Sequence record: OR896822.1
Length of the DNA stretch: 64,000 bases
Reading direction: 5' to 3' (one strand)
From: Salmonella phage vB_SenS-3
Positions 1-64,000 of this stretch are shown here, piece by piece. The number at the start of each line of letters is the position of its first letter. Within the stretch, counting starts at the first letter, position 1. The translations under genes were made by a program, and so were the position numbers. The notes beneath the pieces are model-generated. The model saw only the letters and a program-made list of their open reading frames with translations. It had not been told where the DNA came from and searched no databases.

Positions 1-170
1 GTAGCATCCCACGTCCAGACTTTAACTTCATCAGTAAAAGGAACTGGAACCTTCAATTCACCTTTACCCCACATAACAGATAGGAACAGAGAATAAATGG
101 TAATCATACCGATTAGGTTGACAAACCATACTAGACCTTTCCAGATACCCTTAAAAATCTTCTTCACCAT
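1..170 (-). CDS. hypothetical membrane protein, partial (runs off window start)
   Basis: ATG at 170 on minus strand with AGGAGG RBS upstream; hydrophobic N-terminus; open to window edge. Confidence 0.35.
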   Translation of the reverse strand, partial: MVKKIFKGIWKGLVWFVNLIGMITIYSLFLSVMWGKGELKVPVPFTDEVKVWTWDA

Positions 171-333
171 ATTCTCCCTCCTTAATAAGGAACTCTTTCC
201 ATTCTGCTGTATCCTCATAGATAACGCAGAAATCATCACTCTTCCATGAGAAGTCATCAGTAGCAAATTCGAAACGGTAGCACCAACTACCGTCTGGCCA
301 TACTAAAAGATCACACATGCTTTTCTGGGACAT
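151..333 (-). CDS. hypothetical small acidic protein
   Basis: C-terminal part of track ORF 151..474; internal ATG at 333 has GGAGGG RBS; upstream part overlaps Sir2 gene. Confidence 0.3.
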   Translation of the reverse strand: MSQKSMCDLLVWPDGSWCYRFEFATDDFSWKSDDFCVIYEDTAEWKEFLIKEGEYGEEDF

Positions 334-1162
334 AAATATTTCCCTCCATAAAAGCTTCAACTTGATCAATAAAGTGTTTATTACCAAAAACTTCGGCAGC
401 TCCAGCACGCCATACAGTAACACCACGTTTCTCATATTCAAGCTGTTCATCATAGCGAACTTGAGGGTTAACAACCATCATCTTAGTTCCACGACATACA
501 GCAGGGAATAGTTCCCAGTTGAAGTCAATCACTTGGTTGCTACAACCTACTACAATAACCATATCATTGCTAGTAAGTGTATCAAACAGGTTAATCTGAC
601 CCATATACCACGGAGCCGTCTCACCAAAGAATGTTACGTTTGGTTTTACCCATTCGTAATCTTCAGGAACAATTGCAGTGTATCCAACATCTTCGATGAT
701 TTGATTGCGACCCCGACGATAGATCACCTCTTTCAAGTACCCGTGAGCGTGAATGATTTCATCACGAGGGATACCAGCACGTTCCAGAAGGTCATCAACG
801 TTAGTAGTGAAGTTCTTCACGCTATCCGCACCATAACGCTGGAACCATTCTGCAATTCGCAGATGGGCAATGTTAGGCTCAACAGTCTGTAATTCCTGAC
901 GACGCATGTTGTAGAACTCATGAGTCTTGAGATACAGATCGTTACCCTCTTCATCAATGCCAGGGAAACGAGCACTGAAGTAGTTAGGATCATCTTCACC
1001 ACAGAAGCGACGGAAGCCAGCTTCAAAGTTAGGCAAGCTACATACTTCCTCTAGATCGTACTCATCCCACAAAGATTTTCCACTAGCAGTATCAGTACGG
1101 AAAGCACGAACACCACTATCAACACTTAAACCAGCACCACTAACAATGATTAGTCTACGCAT
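311..1162 (-). CDS. Sir2-family (sirtuin-like) NAD-dependent protein
   Basis: 283 aa; GAGLSVDSG Rossmann motif, TTNVDDL and HAHG motifs typical of Sir2 fold; zinc-ribbon cysteines not obvious. Confidence 0.7.
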   Translation of the reverse strand: MRRLIIVSGAGLSVDSGVRAFRTDTASGKSLWDEYDLEEVCSLPNFEAGFRRFCGEDDPNYFSARFPGIDEEGNDLYLKTHEFYNMRRQELQTVEPNIAHLRIAEWFQRYGADSVKNFTTNVDDLLERAGIPRDEIIHAHGYLKEVIYRRGRNQIIEDVGYTAIVPEDYEWVKPNVTFFGETAPWYMGQINLFDTLTSNDMVIVVGCSNQVIDFNWELFPAVCRGTKMMVVNPQVRYDEQLEYEKRGVTVWRAGAAEVFGNKHFIDQVEAFMEGNIYVPEKHV

Positions 1163-1356
1163 TATACGATTCCTTGCTTGAATCCTTCGATGATATTTTG
1201 GAGCAGAATTGCTTCTTCTGGGCGAACCTTCTCTTGCTTAATAAGCATATCCAAACCAGCAATACAGGTAGCTACTCCAGCATTATACCCAGCATTCCAC
1301 TGCTCCATAAGCATATTTTCTAAATTACTTTTTAGATTCTGATTCAAGAAGTCCAT
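1162..1356 (-). CDS. hypothetical protein
   Basis: Internal ATG of track ORF 1162..1440 with GGAGGA RBS; overlaps next ORF. Confidence 0.35.
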   Translation of the reverse strand: MDFLNQNLKSNLENMLMEQWNAGYNAGVATCIAGLDMLIKQEKVRPEEAILLQNIIEGFKQGIV

Positions 1357-1528
1357 AAAGTTTTTCCTCCAATTCCATAATACGATTTTCGTAAGAAGCA
1401 CGCAGCTTCTCGATGGACAAAGCACGAACTGTAACTTCATCTGAATTGATCGCTAGCTGAGCTAGATCTTCTGTTTCCATACGTCCGTTGTAAATTAAGC
1501 GATATTTAAGATGTTTTACGTTTTTCAT
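1325..1528 (-). CDS. hypothetical protein
   Basis: 67-aa ORF, AAGGAA RBS upstream of ATG at 1528. Confidence 0.4.
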   Translation of the reverse strand: MKNVKHLKYRLIYNGRMETEDLAQLAINSDEVTVRALSIEKLRASYENRIMELEEKLYGLLESESKK

Positions 1529-1537
1529 TCTTGTTCC

Positions 1538-1819
1538 TTAGTTCTGTACTGTAAATTCATTCTTATCACAGTGAGCATAATAATACCCATACATACGATA
1601 AATTTTCACAGCCTTAGTAGACCCCTTCGATTCTTCATAATCAATCCAGAGCCACTTGTCTTTACCTACATAATGTACCCGAAACTTCTTAACTTTCTTA
1701 TCATTCCATGTTGCAACAACACGACGATAATCAAATCCGCCCAACCAATCTAGAGCCTTACGTTCTTCACTAGGCTCTCCAAGATGGGAAACATCTACTT
1801 TCGGAAGCAATTCGCTCAT
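1538..1819 (-). CDS. hypothetical protein
   Basis: 93-aa ORF directly downstream of nrdD on minus strand. Confidence 0.45.
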   Translation of the reverse strand: MSELLPKVDVSHLGEPSEERKALDWLGGFDYRRVVATWNDKKVKKFRVHYVGKDKWLWIDYEESKGSTKAVKIYRMYGYYYAHCDKNEFTVQN

Positions 1820-1917
1820 AGCTTTCTCCTCTCAAATTTATAAATCAATTATACATAAGTTTTAGCTCGAAAGCAAATAAAATAAAAGCCAGGTCGACTA
1901 GCAACCTGGCTGATTCA

Positions 1918-3792
1918 TTATTTAGCGCGAATGTCTTGATGTTTCACTCGACCCATAACCTCATGTTGTTTACCTGGGTTAAACGGACGAGCACCTGGAT
2001 TTCCAAGATATCCACAAACTCGACGAGTTACCTCAAGAGTCTCAGGATCATGATTGCCACAAATTGGGCATTTGAAACCATCCTCAGAAGCTATAGTTTC
2101 ACCCAAGAACCCACATTCCCCACAAGAGTCTACTGGAGTATTAATACCGAAGTAATGAACTTTACTTGCAGCATAGTTAATAACCCATTCCAGTGCATCA
2201 GGGAATCGTTTCATATCAGGCAATTCCACATAGGAAATGCACCCACCAGAAGCAATTGGGGTAAAGTTAGACTCATAATCGAACTTCACGTTCGGAGCAA
2301 CCTTACGCTCCACATCAAGGTGATGAGAGTTAGTGTAATATCCTTTAACCAGAATATCTTCATGCTCTGGGAAATACTCACGATCTAGACGACAGAAGCG
2401 ATCACATAGAGATTCAGATGGTGTAGCATACAGACTATACCCTAATTGAGTCTCTTCCTTCTTCTGATCAGCACGATCACGCATGTATTGTAGCACACGT
2501 TGAACGAACTTGATACAGGATTCAGACATTGTATCTACATCTTTACCAAACATGAACTGTAACATTTCGTGGCAGCCAATATATCCTAGAGATACAGAAG
2601 CACGCTTGTAGAAATGATCAAATACATATTCATCTGGCCCCAGACGTAATCCAAAGGCTCCTGACATATAGAGGATGGGCGCAGCTTTAGCTTGAATGTA
2701 CTTTAAGCGATCAACCCTCCACTCCAATGCTTTTAACGCGGTATCCACACGCAGCTCAAGCAGATCGAAGAATAGATCAATATTACCTTCCGCTTCGATA
2801 GCAATTCGAGGTAGGTTTACAGAAACAACGCCTAAGTTGTTACGACCAGAAGTTTCACCATCTTCCGCAGCAGCCAGGAATGAACGACAGCCCATAGAGA
2901 CTTTGTAGTCTCCCGTAACTTCTACAACCTTATCATAACTGATGTAGTCAGGATACATACGTTCAGCAGTACATTTCATAGCTAACTTCTTGATATCATA
3001 GTTAACATCACCAGGTTTCATGTTTACGCCATCACGCAAAACAAATACCAGTTTAGGGAAGATAGCTGTACGTTTATTGATACCCAAACCATCCATACGC
3101 ACTTCTAGGATTGCTTTCTGTACAAGACGTGCTTCCCAAGAAGTTCCTAGACCAAACCCAAAGGTAATAAACGGACTTTGACCATTAGAGTTGAACATCG
3201 TATTGATTTCATACTCCAGGCCCTGACAGGCATCGTAAACTTCTTTCTCAGTCATTTCCGTAGCCATTACAGATGCTTTAGCTTCATCCTTAGTCCAACG
3301 CTTTGCAAACGCATGATTCTTATCATAAGACTTACGAACATAAGGAGCCAATACTTCATCTAATCGGTCTACAGAAGTACCCCCATATTGATGTGAACTA
3401 ACCTGAGTGATAATCTGAGCTGTGATAGCAGCCGCAGTAGTAATAGAGTTTGGTGTACTGATTTCAGCATTACCAACCTTCATACCATTCTTCAACATAT
3501 CTTCCAAAGCAACCAGGCAACAGTTAGTCATACCTAACGCAGCGTAATCAGCATCATGGAAGTGAATATCACCAATCATGTGAGCATTTCGAATCTGGAT
3601 TGGCATTTCTTCCAGAATCAGATGTTTACTCAATTCCCCTGCAAGCATGTCCCTTTGTGTAGGGAAACGTTCGCTTGGTTTGTTCGCATTATTAAAGAGT
3701 AGCTCTTCATCTGCTGATCCTTCGATAATTTCTTTGCAGTTTCGAATTAAGGACTGCACTCCTTTATACTTTAGTTCTTCATTGCGATTCAT
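1918..3792 (-). CDS. nrdD: anaerobic ribonucleoside-triphosphate reductase (class III)
   Basis: 624 aa; C-terminal glycyl-radical motif RVCGYLG and CPICG zinc site. Confidence 0.9.
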   Translation of the reverse strand: MNRNEELKYKGVQSLIRNCKEIIEGSADEELLFNNANKPSERFPTQRDMLAGELSKHLILEEMPIQIRNAHMIGDIHFHDADYAALGMTNCCLVALEDMLKNGMKVGNAEISTPNSITTAAAITAQIITQVSSHQYGGTSVDRLDEVLAPYVRKSYDKNHAFAKRWTKDEAKASVMATEMTEKEVYDACQGLEYEINTMFNSNGQSPFITFGFGLGTSWEARLVQKAILEVRMDGLGINKRTAIFPKLVFVLRDGVNMKPGDVNYDIKKLAMKCTAERMYPDYISYDKVVEVTGDYKVSMGCRSFLAAAEDGETSGRNNLGVVSVNLPRIAIEAEGNIDLFFDLLELRVDTALKALEWRVDRLKYIQAKAAPILYMSGAFGLRLGPDEYVFDHFYKRASVSLGYIGCHEMLQFMFGKDVDTMSESCIKFVQRVLQYMRDRADQKKEETQLGYSLYATPSESLCDRFCRLDREYFPEHEDILVKGYYTNSHHLDVERKVAPNVKFDYESNFTPIASGGCISYVELPDMKRFPDALEWVINYAASKVHYFGINTPVDSCGECGFLGETIASEDGFKCPICGNHDPETLEVTRRVCGYLGNPGARPFNPGKQHEVMGRVKHQDIRAK

Positions 3793-3901
3793 TACACCCT
3801 CCTTCTCTAATTAAGACTACTATTATAACTCATTCGAAGGCGGATGTCAACAATATTTTACCATAAAGTTCTGTAACATGATCTGAGTCAAAAAATTTTA
3901 T

Positions 3902-3930
3902 TTGCCAACCTCTATTAAAAATAGTATAAT
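3902..3930 (+). promoter_or_regulatory. sigma70-type promoter (TTGCCA N17 TATAAT)
   Basis: In divergent nrdD/phoH intergenic region. Confidence 0.5.
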
Positions 3931-4042
3931 CACACGCCCGTGTACGCGATATAAAATGATTATCTAGTACCATACATCTCCCAATAAAAGCAAGTAAATT
4001 TTTTATTTAAAAGCAATATCATGGGTTTATTTAAAATTATAC

Positions 4043-4071
4043 TTGCTTTTTGCTGTAAACCTTGTTATAAT
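4043..4071 (+). promoter_or_regulatory. sigma70-type promoter (TTGCTT N17 TATAAT)
   Basis: Second tandem promoter upstream of phoH. Confidence 0.5.
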
Positions 4072-4147
4072 ATATTTGTAAGTTGATAAACAAGATCTCT
4101 TTGTTGATCCTCTGTTAGAAGCGAAGTACACTATAGGAGTGTTATTT

Positions 4148-4900
4148 ATGGGAAAAGCACGTCAAAAAAGAGAGAACCGCAATGGTTCAAGAAAGCGTGG
4201 CAACAAGTATGATAGTAACGTAATTCAAGCAGATTTCTCTGGTGATTACGCCAATCCAGTTGCTAAATCCCTAGTTGGTAAAAACCGTGAGCAAAAATCA
4301 TATATCAATATGATCAAGAACAACACAGTGACTGTTGGTATTGGTGAACCAGGTACTGGTAAAACCTTTATTCCGTCCGTTCTTGCAGCTCAGGAACTCG
4401 TAGACATTCACTCAGATATTGAGCAAGTGATCCTCGTGCGTCCGAACGAACCTCTAGGTAAATCTCTTGGTATGCTCCCAGGTGATCTGGCAGAAAAGCT
4501 AGAGCCTTGGTTGGAACCAATAGCCGATGGCATGAAATGGGCAATCGGTGATCACGCCTACAAAGGATATGTCGAACGTCAGAAAATTAAATTCCTGGCT
4601 ATCGAACATGCCCGTGGCCGAACTTTCAACAACTCCTATGTAATTGTCGATGAAGCTCAGAATATCTCCGTTGAAGCAATGATCTGTCTCCTGACTCGTG
4701 TAGGACAAGATTGTCGTTTAATTATCTGTGGGGATATAGCGCAGAAAGACATCAAGGGTGATTCAGGTCTAGCACTTCTTATGGAAGTCTATGAGAAGTA
4801 TGAAAACTCTCCTTTCTCTATGATCGAACTGATCGACAACGTTCGCTCACCAGAGTCTAAAGCATTCTACGATATCTTTAAGGATATGGGGAAGGTGTAA
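4148..4900 (+). CDS. phoH: PhoH-like ATPase
   Basis: Walker A GEPGTGKT and IVDEAQN Walker B; AGGAG RBS 8 nt upstream of ATG 4148. Confidence 0.85.
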   Translation: MGKARQKRENRNGSRKRGNKYDSNVIQADFSGDYANPVAKSLVGKNREQKSYINMIKNNTVTVGIGEPGTGKTFIPSVLAAQELVDIHSDIEQVILVRPNEPLGKSLGMLPGDLAEKLEPWLEPIADGMKWAIGDHAYKGYVERQKIKFLAIEHARGRTFNNSYVIVDEAQNISVEAMICLLTRVGQDCRLIICGDIAQKDIKGDSGLALLMEVYEKYENSPFSMIELIDNVRSPESKAFYDIFKDMGKV

Positions 4901-4901
4901 T

Positions 4902-5144
4902 ATGGGAAACGTCGTACATCTGCACCGCAAAACTAAGATTCACCGTACTTCACTGAGTGCTGCTAATATGATTACACGTAAGGAAGGGGAAGAAAGTCCT
5001 AAGACTACCCTAGCGTGGAAAATTGTAGCCTCTAATCCAAATCGGCCTTTTAATTATAACGAATTGAGTACTTCTATAGACATTCTTATGGCTAAGGAAA
5101 TACGACAGAAACTAACTGATATGACCGATAAACTTAAATGGTAA
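4902..5144 (+). CDS. hypothetical protein
   Basis: 80-aa ORF abutting phoH stop. Confidence 0.4.
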   Translation: MGNVVHLHRKTKIHRTSLSAANMITRKEGEESPKTTLAWKIVASNPNRPFNYNELSTSIDILMAKEIRQKLTDMTDKLKW

Positions 5145-5267
5145 GACAGACGAGCCTGGGTATGAAAATATCCGGGCTCTTTTTATCTGTAAAATTGTAC
5201 TTGCAAAATGACCCAAAACAAAGTAGAATATTTCCTAAATCCTGATAACTACAAAAAGGAAAGCCAA

Positions 5268-7598
5268 ATGAGCCATCGCATCGAAAAAGTAATTAAACGT
5301 GACGGTACTGTTCAGGACTTTGCTCCTGAAAAACTCAATGATTGGGCTGCATGGGCATGTAAAGATACTGACGTAAGTTGGTCTGCCGTAGTTATGGCTG
5401 CCCTGAAAAATCTACCCAAAGGTGTTGTAGACTCCGATACACTCCAAGATGTGTTAATTAAAGCCGCTGAAGGTCTTATCAAAGACAACCCAGCATATGA
5501 TACTGTAGCAAAGGAATTACGTCTTGCGCAGATGCGTAAACGCCTATATGATTCCTTTGAACCTCCTTCTCTGCGTTTCTTCCACGATCATATGATTCGT
5601 GTTGGCGCCTGGGAAGACATGAGTGCATGGATTAGCGATGATCAGTTTGATGCTCTGAATCAAGTTATTGATCATGATCGCGATCGTTTATTCACCAGTG
5701 GTGGACTGAAACAGTTCTTCGACAAGTATTCCCGTCGTAATATTGCAACTGGTGAAATTTATGAAACCCCGCAGTTTGCCTACATGGGTATGGCAATGGC
5801 GATGTTATCTCAACCTAACTGGACAATTCTCGATGCAATCGACCTCTACAACGCAATGTCACTCCATAAAATCAACGTGCCGACTCCACCTCTCGTGGGT
5901 CTTAGGAGCAGCGACCGCGGTTTTGCTTCTTGTTGTCTTGTTGATAGTACTGATACCCTCGATTCAATCGACACAGCCGAGCACATCGTCTTCAAAATGG
6001 TCGCAGCCAGAGCGGGAATCGGGTATCATCTTGAAAGCCGATCAATTGCTGATCCGGTGCGAAATGGGGCATTCCCGCATTCCGGAAAACTGCCATATTA
6101 TCGACACATTGACCGATCAGTAAAAGCTAACACTCAGCAAACCCGTGGTGGTTCTGCTACTGTGTCTTACCCATACTTCGATCCTGAAATCATTCAGTTG
6201 ATGCAGGTTAAGCAGCAACGTGCTACAGACGAGAATAAAATCGATAAGATGGATTACTCTCTGAGCTTTAACAACCTTCTGTTAAAACGTTACCTGAAAA
6301 ATGAAGATATTACGCTAATGTCCTACTTCTACGCACCAGAAGTTCATGAAGCGTTTTATGGCGAAGATGAGGCTAAGTTTGAAGAAATCTACGTGGCAGC
6401 GGAGAAACGTGTGGCATCTCTTACAAAGATCGACCACGAAGGAAAAACAATTCCAGCAGCTCCTAGAATCTCTGCAAAAGAAATCCTAGATACTTGGTTA
6501 CGTATCCGTATGGAAACAGGGCGTATGTATGCTCATCACATTGGTGAATCTAACCGTCATGGTAACTTCCTTGACCCGATTCGTATGACCAACCTTTGTG
6601 TTGAAATTACTCAGCCAACCCGTCCATTCCATCACATTACGGAGCTGTATAAGACCCAAGATCAGTTAGACGATATGCGTCCAGAAGATATTGGTGAAGT
6701 ATCTCTGTGTAACTTAGGTGGTGTTGTACTAGGTCGTATGGAATCTCTGGCTGAATGGGAGAAAACTTGCTACATTCTTCTGAAATTCGTTGATACAATC
6801 ATCGAGATTCAGGATTACCCATTCCCAACTATGGAGTACACGGCTAAGAAACGTCGTAACGTTGGTATTGGTCTGATGAACGCAGCAGGTGCAATGGCAG
6901 CAGAAGGTTTGGCTTACGAAGGTGTTGAAGCCCGTAACTGGATTCACCGTGAAGCTGAAAAGCTGTCCTACTTCCTACATAAAGCCTCTGTACGTCTGGC
7001 TAAAGAACAAGGTGCATGTGACTGGTTTAATCGTACTAAGCCTTCGCAAGGAACTCTGGTAATCGACACGTACAAGAAAACTGTTGATGAACTGGTAACT
7101 GTAGGTCTAGAAATGGATTGGGAATCTCTGCGTGCAGATATTCTGAAATATGGTATGCGCAACTCTGTTCTGACTGCTCAGATGCCAGGTGAAAGTTCCT
7201 CTGTACTGCTAGGTGTTACTAACTCTATCGAACCGCCCCGTAAGATCGTATCTATCAAGGGTAGTGCAGTGAATAAAGTAATTGCAATTGCTCCAGGTGC
7301 AACTGATTGGGATACATTAATGAGCTATAAACTGGCTTATGATGTAGATCGTATCGAGTGGATCAAATGGGTAGCAACCATGCAGAAATTATTCAGCCAG
7401 TCTATCAGTACGAATATGTACTATGACTACACCAAGTTCGAGAATGAAATCATTCCCGGCCCAGTAGTAGTTCGTGACTTTATGACTGCTGTTAAGTACG
7501 GTTGGAAAACTTGGTACTACGCTAACTTCAACACTGAAAATGGTGGTGGAGCTGGTGAAGAAGCAGCAGGTTGTGCATCAGGTGGTTGTAACCTATAA
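5268..7598 (+). CDS. nrdA: ribonucleoside-diphosphate reductase large subunit (class Ia)
   Basis: ATP-cone-like N-terminus (IEKVIKRDG), catalytic-core NxC/E motifs; C-terminal CxxC tail; start set at ATG 5268 with AGGAAA RBS. Confidence 0.9.
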   Translation: MSHRIEKVIKRDGTVQDFAPEKLNDWAAWACKDTDVSWSAVVMAALKNLPKGVVDSDTLQDVLIKAAEGLIKDNPAYDTVAKELRLAQMRKRLYDSFEPPSLRFFHDHMIRVGAWEDMSAWISDDQFDALNQVIDHDRDRLFTSGGLKQFFDKYSRRNIATGEIYETPQFAYMGMAMAMLSQPNWTILDAIDLYNAMSLHKINVPTPPLVGLRSSDRGFASCCLVDSTDTLDSIDTAEHIVFKMVAARAGIGYHLESRSIADPVRNGAFPHSGKLPYYRHIDRSVKANTQQTRGGSATVSYPYFDPEIIQLMQVKQQRATDENKIDKMDYSLSFNNLLLKRYLKNEDITLMSYFYAPEVHEAFYGEDEAKFEEIYVAAEKRVASLTKIDHEGKTIPAAPRISAKEILDTWLRIRMETGRMYAHHIGESNRHGNFLDPIRMTNLCVEITQPTRPFHHITELYKTQDQLDDMRPEDIGEVSLCNLGGVVLGRMESLAEWEKTCYILLKFVDTIIEIQDYPFPTMEYTAKKRRNVGIGLMNAAGAMAAEGLAYEGVEARNWIHREAEKLSYFLHKASVRLAKEQGACDWFNRTKPSQGTLVIDTYKKTVDELVTVGLEMDWESLRADILKYGMRNSVLTAQMPGESSSVLLGVTNSIEPPRKIVSIKGSAVNKVIAIAPGATDWDTLMSYKLAYDVDRIEWIKWVATMQKLFSQSISTNMYYDYTKFENEIIPGPVVVRDFMTAVKYGWKTWYYANFNTENGGGAGEEAAGCASGGCNL

Positions 7599-7705
7599 TA
7601 AAAACAAGGAGATCTTCGGGTCTCCTTTTTTCTTTGAAATTTTACTTGCTAATCTCTACCAGATTTGCTATAATATTCCTGAAATAGTGAGAAAGAGGAA
7701 AATCA

Positions 7706-8851
7706 ATGACTACTTTACTAAACCTGAATTGGGATCATACTAACGCTGACCTTTTCCTGGGCGATTCTCTTGGTATCGCAGATTACGTTCGTGTAGCACA
7801 TCCTGAACTTGAGCGTCTAGCACTTCTGCAACGTTCTCAATTTTGGACTGAAACTGAAATCAGTCTGGAAGCTGATAAGAAACAATGGCCAAACCTCCCG
7901 CGTGATATCCAGGAAATTACTCTCCTGAACTTAGCATGGCAAACTCAAACAGATTCTTTCATTAGTCGTGCTCCTGAGGCAGCTATTATGCCACTTGTAA
8001 GCCGTCCTGAATTGGAAGGTATGCTCAAGCAGTGGAGCTACTTCGAAGATCTACATAGCCGTGCGTATAGTAACATTATTCGTAACGTTCTGACTGACCC
8101 AGCAGAATTTATTGATTCTGTAACTAAAAACCAAGAAGCATTTGCACGTATCGCAGATTCTGTTGAACTGTTTGATGAATTGTATCTGTTAGGTCAGTAT
8201 TTCCTTGCAGTACGTGATCATCGTGGTGATAATACTTATCCAGAAACTGAGTTCCCTGAAGTTAAACGTGAAACTCAGGCTAAACTGTTAGACGCTTACT
8301 TTGCAATCTACGGTCTGGAAGCAATGCAGTTCTACGCATCCTTTGCATGTACCTTTGCTCTAGCAGAGAACGATATTCTGCAAGGTATTGCTAAGAACCT
8401 GCAATTAATCGCTAAAGATGAAGCTCTACATACTCAAATGTCTAAAGCTATCATCCAGATTATGTTCCAGCAGTTTGATAAAGATCTGGTAGATGAAGCA
8501 TTAGCTAAAGCACCAGCACAACTCCTAAAAACTCTGAAAACTGAGATTGAATGGGGCCACTTTATCTTTAAAGGCCGCAGTCTGATTGGTTTGAACGCAG
8601 AATTGCTTGAAGAATACCTTTACTTTGTAGGACGTAACGCATTTATGCACATTGGTGTAGAATGGCCAAGCCACTTACCTGTAATTACTAAGAACCCTAT
8701 TCCGTGGATTATGAACTGGTTGGATACTACATCTTTACAACCTGCTCCACAAGAGATTCAGATTGGTGCAGCGTACCGTGTAGGTCAAGTAACTGAAACC
8801 TCTGCTGATACTCTGAAAGATCTTGGCAACGAATTTGAGGATATGTTCTAA
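7706..8851 (+). CDS. nrdB: ribonucleoside-diphosphate reductase small subunit
   Basis: 381 aa directly after nrdA; ferritin-like diiron E/H motifs; acidic C-terminus. Confidence 0.9.
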   Translation: MTTLLNLNWDHTNADLFLGDSLGIADYVRVAHPELERLALLQRSQFWTETEISLEADKKQWPNLPRDIQEITLLNLAWQTQTDSFISRAPEAAIMPLVSRPELEGMLKQWSYFEDLHSRAYSNIIRNVLTDPAEFIDSVTKNQEAFARIADSVELFDELYLLGQYFLAVRDHRGDNTYPETEFPEVKRETQAKLLDAYFAIYGLEAMQFYASFACTFALAENDILQGIAKNLQLIAKDEALHTQMSKAIIQIMFQQFDKDLVDEALAKAPAQLLKTLKTEIEWGHFIFKGRSLIGLNAELLEEYLYFVGRNAFMHIGVEWPSHLPVITKNPIPWIMNWLDTTSLQPAPQEIQIGAAYRVGQVTETSADTLKDLGNEFEDMF

Positions 8852-9381
8852 TGATAGCAGCAATCTATGCAACTGGGCCGAATGGGGAGTTCGGCCTCAA
8901 TGGTAAGCTCCCCTGGGGTTCTTTCAAAGAAGAACTAGATATCTTCTATGCTACATTGGATTCTCTGGCACCTGACAATATTATTGTAGGAGCAGGAACT
9001 TGGTTAGCATTCCCTGAGACTCTGCAAAAAAGAATACTAGGAGATTCTGACCTATTTATTTATGCAAATAGACCACTACCGAACTCTATAAGATCAGCTA
9101 CACGCATAAGCAACATTGGATACCGTCTGCCTGATTTTCTCAAGGAAGAGGTAACTGTAGTATTAGGGGGAGCAACTCTGCTTCTTGAAATGTATGTCAA
9201 AAATCATCTAGATATGGCGTATATCTCTACTGTTACTTCAGCCACACCATTATCTGCTGATGTACATCTGCATCATCATATTACTTTAACTAATTCAATG
9301 GCAACTAGAATGGACTATGTGGCAGGACAGAATGCAGATAAAACGCTTTCATTCTTACAAGAATTGGTGATATTTAAATGA
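8851..9381 (+). CDS. dihydrofolate reductase-like protein
   Basis: 176 aa; N-terminal IAAIYATG...LPW resembles DHFR; sits between nrdB and thyA. Confidence 0.65.
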
Positions 9382-10232
9382 AGCAATATATTGAAACTGG
9401 AAAACGTATTCTTGAAGAGGGTGTATGGGTAACGAATCCTAGAACAGGGGTTCGTTGCCTAACCATTATTGATGCAGACTTTACCTTTAACGTAGGAGCA
9501 GGAGAACTGCCGCTAGTAACTACTCGTAAAGCATTTGCTAAACAAGCAATAATGGAAATGATCGGATATCTACGTGGGTACGACTCAGCAGCACAATTCC
9601 GCGCTATTGGTGTTAATACATGGAATGCTAATGCAAATGAAAATATTGCCTGGCTAGGTAATCCATTCCGTAAAGGCGAGGATGATATGGGACGAGTCTA
9701 TGGTGTTCAAGGACGTCATTGGACTAATTCTGATGGTATGGTATTTGATCAGTTAGCCAAAGTCTACCATAATTTGAAAAGAGGGATTGACGATCGTGGA
9801 GAAATTTTAACTTTTTGGAACCCTGGGGAATTTCGTAAAGGATGCCTACGTCCGTGTATGCATACCCATCAATTCTCTATTTTAGGTGATACACTATACC
9901 TAAACTCTTTCCAGAGGTCTAATGATTTCTTGCTGGGCCAAGTATTTAATATGGTGCAATGCTATGCACTTCTAGCTATTATGGCACAGATTACAGGTCT
10001 TAAGCCAGGTATTGCTCGTCAAAAGATTATTAATCTTCATATCTATGAAGATCAGTATAATGTTCTGATGGAGCACAAGCAATTCGATCGTGAACCTTTT
10101 GCACCTCCTACTTTAGAAATCAATCCAAATATTAGAACTTTGGATGATGTATTAACGTGGGTAAGTAAGGATGATTTTACTGTTCGTGGCTATGAACACC
10201 ATCCTGCTATTGCATATCCATTTACGGTGTAA
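9378..10232 (+). CDS. thyA: thymidylate synthase
   Basis: 284 aa; active-site [10 protein letters not shown] matches the ThyA PCH..QF signature. Confidence 0.85.
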
Positions 10233-10235
10233 CAT

Positions 10236-10589
10236 ATGTTAATTATACTATTATTTGTCATATTCTTTCTAAAACATTTTATGGCCGATTATCCACTCCA
10301 AACACCATATATGCTAAGAAAGACGCATAAAATAGGGTGGAAACTTCCATTATTAACCCATTCGCTAGTACATGCTGGATTAACATTTGCAATTCTAATC
10401 CTATTCACATCACCAGGAATGTCTATAGCTTTAGCTATTATGGAATTAATTCTACACTTTATTATAGATTATTGGAAAGCACAACGCTGTAAATACGCTA
10501 TAAGCGATGCTAAGTTTTGGATAGCTTTAGGATTTGATCAGTTACTGCATTATCTGACATACGCCCTAATAATCTTGATTATAATCTAA
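10236..10589 (+). CDS. hypothetical membrane protein
   Basis: 117 aa, several hydrophobic segments. Confidence 0.45.
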   Translation: MLIILLFVIFFLKHFMADYPLQTPYMLRKTHKIGWKLPLLTHSLVHAGLTFAILILFTSPGMSIALAIMELILHFIIDYWKAQRCKYAISDAKFWIALGFDQLLHYLTYALIILIII

Positions 10590-10687
10590 TTCAAATAGCC
10601 CTTCGGGGCTATTATATTTAAATTTCATTTGCTTACTGAGTGAAATTCAAATATAATATACTTCTAATTTGACAGAAGGATTTAATA

Positions 10688-11266
10688 ATGACAGCCATAG
10701 TAGCATTTAAATATAAAGATAAAGTATACTTAGCTGGTGATCGTATGGGTTCTAATGGCTATACGAAACTGCTGGTTAAAAATCCGAAAGTATTCAAAAT
10801 CTCTGATGATTTGTACTTCGGATACACTAGTTCCTTCTACATGGGACAATTACTAGAGCATAGCTTTACTGTACCACCACGTTTAGCAGATATTTCCGAT
10901 GATAAATATTTATATACGGAAATAGTACCTAAATTACGTGATATGTTTAACCAGAAAGATTTTGGCGAAAAGAAAAATGAAAAATATGCTGAACCTAATC
11001 TGGGACAATTTATTATGCTCTACAAAGGAAGAATCTTTATTTTCCAATCTAATGCTTCTATTCTAGAAGTTGAATATGCCGGTGTAGGCTGTGGAGGAGA
11101 AGATGTACTTTCCAGTATTCGTACAGGTTTAGCTATTGCGGATTGTCGAGCCACAGATTTAGATGTAGATGATATATTTGAAATCATTGATCTGGCTTTT
11201 ACGCATTGTGCAGATTATATGTGTGGTGTATCTTCCCAACATGATGTTTTAGTAATTGGAGAATAA
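10688..11266 (+). CDS. Ntn-hydrolase / HslV-like peptidase (putative)
   Basis: N-terminus MTAIVAFKYKDKVYLAGDRMGSNG resembles HslV/proteasome beta subunit with Thr at position 2. Confidence 0.4.
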   Translation: MTAIVAFKYKDKVYLAGDRMGSNGYTKLLVKNPKVFKISDDLYFGYTSSFYMGQLLEHSFTVPPRLADISDDKYLYTEIVPKLRDMFNQKDFGEKKNEKYAEPNLGQFIMLYKGRIFIFQSNASILEVEYAGVGCGGEDVLSSIRTGLAIADCRATDLDVDDIFEIIDLAFTHCADYMCGVSSQHDVLVIGE

Positions 11267-11268
11267 AT

Positions 11269-11538
11269 ATGTCTATTCTTTTATCTGCTTTAGAAGCAAA
11301 ACAAAATACTATTGCTAGCATTAAAAAGGAAGTAATTGACCTAGAATCACTTATTGCCGTAGAGATTGACAAAGCTATTAAAGATAAAGAATTTAACTGT
11401 CACATCCAGGGATTAACTGAATACTCAGAAAACGCTAGAAATAGCGTCATGCAAAAACTTAGCAAACTAGGTTATGTTGTAGAAGCTAAGTATGAACAGC
11501 GTGAAGGTTTTTGGCTTGAAATTGATTGGAGCAAATAA
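11269..11538 (+). CDS. hypothetical protein
   Basis: 89-aa ORF. Confidence 0.4.
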   Translation: MSILLSALEAKQNTIASIKKEVIDLESLIAVEIDKAIKDKEFNCHIQGLTEYSENARNSVMQKLSKLGYVVEAKYEQREGFWLEIDWSK

Positions 11539-12014
11539 TGTCGGTTTTCCACATATATACAGATGGTGCATGTAAGGGCAATCCTGGTTTAGGTGCGTGG
11601 GGATTCGTTGTCTATAATGATAATGATGATCGTATTGGCTCTAAATCTGGCTTCAGCCATAAAACTACTAATAACGAAATGGAACTTACTGCAATTGTTG
11701 AAGTTCTTCGTTGGTCTACTAAGAAAGATAATCGTCCAGTAATTATCTACACTGATTCTGCTTACTGCAAAAATGGTATGGAAAGCTGGATGTGGTCTTG
11801 GCAGAAGAAAGGATGGAAGAAAGGAGATGGTGAAACTCCTCTTAATCTAGAACTCTGGCAAGAAGCGTTTAAACTAACTCAACAGTATATTAATTTCCAT
11901 GATACTAACCCAACCTTTGTTAAGGTTAAAGGTCACTCAGGTATTCGTGGTAATGAAGAAGTTGATGCTCTATGCAATACTGTAATTACTGAGCAAGAAC
12001 TTGCTGAGATGTAA
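11538..12014 (+). CDS. rnhA: ribonuclease H
   Basis: IYTDGAC..G, NNEMEL, YTDS and GHSG..NEEVD motifs of RNase H1; ATG 11538. Confidence 0.8.
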   Translation: MSVFHIYTDGACKGNPGLGAWGFVVYNDNDDRIGSKSGFSHKTTNNEMELTAIVEVLRWSTKKDNRPVIIYTDSAYCKNGMESWMWSWQKKGWKKGDGETPLNLELWQEAFKLTQQYINFHDTNPTFVKVKGHSGIRGNEEVDALCNTVITEQELAEM

Positions 12015-12034
12015 TAAATAAATTAAAAATTCAC

Positions 12035-12063
12035 TTGCTTAAAGCCCTCGAATTTATTATAAT
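12035..12063 (+). promoter_or_regulatory. early-type promoter (TTGCTT N17 TATAAT)
   Basis: A-rich UP-like tract AAAAATTCA upstream. Confidence 0.55.
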
Positions 12064-12090
12064 ATTCGTATTGAAAGTGAGGAGGGCTTT

Positions 12091-12369
12091 ATGCGAATTT
12101 ACAACTCAAATTCATTAGGATTTAAACCTTTGAGAAAACGCGCACAATCTCCGCGTCAGATCAGAAAGGCAAATATTGGTGAGCCAGAAACTAGGCTTCC
12201 ACCACCTCCGGAGCAACGTCTAGTTTACTTAGACGAAGAATTAGCCGAAAGGGAACGTAAAGCTCAAGAAGAAATTGAGCGTAAGAAACTGTGTACTGCT
12301 CCTGCATATAATAAGGGTGGTTATCAGTACGTTTCCAGTGAGGAACAAGCTAAGATGATCGGCAGATAA
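12091..12369 (+). CDS. hypothetical basic protein
   Basis: 92 aa; own promoter upstream. Confidence 0.45.
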   Translation: MRIYNSNSLGFKPLRKRAQSPRQIRKANIGEPETRLPPPPEQRLVYLDEELAERERKAQEEIERKKLCTAPAYNKGGYQYVSSEEQAKMIGR

Positions 12370-12385
12370 TTTTTAAAAAATTCAT

Positions 12386-12414
12386 TTGCTAAACGCTTCA
12401 AAATTTCGTATAAT
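12386..12414 (+). promoter_or_regulatory. early-type promoter (TTGCTA N17 TATAAT)
   Basis: Same architecture. Confidence 0.55.
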
Positions 12415-12452
12415 ATATCTCATAAATTGATCAACAAAAAGGAAAACAAATA

Positions 12453-12968
12453 ATGGCTAAGCAGAAAAACGCAAAAACTCAGGCAGCTCCGGCAGTTAAA
12501 ACTTTCGCTCAGACCGAAGCCAATCGTAAGGCTCGTCTGGAACGTCATCTGCGTAAGCATCCTACTGATGCTCAGGCTCAGACTGCCCTGAAGTCTGCGG
12601 CTCCGGTTCGCCAGAAGCCGAAGGCCAAGAACTCTACTCGCGCAACTGCTAAGCAGGTTGTGTTCATCAAGGGTGAAGGTCATAAGTCTGTACCGGTAAC
12701 TCTGAGCTTTAACGGTGGTGCTGAGATGTTCGCCCGCAACGGTATGGCTCTGAAAGACTACGAAAAAGCAGTCAATCAGAAGCGTAAGCCAATGGCTGAC
12801 GTAATGCGTGAATCGCGTGGACAGTTTGGCTCCGTTAAACCGAATATCTTCGGTGTAGAGTACAGCCGTGACAACGTTCGCGCTCTGTGCTACGGTATCG
12901 GTATTAAGTTTACTGGTGCTTCTGATCGTAAATCCGCTAAACCTACTCGTAAGCGTAAAGCGAAGTAA
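12453..12968 (+). CDS. hypothetical highly basic protein (possible nucleic-acid binding)
   Basis: 171 aa, Lys/Arg/Ala rich; codon usage shifted to CGT/CTG/GGT; own promoter and GNRA hairpin downstream. Confidence 0.55.
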   Translation: MAKQKNAKTQAAPAVKTFAQTEANRKARLERHLRKHPTDAQAQTALKSAAPVRQKPKAKNSTRATAKQVVFIKGEGHKSVPVTLSFNGGAEMFARNGMALKDYEKAVNQKRKPMADVMRESRGQFGSVKPNIFGVEYSRDNVRALCYGIGIKFTGASDRKSAKPTRKRKAK

Positions 12969-12976
12969 TGATTGAT

Positions 12977-12990
12977 GGGGCGAAAGCCCC
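12977..12990 (+). terminator. GNRA-tetraloop hairpin GGGGC GAAA GCCCC (terminator/RNA-stability element candidate)
   Basis: Immediately after stop of 12453..12968; no clear U-tract. Confidence 0.4.
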
Positions 12991-13029
12991 ATATACTAAC
13001 TCTTTCTCTGACTAATCAAGGATATTTTT

Positions 13030-13245
13030 ATGTTCTCTAAGAAACCACGTTCCGTTACTGAAATCGTTGCTTCCTTTACCACTATTACTGATGAACTTCA
13101 AGCTCGTATTGAAGCTGACCAGAAAACTGCTGCTGATATTCAGAAACAGCAGGAAGAACTCGCTCTGAAACTGGCTGAAACCAATAAGAGTGAAAAATCT
13201 GCTCAAACTATTAAGGAAAATATCCTTAAACTGCTGGGCAAGTAA
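13030..13245 (+). CDS. hypothetical coiled-coil protein
   Basis: 71 aa; followed by GGGGGCGAAAGCCCCC hairpin. Confidence 0.45.
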   Translation: MFSKKPRSVTEIVASFTTITDELQARIEADQKTAADIQKQQEELALKLAETNKSEKSAQTIKENILKLLGK

Positions 13246-13254
13246 TTTAAATCA

Positions 13255-13271
13255 GGGGGCGAAAGCCCCTC
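13255..13271 (+). terminator. GNRA-tetraloop hairpin GGGGGC GAAA GCCCCC followed by T-rich tract
   Basis: After stop of 13030..13245. Confidence 0.45.
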
Positions 13272-13286
13272 TTATTTGGAGAAACT

Positions 13287-13499
13287 ATGCGTAACTTCGT
13301 TGCAAAGAATGATTTTAACCGTGCTAGCACTCACAAGTCTGCTAGAGACTACACTCGTCTTTCTAAACATGAGCTTCTAGAAGAAATCATGGAAGAAAAC
13401 TGGGATGTTAGTGAAAATGGAACAGACCTGTTTGAAGAAGAGGAACTTCCTCTGAAAGACCCCAAACAGTGGGAGTCTATTAAAGAGACAGCTCTTTAA
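13287..13499 (+). CDS. hypothetical acidic protein
   Basis: 70-aa ORF. Confidence 0.45.
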   Translation: MRNFVAKNDFNRASTHKSARDYTRLSKHELLEEIMEENWDVSENGTDLFEEEELPLKDPKQWESIKETAL

Positions 13500-13529
13500 T
13501 AGTTTTCTACAACAATAAAGGACATAATT

Positions 13530-14231
13530 ATGAAATTCAAGCCCTTTGGTATGCTGGACATTGAATCTCTAGGTACTCCAGGAAATTGCGGTACTACTCA
13601 TATTGCAATGCCTTCTTTCGCTTTTGTAGCGATGCACGGAATTGATAAAGATCCTGATCTGGTATTCGTTACTCTAGACGTTCAAGATCAGCTTAATGCG
13701 GGTGCTAAGGTAACTGCCTCTACTATTGCATTCTGGATGGATCAAGCTAAAAACAGTCCATCTGCGCTCCATATTATGGAGGCTCTAAATGGTCGTAATC
13801 CTAAACTGATTGCCTTCCGTGATGGTAAGCATCACTGCACTAATGACGTAGGCTCTAATTATGCTGCCTTCTCTATGGCTCAGAACATTATGGAATTGTC
13901 TCTAGGAGATAATGCTCTGTATTATGGCAATGGCCCAGAGTTTGATATGACAATCTACTCTGCAAATACGTTCCATGCCGGAACCCATGAAGAAATAGTT
14001 CCGTGGAAATTCTGGAACTTAGGTAACGTTCGATCTTTCCGTAATCAGTGGATGCAAGCTGGTTATAGCTATAAAGATCTAGAAGCCGAAGGTGCTAGCT
14101 GGGCAAAAGCTAAAATGGAAAAGATGGACACCATTCGTTATGGAATCTATCCTGTGAAGCATGATCCAGCATTCGATGCTTTAGTTGAAAGTTATTGTGT
14201 AGCCGTCATGATCGAAAAAATCAAAATTTGA
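13530..14231 (+). CDS. DEDDh-type 3'-5' exonuclease-like protein (putative)
   Basis: LDIES (Exo I-like D-x-E) near N-terminus and HDPAFDAL (Exo III-like H-x4-D) near C-terminus. Confidence 0.45.
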   Translation: MKFKPFGMLDIESLGTPGNCGTTHIAMPSFAFVAMHGIDKDPDLVFVTLDVQDQLNAGAKVTASTIAFWMDQAKNSPSALHIMEALNGRNPKLIAFRDGKHHCTNDVGSNYAAFSMAQNIMELSLGDNALYYGNGPEFDMTIYSANTFHAGTHEEIVPWKFWNLGNVRSFRNQWMQAGYSYKDLEAEGASWAKAKMEKMDTIRYGIYPVKHDPAFDALVESYCVAVMIEKIKI

Positions 14232-14232
14232 T

Positions 14233-14261
14233 TTGCTTTCAGCTCCAAAATTCTGTATAAT
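14233..14261 (+). promoter_or_regulatory. early-type promoter (TTGCTT N17 TATAAT)
   Basis: Same architecture. Confidence 0.55.
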
Positions 14262-14301
14262 ATATTCATAAATTTGAGAGAACAACAAAAGGAAAATAAT
14301 T

Positions 14302-14484
14302 ATGCCAGTATCTAAAAACGTCCGTAAAAATGGTAAAGTAGCAAAACGTAACCTGGGTCTGCGTCGTATGGCTGAGCGTCAGTCCGGCATCCAGAAAATC
14401 TTTAATGTGCTGAATCGCGCCAACCCGAATATTGATAACAGTTCTGATACTGTTCTGCGCACTCTGCTGGCAATCGGTCTGTAA
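14302..14484 (+). CDS. hypothetical small basic protein
   Basis: 60 aa; own promoter. Confidence 0.45.
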   Translation: MPVSKNVRKNGKVAKRNLGLRRMAERQSGIQKIFNVLNRANPNIDNSSDTVLRTLLAIGL

Positions 14485-14537
14485 TAGACCATTTTTAAAA
14501 CAAATTCAAATCTCAAACTTCATATAAGGAAGAAATA

Positions 14538-15176
14538 ATGACTACTCGTATCTCTAAAACTCGTGCTCTGGCAACTATCAAGTCTCTAGAAGCTAAAATC
14601 CGTAAAGCTACTGAACAACAGCTTTTGATTGCTGTTGGTGAAGGTAAGGATAAGAACCAAGTTGTAGTTGGCGCTGCAATCGAAGTAGATGCTCTGTCTA
14701 CTCGTATTAAGACTGATTTCCAGTCTCTGTTGGATATGATGTCCCAGCGTGATCATCTGAAAGCAGCGCTGATCAAGAGCAATGCTGAAACTGTTGTAGA
14801 GATCGGTTCCCGATCTATGACTGTTGCGGAAGCAATCGAAGCTAAGCGTTCTATGGAACTCAAAGCTCAGTTGCTGGCTAACATGCGTAAGCAGTTCCAT
14901 GCTGCTACTGTTAAGTTTAACACTCAGAAGGCTCAGTTTGATAACAAGTATGAGCGTTTGCAGGATACCATGGCTACCCGCGACAAGAAGACTTCTGAGG
15001 ATGAAGTTAAGATGCAGCTTAACCTGCTGGAACTCAAGAACACTCCGTTCCTGATCGATCCGCTGGAGCTGGAAAAGCTGATCAAGCAACACGACGAAGA
15101 ATACCAGGATTTTGCAACCAACGTTGACTTTGTTATGTCTGAGTCCAACGCCTCTACTTTTATCGAAGTAGAGTAA
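14538..15176 (+). CDS. hypothetical coiled-coil protein
   Basis: 212 aa, helical heptad-rich. Confidence 0.5.
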   Translation: MTTRISKTRALATIKSLEAKIRKATEQQLLIAVGEGKDKNQVVVGAAIEVDALSTRIKTDFQSLLDMMSQRDHLKAALIKSNAETVVEIGSRSMTVAEAIEAKRSMELKAQLLANMRKQFHAATVKFNTQKAQFDNKYERLQDTMATRDKKTSEDEVKMQLNLLELKNTPFLIDPLELEKLIKQHDEEYQDFATNVDFVMSESNASTFIEVE

Positions 15177-15566
15177 TGATTTAAAAGACTAGTAAATCGG
15201 TAGACGAAAGCCCAAGCATCTTACCTCGCAGCAGCGGTTGAAATACGAGGTTAAATAAGACCGCTGACCATACTATAAAGTATAATCTATTGGAGATTAT
15301 CTTAATTTATTTTTCGGCAGATGTTGCATCTGTCAAAATAAAACAAGACGTCGTTGGTAGTACCAACACAACTTCAAAGATCAACGCTCAAGTATGAAAG
15401 CTGAAAAGTTAAAAGCACTCAAACTTCTAACCTTCTAAAGCTAAAAGATGCAAAGTATTCGTTGATGATTCAAACCCTAGATCAAAGGTACATGGCTCAT
15501 AAGATATGGCCTGTGGCGCCTCTAGGCTATTTATCGGTTTACTAGTTTCACAATTTAAAAATGTAT

Positions 15567-15595
15567 TTGCTAATTAGTTTAGTTTTCTGTATAAT
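15567..15595 (+). promoter_or_regulatory. early-type promoter (TTGCTA N17 TATAAT)
   Basis: Same architecture. Confidence 0.55.
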
Positions 15596-15625
15596 ATATT
15601 TTTAAATTGATGAGACGAGGCTATT

Positions 15626-15943
15626 ATGATTTTTCATATTCTTATTGATGATGTGCGTAACCTTCATGGAATGGACATTATAATTCGAACCCCCGAAGCC
15701 GCTGTTGAGTTTCTGAATAAAACCGATACCACAGGTCATTTCGTTTATATGGATAACGATCTGGCTGTAGATGATATGGAAGGTTATCAAATTCTTCGTT
15801 TACTCCTAGAATTTGGTCAGAGACCCAAGAAAGTGGTACTAGTAACCTCGAACCCAGTAGCTAAAGAGACCATGCGTAATGATCTCTTAGACGAAGGGTA
15901 TCAAGAAAGCCCTAATCGTATTGAGTACGATTGGCCGGAGTAA
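15626..15943 (+). CDS. hypothetical protein
   Basis: 105 aa; promoter upstream. Confidence 0.45.
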   Translation: MIFHILIDDVRNLHGMDIIIRTPEAAVEFLNKTDTTGHFVYMDNDLAVDDMEGYQILRLLLEFGQRPKKVVLVTSNPVAKETMRNDLLDEGYQESPNRIEYDWPE

Positions 15944-15948
15944 ATAAA

Positions 15949-16398
15949 ATGAAGGCAGCTTTGCTTTTAATAGCTGCCCTAACCTATAGCTTCAATAGTC
16001 ATGCTACCTACGACGCTAAACAGATTGATTGCATTGCAAAAAATGTCTATTTTGAGAGCCGAGGTGAGGGCACGAAGGGAATGGTTGCAGTTGCACAGGT
16101 CACCAAAAACCGTGTTAACTCTGGTACATTCCCGGATTCTTACTGTAAAGTAGTATATCAGTCTAACCAGTTCTCTTGGGTATCTAAGAGACCAAAAGTT
16201 GATAAAACCGATGCGGCTTGGCAAACTGCTAAGAATGTAGCTAGAGTGATATACTACGTTGATTTACCCCATGATCCAACATATGGAGCGTTATACTTCC
16301 ATAGTGGTAAAGAAAAGCCGTACTGGACGAAAACGTTCAAGAAAACAACTAAAATTCAAGGCCACACGTTCTATAAGCCTGTGACTAAGAAAATTTAA
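15949..16398 (+). CDS. secreted cell-wall hydrolase (SleB-like)
   Basis: Signal peptide MKAALLLIAALTYSFNSHA; NVYFESRGE...VAQV..NRV core resembles SleB-type hydrolase domain. Confidence 0.55.
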   Translation: MKAALLLIAALTYSFNSHATYDAKQIDCIAKNVYFESRGEGTKGMVAVAQVTKNRVNSGTFPDSYCKVVYQSNQFSWVSKRPKVDKTDAAWQTAKNVARVIYYVDLPHDPTYGALYFHSGKEKPYWTKTFKKTTKIQGHTFYKPVTKKI

Positions 16399-16406
16399 AA
16401 ATTCAA

Positions 16407-16435
16407 TTGCTTTAAGCCTTAAAATTCTGTATAAT
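16407..16435 (+). promoter_or_regulatory. early-type promoter (TTGCTT N17 TATAAT)
   Basis: Same architecture. Confidence 0.55.
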
Positions 16436-16467
16436 AACTGTATAAATTGATGAGAGGAAAGCGAACA

Positions 16468-16638
16468 ATGAAAACCTTAGTAATTATTGGTGTTAATACT
16501 CATGGTATTCGTACTACGAAAACAGTTAAAACTACTAACATTGCTGAAATTACTACAAATCCTAAGAAGTTTGATTTCGCCAAAGTCTCAGCAGTTATGA
16601 CAGAACAATCTTTTAACCAAGCACTGGGAATTAAATAA
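16468..16638 (+). CDS. hypothetical small protein
   Basis: ATG 16468 after GAGAGGAAAG RBS. Confidence 0.35.
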   Translation: MKTLVIIGVNTHGIRTTKTVKTTNIAEITTNPKKFDFAKVSAVMTEQSFNQALGIK

Positions 16639-17081
16639 TGGAAGAGAATATTCTAGATGTTTTGCGTAGGGCTTTGCAGGAATCCAAGTTTGATGGTTCT
16701 GATAAAGAAGTAGCTAAAAGCTACCAGACCATAATCGGAGATCTTCAGCGTGTTGATAAAGACTTCATTACTTCTGAACAGTTTATATCTTATCTAAAAG
16801 CTCAACTGAAAAGCATTAATCAGACGAAAGCTAAACTTCACAGTCAAGATCTTGATAATTATAGCTTGCAGTCTGCTCAGTATGAATATATACTGAACAA
16901 ATGGTTACAGCAGTATTTGCCTCCTCAGCTATCTGATTCTGAGATTCGCAAATACTTCGCAGAATTAGTTAAGCTGAATCCTGGGATTACAAAGGGTATG
17001 CTGATGAAAGCGATTAAGGAAGAGTTTCCTGGTCGTTACGACGGTGGCATTGCTGCTCAGGTTGCTGGCGAATTTAATTAA
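16638..17081 (+). CDS. GatB/YqeY-domain-like protein (putative)
   Basis: C-terminus NPGITKGMLMKAIKEEFPGRYDGGIAAQV resembles YqeY/GatB C-terminal domain. Confidence 0.45.
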   Translation: MEENILDVLRRALQESKFDGSDKEVAKSYQTIIGDLQRVDKDFITSEQFISYLKAQLKSINQTKAKLHSQDLDNYSLQSAQYEYILNKWLQQYLPPQLSDSEIRKYFAELVKLNPGITKGMLMKAIKEEFPGRYDGGIAAQVAGEFN

Positions 17082-17089
17082 AAATTAAT

Positions 17090-17118
17090 TTGCTAAACGC
17101 TTCAAAATTCTGTATAAT
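17090..17118 (+). promoter_or_regulatory. early-type promoter (TTGCTA N17 TATAAT)
   Basis: Upstream of HNH gene. Confidence 0.5.
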
Positions 17119-17124
17119 ATATTC

Positions 17125-17607
17125 ATGAAAAGGAAAGAATACCCTACTAAAGAAATACTTGAAAAATATTTTGTAGCTGATCCTGATAATGGGATACTAT
17201 ATAGGAAAACAAAGAAAGGTTTGAAAGAGTGTTGTGCCAATAATAAGAAATCACATCCAGATGTGGGATTTCAGGGCGACACCTATCAACTGCATGTCTT
17301 ATTATTTATTATGTACTATGGATATATGCCTGAAGAAGTAGATCATAAGGATACTAATCCTAGAAATAATAGGAAAAATAATCTAAGGGACGCCTCTAGA
17401 TCGCAAAATAATGCGAATAGAAACCAACAATGCAATAATACTTCTTGGTACAAAGGAGTAAGTTGGGAAGGCTCTTCCTTGAGATACCAAGTAAGACATG
17501 AAGGAAAAAATTACAGTAAAAGAGGGTTTAAAACTGCGGAAGAGGCTTTCGAGGCCTCTAAGATATTAAGAGAATCCTTACATAAAGAATTTACTAACTT
17601 TGGTTAG
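17125..17607 (+). CDS. HNH homing endonuclease with AP2-like domain
   Basis: VDHKDTNPRNNRKNNL HNH motif; YKGVSW...RYQVRHEGK AP2-like DNA-binding segment. Confidence 0.7.
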   Translation: MKRKEYPTKEILEKYFVADPDNGILYRKTKKGLKECCANNKKSHPDVGFQGDTYQLHVLLFIMYYGYMPEEVDHKDTNPRNNRKNNLRDASRSQNNANRNQQCNNTSWYKGVSWEGSSLRYQVRHEGKNYSKRGFKTAEEAFEASKILRESLHKEFTNFG

Positions 17608-18237
17608 TAATAGTGGGGTGCCGAAACCACTTATGTAACAACACTGCCGTCCTAGTATAATAGGTATTATTAGGGCTTCACCGCCTGAAGATGTGGGTTC
17701 GAGTCCCACGGTCGGAAAGAGTTGGATAACTGGTGCTTCTAATGGCGAAGCAATCGCAGGCAGTTGCGCACTGCCAAAACCACGCGGTAGTTGGTTCCAG
17801 GCTAACCAACCACTCTTGAAAAGTATATACTACGGTTTTGCTTGTTCAGGAAGCTTCGCATCGAAAATCGGAGGTGCGATTTTATCAGACCGCGTGGAGG
17901 ACGTCTCTCCGTTAAGTGACGAAAAGTGGGACGATTCAGGTAGAGCTGGATATGGAACACCTATACATATGCGGAGTGCGCACAAAGCATATTGCGGTGG
18001 TACTAAACGAAATTAGGAGTCATGACCTGCACAAGTTTAGTATGTCATAACCGATGTACATTCAGTACAAAAACCACTGAAGCTAAGATAGATAGTCACC
18101 TTGACTTAAACTGGAAGATATTGTCTGACGGAAGGGCTGCAGAGCTTAATCTGAGGGGGCTGACCCTACCTACCGTCGGGTATCTTTAAGAGTTCTTACG
18201 AGAACTCTTAAAGATACCTAAACATTAAGGAATACTG
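17608..18237 (+). ncRNA. candidate structured RNA (GC-rich, tRNA-like T-arm at 5' end, several hairpins)
   Basis: No RBS or promoter-proximal start; GTGGGTTCGAGTCCCAC T-arm at 17693-17709 without matching acceptor stem; local GC rise; many stems. Confidence 0.3.
18179..18218 (+). other. perfect 18-bp stem / 4-nt loop hairpin
   Basis: GGTATCTTTAAGAGTTCT / AGAACTCTTAAAGATACC inverted repeat just upstream of the ORF at 18238. Confidence 0.7.
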
Positions 18238-18747
18238 ATGAATCTAGGAACTACTTGTATATTTGATCACAGAGAAATGTGTTGCCCACATATTCTGTAT
18301 GTAGTTCACTTTGCAGAACGTCTTACTCTGGATGAAGCTCGTGAGAAAATGGGTGGAATTACTGGATATGATTTCCGTGAAGGTGAATACTTTAGCATTG
18401 CTCTTGATTACATTGACAATACCCGTCTCTATCATCTAGTGCAGCTAGGGGAAGAAACTGATGAAGTGAAAATGGCGAAAGATACTCTACGTCGTTATCG
18501 TCCTCAGATTCTAGAACGTACACTTCGTGGAGAACGTAGTGACCCATTGTTCTTGAAGTGCTATGACGCAGATGTTAATGAGTATCTAGGACAGCAACGG
18601 TTTTACACTGAAATCAAAGAGTTTGTTCGTGAAAAATACGACGCTCTACTAATTGATTCCAGAGCACGACGTGCAGCTAAAAATGCTGAGAAATCTGCTA
18701 AAGCAGCACTAGAAAGCCAAACCAAACTGAACGAAATCGTTAAGTGA
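18238..18747 (+). CDS. hypothetical protein
   Basis: 169-aa ORF, AAGG RBS. Confidence 0.5.
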   Translation: MNLGTTCIFDHREMCCPHILYVVHFAERLTLDEAREKMGGITGYDFREGEYFSIALDYIDNTRLYHLVQLGEETDEVKMAKDTLRRYRPQILERTLRGERSDPLFLKCYDADVNEYLGQQRFYTEIKEFVREKYDALLIDSRARRAAKNAEKSAKAALESQTKLNEIVK

Positions 18748-18755
18748 TCTAATTT

Positions 18756-18830
18756 CGGGGTGTAGTCTAAGGGATAGGCAGGAGTCTTCTAAATTCCTTT
18801 ATGCAGGTTCGAATCCTGTCACCTCGGCCA
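18756..18830 (+). tRNA. tRNA-Arg (anticodon TCT)
   Basis: Hand-folded cloverleaf: acceptor CGGGGTG/CACCTCG, T-loop TTCGAAT, anticodon loop CTTCTAA, CCA encoded. Confidence 0.65.
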
Positions 18831-18856
18831 ATCTTATTACCTGTTAGGAAAATAAA

Positions 18857-19057
18857 ATGAAAACACGATATATAGTAAAAGTAGTAGGTGAACATTCGCA
18901 AGTAAATACCACGGATGTTACAGCACTAGCATTTGAGGTAGTCTCCGGTATAGTCATATTTCATAATGGGGATATCAAAGCTCCTGAATTTGCTGTGGAT
19001 GCTGGCCTGTTTATTTCTGCAACTAAAGTAACTGTAGTAGCTAACTCTTCTAAATAA
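18857..19057 (+). CDS. hypothetical protein
   Basis: 66-aa ORF. Confidence 0.35.
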   Translation: MKTRYIVKVVGEHSQVNTTDVTALAFEVVSGIVIFHNGDIKAPEFAVDAGLFISATKVTVVANSSK

Positions 19058-19068
19058 TAAGGAAATAT

Positions 19069-20013
19069 ATGTTTACTAAAAACACTAAAGAACTGACTTC
19101 TGAGCAAAAAGTAATTCGTACTATTAAACGTTGGGGTGTTGGTGCTGCTATTAGTCTTGGTGCTCTTATTCTGGCTCTCAATTCCTATACAGTTGTTCAG
19201 GATGGTACTGTTAAGACCCAAACCTTCCTGGGTAAAGTTAGCCCTAATCCTGTATTGCCAGGCTTCCATATTGTTAACCCATTTGCTTCTTTTGATACTT
19301 TTAGTACGAAAGATATTTCCATGAAACTGGATAAACTTCAGGTTCCTAGCCAGGATAAGTTTAAGTCCACTGTTGACATTACCGTTATGTTGCAGTTTGA
19401 TGGTGCTAAAGCTCCTATGAACCGTGTTAACGCAGGTACTCAGGATCAAGCTCTGAACAAGTACGTTGAAGAGAAGATGCTGTCTACGATTCGTGAGTTT
19501 GGTAAGTCTGTACCAAAAGCACAAGATCTGTTCGACGCTAAGATTCAGGCTCAACTGCAAACCGCTATTCAGCAAGAAGTAGAAGAGTATGCGCGTCCTT
19601 ATGGTTACACCGTTAAGCAAGTATTCCTTCAGGATATTACTCTGCCACCGGTAATCATGGAACAGGTACAGAACACCAAAGTTCGTGAAGAACAAGTTAA
19701 CGCTGCAAAAGCTGAACTGGCTCGTGTTGAACAAGAAGCACAGCAGAAAGTTAAGCAAGCTGAGGCGGATCGTTCCGCTCGTGAAAACATGGCAGTAGCT
19801 AACGAACGTGACGCAGATGCTAAACTGTACGCAGCTAAGAAAGAAGCTGAAGCTAACGCCGCTCTGCAACGTACCATTACTCCTGAAATGATTCGTTGGA
19901 AGCAGCTGGAAGTTGAAATGCTTCGTGCTGAAAAATACCAAGGTGGTGTACCACAGACTGTTGTCGGTACTGGCTACGATGGTCAAATGATCATGGATAT
20001 GCGTAACAAGTAA
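19069..20013 (+). CDS. SPFH/band-7 (prohibitin/HflK-like) membrane protein
   Basis: N-terminal TM then VVQDGTVKTQTFLGK band-7 core and long coiled-coil Ala/Glu/Gln-rich C-terminus. Confidence 0.65.
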   Translation: MFTKNTKELTSEQKVIRTIKRWGVGAAISLGALILALNSYTVVQDGTVKTQTFLGKVSPNPVLPGFHIVNPFASFDTFSTKDISMKLDKLQVPSQDKFKSTVDITVMLQFDGAKAPMNRVNAGTQDQALNKYVEEKMLSTIREFGKSVPKAQDLFDAKIQAQLQTAIQQEVEEYARPYGYTVKQVFLQDITLPPVIMEQVQNTKVREEQVNAAKAELARVEQEAQQKVKQAEADRSARENMAVANERDADAKLYAAKKEAEANAALQRTITPEMIRWKQLEVEMLRAEKYQGGVPQTVVGTGYDGQMIMDMRNK

Positions 20014-20046
20014 TAGTTACACGTAATCTTCGAACCAAGCCCGCGT

Positions 20047-20082
20047 TTCCTTCGAGAGCGCGGGCTTTTCTGTATTTAAGGC
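20047..20082 (+). terminator. rho-independent terminator
   Basis: GCCCGCG...CGCGGGC stem followed by TTTTCTGTATTT. Confidence 0.6.
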
Positions 20083-20217
20083 AAAAGAAAAAGCCCATAA
20101 GTTATTCAACTAAGGTCTTTAGTATTTAATTCTTTAGAATCATATACTATTATTGCAGCAACAACGTGCTAACCTTAAGTGCCCTGCGATTTTCCTCTAA
20201 AAAGTTAAAAAATTCGA

Positions 20218-20246
20218 TTGCTTGAATGCTAAATTCTCTGTATAAT
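20218..20246 (+). promoter_or_regulatory. early-type promoter (TTGCTT N17 TATAAT)
   Basis: Upstream of nadR-pnuC. Confidence 0.55.
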
Positions 20247-20276
20247 ATATTTATAAATTTGAGAGAGGAATCAAAT

Positions 20277-21332
20277 ATGATTAAGACTGGTCTAGTAATT
20301 GGTAAGTTCGCACCATTAACGCGTGGTCATATTAACCTAATAAACACAGCAGCAACTATGTGTGAACGAGTTATTGTTGTAGTTAGTCATGATAATCGTT
20401 GGCTGGATAAGCAGAACACACGTGATAAGGAAGTATTACAGTTAAAGAATCGACTTCGTTGGTTAGAACAAACTTACGCGGATATTGAGCACATTTCGGT
20501 AGAGTACATTATTGAAGATGATATTCCTGAATATCCGAATGGTTGGCCGGAATATGCTAGAATCCTTAATGAAAATTACGGACATTTGCCTGAGATCACC
20601 GTTTTCTCTAGCGAACTAGACTATGATGCAGAATATAAGAAATATCTGCCGAAGTTTGGTCATTATATTGTAGATTCTGATCGGACTCGTGTTCCAATCT
20701 CAGCTACAATGATTCGTAATGATCTTATGAAGTATTGGGAGTTTCTTCCTAGCGTAGTTCGTAAAGATTACGTGCGTAAGGTTGTAATCATTGGGACTGA
20801 AAGCTCGGGAAAGACTACTTTAACAAAATACCTTGCGAAGCTATACAACACTTCGTGGGTAGAAGAATATGGTCGAACGTATTGTGAAGTTGATCTAGTT
20901 GGTAACGAAAATCTGCTTACCAGCGAAGATTATAGTAAAATTGCGTTCAGACACAAAGAGCTAGAGTTTGAAGCAGAACGTACTGCAAATAAGATCATGT
21001 TTGTGGATACAAATGCTTTTATTACTGAGTTCTACCACAGACTTTATGAACATAGTAAGAATCCTGTGGTTACAGCAATTGCAAAAGAAGAACATTATGA
21101 TTTAGTAATTGTTCTAGCGCCTACTGTCAAGTGGGTAGATGATGGTTTACGTATTAACTCCGATCGTTCAATTACTTCTGAACTATTCGAGCAGATGAAG
21201 AAAGAATTTCCAAATCAGTTCCCTGAAGGGCGTACTGTTTACATCGACTCTCCGGACTACAAAGTTCGTATGGACGAAGCAGTAAACGCAGTAGACTGGC
21301 TGATTCATCACTTTAACGTTGGAGAGTTTTAA
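20277..21332 (+). CDS. nadR: NadR-like bifunctional NMN adenylyltransferase / ribosylnicotinamide kinase
   Basis: GKFAPLTRGH nucleotidyltransferase motif plus IIGTESSGKTT P-loop; ATG 20277. Confidence 0.75.
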   Translation: MIKTGLVIGKFAPLTRGHINLINTAATMCERVIVVVSHDNRWLDKQNTRDKEVLQLKNRLRWLEQTYADIEHISVEYIIEDDIPEYPNGWPEYARILNENYGHLPEITVFSSELDYDAEYKKYLPKFGHYIVDSDRTRVPISATMIRNDLMKYWEFLPSVVRKDYVRKVVIIGTESSGKTTLTKYLAKLYNTSWVEEYGRTYCEVDLVGNENLLTSEDYSKIAFRHKELEFEAERTANKIMFVDTNAFITEFYHRLYEHSKNPVVTAIAKEEHYDLVIVLAPTVKWVDDGLRINSDRSITSELFEQMKKEFPNQFPEGRTVYIDSPDYKVRMDEAVNAVDWLIHHFNVGEF

Positions 21333-21333
21333 T

Positions 21334-21990
21334 ATGACTAACTATCTCGTAAATGACTTTAAAAACTGGAAACCTCTGGAATATCTGTGGCTGTTCATAG
21401 CGGTTGTCTTCATTAGTTTAGCAAACTATAATGGTACAGCTCTAGATTGGGCTACTGCAATAACCAATGTGGTTTGTGTTATTCTGGTTGCAAAAGGACG
21501 TATTTCCAACTATATTTGGGGCTTAGTGGGTGTTCTTACATATGGTATTACAGCTTTAAACGCAGATCTTTATGGTAACGCTGCACTAAACCTGCTATAC
21601 TACGTTCCTATGCAGTTTTATGGAATGTACTTATGGCATAAAAATAAGCCAAGTAATCTGCCAGATGTTCCAACTAAGGTTCTGACTAAAGCCCAAGCTC
21701 TGCTGACTCTAGGGATTCTAGCAGTAGCCACGTTAGGGTATGGTAGTTTCTTAGCTACTACGGCTGATCCATTTCCAATGTTGGATGCATTTACTGCTGT
21801 AGGTAGTGTGATCGCTATGTGGCTTATGGTTAAGCAATATGCCGAGCAGTGGCTGATCTGGATTGCTATTAACATTGGTACTGTGTACATTTGGCTTGTA
21901 ACTGCTCAATCTACAGGTGCATCTTATGCAATCCTAGCAATGTGGCTAGTATTCTTAGGTAACTCTATTATAGGAGCCTATAAAGGATAA
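21334..21990 (+). CDS. pnuC: PnuC-family nicotinamide riboside transporter
   Basis: Multi-TM protein with PnuC-like NxxxWxxG and LYYVPMQFYGMYLWHKN segments; immediately after nadR. Confidence 0.75.
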   Translation: MTNYLVNDFKNWKPLEYLWLFIAVVFISLANYNGTALDWATAITNVVCVILVAKGRISNYIWGLVGVLTYGITALNADLYGNAALNLLYYVPMQFYGMYLWHKNKPSNLPDVPTKVLTKAQALLTLGILAVATLGYGSFLATTADPFPMLDAFTAVGSVIAMWLMVKQYAEQWLIWIAINIGTVYIWLVTAQSTGASYAILAMWLVFLGNSIIGAYKG

Positions 21991-22018
21991 TTTGTACGCG
22001 TTAACAAATAAAGTAGTT

Positions 22019-22040
22019 ATAGCCCTCGCTTAGAGGGCTA
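22019..22040 (+). terminator. hairpin terminator candidate
   Basis: TAGCCCTC GCTTA GAGGGCTA stem-loop after pnuC. Confidence 0.5.
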
Positions 22041-22058
22041 TTATACAGAAATTTTCAC

Positions 22059-22087
22059 TTGCTTAATATAGAAAATTTCTGTATAAT
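22059..22087 (+). promoter_or_regulatory. early-type promoter (TTGCTT N17 TATAAT)
   Basis: Same architecture. Confidence 0.55.
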
Positions 22088-22117
22088 ATATTTATAAATT
22101 TGAGAGAGGAATCAAAT

Positions 22118-22414
22118 ATGAAACGCATTGTACTTGCATTGACTCTAGTATCTACTTCTGTATTTGCTGCTCCACAACAGGAACTTTGTCAAGTTCAAGT
22201 TTGTAATAAGCTAGAACGATTTACTCTAGACATTTGGTCCCACATTAAAGATAATATGGGTGAACAGTGTTTTGATATTGTTCTGCCAAAAGAACAAGCT
22301 GTTCCTGGGGCTGTTCTCAGCTCAGAATCACGTTGGTGGCAAGGTTCTTCTATCAACCCAACTAAGAAGTCAGTGACACGTATCAAACAAGTATATCAGT
22401 GCAACGTTCAGTAA
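22118..22414 (+). CDS. hypothetical secreted protein
   Basis: Signal peptide MKRIVLALTLVSTSVFAAP; Cys-containing. Confidence 0.45.
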   Translation: MKRIVLALTLVSTSVFAAPQQELCQVQVCNKLERFTLDIWSHIKDNMGEQCFDIVLPKEQAVPGAVLSSESRWWQGSSINPTKKSVTRIKQVYQCNVQ

Positions 22415-22422
22415 AATTTCAC

Positions 22423-22451
22423 TTGCTTAATGCCTAAATTTTCTGTATAAT
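22423..22451 (+). promoter_or_regulatory. early-type promoter (TTGCTT N17 TATAAT)
   Basis: Upstream of HNH gene and tRNAs. Confidence 0.55.
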
Positions 22452-22484
22452 ATATTCATAAATTTGGAAGATTAGGAACTATTT

Positions 22485-22994
22485 ATGTTAGACTATGAGT
22501 CTATACTTTATAGATTCCGTTTAGAAGATGGTGTACTGGTGTGGAATCCGCTCTCCGGAAACTCCAGAGAGGAGAAGATATTTAATACTAAGTTTGCCAA
22601 TAAACCTGCGGGATCTTTGCACAAAAGCTCTGGGTATATCAGAGTTAACGTTGATCACCAAGATTACTTAGCTCATATCATAGTATTTATACTATATTAT
22701 GGGTATAGGCCGGAAATGGTTGATCATAAAGACTGCAATAAGTTAAATATACATCCTTTAAATTTAAGAGCAGCGGATAGTACCACTAATACTCATAATG
22801 CTAGTAAATCTTCTAGGAATACTAGCGGATTTAAGGGAGTATCCTACCACAAAGCATCTGGTCAGTGGCAGGGTAGAATAATGTTTAAAGGTAAGTCATA
22901 CTCCGCAGGGCTGCACAGTACTCCTGAAGCAGCAAATGAAGCTCTAATTCAACTGAGAGAGAAACTTCATGGGGAATATGCCCGAAATAATTAA
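22485..22994 (+). CDS. HNH homing endonuclease with AP2-like domain
   Basis: VDHKDCNKLN HNH motif and FKGVSYHKASGQWQGRI AP2-like segment; paralog of the 17125 gene. Confidence 0.7.
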   Translation: MLDYESILYRFRLEDGVLVWNPLSGNSREEKIFNTKFANKPAGSLHKSSGYIRVNVDHQDYLAHIIVFILYYGYRPEMVDHKDCNKLNIHPLNLRAADSTTNTHNASKSSRNTSGFKGVSYHKASGQWQGRIMFKGKSYSAGLHSTPEAANEALIQLREKLHGEYARNN

Positions 22995-23083
22995 GGAAGA
23001 ATAGCATAACGGTATTGCAGCAGATTGCTAATCTGTCGGTTTGAAACATAGCCTTGTGGGTTCGATTCCCACTTCTTCCGCCA
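22995..23083 (+). tRNA. tRNA-Ser (anticodon GCT)
   Basis: Acceptor GGAAGAA/TTCTTCC, long variable arm, anticodon loop TTGCTAA, T-loop TTCGATT, CCA. Confidence 0.7.
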
Positions 23084-23088
23084 AATTT

Positions 23089-23166
23089 GGTTCTCAAGCT
23101 CATTTGGTATGAGCCGTCGCCTCATAAGCGAAAGGTAGGTAGGTTCGAATCCTCCGGGAGCCACCA
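23089..23166 (+). tRNA. tRNA-Met/Ile2 type (anticodon CAT)
   Basis: Acceptor with two G-U pairs, anticodon loop CTCATAA, T-loop TTCGAAT, CCA; one T-stem mismatch. Confidence 0.5.
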
Positions 23167-23315
23167 GATAACTAGGAGACTTTATGTCACGCTTTCACGA
23201 AATTAAGCAAGAACTAGAAGAATGTATGTGTACTGAATGTTGGGGTTCTGGCACTTAATGTTCCAGTGACTGGATTCCCTGATTGGCTGCAAGGTTACGA
23301 ACTCTAACAAAATTT

Positions 23316-23401
23316 GGATCTGTGGTGGAATTGGCAATACACACCATGCTTAAAACGTGGCGCTTAAATGATTGAGGGTTCGAGCCCCTCCAGATCCACC
23401 A
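23316..23401 (+). tRNA. tRNA-Leu (anticodon TAA)
   Basis: Acceptor GGATCTG/CAGATCC, anticodon loop CTTAAAA, long variable arm, T-loop TTCGAGC, CCA. Confidence 0.65.
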
Positions 23402-23417
23402 AATTAAGGAAGTAAAA

Positions 23418-23552
23418 ATGAAATCTATTAAGAAAGCTATTCGTGAACTTATCCGTTGTCGCTTCCATAGCATCAAGGCTTCAACTAATGGTACTACTTA
23501 CGATCGCTACGATCGCTATGATCCTAAGTTTGGCTTACATTCTAAATAACTG
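23418..23552 (+). CDS. hypothetical small basic protein
   Basis: 44-codon ORF with AAGGAAG RBS directly after tRNA-Leu; not in ORF track (below 60 aa). Confidence 0.25.
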
Positions 23553-23562
23553 GAGAAAACAA

Positions 23563-23769
23563 ATGGCTAATCCTGAAATTACGGCACAACGTTTTATGCT
23601 GAAAGGAATTATTGCTGAAGCAGGCGTGACACAAGAAGTGGAAGATTTCCATAAGCAGTTCCTAAATATTCTCACTCAAGCCAAAGAGCTAGGAGAGAAA
23701 GAACATGGCGCGGCTATTATGGCAATCACATTGGTTGGGCTTGATCTGGCAGAAGAATCAGGAGTTTAA
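23563..23769 (+). CDS. hypothetical protein
   Basis: ATG with GGAG RBS inside track ORF 23443..23769. Confidence 0.3.
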   Translation: MANPEITAQRFMLKGIIAEAGVTQEVEDFHKQFLNILTQAKELGEKEHGAAIMAITLVGLDLAEESGV

Positions 23770-23798
23770 CTTCTCCAAGCAGAAATTTTAAAAATGTA

Positions 23799-23829
23799 CT
23801 TGCTTTTTACTTAAGATTTCTGCTATAAT
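23799..23829 (+). promoter_or_regulatory. early-type promoter (TTGCTT, TATAAT, 19-bp spacer)
   Basis: Slightly long spacer. Confidence 0.4.
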
Positions 23830-23858
23830 AGTTATATAAGTTGATGAGAGGAATCAGA

Positions 23859-24134
23859 ATGTTAAAACGTTTTGCAGCAACTGGTATTGAAAGCTCAGTA
23901 TGTAAATCCTGGGGTGGTTGGGAAGGTGAGATCGAGTGGCTTTATTTCTACAATGTAGAACTTCTTCCAGAGATCAAAGCTCAATGTATTAAGGCTGGTA
24001 TGGCTCCTGATGCTACGGCTGATGTTGAAATCAGCATGAATAAGCTAGAGGGTCGAGTAGTCACTGTTACTGATGAAGGTGAAGAGGTATTCGAACTTCC
24101 ATTCACTTTGAAAGTCACTCCTTCATTTGATTAA
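23859..24134 (+). CDS. hypothetical protein
   Basis: 92 aa; promoter at 23799. Confidence 0.45.
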   Translation: MLKRFAATGIESSVCKSWGGWEGEIEWLYFYNVELLPEIKAQCIKAGMAPDATADVEISMNKLEGRVVTVTDEGEEVFELPFTLKVTPSFD

Positions 24135-24142
24135 CTGATACA

Positions 24143-24183
24143 GCACTTGAGCAAGTTCTTTAAAATTTGACTTGCTCAAGTGC
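24143..24183 (+). promoter_or_regulatory. 13-bp inverted repeat overlapping the -35 of a promoter (candidate operator)
   Basis: GCACTTGAGCAAG ... CTTGCTCAAGTGC flanking TTGACT -35; TATAAT at 24196. Confidence 0.45.
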
Positions 24184-24325
24184 CTTAAAACTTGATATAA
24201 TAGTTACCTAATTTGGAAACATATCTGAATGAGAAGTAATTAAGCGAGTTGCTTTGAGGGATAAAGTCAGGATAGCCGGAAATATTCCACCTTGAGTTTA
24301 ACCGACTTACTTTTCATTCAAATAT

Positions 24326-24406
24326 GGGGGATTGGCTCAGTGGCGACGGCGCCTGGCTGTAGACCGGGTATATCACGCGGAGGTTCGAGTCCTCCATCCC
24401 CCACCA
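24326..24406 (+). tRNA. tRNA-Tyr (anticodon GTA)
   Basis: Acceptor GGGGGAT/ATCCCCC, anticodon loop CTGTAGA, T-loop TTCGAGT, CCA. Confidence 0.6.
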
Positions 24407-24414
24407 AAATTAAT

Positions 24415-24489
24415 GCACCTATCGTCTAATGGTTAGGACATCAGGATTTCAATCTGAGAATTGAACTCCGATTCTCCGTGGGTGTGCCA
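24415..24489 (+). tRNA. tRNA-Glu-like element (anticodon TTC), aberrant T-arm, possible pseudogene
   Basis: D-arm TCGTCTAATGGTTAGGACA and anticodon loop ATTTCAA look Glu-like; T-arm region forms a 6-bp stem with 9-nt loop instead of canonical T-arm. Confidence 0.35.
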
Positions 24490-24498
24490 ATTAATAAT

Positions 24499-24569
24499 TG
24501 GGGTACGCATAGGTTGCTAGTGGGCCTCCAAAACCCATGAAAAGGTTTCGAATACCTTTACCCCTGCCA
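24499..24569 (+). tRNA. tRNA-Trp (anticodon CCA), weak D-arm
   Basis: Anticodon loop CTCCAAA, T-arm AAGGT TTCGAAT ACCTT, acceptor 6/7 pairs, CCA. Confidence 0.5.
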
Positions 24570-24575
24570 ATATTT

Positions 24576-24650
24576 GCACCTTTAGCTGAGATGGATTAGC
24601 GCTTGCCTGAAGAGCTTGAGAGGTTCGTTCAATTCGAACAGGGTGCACCA
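24576..24650 (+). tRNA. tRNA-Phe-like element (GAA loop) with disrupted anticodon stem
   Basis: Perfect acceptor and T-arm (GTTCG TTCAATT CGAAC), loop CTGAAGA, but flanking CTTGC/GCTTG cannot pair. Confidence 0.4.
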
Positions 24651-24667
24651 ATTTGAAGGAGATGCTG

Positions 24668-24940
24668 ATGCATCCTGAAAACTTCTTTATATACTGTACT
24701 AGTCCTTTGCTTAAACGCCGGATTAATAAAGTATATCACTACAGAGCTAGTCAACAGCCTTATGTTTATGATTCTAGTGGAGATCATATTCCACTTGAGC
24801 AACTAGGGACTGATTATATGGTTTTGAAGCACTTTAATGAGGCGAAGATCTCTAGCGTTCATAACCGACAAAACTCTAAAACGTGGTGGCATAAGAAGCG
24901 TAAGAAAGGCATCAAATTTCTTAAAAATGTAGTTGCTTAA
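24668..24940 (+). CDS. hypothetical basic protein
   Basis: AAGGAG RBS, ATG 24668; 3' end overlaps next promoter. Confidence 0.35.
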   Translation: MHPENFFIYCTSPLLKRRINKVYHYRASQQPYVYDSSGDHIPLEQLGTDYMVLKHFNEAKISSVHNRQNSKTWWHKKRKKGIKFLKNVVA

Positions 24941-24961
24941 ATCCTTAAAGTTCTGTATAAT
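24933..24961 (+). promoter_or_regulatory. early-type promoter (TTGCTT N17 TATAAT)
   Basis: Same architecture. Confidence 0.55.
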
Positions 24962-24989
24962 TATTACATAAATTGAACTGGAGAACTAG

Positions 24990-25178
24990 ATGAAAGCACC
25001 TAAACCGAAATTAGTTAAGTTCGACTGCTGTGATACTGAAATCTTATTTACTAAGTTTGGTGAATTTAAGATGTGTGAATGTGGAACATGTGGTTACGAT
25101 CATGGTGATGGATATTATTGCAGAACCCTAGGGCCTTCTGAACTAATCCACTTCTCATGGCCGGAAAGTAAAGAATAA
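24990..25178 (+). CDS. hypothetical Cys-rich small protein
   Basis: 62 aa with CC..C.C..C..C pattern (possible zinc ribbon). Confidence 0.4.
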   Translation: MKAPKPKLVKFDCCDTEILFTKFGEFKMCECGTCGYDHGDGYYCRTLGPSELIHFSWPESKE

Positions 25179-25180
25179 TA

Positions 25181-25256
25181 CGACCGTTGGCTGAATGGCT
25201 TAGGCGGAGGCCTGCAAAACCTCCTTATGTGAGTTCGAATCTCATGCGGTCGTCCA
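25181..25256 (+). tRNA. tRNA-Cys (anticodon GCA)
   Basis: Anticodon loop CTGCAAA, T-loop TTCGAAT, discriminator T, CCA; 5' base C. Confidence 0.5.
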
Positions 25257-25408
25257 ATTTGCTGAAAGAATTGTTAAATCAATTCAGGCACGCGTAGGAA
25301 CACTGCCTCAGTAATTGAAAGATGAGGCACGGTTTGGAGAGGTATGCCGCTACACGCTACGGTGCTAACTCCGTCTAGGTGAAAATCCTAGTCAGCAATA
25401 TAAATTTA

Positions 25409-25491
25409 GGGTCGTTAGCCAAGCGGTTTGGCGGTGGACTGTTAATCCATGTCGAAAGACAACGTAGGTTCGAATCCTACACGGCCCGCCA
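25409..25491 (+). tRNA. tRNA with anticodon GTT (Asn), atypically long variable region
   Basis: Acceptor GGGTCGT/ACGGCCC, anticodon loop CTGTTAA, T-loop TTCGAAT, CCA. Confidence 0.45.
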
Positions 25492-25594
25492 TATTCTATG
25501 TAGGATTAAGTAAACCGGTAGCCAACCAGCTATCATTACTGATATCGAATTCAGTCACAGATACCATTTTTCACTAACAACTGAGGAAATAGAT

Positions 25595-25780
25595 ATGACA
25601 ACTCGTGCAATTGCTCGACTAGAAGCTGATCGTGATAATCTGATTAATAATATTAAGGTTCGTGGTAATATTATTAAGGCTCTGAAAGCTGAACTTCTTG
25701 AAGAACTTCAAGGTCAAGTAGAGCGTCGTGAAGCTCTAAAAGAGGTTGAGGAAGCTATCGAAAAACTCAAGGCTGAATAA
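25595..25780 (+). CDS. hypothetical coiled-coil protein
   Basis: 61-aa ORF. Confidence 0.4.
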   Translation: MTTRAIARLEADRDNLINNIKVRGNIIKALKAELLEELQGQVERREALKEVEEAIEKLKAE

Positions 25781-25783
25781 ATT

Positions 25784-26365
25784 ATGCACGGAATATCCTT
25801 ACCCATTCCAGGGTTTGAGGAGTACTTAGTAAGTTTGGATGGGTTAGTATTTAGTATCAAATCAAACAAAATACTAACCCCAATAACCAGTAATTACGGA
25901 TACTTATCTATACGTCTCCATAAAAATGGTCAACAGAGAAATACCGGTGTACATAGGATTTTAGCATGTGCATTTAAGAAATTACCAAGTCTAGACTCTG
26001 AACTAGAAGTTGACCATATTAACACAGACATTACTTATTGGGGTCTTAATAACTTACAAGTGCTCACAAAAGAGCAGCATCTAGAAAAGACTTTAAAAGA
26101 TAAAGGATTTAGTAAACTAAACCATGATAATTGTTGTAAGGATTGTGGTAAAGCTATTTCTTTAAAAGCTGAAAAATGTCAGGAGTGCTCTTCACATAAA
26201 CCAAAAGATATCTCTATAACTAAAGAAATAATCGAGGTTACAGTAAGAGAGCTAGGCTGGTCAGGTGCAGGGAGAAAGTTAAATTATTCAGATAATGGGT
26301 TGCGTAAAAGATACACTTCTTTAGGAGGCAATCCTAAAGAACTTAAAAAGTTAAAGGTACTATAG
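25784..26365 (+). CDS. HNH endonuclease (NUMOD-like N-terminus, Cys-rich C-terminus)
   Basis: EVDHINTDITYWGLNNLQVLTKEQH HNH motif; CCKDCGKA..C.EC zinc-finger-like tail; 3' end overlaps tRNA-Asp 5' end. Confidence 0.6.
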   Translation: MHGISLPIPGFEEYLVSLDGLVFSIKSNKILTPITSNYGYLSIRLHKNGQQRNTGVHRILACAFKKLPSLDSELEVDHINTDITYWGLNNLQVLTKEQHLEKTLKDKGFSKLNHDNCCKDCGKAISLKAEKCQECSSHKPKDISITKEIIEVTVRELGWSGAGRKLNYSDNGLRKRYTSLGGNPKELKKLKVL

Positions 26366-26430
26366 TCTAACGGTTAGGATACTCCCCTGTCACGGGAGAG
26401 GTAGGGTTTCGATTACCCTTAGTACCGCCA
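26356..26430 (+). tRNA. tRNA-Asp (anticodon GTC)
   Basis: Acceptor GGTACTA/TAGTACC, anticodon loop CTGTCAC, T-loop TTCGATT, CCA. Confidence 0.7.
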
Positions 26431-26436
26431 AATTAT

Positions 26437-26513
26437 ACATCCATAGCTCAACTGGTCAGAGCTACCGCCTCTTAAGCGGAGGGTTGAAGGTTCAAGTCCT
26501 TCTGGGAGTACCA
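26437..26513 (+). tRNA. tRNA-Lys (anticodon CTT)
   Basis: Anticodon loop CTCTTAA, T-arm GAAGG TTCAAGT CCTTC, acceptor 6/7 pairs, CCA. Confidence 0.5.
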
Positions 26514-26715
26514 AACAAATAGAGTAAAGGCTACAGTAGGTGCACCCTTACGGACTGCTACACCGGACTCTATTCATTAACAAACATTCTAGCGTGGTGG
26601 AGAGGGGACACCAGCTGTGCGAGGGTAGAAGCTTGTTCGATTCAAGTGAAAGAATGGTTCTCGTAAATCCGCAGCAGTGATAGTAGGTTCAAGTCCTACC
26701 TAGATTGACTTATTA

Positions 26716-26790
26716 TGCGTTCGTAGTTAAAAGGTATAATTTTTGGTTGCCAACCAGAAGTTGAGGGTTCGATTCCCTCCGACCGCACCA
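26716..26790 (+). tRNA. tRNA-Gly (anticodon GCC)
   Basis: Anticodon loop TTGCCAA, T-arm GAGGG TTCGATT CCCTC, acceptor 6/7, CCA. Confidence 0.55.
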
Positions 26791-27041
26791 AATTTAGGTT
26801 TCTGCTTCCTAGAGAACGGACTCCTAGATAAACAAGGCGATGAGTTTCCGGCCGGTTCTAGTCGCTGAAAATCCTCCCGACCAGGTAGGTGTAGGTAAAC
26901 GAAAGTTTACTTATTGAGTAGGTTCCGATAGATCGGCGGATCTATTCTGGCATTTAAGAGAAGTCTCGCAAACTTCTTTGTCAGCAGAGCGTTTGAAGCG
27001 TGAGGTGGCCTACACAATAAGTAAATTTATTAAAAACTCAT

Positions 27042-27070
27042 TTGCTATTTCACTTAATTCTCTTTATAAT
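27042..27070 (+). promoter_or_regulatory. early-type promoter (TTGCTA N17 TATAAT) driving tRNA operon
   Basis: tRNA-Pro begins 33 nt downstream. Confidence 0.55.
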
Positions 27071-27102
27071 ATATCTTATAAAGTGAGTTAACAAAGAATA
27101 TT

Positions 27103-27180
27103 CTCCGTGTAGCTCAGTTTGGCCAGAGCGTTCCGTTTGGGGCGGTAGGGTCGGGGGTTCAAATCCTCCCACGGAGACCA
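27103..27180 (+). tRNA. tRNA-Pro (anticodon TGG)
   Basis: Acceptor CTCCGTG/CACGGAG, anticodon loop TTTGGGG, T-loop TTCAAAT, CCA. Confidence 0.6.
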
Positions 27181-27186
27181 AACAAT

Positions 27187-27264
27187 TGCGGGTTAGATCT
27201 CTGGTAGAGATCGCTAGTCTCATAAGCTAGAAAGAGGTAGGTTAGATTCCTACACCCGCTTCCA
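27187..27264 (+). tRNA. tRNA-Met (anticodon CAT)
   Basis: D-stem GATC/GATC, anticodon arm CTAGT CTCATAA GCTAG, T-loop TTAGATT, CCA. Confidence 0.55.
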
Positions 27265-27283
27265 ATTTAATAGAGGATACGAA

Positions 27284-27447
27284 ATGAAATTATTTCGATT
27301 GGTAGTAAGTGATAGACGGTCTAGCAAAGATCGTTCGAAGTATACCTTAGCCCATTATGGGAAAGATGAAAATGAAGTAATGGCTGAATTTGGTATTAAT
27401 CATCGCTACTTAGAAGTTTACTCTATTAAGGAAGTTTATCCGTATTA
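27284..27447 (+). CDS. hypothetical small protein
   Basis: 54-codon ORF between tRNAs with AGAGGA RBS. Confidence 0.3.
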
Positions 27448-27448
27448 A

Positions 27449-27526
27449 GGGTCGTTAGCTCAATTGGTTAGTAGCACTTGCCTTTTAAGCAATAGGTTGA
27501 AGGTTCGAGTCCTTCACGACCCACCA
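27449..27526 (+). tRNA. tRNA-Lys (anticodon TTT)
   Basis: Acceptor GGGTCGT/ACGACCC, anticodon loop CTTTTAA, T-arm GAAGG TTCGAGT CCTTC, CCA. Confidence 0.65.
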
Positions 27527-27535
27527 AATTACTTT

Positions 27536-27609
27536 GCTCGGTTAGTTTAATGGGAGAACCCCGTCTTTACACGGCGGTTGCGATAGTTCGATTCTATCAC
27601 CGAGTACCA
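27536..27609 (+). tRNA. tRNA-Val (anticodon TAC)
   Basis: Anticodon arm CCGTC TTTACAC GGCGG, T-arm GATAG TTCGATT CTATC, CCA. Confidence 0.6.
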
Positions 27610-27634
27610 ATTAACTCAAAATAAGGAATTGCAA

Positions 27635-27988
27635 ATGCAATTATCAAGCAAGATTCAAGGCTATTTTGGTCATGTAACAATGGAGTTCGCTATCTCTAAA
27701 GGTTGGGATTTCGAGCAAGATCTAGCTGAGTTCTACAAAGATATTGATCTGAACGTACCATACATGGGACTCTCCACTGGTCAAGAGATCACAGAAGGCG
27801 ATGTGTTCAAGGCAAGTCAAGGTGAGGTAACACCTAGTTTTGCCAAGTTCTGGTTAGGACTTACTTTGAAGGAAGATGCACCAGAGGATGGTGTGGTTAT
27901 GCAGAGTATGCACTCTGGAAGCTCTGATTACCTTTTCGTTAGCGACGTTAAGGAACTACAAGAAATCGCTAAAAATGTACTTGCTTGA
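27635..27988 (+). CDS. hypothetical protein
   Basis: ATG 27635 after AAGGA RBS. Confidence 0.45.
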   Translation: MQLSSKIQGYFGHVTMEFAISKGWDFEQDLAEFYKDIDLNVPYMGLSTGQEITEGDVFKASQGEVTPSFAKFWLGLTLKEDAPEDGVVMQSMHSGSSDYLFVSDVKELQEIAKNVLA

Positions 27989-28009
27989 TGCTTAATTTCT
28001 TGTTATAAT
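27981..28009 (+). promoter_or_regulatory. early-type promoter (TTGCTT N17 TATAAT) driving 250-nt leader plus tRNAs
   Basis: No ORF for 260 nt downstream, then tRNA-Ala pair. Confidence 0.55.
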
Positions 28010-28271
28010 ATTTATATAAATTGATGAGGAGAAATCCTCATCAAAGTTCACTAAGGTATTAGCTCGACCTAGGGCTGGCTGCCAAAAAGCACAATTGCAA
28101 TTAGACCCCTAATGGCGGGGGATACTTTGCAATAAGTTCTAGATTAGTCCACTAGATTCAGTGGCAACTGAATAGTGTATCGGGTTTGTGAAGAGCGGTT
28201 ATCCTCTACTGGCTAATGTCTGAGGGTAATACGCACACCGAGCTAATAGCCTTAGTAAACTTAAAGATTTT

Positions 28272-28350
28272 GGGGAATGGGTCTGCTTGGAGTGGACACC
28301 TCGCTTGCACCGAGGATATCAGAAGAGTTCGAATCTCTTATTCTCCACCA
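28272..28350 (+). tRNA. tRNA-Ala (anticodon TGC), copy 1
   Basis: G3:U70 pair in acceptor, anticodon arm CCTCG CTTGCAC CGAGG, T-loop TTCGAAT, CCA. Confidence 0.55.
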
Positions 28351-28355
28351 AATTC

Positions 28356-28431
28356 GGGGTCATAGGTTATTTGGTTAAACTTACTGCCTTGCAAGCAGTG
28401 GAACTCAGTTCAATTCTGAGTGACTCCACCA
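28356..28431 (+). tRNA. tRNA-Ala (anticodon TGC), copy 2
   Basis: G3:U70 pair, anticodon arm ACTGC CTTGCAA GCAGT, T-arm CTCAG TTCAATT CTGAG, CCA. Confidence 0.6.
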
Positions 28432-28450
28432 AACAAATTAAGGAAATAAT

Positions 28451-28669
28451 ATGGTATTCTTAGCAGCCTCTGTAGTTCTTGCAGCTTTAGCACTAGCTAT
28501 CTATTTTAGAACTATTAAAGATTTAGCTAAAGAAAAGAAAACTTTCTTTACTGATTATTCTTGGGGCGCTCCATATAACGTCCGCTTTATCAGCTTAGAA
28601 GCTATGCTGATAATGGTATTCAGTGGCATAGGTTCCATTGTTGCAGGGTTACTATTTATTTCTAACTAA
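28451..28669 (+). CDS. hypothetical membrane protein
   Basis: 72 aa, two hydrophobic helices. Confidence 0.4.
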   Translation: MVFLAASVVLAALALAIYFRTIKDLAKEKKTFFTDYSWGAPYNVRFISLEAMLIMVFSGIGSIVAGLLFISN

Positions 28670-28685
28670 ATAAAATGGGGATGTG

Positions 28686-28766
28686 GCGAAATTGGCAGAC
28701 GCGCTAGATTTAGGTTCTAGTCTTCGGGTGTGGGTTCGAGTCCCTCCATCCCTACCAAACATTGGA
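28686..28766 (+). tRNA. tRNA-Leu (anticodon TAG)
   Basis: D-arm GGCGAAATTGGCAGACGC, anticodon arm CTAGA TTTAGGT TCTAG, long variable arm, CCA. Confidence 0.7.
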
Positions 28767-28782
28767 TTAACTCATGATGAAA

Positions 28783-28950
28783 ACTCCTATAACTGATATC
28801 TGGTTAGCTGTTAATACATCAACTAAAGAGTATGTGTTTATAGAGTATGGTCAGAGGTATGACCAAAAGATGTATAATCTCATACTTCCAGTATCTGCTA
28901 ATGAAGTTTATGATTTAATCCTGAGATCTACGGAAGAGCAAATCGATTAG
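28783..28950 (+). CDS. hypothetical small protein
   Basis: 55-codon ORF between tRNAs; 3' end overlaps next tRNA candidate. Confidence 0.25.
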   Translation, partial: TPITDIWLAVNTSTKEYVFIEYGQRYDQKMYNLILPVSANEVYDLILRSTEEQID

Positions 28951-29024
28951 GTGACGAAAACCGCTTGGAAAGTGGCTGACTTGTTAAAGCAGGCTTGAGA
29001 ATTCGAATCTCTCTTCTTCCGCCA
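28932..29024 (+). tRNA. class II tRNA, tentatively tRNA-Ser (anticodon GGA)
   Basis: Acceptor GGAAGAG/TTCTTCC, T-loop TTCGAAT, CCA; anticodon arm assignment uncertain. Confidence 0.4.
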
Positions 29025-29045
29025 AACAACTAATAGGGAATATAA

Positions 29046-29288
29046 ATGAAAGTCAAGATTATGATGTTGGATTTAGCTAATGATAAGTTTTTCTTGCGTC
29101 ATACATTCCCTAGTAAGCAAGCTTTAGAGTTTCATATCAAGTACGCAATAGGCATGAAACTTCCTGAGCGAGAAATATTTGATAAAGCATGTGATACTGG
29201 AGTTATTTATGTATGGCAAACAACCTATCATGATAATCCAGAAGATCTTCGAAAAGAAGTAGAACAAATACTAGAAGATAGGACGTAG
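29046..29288 (+). CDS. hypothetical protein
   Basis: 80-aa ORF; 3' end overlaps tRNA-Ser(TGA) 5' end. Confidence 0.4.
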   Translation: MKVKIMMLDLANDKFFLRHTFPSKQALEFHIKYAIGMKLPEREIFDKACDTGVIYVWQTTYHDNPEDLRKEVEQILEDRT

Positions 29289-29362
29289 TGGTATGTAACC
29301 GGTCTTGAAAACCGGCCCGCTGTAGTGATACGGTGATGGTTCGACTCCATTATCTTCTGCCA
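29273..29362 (+). tRNA. tRNA-Ser (anticodon TGA)
   Basis: Acceptor AGAAGAT/ATCTTCT, perfect anticodon arm CCGGT CTTGAAA ACCGG, long variable arm, T-loop TTCGACT, CCA. Confidence 0.6.
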
Positions 29363-29687
29363 AATCTTGAAGTATGCCGGAATCGGTAGACGGGGCTTCC
29401 TAAAGGGCGTAAGGGGAACATCCACTCCTCATAAGATACCCGAAAACGAGGCTGAGATAACTGGTCTATCTCGTGAAGGTTCGAGTCCTTCTGCTTCTTG
29501 ATATTCATCAATGGCTCAAAGTGTAACGGTGCTATTTGATGCTCTTAGTAAGACTTTCCCGACATGCGTTCGGGAGTAAGCTGCTAAGGCTAGAGTAGAA
29601 GAGTTTCGGAGAGCCGCCACAATTGAAGTCTTTAGAATGGGTATCGCCCTTTAGCCCCTCCGAAAGGGATAACTAGAGATTTCAATT

Positions 29688-29764
29688 GTGGTTATATCAT
29701 AATTGGTTAATGATCCTGATTGTGAATCAGGCCTATGTGGATTCGAATTCCACTAACCACCCCA
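29688..29764 (+). tRNA. tRNA-His (anticodon GTG)
   Basis: Acceptor GTGGTTA/TAACCAC, anticodon arm CCTGA TTGTGAA TCAGG, T-arm GTGGA TTCGAAT TCCAC, CCA. Confidence 0.7.
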
Positions 29765-29770
29765 AATATT

Positions 29771-29845
29771 GCGTCCTTATTTCAATGGAAAGAATGTAAA
29801 GCTACGAACTTTACGATCGGGGTTCGATTCCCTGAGGATGCACCA
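29771..29845 (+). tRNA. tRNA-Arg (anticodon ACG)
   Basis: Anticodon arm GTAAAG CTACGAA CTTTAC, T-loop TTCGATT, CCA. Confidence 0.65.
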
Positions 29846-29869
29846 ATTAACTTATACAGGAACTAAAAT

Positions 29870-30070
29870 ATGGCTGATTTCTGCAAAGAATGCTCTATCG
29901 ATATGTGGGGCAAAGATACTGGTGATCTTTCTGGTCTGATTACAGAAGCCGAAGTTAAAGAAGGCTATGGTGCTGTTGTAATCTGTGAAGGTTGTGGTAT
30001 TATTCGTGTTGACCATAATGGTAAACGTCTAGAAGAACCAGATCCAATTGCCACGGTTCCTGTAGAATAA
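29870..30070 (+). CDS. hypothetical Cys-containing protein
   Basis: 66 aa; CKEC...CEGC pairs. Confidence 0.4.
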   Translation: MADFCKECSIDMWGKDTGDLSGLITEAEVKEGYGAVVICEGCGIIRVDHNGKRLEEPDPIATVPVE

Positions 30071-30077
30071 AAATTAT

Positions 30078-30153
30078 TGGGATGTAGATCAATTGGCAGA
30101 TCGTCGGCCTCTGACTCCGAAGGTTCCACGTTCGATCCGTGGCATCCCAGCCA
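30078..30153 (+). tRNA. tRNA-Gln (anticodon CTG)
   Basis: 5' U start, D-stem GATC/GATC, anticodon loop CTCTGAC, T-arm CCACG TTCGATC CGTGG, CCA. Confidence 0.65.
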
Positions 30154-30159
30154 AACAAT

Positions 30160-30235
30160 TGGAGAGTAGTGTAACGGTTAGCACAACGGCCTTTGACTCC
30201 GTTAATGGTAGGTTCGATTCCTCCTTCTCCAGCCA
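30160..30235 (+). tRNA. tRNA-Gln (anticodon TTG)
   Basis: Acceptor TGGAGAG/TTCTCCA, anticodon loop CTTTGAC, T-loop TTCGATT, CCA. Confidence 0.6.
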
Positions 30236-30241
30236 ATTTAT

Positions 30242-30316
30242 GCGTGATTAGTTCAGTGGCTAGAATAACTGGCTTCCAACCAGTAGACACGAGTTCGACT
30301 CTCGTATCCCGCACCA
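30242..30316 (+). tRNA. tRNA-Gly (anticodon TCC)
   Basis: Anticodon arm ACTGG CTTCCAA CCAGT, T-arm ACGAG TTCGACT CTCGT, acceptor 6/7, CCA. Confidence 0.65.
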
Positions 30317-30332
30317 AATATAAGGAAACGTT

Positions 30333-30554
30333 ATGGACGTTTTTGAGTTTCGTAATAAAAACCCCAATAGACGAGTTTTAATTATTGGTGAAACATATAG
30401 AGCTTATGAGCAAGAAGATGGTTCGGTTTTATTAAATGATGAAAAACAAGGCTATAGCTTTCATCCAGAAGAAACATATGAAGAATTTCGTACTAAGTTT
30501 CTTTTACCAGACTGGCTAGCAATAGCTGAGCAAAGAGAATCCAAAGATGGCTGA
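30333..30554 (+). CDS. hypothetical protein
   Basis: 73-aa ORF after tRNA-Gly. Confidence 0.4.
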   Translation: MDVFEFRNKNPNRRVLIIGETYRAYEQEDGSVLLNDEKQGYSFHPEETYEEFRTKFLLPDWLAIAEQRESKDG

Positions 30555-30711
30555 TAATCTAAAGCTAAAAGTAGATAAACGAATGAAGTGCGTTGAGGTT
30601 GAGTTGGGTGAAGAACGTTTAAAACTCTCCTTCGAATTCTTACAGCAGTTGGCTATGACAGTAATGTCTGATAAGTCTCCTGTATTTGAAAAAGAAATCC
30701 CGTTGAAATAA
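30547..30711 (+). CDS. hypothetical small protein
   Basis: 54-codon ORF overlapping previous stop; followed by CCCGTTGAAATAACGGG hairpin. Confidence 0.25.
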   Translation: MADNLKLKVDKRMKCVEVELGEERLKLSFEFLQQLAMTVMSDKSPVFEKEIPLK

Positions 30712-30720
30712 CGGGTTTAT
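30698..30720 (+). terminator. hairpin terminator candidate
   Basis: CCCGTT GAAATA ACGGG followed by TTTATT. Confidence 0.5.
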
Positions 30721-30721
30721 T

Positions 30722-30796
30722 GCTCCTAAAGCATTGCTGGCGATGCAGTTGCCTTGTAAGCATCTGAACCGGGTTCGATTCCTGGTGGGAGCACCA
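30722..30796 (+). tRNA. tRNA-Thr (anticodon TGT)
   Basis: Acceptor GCTCCTA/TGGGAGC, anticodon loop CTTGTAA, T-arm CCGGG TTCGATT CCTGG, CCA. Confidence 0.6.
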
Positions 30797-30811
30797 AATT
30801 TAAAAATTCAT

Positions 30812-30840
30812 TTGCCTTCTCTCTTATTTCTTGTTATAAT
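30812..30840 (+). promoter_or_regulatory. early-type promoter (TTGCCT N17 TATAAT)
   Basis: Same architecture. Confidence 0.5.
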
Positions 30841-30870
30841 ATTTATATAAATTAATGAGAGGGAAACCAA

Positions 30871-31164
30871 ATGAAACGTTATCTTTCTGTCGTATTCCAA
30901 ACGGGTGGTCAACGCTACACTTATGAATTTCCTGAGTCCTGGAAAATTAAAGAAGGTGATCAAGTTGTTGTATTAACACCTCGTGAAGGCTTCAAAGTAG
31001 TAACGGTTAAACAAGTATTTCCAAAAGATCACGAACCATCTAAGTCTATTCAGTACAAGATGATTCATGGTCTAGTTCGTAAAGTACCACGAACTGAGGT
31101 AGAAGTAGATAAGACTGGTGAAGCTAAATACCAGTATACTTCTTACTTAGACGAGTTGTTATAA
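30871..31164 (+). CDS. hypothetical protein
   Basis: 97 aa; promoter at 30812. Confidence 0.45.
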   Translation: MKRYLSVVFQTGGQRYTYEFPESWKIKEGDQVVVLTPREGFKVVTVKQVFPKDHEPSKSIQYKMIHGLVRKVPRTEVEVDKTGEAKYQYTSYLDELL

Positions 31165-31370
31165 TGAGAATTACTTTCACAGAAAAGATTATGGGCAATG
31201 GTGTTATGATCATTACCGCATGGGATGGTAATCAGTGGTGTAGTGTTTCAGGTATTAAGCCTGAAGAACAAACACTAGAAAATATCTCAAAGATTAAGCG
31301 AAGAATGGCAGAACGTGCACGACTTCCAGGTGCTCCTAGAAATGGTAAACGTTCTGCAATTAAATGTTAA
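31164..31370 (+). CDS. hypothetical protein
   Basis: 68 aa, ATGA overlap with previous gene. Confidence 0.4.
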   Translation: MRITFTEKIMGNGVMIITAWDGNQWCSVSGIKPEEQTLENISKIKRRMAERARLPGAPRNGKRSAIKC

Positions 31371-31371
31371 T

Positions 31372-31448
31372 GCTTCGGTAGCTTAGCGATCTAAAGCACT
31401 CGGCTGATAACCGAGAGATCGGGGGTTTAAATCCCTCCCGGAGTACCA
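31372..31448 (+). tRNA. tRNA-Ile (anticodon GAT)
   Basis: Anticodon arm CTCGG CTGATAA CCGAG, T-loop TTTAAAT, acceptor with G-U pairs, CCA. Confidence 0.6.
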
Positions 31449-31544
31449 AATTTAGGAAGTAAGACTATGCGTCCAGGAAAGTTTAAAAAAGCTAATTGGT
31501 CTAAAGAGTATAAAGAATACTTACTTAGTCTAGTAAAACATAAT

Positions 31545-31617
31545 AGTTAGTTGGCAGAGAGGTTATGCACCTCCTTCATACGGAGCGCCTACAGTGGTTC
31601 AAATCCACTACTAACTA
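31545..31617 (+). tRNA. tRNA with anticodon CAT (third CAT tRNA), CCA not encoded
   Basis: Acceptor AGTTAGT/ACTAACT, anticodon loop TTCATAC, T-arm AGTGG TTCAAAT CCACT. Confidence 0.45.
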
Positions 31618-31984
31618 CTAAACAGAGGATCAGATCATTGTACCAGATCCTGCTGAGAAGAGAGTCCACATTCTATAAATGGCCGGGCGTGACAGCAGGA
31701 AGTAGACTGCAACTCCATGCTATACAGGAGTATAAATGTAGAAGCTAGGGCTTTAGATAGCCATTGTCTTAGCGTGAGCAATCACGTAGTTGCAACAGAC
31801 CAGGGGATAGCAACGTTAAAATCAAAGCTCCTGTGCTTATTAAACTGAATGGGACTATCAATCCACAAGCCGGACTACGAGCGATTATCGGGTATTCACT
31901 TAATAAGCAAGCCTGCCTTCCAGTTTTTATCTTGCTTCTGGGTTAACAAAAAGCTGAGCCAAATTCTAGCATCAGGGAGATCTA

Positions 31985-32353
31985 ATGAAAGCATATCAAA
32001 GTCTTAAGTCTGGCGTAATTAACCTTGTTCATAACAATCAGATCATTCAACTATATTCTAAAGATGGTGAACTTAAACAGAAAGTTCTAGTCGAAGATCT
32101 AGAAGGTATCACACCTCACTTTGACCCTGAGGCCTTTCGCATTGTAGATGTGGAAGTGATTCCTCAAGTCGAGGGTGGTCAGCACCTAAATGTCAACGTG
32201 TTAAGCCGTGATCAGCTTTTGGATGCACAGAAACATCCTGAAAAATATCCTCAGTTGACCATCCGTGTCTCTGGATATGCTGTTCGATTTAACGCATTGA
32301 CGCGTGAACAACAGAACGACGTTATTAGTCGTACATTTACTCAGGCGATATAA
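31985..32353 (+). CDS. grcA: GrcA/YfiD-like autonomous glycyl-radical cofactor protein
   Basis: 122 aa; C-terminal [25 protein letters not shown] matches glycyl-radical domain fingerprint. Confidence 0.7.
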
Positions 32354-32434
32354 TGGGGTTTGGATATGATTTCTCCCAGCTACGCAAGGTAGTCGAGCAA
32401 ACTCCATTTATCTCCCAAGTTTTAGGAGAAATGT

Positions 32435-32734
32435 GTGGATCGAGCATTAAGACGCCATCACCGGCAACGTGTGAAAAACAATCGCAAAAAGTATTGGACA
32501 GTCTTCCCACATGAAGAAAGTCCTAAGCGGTTAGGCATTATCACTACCACTCCTTGCATCTGTTCTTGTTGGATGTGTGGGAATCCTCGCAAATACTATA
32601 AGAATAGTAAAGCAGGTATGAAAATCTCGGAGATTAAAAAGATGGATGCAATGATTATGGGCATCACCTTTACAGGCGGTATCTCTGATGAATTCGACGG
32701 TTTTGTAACTCAGGATATTGTCGAAATTATCTAA
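32435..32734 (+). CDS. hypothetical Cys-cluster protein
   Basis: GTG start with AGGAG RBS; basic N-terminus, CICSCWMC cluster; not a canonical CxxxCxxC radical-SAM motif. Confidence 0.4.
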   Translation: MDRALRRHHRQRVKNNRKKYWTVFPHEESPKRLGIITTTPCICSCWMCGNPRKYYKNSKAGMKISEIKKMDAMIMGITFTGGISDEFDGFVTQDIVEII

Positions 32735-32743
32735 TTAATAATA

Positions 32744-32778
32744 AACCCCAGCTATTGAATAGGTAGTCTGGGGTTTTC
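32744..32778 (+). terminator. rho-independent terminator
   Basis: AACCCCAG...CTGGGGTTTTC. Confidence 0.6.
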
Positions 32779-32801
32779 TTGTAGTATGTAGGATTTTCGA
32801 A

Positions 32802-32987
32802 ATGAAAATTTTTAAAGTGAACTATAGCGGCCTGTGGTTAGGTGGTACAGCTATTGTCGTTGCAGAAACTGCAGAAGAAGCAATCGAACTGGCTAGAAAC
32901 CATAGAAGTTCTATAGAATTCGAGGATGTGACAGTAGAAGAACTCCCGAGCAGTGGGGTAGTATACAACGACAACGGAGATTACTGA
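32802..32987 (+). CDS. hypothetical protein
   Basis: 61-aa ORF. Confidence 0.35.
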   Translation: MKIFKVNYSGLWLGGTAIVVAETAEEAIELARNHRSSIEFEDVTVEELPSSGVVYNDNGDY

Positions 32988-33045
32988 TGTTATATTTTGA
33001 AGTTCGCCCACATTAAGTTAATTTAAAAGACTTAATGGAGGTAAT

Positions 33046-33441
33046 ATGAGCCGTACATATCGTAAACAATCTGGTGATCGTCACTGGCGTGATGCACATC
33101 GTTCTACTTATAATTTTCATAGCACTAATATCCGTATTCCGTATATCTACACGGATAGGGATGGTAGGCAGTGGAAGTATTATCAAGTTCGATCCAATGA
33201 AGCATGGGCTAAAACTTGGGATGAAATTGAGAAGGAGATTCAGGAAAATATCATCCGTAACGAGAAGAAAGATGGGCACTGGTGGGATTCTGTTAGTAGG
33301 AATGTTAAGTGGCATTCTAACAAAATGGTTCGTCAGGGAAACCGTCGCGAACTTCATCGTGTGATGAAAGATCCAGAAAATTACGACTATAATCGCGATC
33401 ATGATCTGCGTAAGCGTGGGTTATGGTGGTGCTACGACTAA
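33046..33441 (+). CDS. hypothetical Trp/Arg-rich protein
   Basis: 131-aa ORF. Confidence 0.45.
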   Translation: MSRTYRKQSGDRHWRDAHRSTYNFHSTNIRIPYIYTDRDGRQWKYYQVRSNEAWAKTWDEIEKEIQENIIRNEKKDGHWWDSVSRNVKWHSNKMVRQGNRRELHRVMKDPENYDYNRDHDLRKRGLWWCYD

Positions 33442-33458
33442 TTTCATAAATAATTCAT

Positions 33459-33487
33459 TTGCTAAAACCCTCTCCTTTTGATATAAT
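33459..33487 (+). promoter_or_regulatory. early-type promoter (TTGCTA N17 TATAAT)
   Basis: Same architecture. Confidence 0.55.
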
Positions 33488-33517
33488 ATTTATATAAATT
33501 GATGAGAGGGCTTTGAA

Positions 33518-33790
33518 ATGAAAGAAGCAGAAATTAATGAAATGGCTAGAATATTCATCGTTTCCTATATGCAAGGCAGTTGCAATAGTTTATTCGAGTC
33601 TGCTATAGTATTTCAGGAAATGTTAGCCGAGAAAGGCGTACATATGGAAGATACTGAAATTGAAGATCTTCTAATGGAAACTTGTAGTAGTGCTGAAGTC
33701 TTCCAGTGTGGTAACTGTAATTGGTGGTGTCCAGAGCATGATCGTTCTGAAGAAGGTTCCTACTGTTCCGATTGTGAAGGAGAAGAATAA
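33518..33790 (+). CDS. hypothetical Cys-rich acidic protein
   Basis: 90 aa; CGNCNWWC...CSDC. Confidence 0.45.
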   Translation: MKEAEINEMARIFIVSYMQGSCNSLFESAIVFQEMLAEKGVHMEDTEIEDLLMETCSSAEVFQCGNCNWWCPEHDRSEEGSYCSDCEGEE

Positions 33791-34089
33791 TGAATAAGTT
33801 TATTATTGCTCTAGTAATTTCAGCAGTTAGTTTCGGTTCTCTGGCATCTACCAAAGTTTCTATGAAAAATGGTAATGTTAAAGTTCAGCAGAATGGCATT
33901 ACCACCGAATATGGTAAAGTACGTGATGTAAAAGAACGTAATGGCAAAGTAGAAATATATACTAATAAAAACTTCTCTACTCCGGCTGTTACTGTTAGTA
34001 AACGTGGTGAAATCACTACTCAACGTACTAATAGTTCTGATTCTTTTACTTGCCGTTATGACTGCGGCTTTGAAGGTGAAGATGAGTAA
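33790..34089 (+). CDS. hypothetical secreted protein
   Basis: Signal peptide MNKFIIALVISAVSFGSLAS. Confidence 0.45.
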   Translation: MNKFIIALVISAVSFGSLASTKVSMKNGNVKVQQNGITTEYGKVRDVKERNGKVEIYTNKNFSTPAVTVSKRGEITTQRTNSSDSFTCRYDCGFEGEDE

Positions 34090-34501
34090 TTTAGACCCTA
34101 GAATTAAACATGCAGTTGAAGAAATCCAAGATCAAATCGATGAGGATTTCACTGTTTGGTCAAGATTTGGTAATGGTGAAGGTTGTCAGCTTTATAGCAT
34201 GAAAATGGGTATCTCGATTGAACTTAGTATCAATCCCGAGGGTAACGTAGAAGCCCAACCCATGTTCAGTGTTCCAGGCTTCTCTGGATTTGTTATGGGC
34301 ATGAAACTATGTCTACCAAATAAACATCTTTACCGCGTTATCTGTCAGCTAGAAACAATTAAACATTTCTTACCAGAAGATAACATTAATGACTACTATC
34401 ATGAAGTTGTAGCAGCTTACATGATGAAAGAACGCAAACGTCGGAGAGCAGAACGTGAAAGAGCTAAATCTCAACAGTCTAGTACAGATTCCAGCAACTG
34501 A
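34082..34501 (+). CDS. hypothetical protein
   Basis: In-frame ATG 34082 (ATGA overlap with previous stop); basic C-terminus. Confidence 0.45.
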   Translation: MSNLDPRIKHAVEEIQDQIDEDFTVWSRFGNGEGCQLYSMKMGISIELSINPEGNVEAQPMFSVPGFSGFVMGMKLCLPNKHLYRVICQLETIKHFLPEDNINDYYHEVVAAYMMKERKRRRAERERAKSQQSSTDSSN

Positions 34502-34751
34502 TGCTGTACTAGACTTCCCCAAGCAGGAACATATTAAGTTCTGGACTAACTATGCAGAACAGTACGAAGAAACTTCTAGTGCAATAACATTCGCGGATAA
34601 ACGAATAGCTGAGTATACAGATCCTAGAGTTAAAAATGGTATGATTACCTTACCACTTTGGGATGTAATGGAAAAGTTTGGTAAAGATTTGTGCCCAGGT
34701 TGTATACCATTGTTTGTTACTATTCTAATTGACGAAAAGGATCTTAAATGA
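34455..34751 (+). CDS. hypothetical protein (start uncertain)
   Basis: Track ORF; only non-ATG start available, 47-nt overlap with upstream gene. Confidence 0.3.
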   Translation: MKELNLNSLVQIPATDAVLDFPKQEHIKFWTNYAEQYEETSSAITFADKRIAEYTDPRVKNGMITLPLWDVMEKFGKDLCPGCIPLFVTILIDEKDLK

Positions 34752-35032
34752 TTATCTCTCCATTTGCTTTGTGGTTTGTTATTGGTGCAGTTGTCGCGAT
34801 TTACAGTCTGATTGATGATCTGTATATCTCTAAAAATAAAGATGTTATTCTTTATGTTATAAACAAATATCGTCCGCCAGAATTAACAGAATTTGACGAT
34901 GAAAAGATGTTCAAATTCATTATGTCAGGTATGCTTATTATGGATACCTTGTTCGGGCCAGTAGCTACTTATTTCTTCTTCCGTAAAACTCGTAAGATGA
35001 AAAAGTTCCGTGCTGAAATGCAGAGCAAGTAA
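34748..35032 (+). CDS. hypothetical membrane protein
   Basis: 94 aa, two TM helices. Confidence 0.45.
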   Translation: MIISPFALWFVIGAVVAIYSLIDDLYISKNKDVILYVINKYRPPELTEFDDEKMFKFIMSGMLIMDTLFGPVATYFFFRKTRKMKKFRAEMQSK

Positions 35033-35148
35033 AGAACTCGCGTAGGACCGAGTTGCGTCACCTGCAACTGTTACGGATAAGGGAGTCGTGCCCCTTAGTG
35101 CGGTAAGTGGTGAGTTGGTCGCTGACCTCAACTTTAACTGGAGATATC

Positions 35149-35496
35149 ATGAGCTTTATTTTATTCATTGTAGCAGCATGGTTTATTATTGGTTTAGGCT
35201 ATGCTATTGCAGTTATTCGTCATCTGGATGAATATTCTGCTGAATGGTTTATTAAGTACCTACGTTTAGACGATCAAGAACACGAGTTCGACAGTGCTGA
35301 GGAAAGACAGGCTGTCCAGTCAATGACTCCCAAAGAATGCTTGCTTTACATGCGTGTAATTGGTTTCTTTGGACTGTTGGTAGCGGGGCCGCTAGGTCTT
35401 ACTATTGCTCCCTACAAAGAAGTTGTTGACGACATTAAACTATGGAGAACCGCTGGATCGCTACGTCGTGCTAGAGAATTAAGTAAACAAGAGTGA
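35149..35496 (+). CDS. hypothetical membrane protein
   Basis: ATG 35149 after GGAG RBS; N-terminal TM. Confidence 0.45.
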   Translation: MSFILFIVAAWFIIGLGYAIAVIRHLDEYSAEWFIKYLRLDDQEHEFDSAEERQAVQSMTPKECLLYMRVIGFFGLLVAGPLGLTIAPYKEVVDDIKLWRTAGSLRRARELSKQE

Positions 35497-35529
35497 TGAT
35501 AATCACCTCCTAGCAAGAATAATAATGAC

Positions 35530-35566
35530 AAAGCCCAGCCTGCAATTTTGCGACTGGGCTATTTTT
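35530..35566 (+). terminator. rho-independent terminator
   Basis: GCCCAGCC...CTGGGCTATTTTT. Confidence 0.6.
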
Positions 35567-35580
35567 GTAATAAAATTTCA

Positions 35581-35609
35581 GTTGCTCAGATGCCACAAGT
35601 ATTGTATAA
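35581..35609 (+). promoter_or_regulatory. early-type promoter (TTGCTC N17 TATAAT)
   Basis: Follows terminator at 35530. Confidence 0.5.
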
Positions 35610-35641
35610 TATGTTTATAGATTGAGGCAAAAGGATAATTT

Positions 35642-36340
35642 ATGAGAATCATTTCAAAGTTCAATGATGTATACGATTTGCAGAATAGTTTATTTGATCC
35701 AGATCGTGTCTGGGAGCGTAAAACTGAAGAGCTGCTAGTAAAAGTAACTGACGATGTAGAAAAGAATATCGTTCATAATCGTCAGGTGTTTCGTGAGGGT
35801 TCCTTATCCTTCCGTGGTGACTTCGAATACTCAGTAAATCCACTGTTTATTGCAGGTGAAGTTTACTGGTTACATGAACTGTCCTGCTGGCATCCAGCAT
35901 TCAGTTTCAAAACGTTCAACATCGATGCTGTGTTCGATAAAATGGAAGAAATGGGATTACATGCCCGTTCTTACTTACTAGATAAGAATCGTGGTGATGT
36001 TCGTGAAACCATGCGAGATATGTTGGTTGAAGCAAAACCTAAAGCAGAACGTATCTTATCTGAACTGCGCGTACCAATTGCATATGTGAAAGGTATTAAG
36101 AAGAACGATAACGATGATGTTCGTAACTTCGTAATTCAGACAAACATTCGTTTCCATCAGTCAGGTATTCCGTGGCAGGAAATTGAAAGTAACTTATACC
36201 GTTTACACCAAGTTCTCGAACAGTATATTTTCGGTGTACTAGGAACTGGTGAGCCTGATATGATTACCGTATCAGATAAAGACAGGTTAGCAGCACATGG
36301 ATTTGATACAAAAACTTCTTTCAGGAATATGGCAAGGTAA
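35642..36340 (+). CDS. hypothetical protein
   Basis: 232-aa ORF; promoter at 35581. Confidence 0.5.
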   Translation: MRIISKFNDVYDLQNSLFDPDRVWERKTEELLVKVTDDVEKNIVHNRQVFREGSLSFRGDFEYSVNPLFIAGEVYWLHELSCWHPAFSFKTFNIDAVFDKMEEMGLHARSYLLDKNRGDVRETMRDMLVEAKPKAERILSELRVPIAYVKGIKKNDNDDVRNFVIQTNIRFHQSGIPWQEIESNLYRLHQVLEQYIFGVLGTGEPDMITVSDKDRLAAHGFDTKTSFRNMAR

Positions 36341-36746
36341 GTGGTATATCCTGGGAGCTGGTCTTGCGATAGGTATCGGATTCGGTGCTTATCACTTAGT
36401 AAATAAGGTTGAAACTCTAGCTGGGGATCTTGCAGTTGCGGCTAAAAAGATCTCCACTCTAGAGACTTCCCTTAATAAGGTGAAAACTGAAAGTGAACTT
36501 CGGGAGACTCGAATGAACCAGTATTTCACAATGAATAATATTTCGCAAGCAGATCTAGACAAAAAGATTAAGCAGTTAGATAAAGCTCTTAATCGTCAAG
36601 ATGTTATCGCTGCAAAGCCTGGATTGGTAACATTAATTGCTAAAAAGCAGAATAAAGAGTTCGAGGAAAGATTAGCGTGTTTAACTGGAAACTTGGAGTA
36701 CTGCTCGCAGCCGCAATCACAATCACAGGCTGTGCAGAAGAAATAA
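36297..36746 (+). CDS. candidate i-spanin (N-terminal TM, periplasmic coiled coil)
   Basis: TM WYILGAGLAIGIGFGAYHLV followed by helical Lys/Glu-rich domain; 3' end overlapped by lipoprotein gene. Confidence 0.4.
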   Translation: MDLIQKLLSGIWQGKWYILGAGLAIGIGFGAYHLVNKVETLAGDLAVAAKKISTLETSLNKVKTESELRETRMNQYFTMNNISQADLDKKIKQLDKALNRQDVIAAKPGLVTLIAKKQNKEFEERLACLTGNLEYCSQPQSQSQAVQKK

Positions 36747-37030
36747 AACCAGAGCCATCCCATGAGTTAAAGCAAGCTCATATCGATTGGCCTAAAGGAC
36801 TTCAGCCTTGTAGTTTTGATTTCAAATTCGAAAAGAAATTAGCTACAAATGGTGAAGATGGCGTAGTAGTTGTTGTACCTTACAAAGATTGGAATGCAAA
36901 AGCAAAATGCGAGGAAGCAGTTTACTCTTACATTTCACGACTGACCGGTATGGTTTGCTTCTATCGTCAGGATTTACAAGAAAAACGTTGCTTAGTTTAT
37001 TATCCACCCATTACAAATAGGAAAGATTAA
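36677..37030 (+). CDS. candidate o-spanin (lipoprotein)
   Basis: GTG start, lipobox ITGC after signal peptide; overlaps 3' end of upstream TM/coiled-coil gene in another frame. Confidence 0.4.
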   Translation: MFNWKLGVLLAAAITITGCAEEIKPEPSHELKQAHIDWPKGLQPCSFDFKFEKKLATNGEDGVVVVVPYKDWNAKAKCEEAVYSYISRLTGMVCFYRQDLQEKRCLVYYPPITNRKD

Positions 37031-37782
37031 TGTCAGTATTAGTCGGTTTACATGGTGAGGCTGGTGCGGGAAAAGATACTGTTGCAAAATTAATGATTGA
37101 CTGGTGTAATGACACGTTCCCAACGTGTTTATCCCGTCGTTATAGTTTTGCTAAACCCGTTTACGAACTTGCATCCGTAATCCTCGGGGTAACTCCAGAG
37201 TTTCTGGGAGAGCGCAGGAGAAAAGAGATTGACCAATGGTTTACGATCACACAATCTCAATTGGAGCGAGCTAGAGACGTATGGTTTAAGTATGGTATCG
37301 ATAAGTTTGAGGACTTCTCGTACGTTTGGCCGATTTTTGAAGGAAAATACCTTGATCCTCAGCAGTTAATTGGGCAAGCTGATGATGCGCTGTATAGCGT
37401 GTTTATCTCCCCAAGAAAAATGCTACAGCTTGTAGGTACTGAGTTAGGAAGGCAGCTGGTGCATGAACGCATTTGGCTCATAATTCTGGAGCAATCCATC
37501 GATAAAGACGACCCAGACGTCGCAATCGTTACCGATGTGCGTTTCCCCAATGAGGGAGAGCTAATCATGGAAACCAATACTCTAGATATGGATTCCATGC
37601 TTATTAAGGTTGAATCTGGTATTACTAATAAGTATCGCATCGAGACAGATCATCCGTCTGAAAGCGGTATTCCTGAAAAATACATTTCTCATAAATTTGA
37701 GAATACCTTCAACGGACTTGATGCACTTCGTACCGATGTGTACCACTTCTGTGACTTAGAGCTAGAACCACTAGTTGGATAA
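37030..37782 (+). CDS. dnk: deoxynucleoside monophosphate kinase
   Basis: P-loop GLHGEAGAGKDT; 250 aa, T5 dNMP-kinase-like size and position. Confidence 0.7.
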   Translation: MSVLVGLHGEAGAGKDTVAKLMIDWCNDTFPTCLSRRYSFAKPVYELASVILGVTPEFLGERRRKEIDQWFTITQSQLERARDVWFKYGIDKFEDFSYVWPIFEGKYLDPQQLIGQADDALYSVFISPRKMLQLVGTELGRQLVHERIWLIILEQSIDKDDPDVAIVTDVRFPNEGELIMETNTLDMDSMLIKVESGITNKYRIETDHPSESGIPEKYISHKFENTFNGLDALRTDVYHFCDLELEPLVG

Positions 37783-37794
37783 TTAAGGATCACT

Positions 37795-38394
37795 ATGACT
37801 AATAAGAAAGAAGAAAAGACTAACTTGTTTCACACTGTTCGCCAATCTAACGAATATACCTTTTTCTTTGATGAAGAATTAGGCTCACCGGATGAGTATC
37901 GTGACCTATCCATGATACTTATGCAGGCTGGTGAAGAAGATGAAATTAATCTGATGATTAATGGGCCTGGTGGTTACGTTGATACTGCTGCACAACTATC
38001 TAACCTAATCGCTAACTGTCGTGGAACGGTTATTGGACACCTGCTCGGTCCTAGTGCTTCTGCTTACTGTACAATCTTCCTGTCTTGCCACGGTTGGGTT
38101 GTACATCCACATGCTACGCTTATGGGACATACGTTCTCTGGCGGATTCTGCGAGAAAGGTCAAGAAATCAAGAAAGCCTATGAATCCTACAACCAGTTTG
38201 TAGAAGATATGATGCTAGATATTTACTTTCCGTTCTTCTCTGTCGACGAAATCGAGGATATGGTAAAAGAGAATAAGAATATCTATCTCAACAGCAAAGA
38301 AATCAATAAGCGTATTGAAATTTTGGCGAATTATCGTAAAGAGCAGTGTAGTAAAGCTCAAGCCCCGCATCCAGAAGAACATGGAGAAGTGTAA
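37795..38394 (+). CDS. ClpP-like serine peptidase (putative)
   Basis: INGPGGYVDTAAQL resembles ClpP/S14 fold motif. Confidence 0.5.
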   Translation: MTNKKEEKTNLFHTVRQSNEYTFFFDEELGSPDEYRDLSMILMQAGEEDEINLMINGPGGYVDTAAQLSNLIANCRGTVIGHLLGPSASAYCTIFLSCHGWVVHPHATLMGHTFSGGFCEKGQEIKKAYESYNQFVEDMMLDIYFPFFSVDEIEDMVKENKNIYLNSKEINKRIEILANYRKEQCSKAQAPHPEEHGEV

Positions 38395-38403
38395 GTAGTT
38401 TTA

Positions 38404-38438
38404 AGCCAGAGTTTAACGACTCTGGCTTTTCTTTTGCC
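38404..38438 (+). terminator. rho-independent terminator
   Basis: AGCCAGAGT...ACTCTGGCTTTTCTTTT. Confidence 0.65.
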
Positions 38439-38550
38439 TAAAATTCTTCTTGACAACGACAAAAAATTGTGCTCCAGAAGTGATCTTAAAAAACACATTG
38501 TAATTTTACTCTAGAATTAGTATAATGGTAGTGGTTAGAGGAGGTTACAA

Positions 38551-39207
38551 GTGGAAAAGTTTATACAACTATTAACGATACTGCTACAAGAAGCGAAAGA
38601 TCCAGCTTCGCTACTAAAACGTCTGCTAACTATCTTAGTTGCTGTCATTATTTTCTTGTTTATAAGTAACACTAGCGAGGTGATGTCATTTTTAAAGACT
38701 TTCTCCACGTCTTCGGTTTTACAGGATGTTCAAACCCAAAGGATAGATAACTTTCCTAATGTAGCACGAGAAAAGAGTATGGTTCTTTTCTCCCAGACTG
38801 GTGCGGATGCCGTTTTTGTAGTAAAGTATAAACCAGATGCTATAAATGATTATTCAAACATTATTGCATGGGAAAGCAATGCGCAATTGGATAGGGCTGA
38901 CTTGGCAGATAAAGCAGTAAACAAGACGTCTGAACTTTATAGACGTCACCTGGAAGGCTTTAACTATGCTGCGGATTTAAGTGTAAAAGTAAATAAATAT
39001 ACGGGGTCAAATATACCAGCGTTTAAGAACATTACTTTTAATTACGTCTACACTTGTCCATATTTCAACCTAAATAATATCTATGCTGGATACATAGGTA
39101 TTGCATGGAAGGATAAACCCGTAGATACAGCTGATTCGGAACAATTTAATGAGTACTTAGCAAAGCTCTGTTCCCCACAACGGAGATCATTAGGTAGATC
39201 TATATGA
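38551..39207 (+). CDS. putative holin (membrane protein upstream of endolysin)
   Basis: GTG start with GGAGG RBS; N-terminal TM LLTILVAVIIFLFI; position immediately 5' of endolysin. Confidence 0.45.
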   Translation: MEKFIQLLTILLQEAKDPASLLKRLLTILVAVIIFLFISNTSEVMSFLKTFSTSSVLQDVQTQRIDNFPNVAREKSMVLFSQTGADAVFVVKYKPDAINDYSNIIAWESNAQLDRADLADKAVNKTSELYRRHLEGFNYAADLSVKVNKYTGSNIPAFKNITFNYVYTCPYFNLNNIYAGYIGIAWKDKPVDTADSEQFNEYLAKLCSPQRRSLGRSI

Positions 39208-39617
39208 GTTTTAAATTTGGTAAAAATAGCGAAAAACAATTAGCAACTGTTAAGCCCGAGCTACAGAAGGTAGCTCGTAGGGCTTTAGAATTATCTCCAT
39301 ATGATTTCACAATCGTACAGGGTATTCGTACAGTAGCACAAAGTGCCCAAAACATTGCTAATGGTACTTCATTTTTGAAAGACCCTAGCAAAAGTAAGCA
39401 TGTAACTGGAGACGCTATCGATTTTGCACCATATATTAATGGTAAGATTGATTGGAAAGATCTGGAAGCATTTTGGGCTGTTAAGAAGGCTTTTGAACAA
39501 GCTGGTAAGGAACTTGGTGTCAAACTTCGTTTTGGTGCCGACTGGAATAGTTCTGGTGATTATCATGATGAGATCGATCGTGGTACTTACGACGGTGGTC
39601 ACGTAGAATTAGTCTGA
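39204..39617 (+). CDS. lys: endolysin, L-alanyl-D-glutamate peptidase type
   Basis: 137 aa; H..D...H zinc-peptidase pattern (SKHVTGDAIDF ... DGGHVE). Confidence 0.75.
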   Translation: MSFKFGKNSEKQLATVKPELQKVARRALELSPYDFTIVQGIRTVAQSAQNIANGTSFLKDPSKSKHVTGDAIDFAPYINGKIDWKDLEAFWAVKKAFEQAGKELGVKLRFGADWNSSGDYHDEIDRGTYDGGHVELV

Positions 39618-39628
39618 TAATAAATCAA

Positions 39629-39650
39629 GGCGGGGTAATTCCCGCCTTTT
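39629..39650 (+). terminator. rho-independent terminator
   Basis: GGCGGG GTAATT CCCGCC TTTT. Confidence 0.65.
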
Positions 39651-39692
39651 AAAGCAAAGGGGGCTTTAAAAACTTAATGATAGGAGAAAGCC

Positions 39693-40109
39693 ATGTTTGC
39701 AGAACTATTCACCATGATATTACTAGGAATATGGAAAATAAGCCTAGTAGTTTTCATCTTAATGATAATTCTCACTGTTGTCGCACTAGTTACCCAAAAT
39801 GATACATTAAAGAAAGTCGTTCATGGGCTAGAGTATATAATTATGGGCACATTCGGCGTTTGCAAATGCAACTGCCAGAGGAATACGAAATATTGTTGGC
39901 TTTGGATGGAGTTAGAGAACTGCATCACAGTAGCCTTGGCTGTCTCATTCGGTATGATTCTTATGGCCCTTACTCTAGCATTGATACCACTAATGTTAGC
40001 TGGGGGAGTCACGGCTTATTTCACCCTTTTCTCCCCTATACTTATGTATTCAATATACCCAATAACTATGTACTTAGTTAGGAAGAGATTCCCACATCAA
40101 GCACACTAA
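39693..40109 (+). CDS. hypothetical polytopic membrane protein
   Basis: 138 aa, 3-4 hydrophobic helices. Confidence 0.45.
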   Translation: MFAELFTMILLGIWKISLVVFILMIILTVVALVTQNDTLKKVVHGLEYIIMGTFGVCKCNCQRNTKYCWLWMELENCITVALAVSFGMILMALTLALIPLMLAGGVTAYFTLFSPILMYSIYPITMYLVRKRFPHQAH

Positions 40110-40122
40110 TATAAAAAAGTAG

Positions 40123-40151
40123 TTGACTTTCCGCTGAAATTTTTATATAAT
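40123..40151 (+). promoter_or_regulatory. sigma70 promoter (TTGACT N17 TATAAT)
   Basis: Near-consensus -35. Confidence 0.6.
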
Positions 40152-40184
40152 ATTTGTATAAATTGAATCAGAGGAGTTTCACAA

Positions 40185-40595
40185 ATGTCAGATCGTTACT
40201 ATACTCAGATGGCTAACCATTACAATATGGCTCCGTATGAATTGAACATCGCATTACGTGACCTAGATTCACCAGAGCGTGCAAAACTTGAGAAAAAGGC
40301 GGGAATTCGTATGTCTAGCAAGGGCAAGAAACTTACTCGTATTGACTTAAATACCATGCTAATGGAAGAGCTTGGCGTGAATATTGAAGGTCAGAAGTTG
40401 CCTCTCAATGTTCTTGAAACGATGCTGGATAAAGTCAAGAAGAAAACCTATAAGAAAGTACAAGTACCGGAAGGCAGGCTAAAAGCCCCTTATCAAGCTG
40501 CTGTATCCGAGTGCTTAGGTGCTACCTTAGATCTTAGCACTGCAACTGTCAAGGTAATGAAAGGCTTTTTGGAGGCCATTAATAAACATGAGTAA
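40185..40595 (+). CDS. hypothetical protein
   Basis: 136-aa ORF; TTGACT/TATAAT promoter upstream. Confidence 0.45.
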   Translation: MSDRYYTQMANHYNMAPYELNIALRDLDSPERAKLEKKAGIRMSSKGKKLTRIDLNTMLMEELGVNIEGQKLPLNVLETMLDKVKKKTYKKVQVPEGRLKAPYQAAVSECLGATLDLSTATVKVMKGFLEAINKHE

Positions 40596-40878
40596 ATTAA
40601 TATATCTATTAAAAGGTTCCACTTGCAACCCATGTAAACTTTTCGAGCCTGTATTCGATAAAGTAGTACAGGGCTACAGTCTAGAAGTTCATAAAGAGAC
40701 TGATAATACAGAACTTATGCAGAAGTTCGGTGTTAGACAAGTTCCTGTAGTAGTTCTAGCAGATCGTCTACCGAATGGTCGTGTGGAAGCCAACCACATT
40801 CTGATTGATCGTCAGCTTCGTAAGGAAACTATGCACGATGCAATCAAAAACTTCCTGGAAGATAATCCAGAAGATTAA
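40588..40878 (+). CDS. thioredoxin/glutaredoxin-like protein
   Basis: CNPC redox motif near N-terminus, ~96 aa. Confidence 0.5.
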   Translation: MSKLIYLLKGSTCNPCKLFEPVFDKVVQGYSLEVHKETDNTELMQKFGVRQVPVVVLADRLPNGRVEANHILIDRQLRKETMHDAIKNFLEDNPED

Positions 40879-40886
40879 TAAATCCA

Positions 40887-40916
40887 ACCCAGATCTTAGC
40901 TGATCTGGGTTTTTCT
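40887..40916 (+). terminator. rho-independent terminator
   Basis: ACCCAGATC TTAGCT GATCTGGGT TTTTC. Confidence 0.65.
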
Positions 40917-40920
40917 TTAT

Positions 40921-40949
40921 TTGCTAAACGCTTAAAATTTTGATATAAT
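40921..40949 (+). promoter_or_regulatory. early-type promoter (TTGCTA N17 TATAAT)
   Basis: Upstream of phosphatase gene. Confidence 0.55.
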
Positions 40950-40980
40950 ATACCTATAAACTTGAGAAAGGAACCAGATA

Positions 40981-41844
40981 ATGAAAAAAGAATTTAACCT
41001 GCATGAAATGTTAGTAGTACCAGACGATGTTAACCTGTTCTTCGTAGGAGATATTCACGGCTGTAATGATATGCTGGAAGATGCTCTTAAACTAGCAGGA
41101 TATAAAGAGAAGCGTGACTATGTTGTCTGTGTTGGCGACTTAATTGACCGTGGCCCGCAGAACTTACAGGTTCTAGCCAAATTCTTATATAACCCACGCT
41201 TCCGCAGCGTTCGTGGCAACCATGATCAGTTTATGATTGCTGGTGACTACGCCAACTGGATGTATAATGGTGGAATGTGGGCAATGAATGATCTAGATAC
41301 CGATACAATTAAAGGTATCGCAGAAGATATGGCAGTTAAAATGCCAGTATTCATGACTGTACTCCATCGTGGCAAGAAATATGGTGTTGTTCATGGTGGA
41401 ATACCATTCCAATATAAAGATGCGGGATTCGATGTACATACACCTAATTGGGATGATATTATTGATCATATCGCTGCAAGTGAAAATGATCCTAATGATC
41501 ATCCTAGTTATTACATTGAGCCATATCTATGGGATCGTGATGTAATTCAGGAAATTGGTTTTCATCTGTCTAAGCAAGGTGCAGAGCACCCCTATTTCCA
41601 GCGTTATGCAGGATTTAAAGATGAATTGACGGTGGAAGTACCAGAAGTTGAAAGTGTGGATTTCGTATTCCACGGCCACACTGGTGTTCCTTACCCGATT
41701 CTATATAAGAACCGTGTTTATCTTGATACTGGCGGTGTTTTCAACGGGCAGTTGACGGTTGCGCAAGTTAATGATGAAGCCGGTAAAATCATGACATTTA
41801 CCACAGATAAAAATGATAGCTGTGGTGTACAGAGGATTCTATAA
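40981..41844 (+). CDS. Ser/Thr protein phosphatase (calcineurin-like metallophosphoesterase)
   Basis: GDIHGC, GDLIDRGP, RGNHD, GH motifs. Confidence 0.8.
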   Translation: MKKEFNLHEMLVVPDDVNLFFVGDIHGCNDMLEDALKLAGYKEKRDYVVCVGDLIDRGPQNLQVLAKFLYNPRFRSVRGNHDQFMIAGDYANWMYNGGMWAMNDLDTDTIKGIAEDMAVKMPVFMTVLHRGKKYGVVHGGIPFQYKDAGFDVHTPNWDDIIDHIAASENDPNDHPSYYIEPYLWDRDVIQEIGFHLSKQGAEHPYFQRYAGFKDELTVEVPEVESVDFVFHGHTGVPYPILYKNRVYLDTGGVFNGQLTVAQVNDEAGKIMTFTTDKNDSCGVQRIL

Positions 41845-42212
41845 TGGAACGTGAAGAACGTTATGTAGTAATAAAGTTGTCTGATATTGAGAAAGCCCTA
41901 GAATTAGGGCATATCACTCAAAGCAACTTTACCACTTTGGAACATATCTTATCCAAACTGTGGTATAGTCGAGCACAACGTGGAAAAGAGGATCTCAAAA
42001 CCGTTGTGGTAGAGCATGACTGGCCAGAGTATGAAGAAGTCTGGAAAATGCTAGAGAATCGTGTTGATTTTGAGCAAGCACGACAAGAAGAACTTGACAA
42101 AGGATATCAAGAAGCAAAAGAACATCATGAGATTCATGATGAAATATTCAAACTTCGTGGTATTAGTAGTTATTGTCAGGGTTGGAATAAATATGCGGAG
42201 GAAGTTCTGTAA
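41844..42212 (+). CDS. hypothetical acidic protein
   Basis: 122-aa ORF. Confidence 0.45.
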   Translation: MEREERYVVIKLSDIEKALELGHITQSNFTTLEHILSKLWYSRAQRGKEDLKTVVVEHDWPEYEEVWKMLENRVDFEQARQEELDKGYQEAKEHHEIHDEIFKLRGISSYCQGWNKYAEEVL

Positions 42213-42730
42213 TGAAAGTTTATTTTTGGAGCGACCTACACTTAGGGCATGTTAATATCCCTAAGTTTCGAACTATGTTCTCTAGTATGGAAGAGCACGA
42301 CGAATTTATCATGGATACTATTACGTCTATGAAGGATAAACGTACTGTATTTTTCATTTTAGGGGACGCATTTGTATCTAGAAAGGGTCTGGAGAAGTTT
42401 GAAAAACTATTTAGCAATGTTAGGACTACTTTAGTTCTGGGAAACCACGATTTGGAACGAGAAGGCTTATCTTTTACAGACTTAGTAGGTGTAGTAGATA
42501 ATGTGCAGTCTTTAGTTAAATATAAGAACTTCTGGCTTTCTCATGCCCCCGTGCACCCAGGAGAGTTAAGGGGTAAAAAGAATTTACATGGGCATACTCA
42601 CTTTGAATTAATGGGAGATCCACGTTACATTAACGTTTGTGTTGAGTATGCAAAGTCGCCTGTACGATTAGAAGATATTATGAGTGGTAAGTATACTTCT
42701 CATGATAAAACTAGCTGGATGTTGGAATGA
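42212..42730 (+). CDS. metallophosphoesterase
   Basis: SDLHLGH, GDAF, GNHD, HGHTH motifs. Confidence 0.65.
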   Translation: MKVYFWSDLHLGHVNIPKFRTMFSSMEEHDEFIMDTITSMKDKRTVFFILGDAFVSRKGLEKFEKLFSNVRTTLVLGNHDLEREGLSFTDLVGVVDNVQSLVKYKNFWLSHAPVHPGELRGKKNLHGHTHFELMGDPRYINVCVEYAKSPVRLEDIMSGKYTSHDKTSWMLE

Positions 42731-43194
42731 TATGGATACAAATTACAGAATATCCTAACTATGCTGTATCAGAAGATGGTGAAGTTAAGAATATATCACG
42801 AGGTAGACTTTTAACTCCCCATATAGATAGAGATGGATATGTTATTTATACACTATATAACAAGGGTAAACCTAAAAAGTTAAAAGCCCATAGATTAGTC
42901 GCGCAATACCATCTAGATTTACCAGATAACTGGGAAAACCTACCTGTTAATCACAAGGATGGGGATAAGCAGAATAACCATAAATCTAATGTAGAATGGT
43001 CTACTATACTGGAAAATAATAGACATACTAGAATTAATGGGTTAACTACAGATGCGCTTACAGTAGAACAAGTATGGGAAATTAGAAGTCTGCTTATACA
43101 AGGCAGATCTAATACCGAAATTGCCAAAATCTATAAAGTAGATCAGTCTACTATCAGTAATATAAAGACAGGAAGAACGTGGAATTATGTTTGA
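42727..43194 (+). CDS. HNH homing endonuclease
   Basis: NUMOD-like N-terminus, NHKDGDKQNNHKSN HNH motif, C-terminal HTH-like segment. Confidence 0.65.
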   Translation: MIWIQITEYPNYAVSEDGEVKNISRGRLLTPHIDRDGYVIYTLYNKGKPKKLKAHRLVAQYHLDLPDNWENLPVNHKDGDKQNNHKSNVEWSTILENNRHTRINGLTTDALTVEQVWEIRSLLIQGRSNTEIAKIYKVDQSTISNIKTGRTWNYV

Positions 43195-43296
43195 TTTTGA
43201 TGGCATGGCTCGTGAGATATTTATAGCAATAGGGATAGTAGTTCTTATCTCTTTCTTTACGGGCCTAGGCTTAGGCCTTTTATTTTAAAACTTCAT

Positions 43297-43325
43297 TTGC
43301 TAAAATGCTTAGTTTTCTGTATAAT
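43297..43325 (+). promoter_or_regulatory. early-type promoter (TTGCTA N17 TATAAT)
   Basis: Same architecture. Confidence 0.55.
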
Positions 43326-43356
43326 TACTTTATAAATTGATGAGAAGGAATCAAAA

Positions 43357-43788
43357 ATGCAAAAGATTGATAAAGCACTTTTAATCGCAACAGCAGATAA
43401 GTTTGAGCAAGTTAAAACTACTTTTAAGGCAGTCTTTCAGTCCTATGTTCAAGACAAATCGAACCCGATTTCTGAGCGTTTGATGATGTGGGAATGTTTT
43501 ACTTGCAATGCTCTGCTAATTTCCGATTATAGGGGAGAAGTATCTGAGGAATTGCAGGAGATCTTTATTAATGAAGATACTACACGCTATCAGTTAGTGA
43601 ACTTCCAGGATCTAGCCGAGCAAGTTATTCCAGATGATCTTTGGGACAAGTATTACGGTGATCCTGAAGAAGATGGTATGGAACCTGAGAAGTGCATCGA
43701 ACTGATCTGTAAGGATTATCCTGAAATTGCTGAGAAATTTGAGTTAGTATTTGCTTCGGAGTTCTCAGGTTTCGTTAACGATTGGTAA
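43357..43788 (+). CDS. hypothetical acidic protein
   Basis: 143-aa ORF; promoter at 43297. Confidence 0.45.
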   Translation: MQKIDKALLIATADKFEQVKTTFKAVFQSYVQDKSNPISERLMMWECFTCNALLISDYRGEVSEELQEIFINEDTTRYQLVNFQDLAEQVIPDDLWDKYYGDPEEDGMEPEKCIELICKDYPEIAEKFELVFASEFSGFVNDW

Positions 43789-43801
43789 ATAAATAATTTA
43801 C

Positions 43802-43830
43802 TTGCTAAATGTCCAGAAATCTTATATAAT
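43802..43830 (+). promoter_or_regulatory. early-type promoter (TTGCTA N17 TATAAT)
   Basis: Same architecture. Confidence 0.55.
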
Positions 43831-43862
43831 ATATTTATAAATTAATGAGAGAGGAAGTTCAA

Positions 43863-44123
43863 ATGGAAAACATGACTAAAACTGAAATGGCAAACGTATT
43901 GGCTATCCTGCTGGACATGCAAGGGTTTGAAGGTCAGCTCATGAAGATGTCTATTCCGGCAATGAAAAAGATGTATGATTCTCTGAACAAGAATGCTATG
44001 GCATTCAACCTAGCAAAACAGGAAGCACGTTTTGCGAAAGAGCATCAGGCAACTGCCGAACGTCGTGCAGCATCTTTTGAGCGTGAAGTTAAGCAACTGA
44101 AAGGTAAGAAAAATGGAAGCTAA
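43863..44123 (+). CDS. hypothetical protein
   Basis: ATG 43863 after GAGAGGAAG RBS. Confidence 0.45.
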   Translation: MENMTKTEMANVLAILLDMQGFEGQLMKMSIPAMKKMYDSLNKNAMAFNLAKQEARFAKEHQATAERRAASFEREVKQLKGKKNGS

Positions 44124-44271
44124 ACTAGCTATATTAGTAGTATTAGCTTTCCAAGCAATGGTATTAGGATTTATTCATGGTAAAGTGTCCCATTTAGAGA
44201 ATTCAGTGAAGGAATTAAAAGTAGAAATGTGCAAAAATATCCCAGATAATGAAAAATGCAGGAGCACTTAA
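44113..44271 (+). CDS. hypothetical small membrane protein
   Basis: 52-codon ORF, hydrophobic N-terminus. Confidence 0.25.
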   Translation: MEAKLAILVVLAFQAMVLGFIHGKVSHLENSVKELKVEMCKNIPDNEKCRST

Positions 44272-44552
44272 TGATTATAGAAATTTTAATTGGATTGCTG
44301 GTTCTTACTACTTTAGCAGCAATTGGAGGAATCATTGGCATTCTTAATGCTAGTAAAAATATGGAAGCAATGAAGGCTACCAACAATGCGCTTTGGGAAA
44401 AATATATAGCTGCGGAAAAAGATATCGAGGACACACAAAGACGTTCAGATCTTCTTAAAGAAAAGCTAAAGAATGTTGAAACTCTTGTTGGTAACACTAA
44501 ACTTCCTATTAAAGTCCTGCGCGCTCAGGTAATCACGGAGATTAAGAAATGA
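44271..44552 (+). CDS. hypothetical membrane protein
   Basis: ATG 44271 after AGGAG; TM then coiled coil. Confidence 0.4.
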   Translation: MIIEILIGLLVLTTLAAIGGIIGILNASKNMEAMKATNNALWEKYIAAEKDIEDTQRRSDLLKEKLKNVETLVGNTKLPIKVLRAQVITEIKK

Positions 44553-44794
44553 TGTTAATTATCTTAGCTTTTTATCTGGTTATTGTTGGTGTTCTGGTTA
44601 CTAAGTATCACACCTGGACTCCGAAGAACGTTGGTAAAGTAGCACTGTTTGTTCTGCCAGTTCCTATCATCATCGTTGCAATGCTGTTCACGATGTTGGC
44701 CGGTAAAGTGACAAAAACTGACGTTAAACGCATTGTAGACGAACTACAGCAATCTTCTGACATGATCGAGGATATTCTGAAAGATGAAGCTTAA
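44549..44794 (+). CDS. hypothetical membrane protein
   Basis: 81 aa, two TM helices. Confidence 0.4.
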   Translation: MMLIILAFYLVIVGVLVTKYHTWTPKNVGKVALFVLPVPIIIVAMLFTMLAGKVTKTDVKRIVDELQQSSDMIEDILKDEA

Positions 44795-45116
44795 TTTTAG
44801 TGAATTAACCCTGCTGGACGAGTTTCTAGGTTTTGTTACTGAACGTGGGTTTATTAACGTAGACCACCAGACACTAGAAGTCCTTCAATCTATCCAGAAT
44901 AAAACTAAAACAGATCTGGAAGACTTATGGCGACCGCTTTCTGAGTTAACTCCTCTTAATATGAAAGTGATTATTAAAAATATTGAAACTGGTGAAGAAC
45001 GTGAGATGGTTCGTAAAGAACTGGCTAATAGTTATTCTCCAGAGTCCCTAGTGATGCATCATGACGATGAACCAGAAACACTTTGGACAGCCCATTATAT
45101 TTGGCGTCTGCCTTGA
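44784..45116 (+). CDS. hypothetical protein
   Basis: 110-aa ORF. Confidence 0.45.
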   Translation: MKLNFSELTLLDEFLGFVTERGFINVDHQTLEVLQSIQNKTKTDLEDLWRPLSELTPLNMKVIIKNIETGEEREMVRKELANSYSPESLVMHHDDEPETLWTAHYIWRLP

Positions 45117-45215
45117 TTGATTTAACAACTGTTACGGCAATCTTAATCTTCGGTTTAGTGGTTGCAGTTTTCATAATCGTTGAGCAGGCCAAAGTAATAC
45201 GGAGACTTAAAAACA

Positions 45216-45416
45216 ATGCTAAGACTTCTTAGTTCCAAGCTCTCCCAATCCATTTGGGAGTATTTTATAATTCTACCAGCTTTTATGTTAAGTTGTGCAA
45301 TCATTAACATTATGTATCAAGAAGCTGGTTGGACAGTCCAAGATTTCCACATTTCACAAGTTCTTCCCTTCATGTATGAAGGCGTTATCGCAGCAATAAA
45401 TGGAGTTCGTAAATGA
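45216..45416 (+). CDS. hypothetical protein
   Basis: 66-aa ORF. Confidence 0.35.
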   Translation: MLRLLSSKLSQSIWEYFIILPAFMLSCAIINIMYQEAGWTVQDFHISQVLPFMYEGVIAAINGVRK

Positions 45417-45880
45417 CAGCACTGCAAAGATTACAAAATTACTGGTTTGATGGCCAATTTAATGATTTATTCATCCAGTTGTTTGTCGAAACGAATGGAC
45501 GCTTTAACTACCGCTTCTTTAATACCTTCCATGAAACGAAGTTCTCACATACAGAGATTAATGCGGCGATTCAAGATCTCACCGGTTCTAAGGTAGTTCC
45601 TTATCGTGATGTAGATTTTGCACCTGACTGTTTTGGTTTTGAACTGTTCAAGAAAGCATATAAGTTCGGTAAGTTTGAAAATGCACGACATTGGGTTCAT
45701 GACTTCTGGTATAATACCGATATCGTTCCTAGCCGTGTACTGATCCTCAACTGGATTGCTAAACAACATCCGCCGAAAGCACAATCGGCATTCCTTCCAA
45801 CTGATACAGGAAACCTTTACCATGACACAAAAGAAAAATCCAGTGCTAGAGCAGATGAAGCAGTTGGAGAAGCAGATTGA
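45413..45880 (+). CDS. hypothetical protein
   Basis: 155-aa ORF. Confidence 0.45.
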   Translation: MTALQRLQNYWFDGQFNDLFIQLFVETNGRFNYRFFNTFHETKFSHTEINAAIQDLTGSKVVPYRDVDFAPDCFGFELFKKAYKFGKFENARHWVHDFWYNTDIVPSRVLILNWIAKQHPPKAQSAFLPTDTGNLYHDTKEKSSARADEAVGEAD

Positions 45881-46205
45881 GGAAGGAAGCGTTGATGGGC
45901 AGTCAATTGTCAATCATGCTTTCGATCTTACAGTAGGATGTGCTAATCCGCTGGTGGCAGGTGAAACAACAGATATTCTTGGGCTTTTAATGGCTGTTGG
46001 CCAGTTAATTGAGATTACCAAAGAAGAGTTAGACAAGGATGAAGAAGTAACTGTTCATGATGTTCTTGGTGCTCTAGATCTGATTGTTAATGCTTATGCC
46101 TATAAACGCCGCCACTCAATTGATGAATATCTAGTTTCTCGAGAGATTACCGAATCTCTTCTGGAAACCGCTGATATGGCCTTAAACGGCAAGCAACTTC
46201 ACTAA
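45822..46205 (+). CDS. hypothetical acidic protein
   Basis: In-frame ATG 45822 within track ORF 45756..46205; overlaps upstream gene. Confidence 0.35.
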   Translation: MTQKKNPVLEQMKQLEKQIEEGSVDGQSIVNHAFDLTVGCANPLVAGETTDILGLLMAVGQLIEITKEELDKDEEVTVHDVLGALDLIVNAYAYKRRHSIDEYLVSREITESLLETADMALNGKQLH

Positions 46206-46210
46206 TCCTA

Positions 46211-46240
46211 GAGGCCAGGACTTAATTGTTCTGGCCTTTC
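46211..46240 (+). terminator. rho-independent terminator
   Basis: AGGCCAG...CTGGCCTTTC. Confidence 0.55.
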
Positions 46241-46249
46241 GTGTATGCT

Positions 46250-46768
46250 ATGAGAGATAAAATAAACGAATTACTTTATGAGGAAGCATTACAATTCCCC
46301 ATAAATAGCTTCACTAAATCAGATGGATCTATTAATAGAACTAAGCTCAAACAACTTCATCCAGACTTCCAGCAAGACGCACTTAATCTTATCTTTATCA
46401 GGAGAGCTGTAGAAGCACATGGTAAGTTCTTTGGATATGAAAGAGTTAAGTATAGAACTATGCAGCAGCAGGTTGAGATCTATTGCCCAGATCACGATGG
46501 TTACTTCTTGCAAACTGCACGGTCTCACTTAGAAGGACATGGTTGCCGATTATGCGCTCATAAAGTTGTGACACGCTTAACAGAGTATGGAGTGTACACC
46601 GTACCAGCACCTTTCCACAAATTTGTAGTTGACGGTGAGCATATAATTTGGTATAATAAAGATCAAAAGTTAAAACAGGAGTTAAAGAAAGATGGAGTAC
46701 GTAGTCTGGTCAAACCCATTAGCTCTACTCTCCCACAAACTGTTCAAGACGACGTGGGGAAGGCATGA
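46250..46768 (+). CDS. hypothetical protein with Cys/His cluster
   Basis: ATG 46250; CPDHDG...HGCRLCAH. Confidence 0.45.
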   Translation: MRDKINELLYEEALQFPINSFTKSDGSINRTKLKQLHPDFQQDALNLIFIRRAVEAHGKFFGYERVKYRTMQQQVEIYCPDHDGYFLQTARSHLEGHGCRLCAHKVVTRLTEYGVYTVPAPFHKFVVDGEHIIWYNKDQKLKQELKKDGVRSLVKPISSTLPQTVQDDVGKA

Positions 46769-46976
46769 AGTCTTTATAGATACAAATCCTTATCCAAATA
46801 GCCCTCCATTAGTTCCTACATTATTTAAGGTAAAAATTGATGGTAAAGAATATTTACTAGATTCTTTTGGGCATGAGTTTGTAATAGAAGCTGTAGAAAA
46901 TAATAGTATCTCTATGCGTGAAGTAATTAATAGAGTAGCCACCTTTGATAAGAGTTGGATGTTAATCTGGGGTTAA
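46692..46976 (+). CDS. hypothetical protein (start uncertain)
   Basis: Track ORF with 77-nt overlap on upstream gene. Confidence 0.3.
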   Translation: MEYVVWSNPLALLSHKLFKTTWGRHEVFIDTNPYPNSPPLVPTLFKVKIDGKEYLLDSFGHEFVIEAVENNSISMREVINRVATFDKSWMLIWG

Positions 46977-47202
46977 TATGGAAATTATAGTAAGTGTCTT
47001 AGTAGTTATGTTATTCATCGTAATACTCGTATCTTTCGCTATTATGCGTAGAACTAGCAGCAGATCTAACAAAGTTACGTGGCGAAGTAGCTGGTTTTAA
47101 ACTACAACGTGAAGCTCTCAAGTTATTCGTGGCTCAAGGTAGCCTAGAACATAAAGCGGAAGACTTTATCGTATATCTTAAACATTACATGGGAATCAAA
47201 TA

Positions 47203-47388
47203 ATGGAAACATTACTTCTTGTATTACTAGGCGGCTCACTCTTAACCATCCTAGGCTTGATAATTGTGTGCAGTCGCCTCAATACTAAGAATCTAGAGTT
47301 AATCTGTGAGAATGAAATTCTCAATAATGAACTCTTTCAATATAACATCGCAGCTCATAAACTGTTAGACAAACTGGAGAATATATAA
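47203..47388 (+). CDS. hypothetical membrane protein
   Basis: 61 aa, N-terminal TM. Confidence 0.35.
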   Translation: METLLLVLLGGSLLTILGLIIVCSRLNTKNLELICENEILNNELFQYNIAAHKLLDKLENI

Positions 47389-47993
47389 TGTTTACACAAC
47401 AACCTATTCAAGTAGTACCGGATCATGAACTGAACACATGGGATTATAGCTTTAAAGATTTAACTGCTACTGTACAATTCAAATCTATGAAGCTAACATT
47501 TGCACACAATGACCTTAGAGCATGTAAAGATCTTGAGGGTAAGCTCGAAGATGCTCGCAAGATTTTTGGTAAGGCCCGCATCCCGGCGGATAATCTGATT
47601 AATGCACTGATCGATGCAGGATACAAACTCGTGAAGACTGAGGTGAACCGCCCGAGTACTACAACTATTCCTCGTAATGACCCTTGGCATATTACTGCAC
47701 TGACTAATTCTGATAAAAGATTAATGTCTGATATGCACAATGTTCCTTGTGGTGGCGTGGTAAGCAATACGCAATCATATAAGTTTGGGGAGGATTGCAG
47801 TCCTTCTGTACAATTGAAACATACTCAAGAAGCTCTTGAATCTGATATGCGAAGCGTAGCACCAGCGGATACTGGAGTTTCTAGGAACTCATACACCATT
47901 CATCTGAGTACACCATCTAGTAGAAATGAGAGCTTTGCTGATGCAGTTATGGAAGCTCTTGTTGATCTGACTAATAGTAAGGGTTTTAATTAA
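47388..47993 (+). CDS. hypothetical protein
   Basis: 201-aa ORF. Confidence 0.5.
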   Translation: MFTQQPIQVVPDHELNTWDYSFKDLTATVQFKSMKLTFAHNDLRACKDLEGKLEDARKIFGKARIPADNLINALIDAGYKLVKTEVNRPSTTTIPRNDPWHITALTNSDKRLMSDMHNVPCGGVVSNTQSYKFGEDCSPSVQLKHTQEALESDMRSVAPADTGVSRNSYTIHLSTPSSRNESFADAVMEALVDLTNSKGFN

Positions 47994-48343
47994 TGGAACT
48001 AGTTACTGAATTTACTATAGGCCACTGCAAGGTGGCTTTTCTCAATGAAAAGTCTTTTAATAACGAAGAAACTATTGGGATCTTTGAAATTAAGGAGGAT
48101 GAATATGAACGTGTGGAAAGGCTAGCGTATTTATTCTTTGCTGATGGTCATTTAATGAATGATCTCAAAGAGCTAGTATTTAGGCTGCCAAAAGATATAC
48201 CTTTCACAGCTAGAAACATGTCTCATATTGTTGCTCAACTAAATCTAATATGGATTAAATTAGATCCCGCTATAGATAGAGTCATAACATTAAAAGAAAG
48301 ACCAGTTAAAAAATTTACAGGTGATCAAGCCTGTGATATCTAG
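47993..48343 (+). CDS. hypothetical protein
   Basis: 116-aa ORF. Confidence 0.45.
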   Translation: MELVTEFTIGHCKVAFLNEKSFNNEETIGIFEIKEDEYERVERLAYLFFADGHLMNDLKELVFRLPKDIPFTARNMSHIVAQLNLIWIKLDPAIDRVITLKERPVKKFTGDQACDI

Positions 48344-48354
48344 TAATAAAGCAT

Positions 48355-48377
48355 GAGCCTCTACGGAGGCTCTAAAA
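48355..48377 (+). terminator. hairpin terminator candidate
   Basis: GAGCCTC TACG GAGGCTC then TAAAATAAAAA. Confidence 0.5.
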
Positions 48378-48419
48378 TAAAAAGAAGGTCACAATGACCT
48401 TAAAAACGAGATATAACTA

Positions 48420-49301
48420 ATGTATAACTTTAAAGATAAACTAAGACAAAATGCTGGTAAAGGAAAAGCTAAAGAGAACAATAATATTCCTAGTGCTAAA
48501 ATATTACCTTTTCCTGAACTAACACAGGAAGAAAAAGATAAACTAGCATTTATGTTCGATGCACTTATAGGATTAAGTGGACGCCTATATTCCACTCTTA
48601 GTATTAATGAGAAACGTCTAGTAGAGATGTTCTGCAAACGTTATCAAGTTACTTCAAAAGGTAACTCTTATAAAGAAGGTGAAAAAGCATTCACAGTCTT
48701 AAAAATCAGTGCGTATGCACATCGTTTCTTAGTTTATGGATTACAGATGGAATACTTCACCCTCCCACCATTTAAATCATTCCATATCTTTGAGGATGAA
48801 CGAATGAATATTGATGATCTTTATGGAGATACGTACAAATATTCAGGAAGCCCATTCCATGATGCATTAAGAAGCTACCCTACTAGTTACCTACCAGTTA
48901 GAGCATCACAAGGCAAAGCTAGCATCTTTGCTGTATACTCAGGATCTAAAGCATCTGATCTAGAAACTTATATATTTAAAGAGCGTAAATCTGCAATTCC
49001 AGATGAAGCATTATATAATAATCCACTTCTTCCAGAAGAACCGGAGAAAATTGATGTAACTCCCCCAACCCCATCCGAATCTCAATATTTAGTCTATGAA
49101 AAACAAGTTAAGTTGTCTCTAGACATTGGGTTGGTTACACCGCTTGCTGCAGCATTCATAAATAAGTATCTAGAAATTCCTGACGAGTTCCATGCACGTT
49201 ATAACACGAATATTCAGATCACAGATGAACTAGTTGCATTAGCAAAAGATACACCTACTGACACTGAGGCGTATCAAAAAGCATACCAAGAGTTACTGTA
49301 A
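48420..49301 (+). CDS. hypothetical protein
   Basis: 293-aa ORF, last + strand early-type gene before repeat region. Confidence 0.5.
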   Translation: MYNFKDKLRQNAGKGKAKENNNIPSAKILPFPELTQEEKDKLAFMFDALIGLSGRLYSTLSINEKRLVEMFCKRYQVTSKGNSYKEGEKAFTVLKISAYAHRFLVYGLQMEYFTLPPFKSFHIFEDERMNIDDLYGDTYKYSGSPFHDALRSYPTSYLPVRASQGKASIFAVYSGSKASDLETYIFKERKSAIPDEALYNNPLLPEEPEKIDVTPPTPSESQYLVYEKQVKLSLDIGLVTPLAAAFINKYLEIPDEFHARYNTNIQITDELVALAKDTPTDTEAYQKAYQELL

Positions 49302-49310
49302 GATCCTGCA

Positions 49311-49340
49311 AGTCTCGGTGCACAATACCTGTACCGAGAC
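49311..49340 (+). terminator. hairpin after last early gene
   Basis: GTCTCGGT...ACCGAGAC 8-bp stem. Confidence 0.45.
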
Positions 49341-49829
49341 TCAAATACAAACTCTCGTTGACAGATAACTAAATGTATGTTATCATAACTCTATGAGTTA
49401 ATAAAATTAACCATTTAGAGTTGCCACACAGAAGGTGTGGTGGTTCAGGAATCTTAAATTACTGACTTGTAGCGTAGGTTACGGAGCGACAGGACAAGTC
49501 AACAGGTAATTTAATAAAGATTACTAGAAACATCACGAGACCTTCTGGCGGGGGCAAAGCTCTATATGAGAACCCTGGGGGATCTTATACTTATATAAAA
49601 ACTAATACTGTTGAATAGATAAATTAACGTTCAAGATGATACACTCGGTTGCCGCTCATCTGCTAGGATGGCACAACACTTTCTTCTAGACTCCTAAGTT
49701 TCTAGGAGAACTCTCGTCAACTCAGGCGGTTTTCATTGTTCCTAGAAACTCTAGCAATAGGCGGTTAATACAGGGCGGTTATAGGGAGGGCGGTTATTTC
49801 TAGGAGTCATTTTTTGAAAACACATTTCT

Positions 49830-50445
49830 GGAGATTGCTATCGGATTTGCACATTATGTTTCTAGAAATTTATGGTCGGATTTGCACAATTGCCTAAGTT
49901 TTTAGGAACATATAATCTCCCGAAAATAGCAGCATTATTTCGGGCCGAAGGCCCATGATTGCCTGAGTTTTTAGAGCCACAGGAATTTTCACTTGTCAAG
50001 CTATTTTGCCCCATTTTGCTAATAAAATTTCGCTTTATCTCCCCCAATCTCAATTCTAGCCAAAACATCCCGCATTATCCCCAAAAACGCAGCAAACCGG
50101 TGCTAAAGCACCATCACCGCTGCTCCTTCCGTAGTTACTCCCAAAATCTCATCGGATTCGCACTTCTCCCCAAACCCACACAATCACACACCCTCCAATC
50201 GAAGTCACAAAAATCTTGTCGGATTCGCACACCTTAACACTTGTCGGTTTTGCACATATTCTAGTAAATCCAGCTGGATTGCATCGCAGTTGCGGATTGC
50301 TAGAGTTTTTAGGAAAATTCATTGTCGGATTCGCACACTATAAAAATATTTGCCATCGGATTTGCACACTACCAAAAATTGTCGGATTCGCACATGCACG
50401 CTGGCACGTAATCCGTGGGGGCAAATGTCGGATTTGCACAAAAGC
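49830..50445. repeat. iteron array: about 9-10 copies of TCGGATT(C/T)GCACA plus TTTCTAGGAG-like and GGCGGTTA repeats
   Basis: Copies near 49843, 49876, 50146, 50220, 50245, 50326, 50353, 50379, 50428; motif resembles a degenerate DnaA box (ATTTGCACA). Confidence 0.8.
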
Positions 50446-50464
50446 GCAGGGCAAATAGAAAATG

Positions 50465-50640
50465 CCCTGCCTGCCGAAATGCGAATGATAATGAGATTGA
50501 TTCGCATTTGAGAAGTTGAATGCGAATGATAATGATTCGCGTTTAGAAAGGGGAATGAGAATGGTTATCCTTTACAGAGTTGAATGCGAATGAGTTGCGT
50601 AATGAGAATGATTCGCATTTAGAAAGGGAAGTGAGAAACA
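50465..50640. repeat. cluster of GAATGCGAATGA / ATTCGCATT inverted and direct repeats
   Basis: At least four TGAATGCGAATGA-like units alternating with ATTCGCATTT/ATTCGCGTTT. Confidence 0.75.
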
Positions 50641-50652
50641 CTATTATTTAAG

Positions 50653-50661
50653 TTATCCACA
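50653..50661 (+). promoter_or_regulatory. consensus DnaA box TTATCCACA
   Basis: Exact 9-mer; TTATCAACA variants follow at 50715-50740. Confidence 0.5.
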
Positions 50662-50742
50662 GGTTTATTAACAGCACGATCTGACTTGACAAAATCCTAG
50701 TGATTTTGAGGCGTTATCAACAGACTTATCAACAGGTTATTC

Positions 50743-50762
50743 TACTGTATATTTATACAGTA
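50743..50762. repeat. 20-bp perfect palindrome TACTGTATATTTATACAGTA (core also at 54516)
   Basis: Self-complementary; CTGTATATTTATACAG core recurs at 54516-54531. Confidence 0.8.
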
Positions 50763-50792
50763 TTACTGCGTAGTGAATAACTCTAATATAGC

Positions 50793-50822
50793 TCTAAAAC
50801 GCTCTGTAACTCATTCTAAGCG
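50793..50822 (+). repeat. 30-bp direct repeat copy A (TCTAAAACGCTCTGTAACTCATTCTAAGCG)
   Basis: 29/30 identical to 54942-54971, same orientation. Confidence 0.8.
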
Positions 50823-50907
50823 ATTTAATTTTGGAGGAGGTATTTTAATAGGGGGAATTTGAGGAAGGCCAGAAAAAGCGGGGCCAGATAGTTGCACCCC
50901 GTTATTA

Positions 50908-51102
50908 TTAGTCTGGTAGTCGATGTGTGATCTTTTCGCTTTCGCCGTAGGAGTCTACCAAATGTTGATAGTAACCATCGTTATCATAAATCACTTTATC
51001 ATAATCGCCACGCTCCACCGCTTGCCGATTTTCCAGCGTATCAGGCACAAAGAAAGTATCAACGGTAACAGTAGTTTTAGTTACAACAATTTTATCACTC
51101 AT
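50908..51102 (-). CDS. hypothetical protein
   Basis: 64-aa ORF, minus-strand block. Confidence 0.3.
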   Translation of the reverse strand: MSDKIVVTKTTVTVDTFFVPDTLENRQAVERGDYDKVIYDNDGYYQHLVDSYGESEKITHRLPD

Positions 51103-51232
51103 AACGCCATCGCTCCTAGAATGAGAATGATTATCAATATCATTGTAAAGCCATTACCAAATCGTAAACGCTGGGAATGTTTCCCAGCGGTATTATTAGA
51201 TTTATGGCTTTGTGTTTTTCGCCACCAGCTAT

Positions 51233-51445
51233 TCACGGTTTTAAATTCTCTATAGTTAATTTTGCGCGAATAGTGATTCCATATAATTCGCCTCCCTTGT
51301 TTCTTACATCAGGTAGCCAGTCCCACAATTCAGGGTATCCGCTTAAAATTCCTAGCGATGCAAGATTAGCAATAAAACCGGCTATAGTAACCGCTTCCAG
51401 TGAAATAGTTACACGATTATTAATAACTAAAGTAAACTTTTTCAT
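51233..51445 (-). CDS. hypothetical protein
   Basis: 70-aa ORF, minus-strand block. Confidence 0.35.
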   Translation of the reverse strand: MKKFTLVINNRVTISLEAVTIAGFIANLASLGILSGYPELWDWLPDVRNKGGELYGITIRAKLTIENLKP

Positions 51446-51786
51446 TGCGCCACCTTTCGAAACGCTGTTTCGATACTTTCAGCGGTTGATTGAATATACG
51501 CGCCTTTCATAATCAGGCGCTCTGTACACACTTTGCGGAAAATGTCAATAAATTCATTTTCATTTTCCGCTATTAACGCTTCCCCCATAACCTGAACGTC
51601 ACAAGACCCAAAAGTTAAAAATTGAAATGCTAGTTCACGGGCGACAACGGCAGAAATTTTATAATGTGCTTTGCCCTCATAGATATTAACCACGCCTTTA
51701 TAAACTGGTGAAAGCTGATTTAAATAGTTTGCTAATAATGCCGGACGGCAATTAGTAATAAAGCGATTGCCCTCATAAATTACCAT
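51442..51786 (-). CDS. hypothetical protein
   Basis: 114-aa ORF, ATGA-type overlap with downstream ORF. Confidence 0.4.
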   Translation of the reverse strand: MVIYEGNRFITNCRPALLANYLNQLSPVYKGVVNIYEGKAHYKISAVVARELAFQFLTFGSCDVQVMGEALIAENENEFIDIFRKVCTERLIMKGAYIQSTAESIETAFRKVAQ

Positions 51787-51909
51787 CTGCCAACCTCCCT
51801 AGCAAATAGCCAAAACAAATCGAATAAACGCCTAACAGTGCAGGATCACTTTTAAAGTAGGTAGCAATAAAGCCACCAGCAGCACCGAGCAAAATAGAAA
51901 ATAAAGTTT

Positions 51910-52122
51910 TCATAATACCCCACGAAACGCAGCGTAAAAGGTGGCAAAGTGTTTAACCGTTTCGGCTACCAAATTGCCGCGCTTGTCAAATTTCTTTTCT
52001 GTAACACGGAAAGCGTTTTTGTTGCGTGCTACATATTCGATTTTACAATCTGGACGCTCGAACGTGTTAACATCCACCAGCTTAAAACCTTTGGAACGGG
52101 CAAGGGAAACATTCTTTAACAT
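51910..52122 (-). CDS. hypothetical protein
   Basis: 70-aa ORF. Confidence 0.35.
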   Translation of the reverse strand: MLKNVSLARSKGFKLVDVNTFERPDCKIEYVARNKNAFRVTEKKFDKRGNLVAETVKHFATFYAAFRGVL

Positions 52123-52124
52123 TT

Positions 52125-52274
52125 TTATTCCCCTTTACCAGTCATACAGCCTAACAAGTAAGAAAACCCCGCGATACCTGCTCCGATAATAACCACGTGA
52201 ACGCCGAAAGCTATTACAAACAGCGATAAAATAGCGCCCAAGATACTAGCCAGAATAGATCGAAAAATAACCAT
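52125..52274 (-). CDS. hypothetical small membrane protein
   Basis: 49-codon ORF with AGGAGG RBS; hydrophobic; below ORF-track cutoff. Confidence 0.3.
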   Translation of the reverse strand: MVIFRSILASILGAILSLFVIAFGVHVVIIGAGIAGFSYLLGCMTGKGE

Positions 52275-52381
52275 TTTAACGCCTCCTAGAAATTAGGGAA
52301 AATTTTCAGTCCACCGTTTCGGTGTAAAGGCATTATAACAAAAAAGGCCGCCGATTAGGGCGACCTTTACAAAACTTTACA

Positions 52382-52876
52382 TTAGACTATTTCTAGTGCT
52401 TCCACGCCGAAACAGCGTTTTAATTCTTTCTGTAAAACGGCATATTCATCCCAACGGGAATTATCAGGAATATAAACAAGCTGTTTTAGTCGATTTGCAT
52501 ATAATAACGCCTTGTTACCAATTATTTCCGCGCCACCGTGTTTAATAATTAGTTTCATAACGGTATTAATAGGATCGCCGCCATTTACATAAGTACCGGA
52601 CTTACTCAATTGATAATGATAAAGACTCGCATATACATTATCATTTTCAATCCATTCCCCTGTTTCTTCATCTTCTTCCCCATCGCTACCGAAACGAGAA
52701 GCATTATCATATGCGTGTTCGTTTGCGAAAGCGTCCAGATCACAGCCAGCGGGAACAAAATGTTCCTCCGTCCAGCCTTCCCCACAATAGCCAGTGTGAC
52801 AATCAACTAAAACGATCATATCGTGTTTAGCTTCATTCACACTTTCTAGAGAAAAGCCATATTTTTCTTCTGACAT
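52382..52876 (-). CDS. hypothetical acidic protein
   Basis: 164 aa with Asp/Glu-rich stretch SDGEEDEETGEWIEND. Confidence 0.45.
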   Translation of the reverse strand: MSEEKYGFSLESVNEAKHDMIVLVDCHTGYCGEGWTEEHFVPAGCDLDAFANEHAYDNASRFGSDGEEDEETGEWIENDNVYASLYHYQLSKSGTYVNGGDPINTVMKLIIKHGGAEIIGNKALLYANRLKQLVYIPDNSRWDEYAVLQKELKRCFGVEALEIV

Positions 52877-52889
52877 AACTAGACTCCTA

Positions 52890-53198
52890 TTAATTAGCAG
52901 GGAAATAAAGAGAATTTGCTACACTGTAAAATCCTTTATTTAAGAAAATTACGTCATCACGGACTATTTCATCCATTCCATAATCCAGCAAAGTTTCGTC
53001 TACAAAAATACATAGCCAGCCATAACCACGATCAAAGAAAGCATGATAATTATTAGCGCTTTCTACATGTTCCCATAAAAAGGGACGGCCTTGTTTTTCC
53101 CATATAGGAATATTGCTTTGATCGTCCGAATAATTAACATGGGGGCTATTCGGCATTTTTTCGGCTAATTGCGTCAACATGATTTGATTCAGTTGCAT
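52890..53198 (-). CDS. hypothetical protein
   Basis: 102-aa ORF. Confidence 0.45.
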   Translation of the reverse strand: MQLNQIMLTQLAEKMPNSPHVNYSDDQSNIPIWEKQGRPFLWEHVESANNYHAFFDRGYGWLCIFVDETLLDYGMDEIVRDDVIFLNKGFYSVANSLYFPAN

Positions 53199-53264
53199 AA
53201 TAAGTAGTCTCCTAACAATTAACAGGGAAATAGTAAAGCGGGAAATAATCCCCGCTAGTAATTA

Positions 53265-54266
53265 TTACTCTGTTTCGGCGCTTTGGGTAAAGGTAGAAAT
53301 GTCAATGCCTTTTACCATTTCATCGATCATTTCAGCAATATTGAAACTCTGTACCATTTCCAGCATTGCCGCTTCCATTGCCGCGCCTGCTACCGCTTTC
53401 GCTTTCGCATTAGTCGGGGCGTACTGGTCAACCGCTACGCTTAACAGGTTAGCGATCACTACGCGACCGATCGGCGTATCGATATAACCTTTAATCATAA
53501 ACGGCGCTTTTTTCGCCGCTACTTTTGTGATTTGAGTCAGTGCAATTTTACCCGCTTCCAATTTAGCAGCGTTAACAACGGCGGATTTATTAGCGGCAAC
53601 GATAGAAGATACTTTAGACATAATATTTCCTTTATTTTCAGTAGTTTGCGCATTTGCGCTTGAAGTTTGAGATTGTACAGCCTGTTTTGTTACATTGTCA
53701 AGCGATTTTAATGTAAATCCAGCGTTTGCAACGTTTGATTCATTCCCATACTCTAAATAATCGTTAGGAATCAACATGTTACCGCTAGCGCGTTCAAAAC
53801 ACAATACGCCAGTTGTTTCGATTGCGTCACTATCCGCACCTTTATAACTGGATGATAATTCACGCCAGATACTATTTAATAACGATCCGACACTATCCAG
53901 TCTGATATTATTTACTTTTGTTGCTGTTACCTGCTCTTTTTCTTGCACGTTATATAATCGCGCAATGTAACCACTATGAGACTCACTATAACCAACAATG
54001 ATAAAATCAATATCAGTTCCCCGACTATTACGGAAAATGTGATAATCACGGTTGAAAATTACTAGCGCCCTTGTCTGGTCTAGTAATAGCGTGAAATCAT
54101 CGACTGAATAATGAGTATCATTATTATCTAAAATTTCATCGTGAATCTTTTCAACCATTGCCGCCGTATGTTGTACGCTTGCCACACTACTACCATCTAG
54201 CAGGTTGCGCAAACTACCCTTAATAATAGTGGCGTTTGCTGGTACTGCAATTCTTACAGTAGACAT
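53265..54266 (-). CDS. hypothetical protein
   Basis: 333-aa ORF, first gene of minus-strand block, Ala/Lys-rich C-terminal half. Confidence 0.5.
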   Translation of the reverse strand: MSTVRIAVPANATIIKGSLRNLLDGSSVASVQHTAAMVEKIHDEILDNNDTHYSVDDFTLLLDQTRALVIFNRDYHIFRNSRGTDIDFIIVGYSESHSGYIARLYNVQEKEQVTATKVNNIRLDSVGSLLNSIWRELSSSYKGADSDAIETTGVLCFERASGNMLIPNDYLEYGNESNVANAGFTLKSLDNVTKQAVQSQTSSANAQTTENKGNIMSKVSSIVAANKSAVVNAAKLEAGKIALTQITKVAAKKAPFMIKGYIDTPIGRVVIANLLSVAVDQYAPTNAKAKAVAGAAMEAAMLEMVQSFNIAEMIDEMVKGIDISTFTQSAETE

Positions 54267-54515
54267 TTCTTTGTCTCCCTCGTTAATCGGTGAGTGAATG
54301 ATATAGATAATTGTTCGCTAGGGGCAAGAAAAAAGAAAAGGTTTTTTATTCCTTGCCTACTGCCCGTTTTTATGATAATCGCGCGTTTTCTATTTCTAGC
54401 TCTCTGTAAGCGTACACAAGGCTTTATTATAATAAGGGTAGCAGTGAGAAAACGCCGTGTAGCGCGTTCTAGGCCGCTTAAATTTGATTGCGGTTGTTAC
54501 TGCTACCATTCTACC

Positions 54516-54531
54516 CTGTATATTTATACAG
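54516..54531. repeat. palindrome core CTGTATATTTATACAG (second copy)
   Basis: Identical core to 50745-50760. Confidence 0.8.
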
Positions 54532-54553
54532 TAGGATAACCTGTATATAAGTC

Positions 54554-54611
54554 TGTGGATAAGTCACCAAAACGTCGCCTATTGCGTCAAGTTATTTTGT
54601 GCTGTGGATAA
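54554..54611 (-). promoter_or_regulatory. two DnaA boxes in minus orientation (TGTGGATAA at 54554 and 54603)
   Basis: Reverse complements of TTATCCACA; a third AGTGGATAA at 54888. Confidence 0.5.
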
Positions 54612-54941
54612 CTTTGTGCATAACCTAAATGATAGTGGTTCTCACTTAGCCCGATAGTTTCTCATAGTTATTATTTCTCATTAATTTATGTGTATATTAT
54701 ATATTATGAAATAGTTAGTTGGCTAATAGATTTTTAGGGTATTAATAGTCTGCTAACTGTTTCGGCTGTTACAATCCACCAGCGTGATTATCGTCCTAGC
54801 GATTATTAGTCTGCTAATGCTCTGATGCACGTCCAGACTTATTTGTCAATGAAAAATAACAGCAGAAAATACTTTTTTGAAAAATCAAGTGGATAACTCA
54901 TTAAATTTCATTTTTGCTTTTTGTATAAGTTATTAACAGGG

Positions 54942-54971
54942 TCTAAAACGCTCTGTAACGCATTCTAAGCG
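54942..54971 (+). repeat. 30-bp direct repeat copy B (TCTAAAACGCTCTGTAACGCATTCTAAGCG)
   Basis: 29/30 identical to 50793-50822. Confidence 0.8.
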
Positions 54972-55316
54972 CCTCAAAGGAAAAGATAGGCAATCATAAG
55001 GGGTACACCGAGAAAACCTCACCACGAGGATTTTAGATTTTGTCAAGTACCCTAGAGCAGATATAAATGAAAAAATTACTTGCTAAAATGGTTGTTTTGG
55101 TGTTATTCGCGCGCCCGTTTCATTAAATTTAATGCGCCGCTGGACGTTTGCGAGTAGTGGTTTTCTTTACGTTTCTTTACAAAAATACGCTTGCGCCCTT
55201 CTCGGTATTCTCCTATTATTTATCACGTAGGGCGGCAATGACGAACTACACGGCGGGGATAACAGCGATTGACAGTCTGTTTGACCTTTCAAAACCCTGC
55301 CATGCTCTTTAAAAAT

Positions 55317-55342
55317 TAGGGAACATCTTAAAGCCTATCGGC
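55317..55342. repeat. 26-bp inverted repeat, left arm
   Basis: TAGGGAACATCTTAAAGCCTATCGGC; partner at 55593-55618 (25/26 complementary). Confidence 0.75.
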
Positions 55343-55374
55343 GGTAAACTTAGATATTATAAGGAATCGACGAT

Positions 55375-55584
55375 ATGAAACAAACGCTTTTGATCACTGG
55401 CAAGCCTATCAAGTCGCTTGATAGCAGAACAAAAAATTTGTTGACAGTAGCGCAACGATCTGTAAAATACAGATTCAAGCAATACAAGAAAGGCAAGCAA
55501 CAAGGGCTGGAAATGGTGTGGCGTAATATAATGATTGATTTATATAACTCCCATCAAATCGAAAAAAGTTTAAAAAACGATTGA
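55375..55584 (+). CDS. hypothetical small basic protein enclosed by 26-bp inverted repeats
   Basis: 69-aa ORF, GGAATCGACGAT then ATG; flanked by IR arms. Confidence 0.3.
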   Translation: MKQTLLITGKPIKSLDSRTKNLLTVAQRSVKYRFKQYKKGKQQGLEMVWRNIMIDLYNSHQIEKSLKND

Positions 55585-55592
55585 CACGCTAG

Positions 55593-55618
55593 CCGATAGG
55601 TTTTAAGATGTTCCCTAG
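55593..55618. repeat. 26-bp inverted repeat, right arm
   Basis: GCCGATAGGTTTTAAGATGTTCCCTA. Confidence 0.75.
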
Positions 55619-55815
55619 TTTTTAAATAGTGATAACTTGATAAAATTTGACGGTCGGCACTTACCATAATGTGCCTCGCCCCCTAACTGGGATATAGCGG
55701 CCCGCGCGGAGTTCTTTAAATTTATTATATTGGCGAGCGGATTATAATCTAATAGCGTTTCAAAGTATCGAGGCGCTATTGTGGAATAATCCCACAATAA
55801 ACCGGAGTATTAAAA

Positions 55816-56067
55816 ATGCAAAACGTTATCACCGCACCGAAAGTAGGTCAATCCGTTTTTATTCCTTTCGTTACTAAAACGGATGAATTAACTGGAAAAG
55901 CTGAACGTATTAAAGGTGCGGCGCTTGATCCCTTTGATAAAATTGAAGCGGTATACGCGGAAACGGAACGCAGTAACAACGGCAAGCCAATTTATAACGT
56001 TCGCGTTAAATCTGGCGACGTTGTAAAAATCATTCAGAAAGATGATAAATGGCAAGCTATTAGCTAA
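55816..56067 (+). CDS. hypothetical protein
   Basis: 83-aa ORF with GGAG RBS. Confidence 0.4.
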   Translation: MQNVITAPKVGQSVFIPFVTKTDELTGKAERIKGAALDPFDKIEAVYAETERSNNGKPIYNVRVKSGDVVKIIQKDDKWQAIS

Positions 56068-56166
56068 TTAGTGTTACTTTTATATTCCCCTGAAATATGG
56101 GGAATATATGGATTAACATTAGTTAATCATAATCCCTTAATTAATAATTGAATGGAGTATTAAATT

Positions 56167-56583
56167 ATGTCTAACGTTAAAACCGAAAAAACCGCAAAAT
56201 TCGCTTGGAACGAAGAAAACACTGAAAAAGCTGTTTCTATGTATTCTGAAATGGTCGCTAAAAGCGGAATTGAATTTGCTAACAGTGACGGCCTGAAAGA
56301 AATTGCCGCCGCCGTTGGTGCTGCTAGTCCGGTGTCTGTACGTTCTAAACTGACAAGCGCAAAAGCCTATCAGAAAAGCGATAAACCTCGCAAAGTTGGC
56401 GGCGGTAGCTCAATTCGTAAAGCTCACTATGTGCGTGTTATTGCAAAACATGCCATCGACGCTGGCGTTATTAAAGACGCTGATGACTTGGCAAGCCTTG
56501 AAAGTGCTAAACTGGAAACACTGGACGCCGTAGCGCAATTATTAGGCGTAGCGGAGGAAGTAAAACAGGCCGCAGGTGAATAA
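56167..56583 (+). CDS. hypothetical protein
   Basis: 138-aa ORF, Ala-rich; hairpin AGCGGGG AATATT CCCCGCT follows. Confidence 0.45.
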   Translation: MSNVKTEKTAKFAWNEENTEKAVSMYSEMVAKSGIEFANSDGLKEIAAAVGAASPVSVRSKLTSAKAYQKSDKPRKVGGGSSIRKAHYVRVIAKHAIDAGVIKDADDLASLESAKLETLDAVAQLLGVAEEVKQAAGE

Positions 56584-56633
56584 ATTTTAATTAGCGGGGA
56601 ATATTCCCCGCTAACCCTTAAAGGAGAATAATC

Positions 56634-56861
56634 TTGATCTTTTATCCTAGCGAAGCGTTTATTTTAGGTTTATTTATTATTGCCGCTATATTTATATTTA
56701 ATTACGGCAAATATATAATTTCTATTATCGGCATTAATTCAGCTTATGCCGCTGATATGTTTAAACGTCAAGCTAATAAACAAAAATATCTGGCGATTAT
56801 ATTTTTAACGCTGGCTATTAGTTGCGGTTTTAGTTCTAGTCTTATGCCAATTCTAGAATAA
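56634..56861 (+). CDS. hypothetical membrane protein
   Basis: TTG start after AGGAG RBS; two TM helices. Confidence 0.3.
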   Translation: MIFYPSEAFILGLFIIAAIFIFNYGKYIISIIGINSAYAADMFKRQANKQKYLAIIFLTLAISCGFSSSLMPILE

Positions 56862-56969
56862 TATTGCAAATTATAACGCCTTTTAAATTGTCCTCACTTC
56901 AGGCAAGGCGTTATATTTGGCAATATTGCCAGTATTAATATTTATCCCTTTATAGGAGTTGATTTAGTT

Positions 56970-58634
56970 ATGAATATTTCCGCAGAAAAACAAGCTCAAA
57001 TTTTGAAAATGGCCGCTGATTTCAATTTCTACGGTAAGCGTTTACGCGCTACTAAGCTGGAAGTTTGCGACGATATTTCAAAAGCTGTTTATGATACGCC
57101 GAAACATTCAACCGCAATTTGTGACTGGCTGGAAGCAAACAAGCCAGCGAAACCGAAAGCGGCAAAAGCTGAAAAGGCGATTAAAAATGATGATCGCCCC
57201 GAGGCGGCGGGAATTGTTTCTAGCACCGTTGAGCAATGGGAAGTTAAATCCGGTCGCCGTTTTATTCTAACGTCGATTCAGAATAATACTTTCCCGCATA
57301 AAAACTTTTTAGCAAGTCTGGAAAAATTCGCTGAATATTGCGGCGCTGAATTACTTGTTAGCAAATTCATTTACAACAAAAACGGATTTCAGAACGGGGA
57401 AGGGGCAAACGGTATTAAATACGATCCCGCATTTGATAAATATGTTTGTGATAAAAACGTATTTTTAAATAACCGCCGCTTTGCCTTCATGGCTGAAATT
57501 AACGTTTTACCAACGGCAGATTATCCGCTTTCAGGATTCGCAGAAACCGCCACGGCTTTAAATATCGAAGGTCTGGCAATTGGTCACGCAAAAATTACCG
57601 CTGAAAGTGTTCCCGCGCTTAAAGGTGAAGTAGTGCGCCGTATGTATTCAACCGGAACGGCTACGCTTAAAAACTACATTCAGCAGAAAGCAGGACAAAA
57701 GGCCGAGGCTTTACATAACTACGGCGCTTTGCTGGTAGAATTTGACGACGGCGGAGAATTTTTCGTGCGCCAGCTTGAAACAATGGACGAAAGCGGAATG
57801 TTCTATGATCTGAATATTTGCGCCACTCCTAGCGGTTGCAAAGAAATTACCGGACACATTTTAGGCTTACAATATGGCGATATTCACGCCGAAAAATTAG
57901 ATGATGAATGCGCCGTCGCTTCATGGGCTAGTGAAAATTCATTGCTTGATATTCTTAAACCGAAATATCAGTTTATTCATGATGTGCATGATTTTACATC
58001 GCGTAACCATCACAACCGCGCTAGTGGTGTATTCCTTGCTAAACAGTACGCCGCAGGACGTGATAAAGTTATTGATGATCTCATTGATACCGGTCGCGTG
58101 TTGGAATCTATGGAACGTGAATTTAGTCAAACAATCATTGTGGAATCCAACCATGATTTAGCTCTTTCACGCTGGCTTGATGATCGTAACGCAAACATTA
58201 AGGACGATCCCGCAAACGCCGAGCTATATCACAGCCTAAACGCTGCGATTTACGCCGCAATTGCAAAACAAGATGATACCTTTAACGTATTGGATTACGC
58301 GCTTAGAAACGTTGCAGGTTGCGAATTTAACGCTATTTTCCTGACTACTGACCAGTCATTTAAAATCGCTGGCATTGAATGTGGCGTACATGGTCACAAC
58401 GGCATTAATGGCAGTCGGGGCAATCCTAAACAGTTTAAAAAGTTGGGACGCCTTAACACTGGTCACACTCACACGGCTAGCATATACGGCGGCGTTTATA
58501 CCGCTGGCGTGGCGGGGTCGCTTGATATGGGCTATAACGTGGGCGCGTCAAGCTGGACGCAAACGCATTTAATTACCTATGCAAACGGGCAACGTACTTT
58601 GATTGATTTCAAAAACGGTAAATTCTTTGCATAA
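56970..58634 (+). CDS. A1: pre-early A1-like protein (metallophosphoesterase domain)
   Basis: 554 aa; GDIHAE, HDVHD, GHNG, GHTH metallophosphatase motifs in C-terminal half; size matches T5 A1 as recalled. Confidence 0.65.
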   Translation: MNISAEKQAQILKMAADFNFYGKRLRATKLEVCDDISKAVYDTPKHSTAICDWLEANKPAKPKAAKAEKAIKNDDRPEAAGIVSSTVEQWEVKSGRRFILTSIQNNTFPHKNFLASLEKFAEYCGAELLVSKFIYNKNGFQNGEGANGIKYDPAFDKYVCDKNVFLNNRRFAFMAEINVLPTADYPLSGFAETATALNIEGLAIGHAKITAESVPALKGEVVRRMYSTGTATLKNYIQQKAGQKAEALHNYGALLVEFDDGGEFFVRQLETMDESGMFYDLNICATPSGCKEITGHILGLQYGDIHAEKLDDECAVASWASENSLLDILKPKYQFIHDVHDFTSRNHHNRASGVFLAKQYAAGRDKVIDDLIDTGRVLESMEREFSQTIIVESNHDLALSRWLDDRNANIKDDPANAELYHSLNAAIYAAIAKQDDTFNVLDYALRNVAGCEFNAIFLTTDQSFKIAGIECGVHGHNGINGSRGNPKQFKKLGRLNTGHTHTASIYGGVYTAGVAGSLDMGYNVGASSWTQTHLITYANGQRTLIDFKNGKFFA

Positions 58635-58686
58635 TTAAATTTAATCGGCGGTTGAAATATACCGCCATTAATAAAAGGTTTATTAA

Positions 58687-58965
58687 ATGGCTAGTAAAAT
58701 TAATATATCTATCCCTGATAGCAATTGTTTAGAAGATATTGCATGGTCTGAAATGTCTTTTGATAGTTGCGTTTATTTAGTTACCCGTGGAATGTACGCG
58801 GGAATGTACGCCGTATGGGATAGTAATATTGGCGAAAATATGATCTTTTTCGGAAAAGATTCTATTCAGGTAATGACAGGCGATTACCTTAATCAAGAAA
58901 GGAAAGACGGCGACGAAACATATTTTCGTAAAACTGATTTATCTTTAAATGTATTTTTTCAATAA
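58687..58965 (+). CDS. hypothetical protein
   Basis: 92-aa ORF. Confidence 0.4.
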   Translation: MASKINISIPDSNCLEDIAWSEMSFDSCVYLVTRGMYAGMYAVWDSNIGENMIFFGKDSIQVMTGDYLNQERKDGDETYFRKTDLSLNVFFQ

Positions 58966-58997
58966 ATCCCGTAATTAAATAATCTGGAGTCATAAAC

Positions 58998-59390
58998 ATG
59001 AAAAACCAAAACATTCCTTTTGATCGTGCTACTTCTTCCATCGTTCTAGTTTATTCTAATGGCGAACGTTATCACGTCGAAGCGGGGCAAGTTAATTTCG
59101 ATTTGCTGAATTATAACGACGCTTTGCAGGTTACTACCTTTGCTTATGATACCGGCAAAGTGGCAAGCCATACGAAAGCAAAAGGCGTTTACGCTGATAC
59201 TTTGACAGTGCAAACAATCATTATTGATGCGCTTAAATCCGGTCTAGCGTTTGCGGTTGTTAAGCCGTGTCCGGTCTGCAATCCCGAAGCTAGCGCAATG
59301 GTTTATACTTGCGCGGGTATCCGTTCTAGCGTACATGGTGAAGATCTTTCCTTTATCGGTGACGCGCTAGCGTATGGCCTCACTAACTAA
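58998..59390 (+). CDS. hypothetical protein (possible A2-like pre-early protein)
   Basis: 130 aa adjacent to A1-like gene; assignment by position and size only. Confidence 0.35.
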   Translation: MKNQNIPFDRATSSIVLVYSNGERYHVEAGQVNFDLLNYNDALQVTTFAYDTGKVASHTKAKGVYADTLTVQTIIIDALKSGLAFAVVKPCPVCNPEASAMVYTCAGIRSSVHGEDLSFIGDALAYGLTN

Positions 59391-59477
59391 TAGTTAATTG
59401 AACATTGCCAGCTAATCTAATATAATTAGCTGGCAAGATTGAATTAACCTAAATCCCTTAAATGGAGAATGTAACAA

Positions 59478-60212
59478 ATGAATCAAGTCAACATGAATAT
59501 TACCCGCACTTTCTCGCATATTTCCCGCGTTATGATTTGGGATTTAGACGGGACAATCATTAATTCATTCCATCGTGTAGCGCCTTGCTTTGATGATAAC
59601 GGGAATTTAGATTTAAATAAGTATTCCCGCGAAGCCTGCAAACATGAATTAATTATGCAGGATTCCTTATTACCATTGGTTGAATATATGCGCCAATGTA
59701 TGAATGATCCCAATACCTTAAACCTTATTTGTACCGCTCGCTTAATGGGTAAATCTGATTATTATTTCTTGCGTAAACAAAGTCTAAGAGGACGCGGAAA
59801 TAGTAATATTCGCGTATTTTCCCGCGATACTTTGCATAAATACTTTGAAGCGGATAAGGTTAGCGAAATATACCACAGCAAAGATGCTGTATATAAATCT
59901 TATTACTTTGAACTGTTTAAACAGCTATATCCTAACGCTGATTTTACGATGATTGATGATCATAAAGGTGTATTATCGGCGGCGGCAAGTGCTGGATTTA
60001 AAACGCTGGACGCTCAAGCCGTTAATGATATCCTATCAATCGGCGTAACATTGATCGGTGAAACCTTTATTGATGAATCACTTGATGATGATAACGATTA
60101 TCAATTCCTAGCCGAACGTTTAAAAATGTGTTGGGAAGGTATGACCGAGGAAGAACGAGCGGAATATAGTACCACACCGCAACAATTCATTGATAAATTA
60201 AAAGTCGCGTAA
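59478..60212 (+). CDS. dmp: 5'-deoxyribonucleotidase (HAD-like), dmp-like
   Basis: 244 aa; N-terminal WDLDGT HAD motif I; size matches T5 dmp as recalled. Confidence 0.65.
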   Translation: MNQVNMNITRTFSHISRVMIWDLDGTIINSFHRVAPCFDDNGNLDLNKYSREACKHELIMQDSLLPLVEYMRQCMNDPNTLNLICTARLMGKSDYYFLRKQSLRGRGNSNIRVFSRDTLHKYFEADKVSEIYHSKDAVYKSYYFELFKQLYPNADFTMIDDHKGVLSAAASAGFKTLDAQAVNDILSIGVTLIGETFIDESLDDDNDYQFLAERLKMCWEGMTEEERAEYSTTPQQFIDKLKVA

Positions 60213-60375
60213 TAATTAAAAATAAAATAGTCACACTGTGTTATCATCACATAGTGTGACTATTAGCTTGCTAAGTACCGGGGCGGTAATGAGACTCATT
60301 CTCATCTAGGGAACCTCTGGGCACACCTTCATGTGTAATCTTATGAAATTTCGAGAATTGGTAATTAGCGCTAAC

Positions 60376-60621
60376 TTAGGAAGAACACCGGTCTACTGGC
60401 TTGTCTCCTGATTCTGACATACGAAATCTCCTCCGCGACGCCCGAGATCCATCAGACCATTCTCGCTCAAACTCCGCACGTTTCTCCGCAAACCTCCGCT
60501 CTCTTTCCGAAAGCTCCCGCGATACTCCCGCAATATATTCACGATGCTTATTAATCGCCCCGAGTGTTCCGAAGATTCCCGCAAGTACCCCGATAATGAA
60601 GATAGCTACAAAGCTAAACAT
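60376..60621 (-). CDS. hypothetical membrane protein
   Basis: 81 aa, N-terminal TM, Arg/Glu-rich tail. Confidence 0.35.
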   Translation of the reverse strand: MFSFVAIFIIGVLAGIFGTLGAINKHREYIAGVSRELSERERRFAEKRAEFEREWSDGSRASRRRFRMSESGDKPVDRCSS

Positions 60622-60808
60622 CTAATTCCCTCTCAAGTTGGTGAATACGTGCCCGATCATTACGTTGGGAGTCCAGTAACTTATCCATATTAATGTTTAG
60701 TTGGGTGACTTTATCCTCTAGCCGCTGTATACGATTACGATGTGACGTCATATATCCAACAATCCAGACAAGCCATACTACAAGTGTAATAAGTCCTAGC
60801 CAATCCAT
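60614..60808 (-). CDS. hypothetical membrane protein
   Basis: 64 aa, N-terminal TM then coiled coil. Confidence 0.35.
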   Translation of the reverse strand: MDWLGLITLVVWLVWIVGYMTSHRNRIQRLEDKVTQLNINMDKLLDSQRNDRARIHQLERELDV

Positions 60809-61376
60809 TATTTATCTCCCCGCAGCTTACGTTCGATATGAGCTAAGTGGTTATCTAAAATGCACTGCCCGATAATTACCACAACTAGTAAAGCAATAAT
60901 TACTACTTCCATTATAACCACCCCGCCATAGCTGCTAACCAAAAGAGTACAAAGATAAAGAATAACACAGTCCCGAATCCGAAACTATTTATCCAACTTT
61001 CGTACACTTCCCCGCGTCTGTTCTTTCTTCTGTTGTCGCCTGACATCTCTTTGCTTCTCCTGTAAGTCCGGTATTTGGAATACCCTAGCAAATTGCACGA
61101 ACCATTATGACTGTCCCGATAAGATCCATTACTTCGTCGAAGCCGGATTCTTCTAGTAAGAAGGATGTTCCCATCACGTCTTCTATTGTATCTTCTATGA
61201 CGTCTTGAATGATTTCATCAATTGCATCATGTATTGCTTTTTAGTCCTGGGATCTATTTCAAAGTTAACAGGTTCCTGAAAGGACTTTTCTTCATCTTGC
61301 ATTGTGTTTGCTACCTGTACCTCATCCCAGAAATAAAAATTTTTGTTTACTTCGAGATCTTTTTACTTTATACTAA

Positions 61377-61643
61377 TTACAAGTGACCAGATTGTTCTAG
61401 TTTAAATTTGCAATCGCCATATTTGAGATCAAACTGTGACAGATCCCACCACCCAAACTTAGTGCGTAACTGAGTTTTAGGGAATCGATAGCCCACAGTA
61501 CGTGCTTCTCGAATATCTAAAGCATAGTGTTCTTCACCAACATGACCATAAGACTTCACGTATGCCTTACAGAACGGCTTAGGAGCTGGTACACAACCAG
61601 TCAACACTACTGCTGCAACTACGATAGCTAGTAACTTTTTCAT
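61377..61643 (-). CDS. lipoprotein, candidate lytic-conversion / receptor-blocking protein (Llp-like)
   Basis: Signal peptide with lipobox LTGC; divergent from and adjacent to the receptor-binding-like gene. Confidence 0.45.
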   Translation of the reverse strand: MKKLLAIVVAAVVLTGCVPAPKPFCKAYVKSYGHVGEEHYALDIREARTVGYRFPKTQLRTKFGWWDLSQFDLKYGDCKFKLEQSGHL

Positions 61644-61726
61644 AATCGTTCCTCTGTTTAATTTATAAATATATTATAGCAAAATAGAGGGATCTAAGCA
61701 AATACATTTTTAAAGAAGGAGATTGT

Positions 61727-63508
61727 ATGAGTTTTTTCGCAGGAAAATTTAGTGATGGTAAAACTGTATTATCTCTAAACGCTGCTAATGGTGGTGATGT
61801 AAATCAGCACTACTCTCCAAATACTAATAGTATCTTCCACTCAGATATGCCATTTGTCCTAGTTGATGGGACTTACGAGGCTGCTCTAGGTGATGCAGGT
61901 AATGGGTATTTTGTTACTCAGATGCCTTGGGATATTATAAACATTAAATCCAATGATCCTGGTAGAGTTATATTAACTGCTATTGAGATAAATGGTACTC
62001 ATAGGGGTTTCCTTAATGGTACACAATCTCAGGTTGGCCAGTTCTTATCATTCTTTGAAGACCAACCACGTGCTGGTGCTGAATTATCTGTAACATCTGC
62101 TTTTGCGATCGGTGATAGTTTAGCTCATGGTACCTATATCTATAATGGTGGTCTTGGCCATGAGGAATCTATTGCTCGGCAAGGTTCTGGAGGCAGTTTA
62201 CTACAGTCCTCTGGTTTCCAGATCTTTAGACCTGGTGGTGTTTCTGCTGGTGAAGCCATTGCCAGAGCCTGGAGTCTTATGGGTTTTCCAACTGGTGTCT
62301 CTACTGTTCCTTTAGATGGTGGTAACGCAGATTATTGGGAACCTAACTGGCAGGCGCCTGTTGGTTCTGCGGGTAGAGGCCATGATTGGTTTTATGTTTG
62401 TAGTTCTAATATTCGTGGCTTCGCAGGTAAAAAAGGCGTACTACCAGATAACGTAAACGTTCTTTACCAATCTCCTGCATATCCAGAAAAAATATATGTT
62501 TGTAGAGGTTCTACTTCTAATATGGCTGCTCAGTCCGCTAGAAAGGTATATGTACAGGACTGGTATAATGTTACGCCAACTAAGGTTATTTGGTATGTGC
62601 TAAATCTGCGCTATTCTAATGGTAGTATGGGAGTTTCTGGTAATCCATTTACCGGTTCAGATATCCTAATATCTCCATCTAACTTTACTATTAAAGGGGT
62701 TAGTTTACCAAATACAGGATATAAATTCATTAACCAGAATGCCTTTGGAAACTTAGGCTATCGCCCTGATATGGAGTATGTTGGTAATAATGCTGCGTAT
62801 ACCGGAGTTTTTGGTGATAATACTGCACGATGTGAATTTATCGGCTCTAGTAATGGTGGGTTGTGGTCGCCCGTTAACTACGGGGGTGCAGCTTCTCAAA
62901 TTAGCTTATATAAATTTGGTGTAGGTAAACAATGGTATGTAGATACTAATACCAACTCCATTGGTAATGAACATGGACCTGTGTGGAGTCCTAGTACTGT
63001 ACCACTCAGGTTATTCCCAGGCAACGTTGCAAGTACTTATGTAGGGGACGATATAACTCCATCCTACCCTGGTGCTGGTGACTTCTACACACCTTTGGCC
63101 ACAGTTTGGTTGGGATTACCGAATGCTCACTCTACTGTTATATTAACTACTGAAGTTATTATGGGTAATCTTAATACTGCTGGAATGCCTGTGCGTACTT
63201 ACGGCGGTAGCGCTTGGCAGGTACAAGGTAGACGTCAACAAAGTTATACAGCTGGTGATGGTGTATTCCATCAGATTCTTACTCTGCCACCTGGATATCT
63301 AGTACCTTATCACAGTACAACTTCCTATAGTTATACACAAACTTGGGCTAGTAGGCCTGATGAGTTTGCTTTCCGTAGGAACGGATATATTTATACTATT
63401 AAAAACCTTGGTAATGGCAACGTTGAGTTGGGTGTTATCATTCACGCTGCAGAAGCGGCAGCTGTTTTCTTGCCAAGACTACGTGTAACAGTTCAACGCC
63501 TAACCTAA
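61727..63508 (+). CDS. tail receptor-binding protein candidate (pb5/Oad-like)
   Basis: 593 aa, Gly/Asn/Thr/Ser-rich, no enzymatic motifs; adjacent divergent lipoprotein as in T5 llp-oad arrangement. Confidence 0.45.
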
Positions 63509-63528
63509 AGGAGGATATATGGCAAATG

Positions 63529-64000
63529 ATGTATTAGTTCCCGATCTCATGTCTCCCGAAGGCATGGATGTTATTGAAGCCTATTTACAGTGTGGTAGTG
63601 ATATTCCTGCCGCTGCTCGTAGTCTTGGGATGTCCGAGATTGCATTCCGTGATATAATGAATCGTGGGGAAGTTAAAAACTATCTCAACGATATCTTTAT
63701 GGAAAGTGGCTTCCGTAATCGTGACCGCTTATTCGGAGTTCTTGATGAAGTTATCAAGCGCAAGTTGGAAGAACTCGAAGAAACTGGCATGGGTTCTGAC
63801 CAGGATATCATGGATATTCTCTGGAAGGCGCACAAGATGAAAATGGAAGAAATGAAAATGATGGTAGAACTGGAGAAAGTGAAGGCAGCAGCCCGTACTC
63901 CGGCTAACCAGACTAACATTCAGAATAATATTATTGCTGGAAGTGGTGACGAAAACTATATGAATCTTATTACCGCTCTAGCAGGAGGAGGTAAGAGATA
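63529..64000 (+). CDS. hypothetical protein, partial (runs off window end)
   Basis: ATG 63529 after AGGAGG RBS; no stop before window end; helix-turn-helix-like N-terminus. Confidence 0.4.

What the first reader, a model, noticed from the sequence alone, without database searches (positions are those of the whole stretch)
26514..26715. Unresolved 200-bp interval with two T-arm-like motifs but no foldable tRNA
The interval contains GCTTG TTCGATT CAAGT and GTAGG TTCAAGT CCTAC T-arm-like hairpins and an 8-bp inverted repeat (AATAGAGT..ACTCTATT) enclosing about 50 nt, yet I could not pair any acceptor stem at canonical spacing. Candidates are split or permuted tRNA genes, tRNA pseudogenes, or a small stable RNA.
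Basis: seen in the sequence. Interest (0 to 1): 0.5.

Follow-up and report, generated by a model that had tools for sequence, protein, structure and literature searches.

The report
Phage T5-type tRNA-like RNA2 gene
The interval holds no true tRNA: it holds this T5-like phage's copy of 'RNA2', a conserved tRNA-shaped RNA whose anticodon loop is replaced by a long arm ending in a second T-arm, preceded by a separate conserved 57-nt hairpin, and the function of both is unknown.

Summary
The window is a T5-like Salmonella phage (Epseptimavirus), and the interval lies inside its tRNA operon.

**RNA2 (26586-26710, + strand).** This is the ortholog of phage T5 'rna2'. GenBank AJ604531 annotates it as 'tRNA-like RNA with unknown functions'.
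- About 55 nt replace the 7-nt anticodon loop.
- tRNA software and Rfam find nothing here.
- Covariation across about 38 divergent homologs supports every main helix. The homologs come from T5-likes of Escherichia, Salmonella, Klebsiella, Erwinia, Pectobacterium, Yersinia, Proteus and Providencia, and from uncultured contigs of up to 360 kb.
- It is not a pseudogene, a split or permuted tRNA, an intron-bearing tRNA or an ORF.

**Upstream hairpin (26518-26574).** This is a separate, unannotated element conserved in the tRNA clusters of three phage families.

**Function.** Unknown for both. My best inference is that RNA2 is a non-decoding tRNA mimic, cut out by tRNA-processing enzymes, whose conserved arm binds a host or phage factor.

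The locus is already known, but the family is wider and better defined than its annotation suggests.

The parts
26518..26574 (+). Module A: a conserved 57-nt hairpin element, separate from RNA2. Its outer 8-bp stem is AATAGAGT 26518-26525 paired with ACTCTATT 26567-26574, around a near-invariant core CTACAGTAGGTGCACCC.
   Evidence: The sequence was read. blastn finds it in 346 phage records from Demerecviridae, Ackermannviridae and Schitoviridae. In every locus inspected it sits in a tRNA cluster, on the tRNA strand, 3-6 nt after a CCA. The outer stem covaries: TAGAGT/ACTCTA, CAGAGT/ACTCTG, AAGAGT/ACTCTT and CAGAGTG/CACTCTG. It has no Rfam match and occurs once in the window.
26586..26710 (+). 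The RNA2 gene as a whole: a tRNA-like RNA, ortholog of T5 misc_RNA 'rna2'.
   Evidence: It is 86% identical to T5 rna2 and syntenic with it. The homolog in AJ604531 is annotated 'tRNA-like RNA with unknown functions'. My covariance model R1 scores it 134.1 bits, E = 1.7e-31, across 26586-26710.
26586..26592 (+). Acceptor stem, 5' strand (ATTCTAG).
   Evidence: It pairs with 26700-26706. All 7 pairs show changes on both sides across homologs, for example TACGGGG/TCCCGTA in Klebsiella phages and AGACAAT/ATTGTCT in Erwinia phage KEY.
26595..26613 (+). D-arm: stem TGGTG/CACCA with loop GAGAGGGGA, which contains the GG.
   Evidence: All 5 stem pairs show changes on both sides. Variants include TGGTT/AACCA, TGGCT/AGCCA and CGACT/AGTCG.
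26614..26618 (+). Stem S, 5' strand (GCTGT). It occupies the position of a tRNA anticodon stem.
   Evidence: It pairs with 26674-26678 (GCAGT). All 5 pairs show changes on both sides and 97.7% of cells are paired.
26619..26673 (+). Inner arm of 55 nt that replaces the anticodon loop. In order it contains J1 GCGA; P_in GGGT 26623-26626 paired with ATCC 26667-26670; P2 AGAA 26627-26630 paired with TTCT 26658-26661; T-arm 1; linker GAAAGAATGG 26648-26657; bulge CGTAA 26662-26666; and GCA 26671-26673.
   Evidence: The GGG/UCC pairs (G-C, G-C, G·U) are invariant in 38 of 38 sequences, and GGG was never part of any search pattern. The fourth P_in pair covaries (UA 18, CG 9, other 11). Folding constrained to stem S and T-arm 1 gives the same rod-like arm in most lineages. 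The natural variant L138 lacks T-arm 1 and the linker and closes P2 with a tetraloop. P2 is the weakest helix: only 66% of cells pair in a fixed register.
26631..26647 (+).
   Evidence: A 5-bp stem forms in all 26 sequences parsed, with four different stem sequences: GCTTG/CAAGT, GCTCG/CGAGT, TACGG/CCGTA and ATGGG/CCCAT. Four of the 5 pairs show changes on both sides in the wider family. The T-loop consensus TTCRAYT is kept.
26674..26678 (+). Stem S, 3' strand (GCAGT), followed by the 4-nt variable loop GATA at 26679-26682.
26683..26699 (+). This is the true T-arm of the cloverleaf and abuts the acceptor 3' strand.
   Evidence: Canonical tRNAs align to the model end to end through this arm.
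26700..26710 (+). Acceptor stem 3' strand (CTAGATT 26700-26706), discriminator G26707, and tail ACT where a CCA would be.
   Evidence: 26 of the 28 tRNAs in the window encode CCA, but this RNA does not. Relatives SIY1lw, OSY-STA and KKP_3711 (G-CCA), Klebsiella phages (T-CCA), Erwinia KEY (A-CCA) and Providencia/Proteus phages (A-CCA) do encode it.

Best explanation
**Shown**
- The interval contains two independent non-coding elements of the phage's tRNA operon.
- The main one (26586-26710, + strand) is the ortholog of bacteriophage T5 'RNA2'. It belongs to a conserved family of tRNA-like RNAs.
- It has a complete tRNA shell: a 7-bp acceptor stem, a D-arm, a 5-bp stem in the anticodon-stem position, a 4-nt variable loop and a T-arm.
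- The 7-nt anticodon loop is replaced by a roughly 55-nt irregular helical arm. From the base outwards this arm has an internal loop, an invariant GGG(Y)/(R)UCC helix with a G·U pair, a (N)GUAA bulge, a short variable helix, and a second T-arm at the tip followed by a GG-containing linker.
- It therefore cannot decode.

**Inferred from established tRNA biology**
- It is co-transcribed with the upstream tRNA-Asp and tRNA-Lys genes.
- RNase P releases its 5' end, because RNase P recognises the acceptor/T-arm stack and the T-loop/D-loop elbow. The tRNA 3'-end machinery trims its 3' end.
- In this phage a CCA would have to be added after transcription, or is dispensable.
- The linker GG probably docks on T-loop 1 as G18/G19 dock on the T-loop of a tRNA. 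That would give the RNA a second 'elbow' at the far end of the arm.

**Inferred function (about 0.25 confidence on its own)**
- The mature RNA acts in trans as a tRNA mimic.
- Its conserved arm binds, and titrates or redirects, a conserved tRNA-binding protein of the host or phage.

**The second element**
- The upstream 57-nt hairpin (26518-26574) is a separate conserved small element of phage tRNA clusters. Its function is unknown.

The confidence figure refers to the identity and structure, not to the function.
For: **Identity**
- The window is 99.9% identical to Epseptimavirus phages.
- Window 26583-26697 aligns to T5 at 86% identity (99 of 115), over the region T5 annotates as misc_RNA rna2. 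The neighbours match too: RNAIV and promoter P13a lie downstream.
- AJ604531 annotates the homolog as 'tRNA-like RNA with unknown functions'.

**tRNA shell**
- Model R1 aligns the window's canonical tRNAs end to end at 15-29 bits simply by deleting the roughly 50-nt inner domain.
- When the inner arm is replaced by a synthetic 7-nt loop, ARAGORN calls a tRNA in 8 of 10 lineages.

**Structure**
- On 43 aligned sequences, 91.9% of cells pair against 61.6% in shuffles.
- The covariation score is 0.71, against 0.17 for shuffles and at most 0.12 for slid controls.
- The acceptor (7 of 7 pairs), D stem (5 of 5), stem S (5 of 5) and T-arm 1 (4 of 5) all show changes on both sides.

**Inner arm**
- GGG/UCC is invariant and the fourth pair covaries between U-A and C-G.
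- Constrained folds agree between lineages.
- The L138 variant shows that T-arm 1 sits at the tip of the arm.

**Operon context**
- No sigma-70-like promoter lies on the + strand between 25400 and 27041.
- In 18 of 21 further lineages the homolog lies on the tRNA strand inside a tRNA cluster, often 1-10 nt from a tRNA.

**Not coding**
- The only overlapping ORF (26540-26680, 46 aa, GTG start) spans two elements that occur independently of each other.
Against: - I had no expression or end-mapping data. The GenBank notes call RNA2 'tRNA-like' but call RNAIV and RNA2H 'stable', so RNA2 may never have been seen as a band.
- The window copy has a T·T mismatch in the acceptor stem and no CCA.
- The P2 helix needs different registers in different lineages and pairs only 66% of cells in a fixed register.
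- An alternative local hairpin, GG...CC around a CUCGUAA loop, cannot be excluded for some lineages.
- The members outside Demerecviridae were found with a pattern containing GTAANTCCGCA. The invariance of that motif outside Demerecviridae is therefore partly due to how they were found.
- Nothing found here identifies a binding partner. No complementary target site exists in the window.
- T5 mutants with deletions in the tRNA region are reported as non-essential deletions (PMC11464382), although none of the deletions I could read about covers rna2.
Confidence: 0.85

Rival explanations
1. It acts only in cis, as a processing or punctuation signal. On this view the tRNA-like shell exists only so that RNase P and 3' nucleases cut the polycistronic transcript here, and the released RNA has no function of its own.
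For: It lies between tRNAs and downstream RNAs or ORFs in the operon. In some relatives an ORF with a ribosome-binding site follows directly. The acceptor sequence is free to vary.
Against: A plain tRNA-like hairpin would be enough for that job. Here the non-tRNA inner arm is the most conserved part. GGG/UCC, the T-loop of T-arm 1 and the linker GG are kept from T5-likes to contigs of 360 kb, at GC contents of 0.39-0.63. The flanking context differs between lineages while the RNA stays the same.
Confidence: 0.1
2. It is an intron-containing tRNA gene, for example a tRNA-Thr. The arm would be excised by an unknown mechanism to give a decoding tRNA.
For: ARAGORN in intron mode at a relaxed threshold calls 26586-26707 a tRNA with a 43-nt intron. 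The bulge is always NGUAA, which resembles G35-U36-A37-A38 of threonine tRNAs. In T5-type sequences, removing the tip would leave a GGGC/GUCC stem with a CUCGUAA loop. A tRNA-Thr gene follows immediately in several lineages.
Against: - ARAGORN's stem register exists only in the window sequence and not in T5 or other homologs.
- The insertion is far too short for a group I intron, and Rfam finds no intron or ribozyme.
- The position corresponding to U33 is not conserved: lineages have CC, CA, AC, UA and others.
- The resulting anticodon arm would have two stacked helices, stem S plus P_in, about twice the normal length.
- The supposed intron is more conserved than the supposed exons.
- The shell is not specifically similar to the phages' tRNA-Thr genes.
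Confidence: 0.03
3. It consists of decayed tRNA gene remnants, that is pseudogenes or a fusion of two tRNA fragments, with no function.
For: There are two T-arm motifs but no anticodon loop. The window copy has no CCA and an acceptor mismatch. The 5' part up to T-arm 1 resembles a tRNA closely enough that one genome annotates it as tRNA-Arg(ccg), and ARAGORN repeats that call in 2 of 26 sequences.
Against: Compensatory changes occur in every main helix. The element is kept in more than 400 phage genomes and in very distant lineages. The alternative acceptor pairing CATTCT/AGAATG, which the two-fragment reading needs, is absent in Klebsiella and Erwinia homologs.
Confidence: 0.03
4. It encodes a small protein. 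The candidate is the 46-aa ORF at 26540-26680, which several genome records annotate as a hypothetical protein.
For: The ORF exists. Some records place a CDS over this stretch.
Against: The ORF starts with GTG and begins inside module A, which is absent from most genomes that carry RNA2. Substitutions follow base-pairing, not codon structure. Indels of 1-6 nt occur within it.
Confidence: 0.01

Closest known systems
Bacteriophage T5 / Salmonella phage 5 'RNA2' (misc_RNA rna2 in GenBank AY692264 and AJ604531)
   Same: It is the same gene. It shares 86% identity, the same boundaries (CATTCTAG...CTAGAATGAC), the same strand and the same neighbourhood in the tRNA region.
   Different: - In this phage a tRNA-Gly(GCC) gene plus about 125 nt lies between RNA2 and RNAIV, and module A lies upstream.
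- Stem S, T-arm 1 and T-arm 2 carry compensatory substitutions.
- The window copy has a T·T mismatch in the acceptor stem where T5 has a G·T pair one position along.
T5 'RNA1' (144 nt; homolog at window 29368-29499)
   Same: It is another tRNA-like RNA of the same operon with a large insertion in place of the anticodon loop. It shares the short motifs GGTTGAGATA and AAATGG with some RNA2 variants.
   Different: It has a class II (long variable arm) shell and no inner T-arm. Model R1 does not detect it as a homolog.
Phage T4 RNAC and RNAD (species 1 and 2 RNAs)
   Same: They are small stable RNAs encoded at the end of a phage tRNA cluster, with tRNA-like 3' parts. Their functions are still described as unknown (PMC9697503).
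   Different: They are not homologous. R1 gives only 14.8 bits on rnaC, below the score of ordinary T4 tRNAs.
tmRNA tRNA-like domain
   Same: It has an acceptor stem and T-arm, with a long helix replacing the anticodon arm.
   Different: RNA2 keeps a full D-arm. It has no pseudoknots and no tag reading frame, and it is about a third of the size. ARAGORN and Rfam tmRNA models find nothing.
Bacterial Y-RNA-like YrlA (tRNA-like module)
   Same: It is a non-decoding RNA that imitates the tRNA elbow (from my own knowledge of the family).
   Different: In YrlA the RNA ends lie at the anticodon side and the acceptor is closed by a loop. In RNA2 the ends form the acceptor stem. No Rfam match appears at E<=10.

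Membership tests
T5 RNA2 family (tRNA-like RNA of Demerecviridae tRNA regions) | Sequence orthology to the annotated T5 / phage 5 rna2 | tested here: met
   It shows 86% identity over 115 nt to T5 rna2. R1 scores it 134.1 bits, against 144.5 bits for T5 itself.
T5 RNA2 family (tRNA-like RNA of Demerecviridae tRNA regions) | Position in the tRNA region, on the tRNA strand, upstream of RNAIV and promoter P13a | tested here: met
   The order in the window is tRNA-Asp, tRNA-Lys(CTT), RNA2, then the RNAIV homolog at about 26916-27016 and a P13a-like promoter at 27042-27070.
T5 RNA2 family (tRNA-like RNA of Demerecviridae tRNA regions) | Accumulates as a discrete processed RNA in infected cells | not testable with these tools
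   No expression data were available. The original T5 papers are not in the searchable library.
Canonical tRNA (Rfam RF00005) | Acceptor stem, D-arm and T-arm at canonical spacing | tested here: met
   Shown by the segment parse, by end-to-end alignment of real tRNAs to R1 and by the shell test.
Canonical tRNA (Rfam RF00005) | A 7-nt anticodon loop on a 5-bp stem, and detection by tRNA models | tested here: not met
   55 nt lie between the strands of stem S. ARAGORN and Rfam make no call, and 24 of 26 homologs are not called either.
Canonical tRNA (Rfam RF00005) | Encoded 3' CCA, as in the other tRNAs of this phage | tested here: not met
   The tail is G-ACT, whereas 26 of 28 window tRNAs have CCA. 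Several relatives do encode CCA.
tRNA gene with a group I intron | A self-splicing intron of about 200 nt or more, with P1-P9 helices, in the anticodon loop | tested here: not met
   The insertion is 55 nt. There is no Rfam intron or ribozyme match at E<=10.
Split or permuted tRNA gene | The 3' half is encoded upstream of or apart from the 5' half | tested here: not met
   All shell elements are colinear in the normal order.
tmRNA | A tRNA-like domain plus a tag-peptide reading frame and pseudoknots | tested here: not met
   ARAGORN's tmRNA search, including permuted forms, finds none. Rfam tmRNA models match only 17-nt T-loop fragments at E of 4.7-8.8.

The most novel reading that the evidence does not exclude
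On this reading the RNA2 family is a widespread, so far unrecognised class of phage tRNA mimics that act in trans. The tRNA shell gets the RNA processed and stabilised. The long arm then acts as a decoy or adaptor for a conserved tRNA-binding protein. The arm displays an invariant GGG/UCC helix with a G·U pair, an NGUAA bulge that resembles positions 34-38 of threonine-type anticodon loops, and a second tRNA-like elbow about 20 bp from the first. Candidate partners are a tRNA-targeting defence nuclease, threonyl-tRNA synthetase or the t6A machinery. Module A, shared by three phage families, could be a second RNA of this kind.
Probability: 0.15. Interest if true: 0.8.

Novelty: already known. 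Interest (0 to 1): 0.4.

Why it matters
- **An old open question.** Small stable RNAs encoded beside phage tRNA genes (T4 RNAC/RNAD and the T5 RNAs) have had no known function for decades.
- **What this locus adds.** T5 RNA2 is not a lineage-specific oddity. It belongs to a structurally well-defined family found in many tRNA-rich phages, it is missing from Rfam, and it is unannotated or mis-annotated in hundreds of genomes as 'hypothetical protein' or 'tRNA-Arg'.
- **How it can be tested.** The covariation-supported model gives concrete handles: the conserved arm, the G·U pair, the NGUAA bulge and the second T-loop. The natural variant without T-arm 1 is another.
- **Timeliness.** T5 tRNAs have recently been shown to counter tRNA-cleaving defence systems.
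- **Practical use.** The result also offers a simple fix for annotation pipelines.

Tried and rejected
1. **Two separate tRNAs or tRNA halves.** The pairing CATTCT/AGAATG would close a first half around T-arm 1. It exists only in T5-type sequences and is absent in Klebsiella and Erwinia homologs.
2. **A GCG/CGC extension of stem S with a bulged A.** The 5' partner varies (G, C or T) against an invariant C.
3. **A CGAG/CTCG pairing.** It is broken in the GCT and CTT variants.
4. **An anticodon-arm-like hairpin GG...CC with a CUCGUAA loop.** I could not exclude it. It is disfavoured because L138 keeps UCC but lacks the GG segment, and because the position corresponding to U33 is not conserved.
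5. **Antisense target of the 14-mer CTCGTAANTCCGCA.** The window holds no target beyond chance.
6. **Homologs in bacterial or archaeal genomes.** Two scans found none.
7. **A version of normal tRNA size with the same shell.** None was found in viral contigs.
8. **Homology to T4 RNAC.** Rejected.
9. **Descent of the shell from tRNA-Thr.** Not supported. The apparent excess of tRNA-Thr genes immediately downstream rests on about four independent cases.
10. **A Brochothrix phage blastn hit.** It is an ordinary tRNA-Arg.
11. **RNA2-like genes in the Ackermannviridae and Schitoviridae loci that carry module A.** None was found.
12. **Literature searches.** Searches for T5 RNA2 and for tRNA-like decoys found nothing relevant in the library. 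My recollection that PARIS also cleaves tRNA-Thr was not borne out by the paper.

Full report
**Where the window comes from.** The stretch 26300-27300 is 99.8-99.9% identical to Salmonella phages S113, gmork and vB_SenS-3, which are T5-like phages (Demerecviridae, Epseptimavirus). The finding lies in the phage's tRNA region. ARAGORN finds 28 tRNA genes on the + strand between 17.6 and 31.6 kb, and Rfam finds 27. The interval 26514-26716 is the gap between tRNA-Lys(CTT), 26437-26513, and tRNA-Gly(GCC), 26717-26790.

**Checking the observation.**
- Both T-arm-like motifs are there, at 26631-26647 and 26683-26699.
- The inverted repeat is there too, at 26518-26525 and 26567-26574, with 41 nt between the arms.
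- No tRNA, tmRNA or other Rfam family is detected in the interval, even at E<=10.
- As a single strand the 203 nt fold no better than shuffled sequence (z = +0.49). The case therefore rests on comparison with other sequences.

**The interval contains two independent elements.** blastn against 50,697 phage records splits it in two.
- Positions 26521-26575 (module A) occur in only some T5-like phages, but also in unrelated phages.
- Positions 26581-26712 (module B) occur in essentially all T5-like phages.
- Module B keeps sharp boundaries (CATTCTAG ... CTAGAATGAC) while its flanks differ. Upstream it may follow a tRNA CCA directly. Downstream it may be followed by RNAIV, a tRNA or an ORF with a ribosome-binding site.

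**Module B is T5 RNA2.**
- The T5 st0 record AY692264 annotates six misc_RNAs in the tRNA region.
- Module B aligns at 86% identity to 'rna2', and the segments downstream align to RNAIV and promoter P13a.
- The phage 5 record AJ604531 from the same laboratory labels the homolog 'RNA2, tRNA-like RNA with unknown functions'.
- In nearly all of the other records among the 473 that match, the stretch is unannotated or is called a hypothetical protein.
- In Enterobacter phage KKP_3711 the first 70 nt are called tRNA-Arg(ccg). ARAGORN reproduces that artefact in 2 of 26 homologs by using the inner T-arm.

**Anatomy of RNA2, in window coordinates.**

| Element | Sequence | Coordinates |
|---|---|---|
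| Acceptor stem | ATTCTAG / CTAGATT (one T·T) | 26586-92 / 26700-06 |
| D-arm | | 26595-26613 |
| Stem S | GCTGT / GCAGT | 26614-18 / 26674-78 |
| Variable loop | GATA | 26679-82 |
| T-arm 2 | | 26683-99 |
| Discriminator and tail | G, then ACT | 26707, then 26708-10 |

Stem S follows the D-arm directly and is followed by the variable loop, so it sits exactly where an anticodon stem sits. It encloses 55 nt instead of 7:

| Inner-arm element | Sequence | Coordinates |
|---|---|---|
| J1 | GCGA | 26619-22 |
| P_in | GGGT / ATCC | 26623-26 / 26667-70 |
| P2 | AGAA / TTCT | 26627-30 / 26658-61 |
| T-arm 1 | | 26631-47 |
| Linker | GAAAGAATGG | 26648-57 |
| Bulge | CGTAA | 26662-66 |
| 3' junction | GCA | 26671-73 |

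**Evidence for the tRNA shell.**
- A covariance model built from 26 homologs (R1) scores the window copy 134 bits.
- The same model aligns the phage's ordinary tRNAs end to end at 15-29 bits, simply by deleting the roughly 50-nt inner domain.
- Swapping the inner arm for a synthetic 7-nt loop makes ARAGORN call a tRNA in 8 of 10 lineages.

**Evidence from covariation.**
- Within Demerecviridae alone the acceptor stem is completely replaced between lineages. It is ATTCTAG/CTAGAAT in T5-likes, GTTCTAG/CTAGAAC in KKP_3711, TACGGGG/TCCCGTA in Klebsiella Sugarlandvirus phages and AGACAAT/ATTGTCT in Erwinia phage KEY.
- The D stem, stem S and both T stems also change in a compensatory way.
- A last scan of viral contigs, followed by the model, added about 20 more lineages. 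These include Providencia and Proteus T5-likes and uncultured contigs of 86-363 kb with GC contents of 0.39-0.63.
- On the resulting alignment of 43 rows, five of which are ordinary tRNAs that contribute only to the shell helices:
  - 91.9% of cells pair, against 61.6% in shuffles.
  - The covariation score is 0.71, against 0.17 for shuffles and at most 0.12 for slid controls.
  - The acceptor (7 of 7 pairs), D stem (5 of 5) and stem S (5 of 5) all show changes on both sides.

**Evidence for the inner arm.**
- The GGG of P_in was never part of a search pattern, yet it is invariant and always faces UCC (G-C, G-C, G·U). The fourth pair switches between U-A (18) and C-G (9), with 11 exceptions that are mostly U·U.
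- Folding with only stem S and T-arm 1 constrained gives the same rod-like arm in most lineages.
- One natural variant, L138, lacks T-arm 1 and the linker and closes P2 with a tetraloop. This places T-arm 1 at the tip of the arm.
- P2 is the weakest part, because its register shifts between lineages and only 66% of cells pair in a fixed register.
- I could not fully exclude a competing GG...CC hairpin around CUCGUAA.
- Caveat: the members outside Demerecviridae were found with a pattern containing GTAANTCCGCA. The invariance of that motif is demonstrated only within Demerecviridae, whose members were found by blastn or by other patterns.

**How RNA2 probably works.**
- *Shown.* It is a conserved structured RNA gene on the tRNA strand with no promoter of its own. 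The nearest + strand promoter-like site is the P13a homolog downstream. In 18 of 21 additional lineages it sits inside a tRNA cluster, often within 10 nt of a tRNA.
- *Inferred from established tRNA biology.* RNase P recognises the acceptor/T-arm stack and the elbow, so it should cut at 26585/26586. The 3' end should be trimmed like a tRNA's.
- *The CCA.* Several clades encode one (SIY1lw, OSY-STA and KKP_3711 G-CCA; Klebsiella T-CCA; Erwinia KEY A-CCA; Providencia/Proteus A-CCA). T5 and this phage have G-ACA or G-ACT, although 26 of this phage's 28 tRNAs encode CCA. The CCA is therefore either added after transcription or dispensable.
- *No decoding.* There is no anticodon loop, and the arm is roughly 2.5 times the length of an anticodon arm.
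- *No conserved charging identity.* The acceptor sequence and the discriminator vary freely, so no synthetase identity set is conserved there.
- *Where selection acts.* The most conserved parts are in the arm, and the linker GG is placed to cap T-loop 1 as G18/G19 cap a tRNA T-loop (inference). I therefore read the shell as a processing and stability module and the arm as the working end. The arm would be a binding surface for a conserved protein, making the RNA a tRNA mimic, decoy or adaptor. I give that functional reading about 0.25.
- *The bulge.* It is always NGUAA, which resembles G35-U36-A37-A38 of threonine-type anticodon loops. The position corresponding to U33 is not conserved, and the shell is not specially related to tRNA-Thr, so this remains only a lead.

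**Rival explanations.**
- *Pseudogene or fused fragments.* Contradicted by the covariation and by the breadth of conservation.
- *Intron-containing tRNA.* ARAGORN's relaxed intron call uses a stem register that exists only in this sequence. The insertion is too short for a group I intron, has no Rfam match, and is more conserved than the shell.
- *Protein-coding.* The 46-aa GTG ORF at 26540-26680 bridges two elements that occur independently, and it does not fit the substitution and indel pattern.
- *Cis-only processing signal.* This remains possible, at about 0.1. It does not explain why the non-tRNA arm is the best-conserved part.

**Module A (26518-26574).**
- This hairpin is found in 346 phage records. 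Those at 90% identity or more are T5-likes. About 237 match at 82-85%; every such record listed is an Ackermannviridae phage (Kuttervirus, Taipeivirus, Limestonevirus). One is a Schitoviridae phage.
- In every locus inspected it sits in a tRNA cluster, on the tRNA strand, a few nucleotides after a CCA. In phage UTK0001 it fills a 72-nt slot between tRNA-Gln and tRNA-Met.
- Its outer stem covaries, and its core CTACAGTAGGTGCACCC is almost invariant. Two lineages replace the palindrome GGTGCACC with GTGCGCAC, which is also a palindrome.
- It is unannotated in every record I inspected (a few matching records place a 'hypothetical protein' CDS over it), and it has no Rfam match.
- I did not resolve its inner fold or its function.

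**Comparison with what is known, and verdict.**
- The locus is the already annotated T5 RNA2, so the finding is not new as a feature.
- Its nearest analogues in kind are T5 RNA1, which also has an insertion in the anticodon position, and T4 RNAC/RNAD. The T4 RNAs are still described as having unknown functions (PMC9697503) and are not homologous to RNA2.
- RNA2 fails the defining tests for a tRNA, a tmRNA, an intron-bearing tRNA, a split tRNA and a permuted tRNA.
- This analysis adds a covariation-supported structure with a second T-arm at the tip of the arm. It also extends the family to many tRNA-rich phages, and it shows that the neighbouring hairpin is a separate element conserved across phage families.

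Noticed in passing
window 26518-26574: Module A is a 57-nt hairpin with a near-invariant core CTACAGTAGGTGCACCC. It is conserved in the tRNA clusters of Demerecviridae, Ackermannviridae and a Schitoviridae phage (346 records). It is unannotated in the records I inspected and absent from Rfam. It may be a new small RNA or processing element.
   Followed up: partly
window 29368-29499: This is the homolog of T5 'RNA1'. ARAGORN in intron mode calls it a tRNA with a 41-nt intron. It looks like a class II tRNA shell with about 46 nt in place of the anticodon loop, which would make it a second tRNA-like RNA of the same design in this operon.
   Followed up: partly
window 26791-27070: Downstream of tRNA-Gly lie about 125 nt (26791-26915) that are also conserved in phage SIY1lw. 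They are followed by the homolog of T5 'RNAIV' (about 26916-27016, a stable RNA of unknown function) and a P13a-like promoter (27042-27070).
   Followed up: no
window 17645-17718: ARAGORN calls a tRNA-SeC(tca) here. Rfam scores it as a weak tRNA (33 bits) and it has no encoded CCA. It could be an opal-suppressor-like tRNA or a tRNA-like RNA.
   Followed up: no
window 24415-24486: Rfam finds a tRNA here (35.2 bits) that ARAGORN does not report. It lies directly after tRNA-Tyr, where relatives carry tRNA-Glu and tRNA-Trp.
   Followed up: no
L138 1051-1153 (IMGVR_UViG_3300032322_002195): This is a natural RNA2 variant that lacks T-arm 1 and the GG linker. The arm is closed by a GAAGT-AGTT-ACTTC hairpin instead. 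It could serve as a minimal form for experiments.
   Followed up: partly
L084 1201-1270 (Enterobacter phage KKP_3711); L088 383-529 (Yersinia phage phiR2-01 g056); L002 741-881 (vB_SenS-3): Public records mis-annotate RNA2. One calls the first 70 nt tRNA-Arg(ccg), and the others place hypothetical-protein CDSs over it.
   Followed up: yes
L087 1562-1635, L136 3119-3193, L127 8533-8607, L129 1313-1388, L142 475-550, L140 4993-5068: In several lineages a tRNA-Thr gene follows the RNA2 homolog, directly in most of them and within about 40 nt in L140. These amount to roughly four independent cases, more than I would expect by chance. The RNA2 shell is nevertheless not specially similar to tRNA-Thr.
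   Followed up: partly

What the first reader, a model, noticed from the sequence alone, without database searches (positions are those of the whole stretch)
27981..28271. Promoter-driven 260-nt untranslated leader ahead of the tRNA-Ala pair, and similar ORF-free structured spacers in the cluster
The strong promoter at 27981 is followed by an 8-bp hairpin (GATGAGGA..TCCTCATC) and about 230 nt without an ORF before tRNA-Ala. Comparable ORF-free spacers with nested inverted repeats occur at 25257-25408, 26791-27040 and 29500-29687 (an 11-bp repeat CCACAATTGAA/TTCAATTGTGG enclosing a second hairpin just before tRNA-His). These may be small stable RNAs or RNase processing platforms for tRNA maturation.
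Basis: seen in the sequence. Interest (0 to 1): 0.45.

Follow-up and report, generated by a model that had tools for sequence, protein, structure and literature searches.

The report
T5-type stable RNA before tRNA-Ala
The ORF-free stretch between a phage promoter and the tRNA-Ala genes encodes the counterpart of "RNA 2H", a structured stable RNA of unknown function already annotated in phages T5 and BF23, so it is real but not new.

Summary
The window is a T5-like Salmonella phage; this stretch is 100% identical to phage S113. A T5-type early promoter (TTGCTT-17-TGtTATAAT, 27981-28009) is followed by a 10-bp hairpin and about 230 ORF-free bases before two tRNA-Ala genes.

The stretch is the orthologue of "promoter P13b" plus misc_RNA "RNA 2H, stable RNA with unknown functions" in the T5 st0 and BF23 GenBank records. 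I show that it is a genuine structured RNA:
- It has four internal helices and two conserved unpaired motifs.
- 97% of pair cells are canonical, and 21 of 44 pairs show double compensatory changes across Markadamsvirinae and Klebsiella Sugarlandvirus phages.
- There is one copy per genome and no Rfam family.

The other spacers are orthologues of T5/BF23 RNAIV, RNAI, RNA1, rna2 and rna3. One (25257-25402) is unannotated, tRNA-shaped, and shared with Mydovirus myophages.

Most likely mechanism (inferred): early sigma-70 transcription, then excision at the long helix by RNase III and at the tRNA by RNase P, giving a stable RNA. Its trans function is unknown, and the T5 tRNA region that contains it tolerates deletions in the lab. 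Novelty is low, since the RNA is already annotated. The residual interest is that the RNAs have no known function.

The parts
27981..28009 (+). T5-type early sigma-70 promoter, the orthologue of P13b: -35 TTGCTT, 17-nt spacer, extended -10 TGtTATAAT. An upstream A-tract lies at 27971-27975.
   Evidence: Sequence. 27960-28043 is 90% identical to T5 'promoter P13b', and its first 76 bases are 89% identical to BF23's P13b. It is conserved in all 12 aligned relatives, including Klebsiella phages. The consensus scanner does not list it because the -35 matches at only 3 of 6 positions.
28021..28044 (+). 5'-proximal 10-bp hairpin UUGAUGAGGA-GAAA-UCCUCAUCAA. It buries a Shine-Dalgarno-like GAGGAG.
   Evidence: z = -5.7. 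One relative (L027) has GGGG/CCCC where the window has GAGG/CCUC, a double change. T5 has a one-sided change. The hairpin is absent in Klebsiella phages and is replaced by a ~95-nt insert in the K38-type phages.
28044..28262 (+). RNA 2H-like structured RNA including its full 23-bp closing helix. By analogy with the T5/BF23 annotation, the mature RNA would be about 28057-28252.
   Evidence: blastn to T5 and BF23 rna2H. Covariance model R1 scores 198.6 bits, E = 6e-52, with one copy in the window. MFE -76.2 kcal/mol, z = -4.4. Covariation.
28044..28066 (+). P1 5' strand (AAGUUCACUAAGGUAUUAGCUCG). It pairs with 28239-28262, with a C.A mismatch at bp 6 and a bulged G at 28249.
   Evidence: There are 13 distinct helix variants among about 55 sequences, with double compensatory changes at bp 1, 7, 8, 14, 19, 20 and 21.
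28239..28262 (+). P1 3' strand (CGAGCUAAUA-G-CCUUAGUAAACUU).
28072..28077 (+). P2 5' strand (GGGCUG). It pairs with UAGUCC at 28145-28150.
   Evidence: 100% of cells paired, and 4 of 6 pairs show double changes.
28092..28135 (+). P3, a hairpin of variable length. Its base is UUGC/GCAA, which is UCCC/GGGA in T5. This phage has an extension of about 23-27 nt relative to T5.
   Evidence: in the structure-aware alignment, pairs 48:86 and 49:85 show double changes in 9 sequences.
28157..28172 (+). P4 hairpin, UUCAG-UGGCAA-CUGAA.
   Evidence: Klebsiella phages have ACGC-CUGGUAA-GCGU, which is offset by 1 nt in the alignment. I read this by eye.
28174..28191 (+). Conserved unpaired junction motif AGUGUAUCGGGUUUGUGA. 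A second conserved motif, CCAAAAAGCAC, lies at 28082-28092.
   Evidence: Invariant columns. The motif is unique in the window on both strands.
28195..28234 (+). P5, the 3' hairpin.
   Evidence: 8 of 12 pairs show double changes. The T5-type and Epseptimavirus/Klebsiella-type sequences differ but keep the pairing.
28272..28431 (+). Two tRNA-Ala(tgc) genes transcribed downstream of the RNA.
25257..25402 (+). Spacer A, a tRNA-shaped structured RNA not annotated in T5 or BF23. It has a 7-bp terminal helix and a 5-bp stem with a 7-nt loop in the T-arm position.
   Evidence: z = -3.3. 39 pairs, 12 with double changes. Found in 219 phage records, including Sugarlandvirus, phiR2-01 and Mydovirus VIK251.
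25494..25566 (+). rna3 homologue ('tRNA-like RNA with unknown functions' in BF23).
   Evidence: 90.5% identity to BF23 rna3.
26585..26710 (+). rna2 homologue, a tRNA-like RNA with a 43-nt insertion at the anticodon loop.
   Evidence: (39 pairs, 11 with double changes).
26791..26902 (+). ORF-free spacer with weak evidence of structure.
   Evidence: z = +0.7. Only 4 distinct sequences were available; 4 pairs show double changes (run on 26791-26917).
26903..27028 (+). RNAIV homologue with a 20-bp closing helix. The outer 10 bp of that helix resemble those of RNA 2H.
   Evidence: (z = -5.9).
27042..27070 (+). P13a-type promoter ahead of tRNA-Pro.
29366..29512 (+). RNA1 homologue, a class-II-like tRNA-shaped RNA with a 41-nt insertion at the anticodon loop.
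   Evidence: (39 pairs, 9 with double changes).
29513..29619 (+). RNAI homologue. Its ends form GGCUC/GAGCC followed by GCCA, like a tRNA acceptor end.
   Evidence: z = -2.2.
29617..29691 (+). Hairpin with a 19-bp stem in the position of T5 RNAIII. It is not sequence-homologous to RNAIII. Its arms overlap the CCA end of RNAI and the first 4 nt of tRNA-His.
   Evidence: z = -6.4.

Best explanation
The region is one early transcription module of a T5-like phage tRNA cluster.

Host sigma-70 RNA polymerase starts at a P13b-type promoter. The transcript begins with a small 5' hairpin that buries a vestigial ribosome-binding sequence.

The transcript then forms the orthologue of T5/BF23 'RNA 2H', about 200 nt long. 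A 23-bp helix closes a four-way junction (P1, P2, P4, P5), with a variable hairpin (P3) inside P2 and two conserved unpaired motifs.

I infer that RNase III cuts both strands of the long helix. RNase P then cuts at the 5' end of the next tRNA. This would release a stable, compact RNA and free the tRNA precursors.

The conserved interior means the RNA body is itself under selection. It most likely binds a protein or another RNA in trans. That partner and function are unknown, and the T5 tRNA region that contains it tolerates deletions under laboratory conditions.

Shown here: homology, synteny, promoter conservation, the fold and its covariation.
Inferred: the RNase III/RNase P processing route, stability in this phage, and any trans function.
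For: Identity:
- The window is 100% identical to Salmonella phage S113 over this stretch.
- T5 st0 annotates promoter P13b, then misc_RNA RNA2H (172 nt), then tRNA-Ala at the syntenic place.
- blastn gives 77% identity over 135 nt. The covariance model gives 198.6 bits, with exactly one hit in each T5-like genome where it was found.

Structure:
- Folding z = -4.4 for the window and -4.2 for T5.
- On 31-35 distinct sequences, 97% of pair cells are canonical, against 87% in shuffles and 23-46% with slid partners.
- 21 of 44 pairs carry double changes. The covariation score is 0.31-0.32 against 0.13, exceeded by 0 of 500 shuffles.
- The P3 and P5 hairpins are replaced by different sequences that keep the pairing.
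- The terminal helix is 23 bp in every variant, with 7 covarying pairs.

RNA-like base composition: the spacers are 43-51% G+C, like the tRNAs. The neighbouring ORFs are 31-38%.

Independence from tRNA-Ala: the element is followed by three different tRNA-Ala sequences, by tRNA-Leu(tag) in K38, or by an 87-aa ORF in L046. The promoter is kept in all of them.

Processing:
- The annotated T5/BF23 ends are a 5' U at helix bp 14 and a 3' ...AAUAGCC. This leaves a short 3' overhang (a bulged G plus two nucleotides), the geometry RNase III produces.
- RNAIV has a similar 20-bp helix, a nearly identical outer 10 bp, and an annotated 5' end also 13 nt into the helix.

Accessory status: T5 escaper phages with 0.2-15 kb deletions in the tRNA-rich del-1 region are viable (PMC12483538).
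Against: - There are no expression or end-mapping data for this phage. I could not confirm that the GenBank RNA ends were measured rather than predicted.
- RNase III involvement rests only on helix length and the geometry of the annotated ends.
- The covariation comes mainly from three sequence types: T5-type, Epseptimavirus-type and Klebsiella-type. The number of independent events is therefore small.
- Two alternative helices are also conserved, so part of the interior fold is ambiguous. These are a local hairpin overlapping the P2 3' strand, and GCAACUG/CGGGUUUGY.
- No function can be read from the sequence. There was no Rfam match, no E. coli homologue and no antisense target in the window.
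Confidence: 0.8

Rival explanations
1. The element is only a cis-acting processing and stabilising spacer. The long helix and hairpins exist to give RNase III, RNase P or RNase E defined entry sites and to protect the tRNA precursor. The excised piece has no function of its own.
For: - 19-23 bp terminal helices close three elements of the cluster.
- The elements always lie next to tRNAs.
- The T5 tRNA region tolerates deletions.
Against: - A processing site needs only the closing helix. Here P2, P3 and P5 also covary, and two unpaired motifs of 11 and 18 nt are conserved from Salmonella to Klebsiella phages.
- The BF23 annotators call it a stable RNA.
- It keeps its own promoter even when the downstream gene changes.
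Confidence: 0.15
2. The element is a riboswitch or attenuator-type leader that senses a ligand, a tRNA or a protein and controls transcription of the downstream tRNAs.
For: - It lies directly after a promoter and before the genes.
- It has a multi-helix junction with conserved unpaired nucleotides.
- Two mutually exclusive helices are both conserved.
Against: - No + strand terminator-like site lies between the RNA and the tRNA.
- No riboswitch or T-box family matched, even at E up to 10.
- The closing helix seals the domain off from what follows.
- The downstream gene varies.
Confidence: 0.04
3. The element is a decayed or expanded tRNA gene, like its neighbours rna1, rna2 and rna3.
For: Three or four neighbouring spacers are tRNA-shaped.
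Against: - Neither ARAGORN (with or without the intron option) nor the Rfam tRNA model calls it.
- It has no T-arm-like hairpin next to the 3' strand of the closing helix.
- The closing helix is 23 bp, not 7 bp.
Confidence: 0.01

Closest known systems
RNA 2H (gene rna2H) of phages T5 and BF23: GenBank AY692264.1 and NC_042564.1, 'stable RNA with unknown functions', preceded by promoter P13b
   Same: - The same genomic position: promoter P13b, then the RNA, then tRNA-Ala.
- Alignable sequence (77% identity over 135 nt).
- The same closing helix, P2, P4 and junction motifs.
- One copy per genome.
   Different: - P3 carries an extra stem of about 23-27 nt.
- P5 has a different sequence (Epseptimavirus/Klebsiella type) that keeps the pairing.
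- The homologue in the window's own phage, S113, is not annotated.
T4 species 1 and species 2 stable RNAs (rnaC, rnaD) in the T4 tRNA cluster (from my own knowledge of the T4 literature, not checked here)
   Same: They are small stable RNAs of unknown function, co-transcribed with and processed out of phage tRNA precursors.
   Different: No sequence relationship was tested or is expected. The T4 RNAs are tRNA-like, so they resemble this cluster's rna1/rna2-type RNAs more than RNA 2H.
RNase III processing stems of rRNA operons and T7 early transcripts (established knowledge)
   Same: A duplex of about two helical turns, formed by sequences flanking a structured RNA, with mature ends that leave a short 3' overhang.
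   Different: Cleavage was not shown here. The helix carries a conserved C.A mismatch and a bulged G whose role is unknown.
T5/BF23 RNAIV, RNAI, RNAIII, RNA1, rna2, rna3 (same GenBank records)
   Same: The window's other ORF-free spacers are their orthologues or positional analogues.
   Different: - The hairpin at 29617-29691 occupies the RNAIII position without sequence homology.
- Spacer A (25257-25402) has no annotated counterpart. T5 and BF23 carry an ORF there instead.

Membership tests
T5/BF23 RNA 2H | Sequence homology to the annotated rna2H | tested here: met
   blastn gives 77% identity over 135 nt to T5 and BF23. Covariance model R1 gives 198.6 bits, E = 6e-52.
T5/BF23 RNA 2H | Synteny: directly downstream of promoter P13b and upstream of tRNA-Ala | tested here: met
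   Searches compared. The promoter region is 89-90% identical.
T5/BF23 RNA 2H | Shared secondary structure kept by compensatory changes | tested here: met
T5/BF23 RNA 2H | Accumulates as a discrete stable RNA in infected cells | not testable with these tools
   Only the depositor's note 'stable RNA with unknown functions' is available. No expression data are held.
RNase III processing stem | Duplex of about 20 bp or more | tested here: met
   23 bp with one mismatch and one bulge, conserved in 13 helix variants.
RNase III processing stem | Staggered cleavage leaving a 2-nt 3' overhang | tested here: inconclusive
   The annotated T5/BF23 ends fit: 5' end at bp 14, and a 3' end at G-CC. I could not establish whether those ends were measured.
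tRNA / tRNA-like RNA | Cloverleaf with a 7-bp acceptor stem and a T-arm | tested here: not met
   No call by ARAGORN, with or without introns, or by Rfam tRNA. The neighbours at 25257-25402, 26585-26710 and 29366-29512 do meet it.
Riboswitch or attenuator leader | Aptamer plus an expression platform (terminator or SD-sequestering helix acting on the downstream gene) | tested here: not met
   No + strand terminator-like site lies between 28044 and 28272. No Rfam cis-regulatory hit. The downstream genes are tRNAs.
Sigma-70 promoter (T5 early class) | -35 and -10 hexamers with 16-18 nt spacing | tested here: met
   TTGCTT-17-TATAAT with an extended -10 TG, read directly from the sequence. It is homologous to the annotated P13b. 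It falls below the scanner's -35 threshold.
Any Rfam 15 family | Covariance-model match | tested here: not met
   Only tRNAs matched at E <= 1 across 16000-33000. Only noise matched at E <= 10 on 28010-28275 and 29355-29690.

The most novel reading that the evidence does not exclude
RNA 2H and the other cluster RNAs (RNAIV, RNAI, and the tRNA-shaped spacer A, rna1, rna2 and rna3 with 41-43 nt anticodon-loop insertions) may form a set of trans-acting RNAs made early in infection. They would act as decoys or sponges for host tRNA-targeting defence nucleases or for host RNA-processing or RNA-modifying enzymes. This would fit three observations: the T5 tRNA region that contains them tolerates deletions in a laboratory host, they are conserved across genera, and spacer A occurs in an unrelated phage subfamily.
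Probability: 0.15. Interest if true: 0.75.

Novelty: already known. Interest (0 to 1): 0.3.

Why it matters
Phage T5's non-tRNA stable RNAs have gone without a function since they were first described. Current annotation pipelines ignore them, and they are unannotated in S113 and in most of the relatives' records I fetched. No Rfam family covers them.

The covariation-backed fold, the shared processing helix and the defined phylogenetic range give concrete targets for deletion, pull-down and end-mapping experiments. That work is timely, because phage tRNA clusters are now known to counter tRNA-cleaving defence systems. It would matter more if one of these RNAs turned out to be an anti-defence decoy.

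Tried and rejected
- Rfam scans found only tRNAs, or noise at E up to 10.
- Searching for host homologues of the leader and of spacer A in 5,426 E. coli genomes found none.
- Searching the window for an antisense target of the conserved junction motif found none.
- Looking for further clades with a degenerate pattern in IMG/VR and in the metagenome collection returned only T5-type and Klebsiella-type copies plus chance hits.
- Model R1 found nothing in the stretches I held from a Providencia phage (a replication-gene region) and an Aeromonas Demerecviridae phage (part of its tRNA cluster). Absence from those genomes is therefore not shown.
- Literature searches for the T5 stable RNAs in the open-access library found no paper that describes them. 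The evidence that they are known is therefore the GenBank annotation, plus my memory of 1980s work by Ksenzenko and colleagues, which I could not read.
- Supplementary tables with deletion coordinates for the T5 escaper phages were not held.
- I rejected a coding explanation: there is no ORF, the indels are not in frame, and substitutions are compensatory.
- I rejected a tRNA explanation for the leader.
- I rejected a minus-strand terminator reading of the hairpin. The scanner flags it on the - strand, but every tRNA and annotated gene in this part of the cluster is on the + strand.

Full report
**What the window is.** ARAGORN finds 28 tRNA genes on the + strand between 17.6 and 31.6 kb, and Rfam adds one more at 24415-24486. 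The stretch 27900-28450 is 100% identical to Salmonella phage S113. It matches hundreds of T5-like phages (Demerecviridae) at decreasing identity. The finding therefore lies in the tRNA cluster of a T5-like phage.

**Checking the observation.**
- The promoter is as described: TTGCTT (27981-27986), a 17-nt spacer, TATAAT (28004-28009), a TG two bases before the -10, and an upstream A-tract.
- The consensus scanner does not list it, because the -35 matches TTGACA at only three positions.
- The 84 bases 27960-28043 are 90% identical to T5's annotated 'promoter P13b', and the first 76 are 89% identical to BF23's. Paralogous promoter modules recur through the window.
- The 8-bp hairpin exists and extends to 10 bp (28021-28030 / 28035-28044), with folding z = -5.7.
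- No + strand ORF of 25 aa or more lies between 27996 and 28215.

**Already annotated in relatives.** The T5 st0 record AY692264.1 places promoter P13b, then misc_RNA 'RNA2H' (172 nt), then tRNA-Ala at the syntenic position. It also annotates rna2, RNAIV, RNA1, RNAI and RNAIII in the other gaps.

The BF23 tRNA-region record NC_042564.1 carries the same features with notes:
- 'stable RNA with unknown functions' for RNA 2H, RNAIV, RNAI, RNAIII and a 784-nt RNAX;
- 'tRNA-like RNA with unknown functions' for RNA1, RNA2 and RNA3.

blastn maps these onto the window as follows:

| T5/BF23 RNA | Window coordinates |
|---|---|
| rna3 | 25494-25566 |
| rna2 | 26585-26710 |
| RNAIV | 26918-27016 |
| RNA 2H | from 28057 |
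| RNA1 | 29366-29512 |
| RNAI | 29513-29619 |

RNAIII has no sequence homologue. The hairpin at 29617-29691 sits in its place.

**The leader is a real structured RNA.**
- The window sequence and its T5 homologue fold far better than shuffles (z = -4.4 and -4.2).
- I collected homologues from annotated phage records, IMG/VR and metagenomes and aligned 31 distinct sequences.
- The consensus fold has a terminal helix P1, a long-range helix P2 (GGRCUG/UAGUCC), a hairpin P3 of variable length, a small hairpin P4 and a 3' hairpin P5.
- On this fold, 97% of pair cells are canonical, against 87% after shuffling partners and 23-46% when partners are slid.
- 21 of 44 pairs show changes on both sides. 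The covariation score is 0.31-0.32 against 0.13, and 0 of 500 shuffles reach it.
- P3 and P5 have been replaced by unrelated sequences that keep the pairing.
- Two unpaired motifs, CCAAAAAGCAC and AGUGUAUYG..UUUGYGA, are nearly invariant from Salmonella to Klebsiella phages.
- A covariance model finds exactly one copy in each T5-like genome where it was found, and none elsewhere in the window.
- No Rfam family matches.
- G+C is 43-47% in the RNA, like the tRNAs, against 31-38% in the neighbouring ORFs.

**The closing helix.** It has one C.A mismatch and one bulged G. All 13 helix variants among about 55 sequences keep it, with double changes at seven pairs.

- The annotated T5/BF23 RNA 2H starts at helix bp 14 and ends two paired nucleotides past the bulged G. 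That is a short 3' overhang, as RNase III leaves.
- The RNAIV homologue is closed by a 20-bp helix (z = -5.9). Its outer 10 bp are nearly the same sequence (AAGUUYACUWA / UWAGUAAAYUU), and its annotated 5' end also lies 13 nt into the helix.
- I take this as a shared processing cassette, most likely for RNase III. This is inferred from geometry, not shown.

**Independence from tRNA-Ala.** The promoter-RNA module is followed by three different tRNA-Ala sequences, by tRNA-Leu(tag) in K38, or by an 87-aa ORF in L046. The promoter is kept in all relatives, including Klebsiella phages. There the 5' hairpin is absent and P1 starts a few bases after the likely start site.

The 5' hairpin buries GAGGAG. 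At paralogous promoter modules the same position is a ribosome-binding site followed by ATG (24914-24992). The hairpin may therefore keep ribosomes off a non-coding transcript. This is speculation.

**The other spacers.** All have conserved folds except one.
- RNA1-like and rna2-like are cloverleaf-shaped with 41-43 nt inserted at the anticodon loop (ARAGORN with the intron option). They show 9 and 11 covarying pairs.
- RNAI-like ends in GAGCC-GCCA, like a tRNA acceptor end.
- The stretch 26791-26902 has no thermodynamic signal (z = +0.7) and too few sequences to judge.
- Spacer A (25257-25402) is not annotated in T5 or BF23, which carry an ORF there instead. It is 97-99% identical among T5-like phages, 86-88% identical in Sugarlandvirus and Yersinia phiR2-01, and 80% identical over 85 nt in the tRNA cluster of the myophage VIK251 (Vequintavirinae, Mydovirus).
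- Spacer A's fold has 39 pairs, 12 with double changes. It is tRNA-shaped: a 7-bp terminal helix, and a 5-bp stem with a 7-nt loop abutting the 3' strand.

**Function.** Nothing in the sequence names a function. There is no host homologue and no antisense target in the window. The T5 tRNA-rich del-1 region tolerates 0.2-15 kb deletions in viable phages (PMC12483538). The RNAs are therefore probably accessory in a laboratory host.

Covarying internal helices and conserved junction nucleotides argue that the RNA body has a role beyond offering a cleavage site. A decoy or sponge role against host tRNA-directed defences is attractive but untested.

**Uncertainties.**
- The covariation derives from about three sequence types.
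- Two alternative helices are also conserved.
- A candidate loop contact, UGCC/GGCA, has only one covarying pair.
- The experimental basis of the annotated ends is unknown to me.
- I could not read the original T5 papers.

**Verdict.** The element is an orthologue of an already annotated stable RNA, so novelty is low. The residual interest is that this RNA family has no known function and no curated model.

Noticed in passing
window 25257-25402; L072 2447-2590; L011 6465-6612; L068 9003-9150: A 146-nt tRNA-shaped RNA between tRNA-Cys and tRNA-Asn is not annotated in T5 or BF23. It has a long invariant core (AUGCCGCUACACGCUACGG...GGUGAAAAUCC). It also occurs in the tRNA clusters of Klebsiella Mydovirus myophages (Vequintavirinae), which suggests transfer between phage families.
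   Followed up: partly
window 17608-18237: A G+C-rich (43-50%) stretch of about 630 nt between two ORFs is homologous to parts of BF23 'RNAX', a 784-nt 'stable RNA with unknown functions' (17609-17850 at 80%, 18094-18222 at 72%). It has no Rfam match. It contains the ARAGORN 'tRNA-SeC(tca)' call at 17645-17718, which is therefore probably a tRNA-like part of this RNA and not a selenocysteine tRNA.
   Followed up: partly
window 26585-26710 and 29366-29512: Two tRNA-shaped RNAs, homologues of T5 rna2 and RNA1, carry 43- and 41-nt insertions at the anticodon loop. RNA1-like also has a long variable arm like class II tRNAs. ARAGORN calls them only with the intron option.
   Followed up: partly
window 25494-25566: A homologue of BF23 rna3 ('tRNA-like RNA with unknown functions'), 90.5% identical, lies directly after tRNA-Asn. 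Neither ARAGORN nor Rfam calls it.
   Followed up: no
window 24415-24486: Rfam's tRNA model scores 35.2 bits here (gathering score 29), between tRNA-Tyr and tRNA-Phe. ARAGORN makes no call. Relatives carry tRNA-Glu and tRNA-Trp at this position.
   Followed up: no
window 26903-26922/27009-27028 and 28044-28056/28250-28262: The closing helices of the RNAIV-like and RNA 2H-like RNAs share nearly identical outer segments (AAGUUYACUWA / UWAGUAAAYUU). These are the only two such pairs in the 64-kb window.
   Followed up: partly
L013 4546-4663, L016, L030 (K38-type phages): In these phages the 5' hairpin after promoter P13b is replaced by an insert of about 95 nt (GAUGCGAAAAUAGCUGCC...GGUAUCCAUCAG) ahead of RNA 2H. 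I did not examine its nature.
   Followed up: no
L069 4003-4206 (Klebsiella phage vB_Kpn_3, partial genome): This RNA 2H copy is chimeric. The 5' half is Klebsiella-type and the 3' half is Salmonella/Epseptimavirus-type, so the closing helix is largely broken. It is either a recombinant or an assembly artefact in a record with sequencing gaps.
   Followed up: no
window 25784-26365: A 193-aa ORF ends inside the start of tRNA-Asp (26356). In relatives, homing-endonuclease ORFs overlap tRNA genes in the same way (T5p062, T5p059; 'putative homing endonuclease' in DaisyDussoix).
   Followed up: no
In the precursor transcript, this hairpin would hold those two ends together.
   Followed up: no

Follow-up and report, generated by a model that had tools for sequence, protein, structure and literature searches.

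A Y06I-type autonomous glycyl-radical cofactor gene in the T5-like Salmonella phage vB_SenS-3, a phage without a recognisable activase of its own

Stand-alone glycyl-radical cofactors have been described in both bacteria and phages. E. coli YfiD (also called GrcA) and the Y06I protein of phage T4 were shown to receive a radical from the host activase of pyruvate formate-lyase (PFL) and to restore PFL that had been cleaved by O2 (Wagner 2001, via PMC8683613). Residues 61-127 of YfiD copy the fold of PFL 693-759, and the radical on G102 of GrcA is passed to C419 of PflB (PMC8683613, PMC12338860). The disordered residues 1-60 of YfiD have been found to be important for the binding of cleaved PFL and for the installation of the radical (PMC8683613). 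Glycyl-radical chemistry also enters phage biology through the class III ribonucleotide reductase (RNR) NrdD. The combination of nrdD and nrdAB without nrdG is common in phages, and T5, EPS7 and SPC35 have such an RNR layout (Dwivedi et al. 2013, PMC3653736).

The locus described here lies in a window of 64,000 nucleotides from Salmonella phage vB_SenS-3 (OR896822.1). Over positions 31000-34000, the window is 99.9% identical to phage PMBT36 and 99.8% identical to phages vaffelhjerte and RA40. The phage and these relatives are T5-like siphoviruses (Demerecviridae, Markadamsvirinae, Epseptimavirus) with Salmonella or E. coli as hosts. Whole-genome checks were made on the relative Salmonella phage vaffelhjerte (110,831 bp, 194 features annotated), which outside the 31000-34000 region is mostly 97-99.9% identical to the window. 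In vaffelhjerte coordinates the window starts at about 60,027, passes through the tRNA region and the pre-early region and reaches about 12,650. The features of the locus are collected in Table 1.

Table 1. Coordinates of the grcA-like gene, its neighbours and nrdD in the window
Feature	Position	Strand	Details
tRNA-Ile(GAT)	31372-31448	+	ARAGORN, Rfam; upstream, same early tRNA-region transcription unit
tRNA-Met(CAT)	31545-31618	+	ARAGORN, Rfam; upstream, same early tRNA-region transcription unit
Shine-Dalgarno GGGAG, 5 nt upstream of the grcA ATG	31975-31979	+	From sequence; RBS at the equivalent site in phage 5 (AJ604531)
grcA-like gene, Y06I/vs.6-type autonomous glycyl-radical cofactor	31985-32353	+	ATG start, 122 aa plus stop
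N-terminal half, aa 1-55, phage-type	31985-32149	+	Outside the bacterial GrcA profile match
Glycyl-radical domain, aa 61-121, equivalent to PflB 698-758 and YfiD 66-126	32165-32347	+	phmmer alignments, Foldseek
99-aa basic Cys-motif protein, T5 ORF053/T5.055, phrog_4499	32435-32734	+	GTG start, AGGAG RBS
Intrinsic terminator, hairpin and U-run, end of the unit of grcA and the 99-aa ORF	32743-32776	+	dG -19 kcal/mol, z -4.1
nrdD, class III (anaerobic) ribonucleotide reductase, second glycyl-radical protein	1918-3792	-	624 aa; RVCGYLG at 2022

On profile and alignment evidence, the product of the grcA-like open reading frame (ORF) is classed as a PFL-type autonomous glycyl-radical cofactor of the phage Y06I branch. 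The initial annotation had read the ORF as GrcA/YfiD-like from the fingerprint RVSGYAVRF. Both the ORF and the motif are present, the Arg codon of the fingerprint lying at 32264 and the codon of the predicted radical residue, Gly97, at 32273-32275, and the profile of the phage GrcA family, phrog_1209, matches over the full length of the protein (E 1.1e-46; aa 1-122 on positions 1-121 of 121). The Pfam profile Gly_radical (PF01228) was also matched, with E 4.6e-18 and 66.1 bits against a cut-off of 22.2, and aligns aa 62-103 with positions 65-106 of its 106. Among PDB sequences, the best phmmer match was E. coli YfiD/GrcA (6OWR; E 3e-29, aa 50-121), and E. coli PflB (1H16/1CM5) was matched with E 1.8e-26, aa 61-121 lying on 698-758. 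Within this stretch 47 of the 61 residues are identical to PflB (about 77%, counted from the alignment), and identity to E. coli GrcA/YfiD is about 80%. An AF2 model of the whole protein has a mean pLDDT of 76.6. When its C-terminal half was submitted to Foldseek, the YfiD NMR structure 6OWR (E 5e-6) and the PFL structure 2PFL (E 2e-4) were recovered.

The N-terminal half of the protein sets it apart from bacterial GrcA. The NCBIfam equivalog profile of bacterial GrcA, TIGR04365, gives 117.8 bits against a cut-off of 170, because the N-terminal half is divergent and only aa 54-121 align (on positions 58-125); this shortfall therefore places the protein in the phage Y06I branch and not among the bacterial GrcA equivalogs. 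In a three-way alignment of the phage protein, g126 of Yersinia phage phiD1 and E. coli GrcA, the sequences are nearly identical from E63 to their ends. Their N-terminal halves align only loosely, the MKAYQ start and scattered residues being common to the two phage proteins. AF2 predicts a beta meander for this half (pLDDT about 85), for which a Foldseek search of the PDB gave no match. As a sole query the N-terminal 60 aa returned two fragments only, and the homologue set was taken from the full-length search. By analogy with YfiD 1-60, the N-terminal half probably helps to recognise cleaved PFL, and because it is divergent this recognition could differ from that of YfiD.

Homologues of the gene are widespread. 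In a phage collection, tblastn found them in 1583 records across several families, including about 440 records of T5-likes at >=80% identity, T4-likes at about 52% over the full length, jumbo phages, and T4-like phages of Aeromonas and Vibrio. The T4-type (Tequatrovirus) homologue phiD1 g126, annotated as GrcA, is 59% identical to the phage protein. Lengths range from 116 to 137 aa, and the ORF in the window is stand-alone, unfused to a catalytic barrel. In an alignment of 36-37 phage and bacterial homologues, all 34 invariant columns fall in the C-terminal half and include R94, V95, S96, G97, Y98 and A99; across 36 homologues there is little or no variation in the RVSGYAxRFN core (R94-N103 except V100), with G97, or in the duplicated beta strand. 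The gene is clearly under purifying selection, with dN/dS of 0.07-0.18 against phage 5 and DT57C and substitutions distributed 13/3/48 over the three codon positions. Hundreds of T5-like genomes keep its frame open, and no frameshifts or stop codons were seen in grcA of natural isolates.

The grcA-like gene and the downstream gene for the 99-aa protein are transcribed from the early tRNA-region promoter, and the unit ends at the hairpin listed in Table 1. In phage 5 (AJ604531), the tRNA region was described as promoter P11, ORF 2.19, ORF 2.19.1, tRNA-Ile and ORF 2.20, followed by tRNA-Met, ORF 2.21 (grcA), ORF 2.22 and ter2, and the gene order in the window is the same. Phage 5 and DT57C have a conserved copy of the terminator sequence, which AJ604531 labels 'transcription terminator ter2'. 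In both phages the tRNA-Met gene abuts grcA, whereas in the window the two are separated by a 366-nt spacer (31619-31984) that varies among Epseptimaviruses. No RNA element was found in this spacer: Rfam reported only the two tRNAs, and the fold z-score is -1.5.

The second glycyl-radical protein of the phage, NrdD, had been noted 30 kb from grcA by its RVCGYLG motif, and it was located about 28-30 kb away on the minus strand. It is matched by the Pfam profiles NRDD (E 1.4e-172) and Gly_radical, and the E. coli-type NCBIfam profile NF006732 gives 840.7 bits against a cut-off of 657. Identity to E. coli NrdD is 54%; the Zn-ribbon Cys pairs (CGECGF...CPICGN) and the C-terminal tail (RVCGYLG...RPFN..KQ.EV..RVKH) are conserved. 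Because of this identity, the conserved radical region and the NF006732 score above cut-off, activation of phage NrdD by host NrdG appears plausible. The RNR genes are arranged as nrdD, phoH, nrdA and nrdB, and nrdG is absent.

The claim that the phage encodes no NrdG- or PflA-like radical-SAM activase was borne out by dedicated searches. E. coli NrdG (its sequence matched to the K-12 record) and PflA were used as queries in tblastn and phmmer (--max), and no homologue was found in the window or in the complete vaffelhjerte genome, the best hit being a 22-aa patch at E 0.025. A true NrdG homologue would have shown, since tblastn reached phage NrdGs down to 31% identity. Neither nrdG nor pflA is among the 194 features annotated in vaffelhjerte, and the full genome of this relative showed no nrdG that would undo the claim. 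A six-frame regular-expression search for CxxxCxxC in ORFs of >=60 aa found three places in the window. Besides the 99-aa ORF next to grcA, these are two sites in frames that related records do not annotate as genes, at about 53367 (+) and 45874 (-). In genes other than the 99-aa ORF, no in-frame CxxxCxxC was found. An ORF downstream of nrdD (1541-1819, minus strand) was considered as an nrdG remnant and rejected. Its 9 identities over 22 residues to NrdG 87-108 (GKDxWxW.Y; phmmer E 0.025-0.04) were judged to be chance, it has no NCBIfam match even at E 10, its sole significant PHROG match is its own family phrog_7953, and a terminator and a promoter lie between it and nrdD.

The same absence is visible across phages. 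In the phage collection, NrdD-like proteins occur in 2910 records and NrdG-like proteins in 2273. Among Salmonella phages the figures are 398 against 126, a gap of 272, against 273 Salmonella T5-like records matching the locus. PflA-like genes were found in 42 records of the collection; the best three share 100% identity with E. coli PflA and resemble host DNA, and no T4-like or T5-like phage is among the 25 listed of these 42 records. The absence of an activase is real, is a trait of the phage group and has already been published.

By analogy with T4 Y06I, the phage GrcA likely acts as a spare part that is activated by host PflA and rescues host PFL cleaved by O2. Reliance on host activases had been suggested in the initial annotation, and this suggestion is supported by T4 Y06I, which is activated by the host PFL activase (PMC8683613). 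As the phage lacks an activase, its GrcA would depend on host PflA and its NrdD on host NrdG. In the proposed mechanism, Gly97 of the RVSGYAV loop would lose a hydrogen to the host radical-SAM activase PflA. The segment aa 61-121, which closely copies PflB 698-758, would dock into host PFL that has been cut at Gly734 by oxygen, and the radical would be handed to Cys419 of PflB, bringing PFL activity back. The phage could benefit in that the production of acetyl-CoA/ATP and formate would be kept up in the micro-oxic gut. Formate would also serve as the reductant of the E. coli-type class III RNR that the phage encodes. It is reportedly the hydrogen donor of E. coli NrdD, a class III RNR (Mulliez 1995). 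Since formate feeds class III RNR, a phage with NrdD might profit from live PFL, and a formate link from PFL to NrdD is what we infer. Against such a formate benefit, many NrdD-bearing phages (Vibrio, Felix-O1-like) appear from organism counts to lack GrcA.

Could the protein instead be a spare part for another glycyl-radical enzyme, such as oxygen-cleaved phage NrdD or host TdcE (2-ketobutyrate formate-lyase)? TdcE has a PflB-like C-terminus and could be an additional target, and some GenBank records name the phage gene '2-ketobutyrate formate-lyase'; rescue of TdcE would extend the PFL mechanism, not replace it. NrdD is encoded by the phage and is likewise cleaved by oxygen, and a repair role of GrcA-like proteins for further glycyl-radical enzymes has been put forward as speculation (PMC8683613). 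The domain must, however, fit the barrel of its target, and BLASTP of the grcA protein against phage NrdD gave no detectable similarity (E 14), as opposed to about 77% identity to PflB. A role as spare part for phage NrdD was rejected for this reason, and the target would specifically be of the PFL type. The earlier proposal of a spare part for oxygen-damaged glycyl-radical enzymes thus holds for PFL-type enzymes and fails in its generic or NrdD form, and an enzyme other than PFL as the target is quite improbable. A decoy or regulator that soaks up host PflA or displaces the radical domain of intact PFL, redirecting fermentation, would accord with an N-terminal half that is unlike bacterial GrcA and predicted to be folded, and with early expression from the tRNA region. 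GrcA can reportedly act on full-length inactive PflB in vivo, and DH801 (PflB G734A plus GrcA) still makes formate (PMC12338860). A pure decoy would nevertheless have no need of the radical glycine and the whole loop, which are invariant, and the T4 homologue restores activity in vitro (PMC8683613); such a role is decidedly improbable. The protein is so close in sequence to host PflB/GrcA that horizontal capture is suggested, and the tRNA region is a mosaic with variable spacers, as might be expected if grcA were a decaying or neutral hitch-hiker taken from host pflB or grcA and functionless for the phage. The purifying selection, the frame kept intact among T5-like genomes and the breadth of the phage homologues described above speak against this reading and make it highly improbable.

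A further alternative would make the neighbouring 99-aa protein an activase of GrcA, of miniature or novel type, or else its Fe-S partner. The two genes are co-transcribed up to a common terminator, and CICSCWMC in the window copy literally fits C-x3-C-x2-C (C41, C45, C48). The initial annotation had stated that CICSCWMC does not fit CxxxCxxC, which is incorrect to the letter; its view that the protein is no activase nevertheless stands. The spacing is taken to be accidental because the first Cys is unconserved: CxCxxC is present in 146 of the 149 best family members, only 41 of these 146 have a Cys at the first position, and in 61 members the three Cys of CxCxxC are the only ones. At 99 aa the protein is too short for a radical-SAM core, which takes at least about 150 aa, and neither it nor ten relatives matched Radical_SAM, Fer4_12, Fer4_14 or any other Pfam or NCBIfam profile. 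Other phages do not link the protein to GrcA either: one relative, in a different phage contig, has a DNA methylase and Cpn10 as neighbours, and in Providencia phage PR1 a terminator follows directly after grcA. The protein was rejected as an activase, the alternative is effectively refuted, and on present evidence there is no functional tie of the 99-aa protein to GrcA.

Whether the 99-aa protein has homologues had been raised as a check, and there are many. Close homologues number 88, nearly all in records of T5-type phages or in similarly sized contigs, and a profile search of the wider family gave 2100 cluster representatives at E <=1e-3 and 471 at <=1e-10. The family comprises small basic proteins (median 88 aa) with the consensus RALRRHHRxRLK...TPxxCSCWMCGNPRRYF..T.QE, from which CSCxMCGNPR is read as the conserved motif of a large uncharacterised family. 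The AF2 model of the protein, with a pLDDT of 52, is unreliable. As a guess, it could be a small Zn-binding, nucleic-acid-binding protein. Substitutions in its ORF fall at third codon positions. A 53-aa ORF (32353-32514, phrog_31464) was rejected as a gene for the part that overlaps the 99-aa ORF. In the overlap, 8/8 substitutions are at the first codon position of the 53-aa ORF, which is the third position of the 99-aa ORF, and in phage 5 a 1-nt indel shortens the 53-aa ORF to 23 codons.

Beyond the spare-part reading, phage GrcA and the activase-less NrdD might form one module, and the N-terminal half might give a property that is absent from host GrcA; this extension is rather unlikely. If it were true, the phage would secure formate for its class III RNR by keeping host PFL alive under micro-oxic conditions, and the anaerobic dNTP supply of T5-like phages would hinge on host PflA and NrdG. 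The N-terminal half, which the T4 and T5 lineages have in common, may, for example, let the phage protein capture cleaved PFL or PflA more quickly. An added property of this kind would explain why the phage has its own copy despite host grcA.

The feature is real, was rightly interpreted and is already known, and its anatomy shows no departures. The label "autonomous glycyl radical cofactor (GrcA)" is found in RA40, DT57C (citing T5) and many other records. GenBank also holds the phage gene under the mislabels "pyruvate formate-lyase", "formate acetyltransferase", "acetyltransferase-related protein" and "ribonucleotide reductase subunit", and ORF 2.21 of AJ604531 (grcA) is labelled "putative formate acetyltransferase". 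A fitting name would be "autonomous glycyl-radical cofactor (GrcA/Y06I-like)", and labels that refer to PFL, a formate acetyltransferase or an RNR subunit are unsuitable. T4 Y06I made the principle known in 2001, and the nrdD-only phages did so in 2013; the locus matters little beyond right annotation. It is an example of large enterobacterial phages bringing along parts that repair oxygen damage in host fermentation, and leaning on host radical-SAM activases. This reliance predicts that phage growth in the gut depends on pflA, pflB and nrdG, and such host-gene dependencies could bear on phage therapy in anaerobic conditions.

Compared with known systems, the phage protein is like T4 Y06I (vs.6) in its size of about 120 aa, its two-part build and its full-length match to phrog_1209. 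Both are phage-borne without a PFL activase, and T4 and T5-like phages would therefore both depend on host PflA. The C-terminal 50 residues of the T4-type protein are identical to those of E. coli GrcA, whereas the T5-type protein has about 12 substitutions there. The genes also differ in context: T4 has nrdG next to nrdD whereas the T5-like phage has nrdD without nrdG, and the GrcA gene lies in the vs region in T4-type phages and in the tRNA region in the T5-like phage. E. coli GrcA/YfiD (6OWR, TIGR04365 spare_glycyl, IPR011140) is likewise stand-alone, at about 125 aa, and shares the radical loop and the duplicated beta strand; its N-terminal half is barely alignable with the phage protein. 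Host grcA is under anaerobic and acid regulation. Unlike it, the phage gene is virus-encoded and expressed from phage early promoters. The radical domain of PflB (693-759; 2PFL/1H16) has the same fold as the corresponding part of the AF2 model, with G734 equivalent to Gly97, but the phage protein lacks the 690-residue catalytic barrel of PflB. By itself it cannot be an enzyme, and the PFL and formate acetyltransferase labels are over-annotations. The RNR genes show no difference from the nrdD-only arrangement described in phages (Dwivedi et al. 2013, PMC3653736), of which this phage is another member.

ORF99, a protein of 99 aa with a cysteine motif encoded downstream of the GrcA-like glycyl-radical cofactor gene (grcA), belongs to a family with at least 2100 representatives of clusters at 50% identity, for which Pfam and NCBIfam hold no model. 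The members are small basic proteins with the N-terminus RRHHR and three conserved cysteines, and the motif CSCxMCGNPR is nearly invariant among them. ORF99 ends in …VTQDIVEII, and most relatives (104 aa) end in …EDERPDL; this difference is due to indels in the repetitive DEFDGF/GEG region. The C-terminal tail is evidently unconstrained.

The 53-aa ORF that overlaps ORF99 forms a separate PHROG (phrog_31464) and is annotated as '????' in phage DT57C. Within the overlap, all eight substitutions fall at the first codon position of the 53-aa ORF, which is the third of ORF99. In phage 5, a 1-nt indel shortens the counterpart to 23 codons. The annotation of the 53-aa ORF is probably an artefact; if the ORF is real, it is no more than a short leader.

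Features in and around the tRNA, grcA and nrdD regions
Feature	Coordinates	Strand	Remark
Sir2-family protein	311-1162	-	two small genes downstream of nrdD
93-aa ORF	1541-1819	-	directly downstream of nrdD
nrdD	1918-3792	-	class III ribonucleotide reductase
'tRNA-SeC', 74 nt	17645-17718	+	anticodon TCA; ARAGORN
NadR-like adenylyltransferase and PnuC transporter	20226-21990	+	tRNA region
Spacer, 366 nt	31619-31984	+	between tRNA-Met and grcA
Conserved segment of spacer	31712-31775
43-aa ORF	31717-31848
53-aa ORF	32353-32514	+	starts on grcA stop codon (ATAATG); overlaps ORF99
ORF99	32435-32734	+
C-terminus of ORF99	32700-32734	+

Upstream of grcA, the spacer is variable among Epseptimaviruses, is absent from DT57C and phage 5, and returned no match in an Rfam search. 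One segment of it is 74-86% conserved in Klebsiella phage Sugarland, Pectobacterium phage DU_PP_V and Bacteriophage Eos. This segment coincides with the start of the 43-aa ORF, for which a 42-aa CDS is annotated in the Sugarland record. The tRNA with anticodon TCA is labelled tRNA-Sec or tRNA-OTHER in related records. Its length is below that of a genuine selenocysteine tRNA, and it may be a UGA-reading tRNA.

The 3' side of nrdD carries a terminator-like hairpin of its own, followed by a TATAAT-like promoter and the next ORF. In T4-like phages, nrdG lies at the place taken here by the 93-aa ORF. A 22-aa patch of this ORF resembles NrdG 87-108 (GKDxWxW.Y), with 9 of the 22 residues identical (phmmer E ~0.03). 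That the ORF is a very old nrdG remnant is still formally conceivable; the resemblance has no profile backing, and the patch is therefore treated as chance.

The E. coli-type NrdD model aligns with the phage NrdD only from profile position 88. The phage enzyme thus lacks the N-terminal ATP-cone that is present in host NrdD. The NAD-metabolism genes (Sir2-family, NadR-like and PnuC) are typical of T5-like phages.
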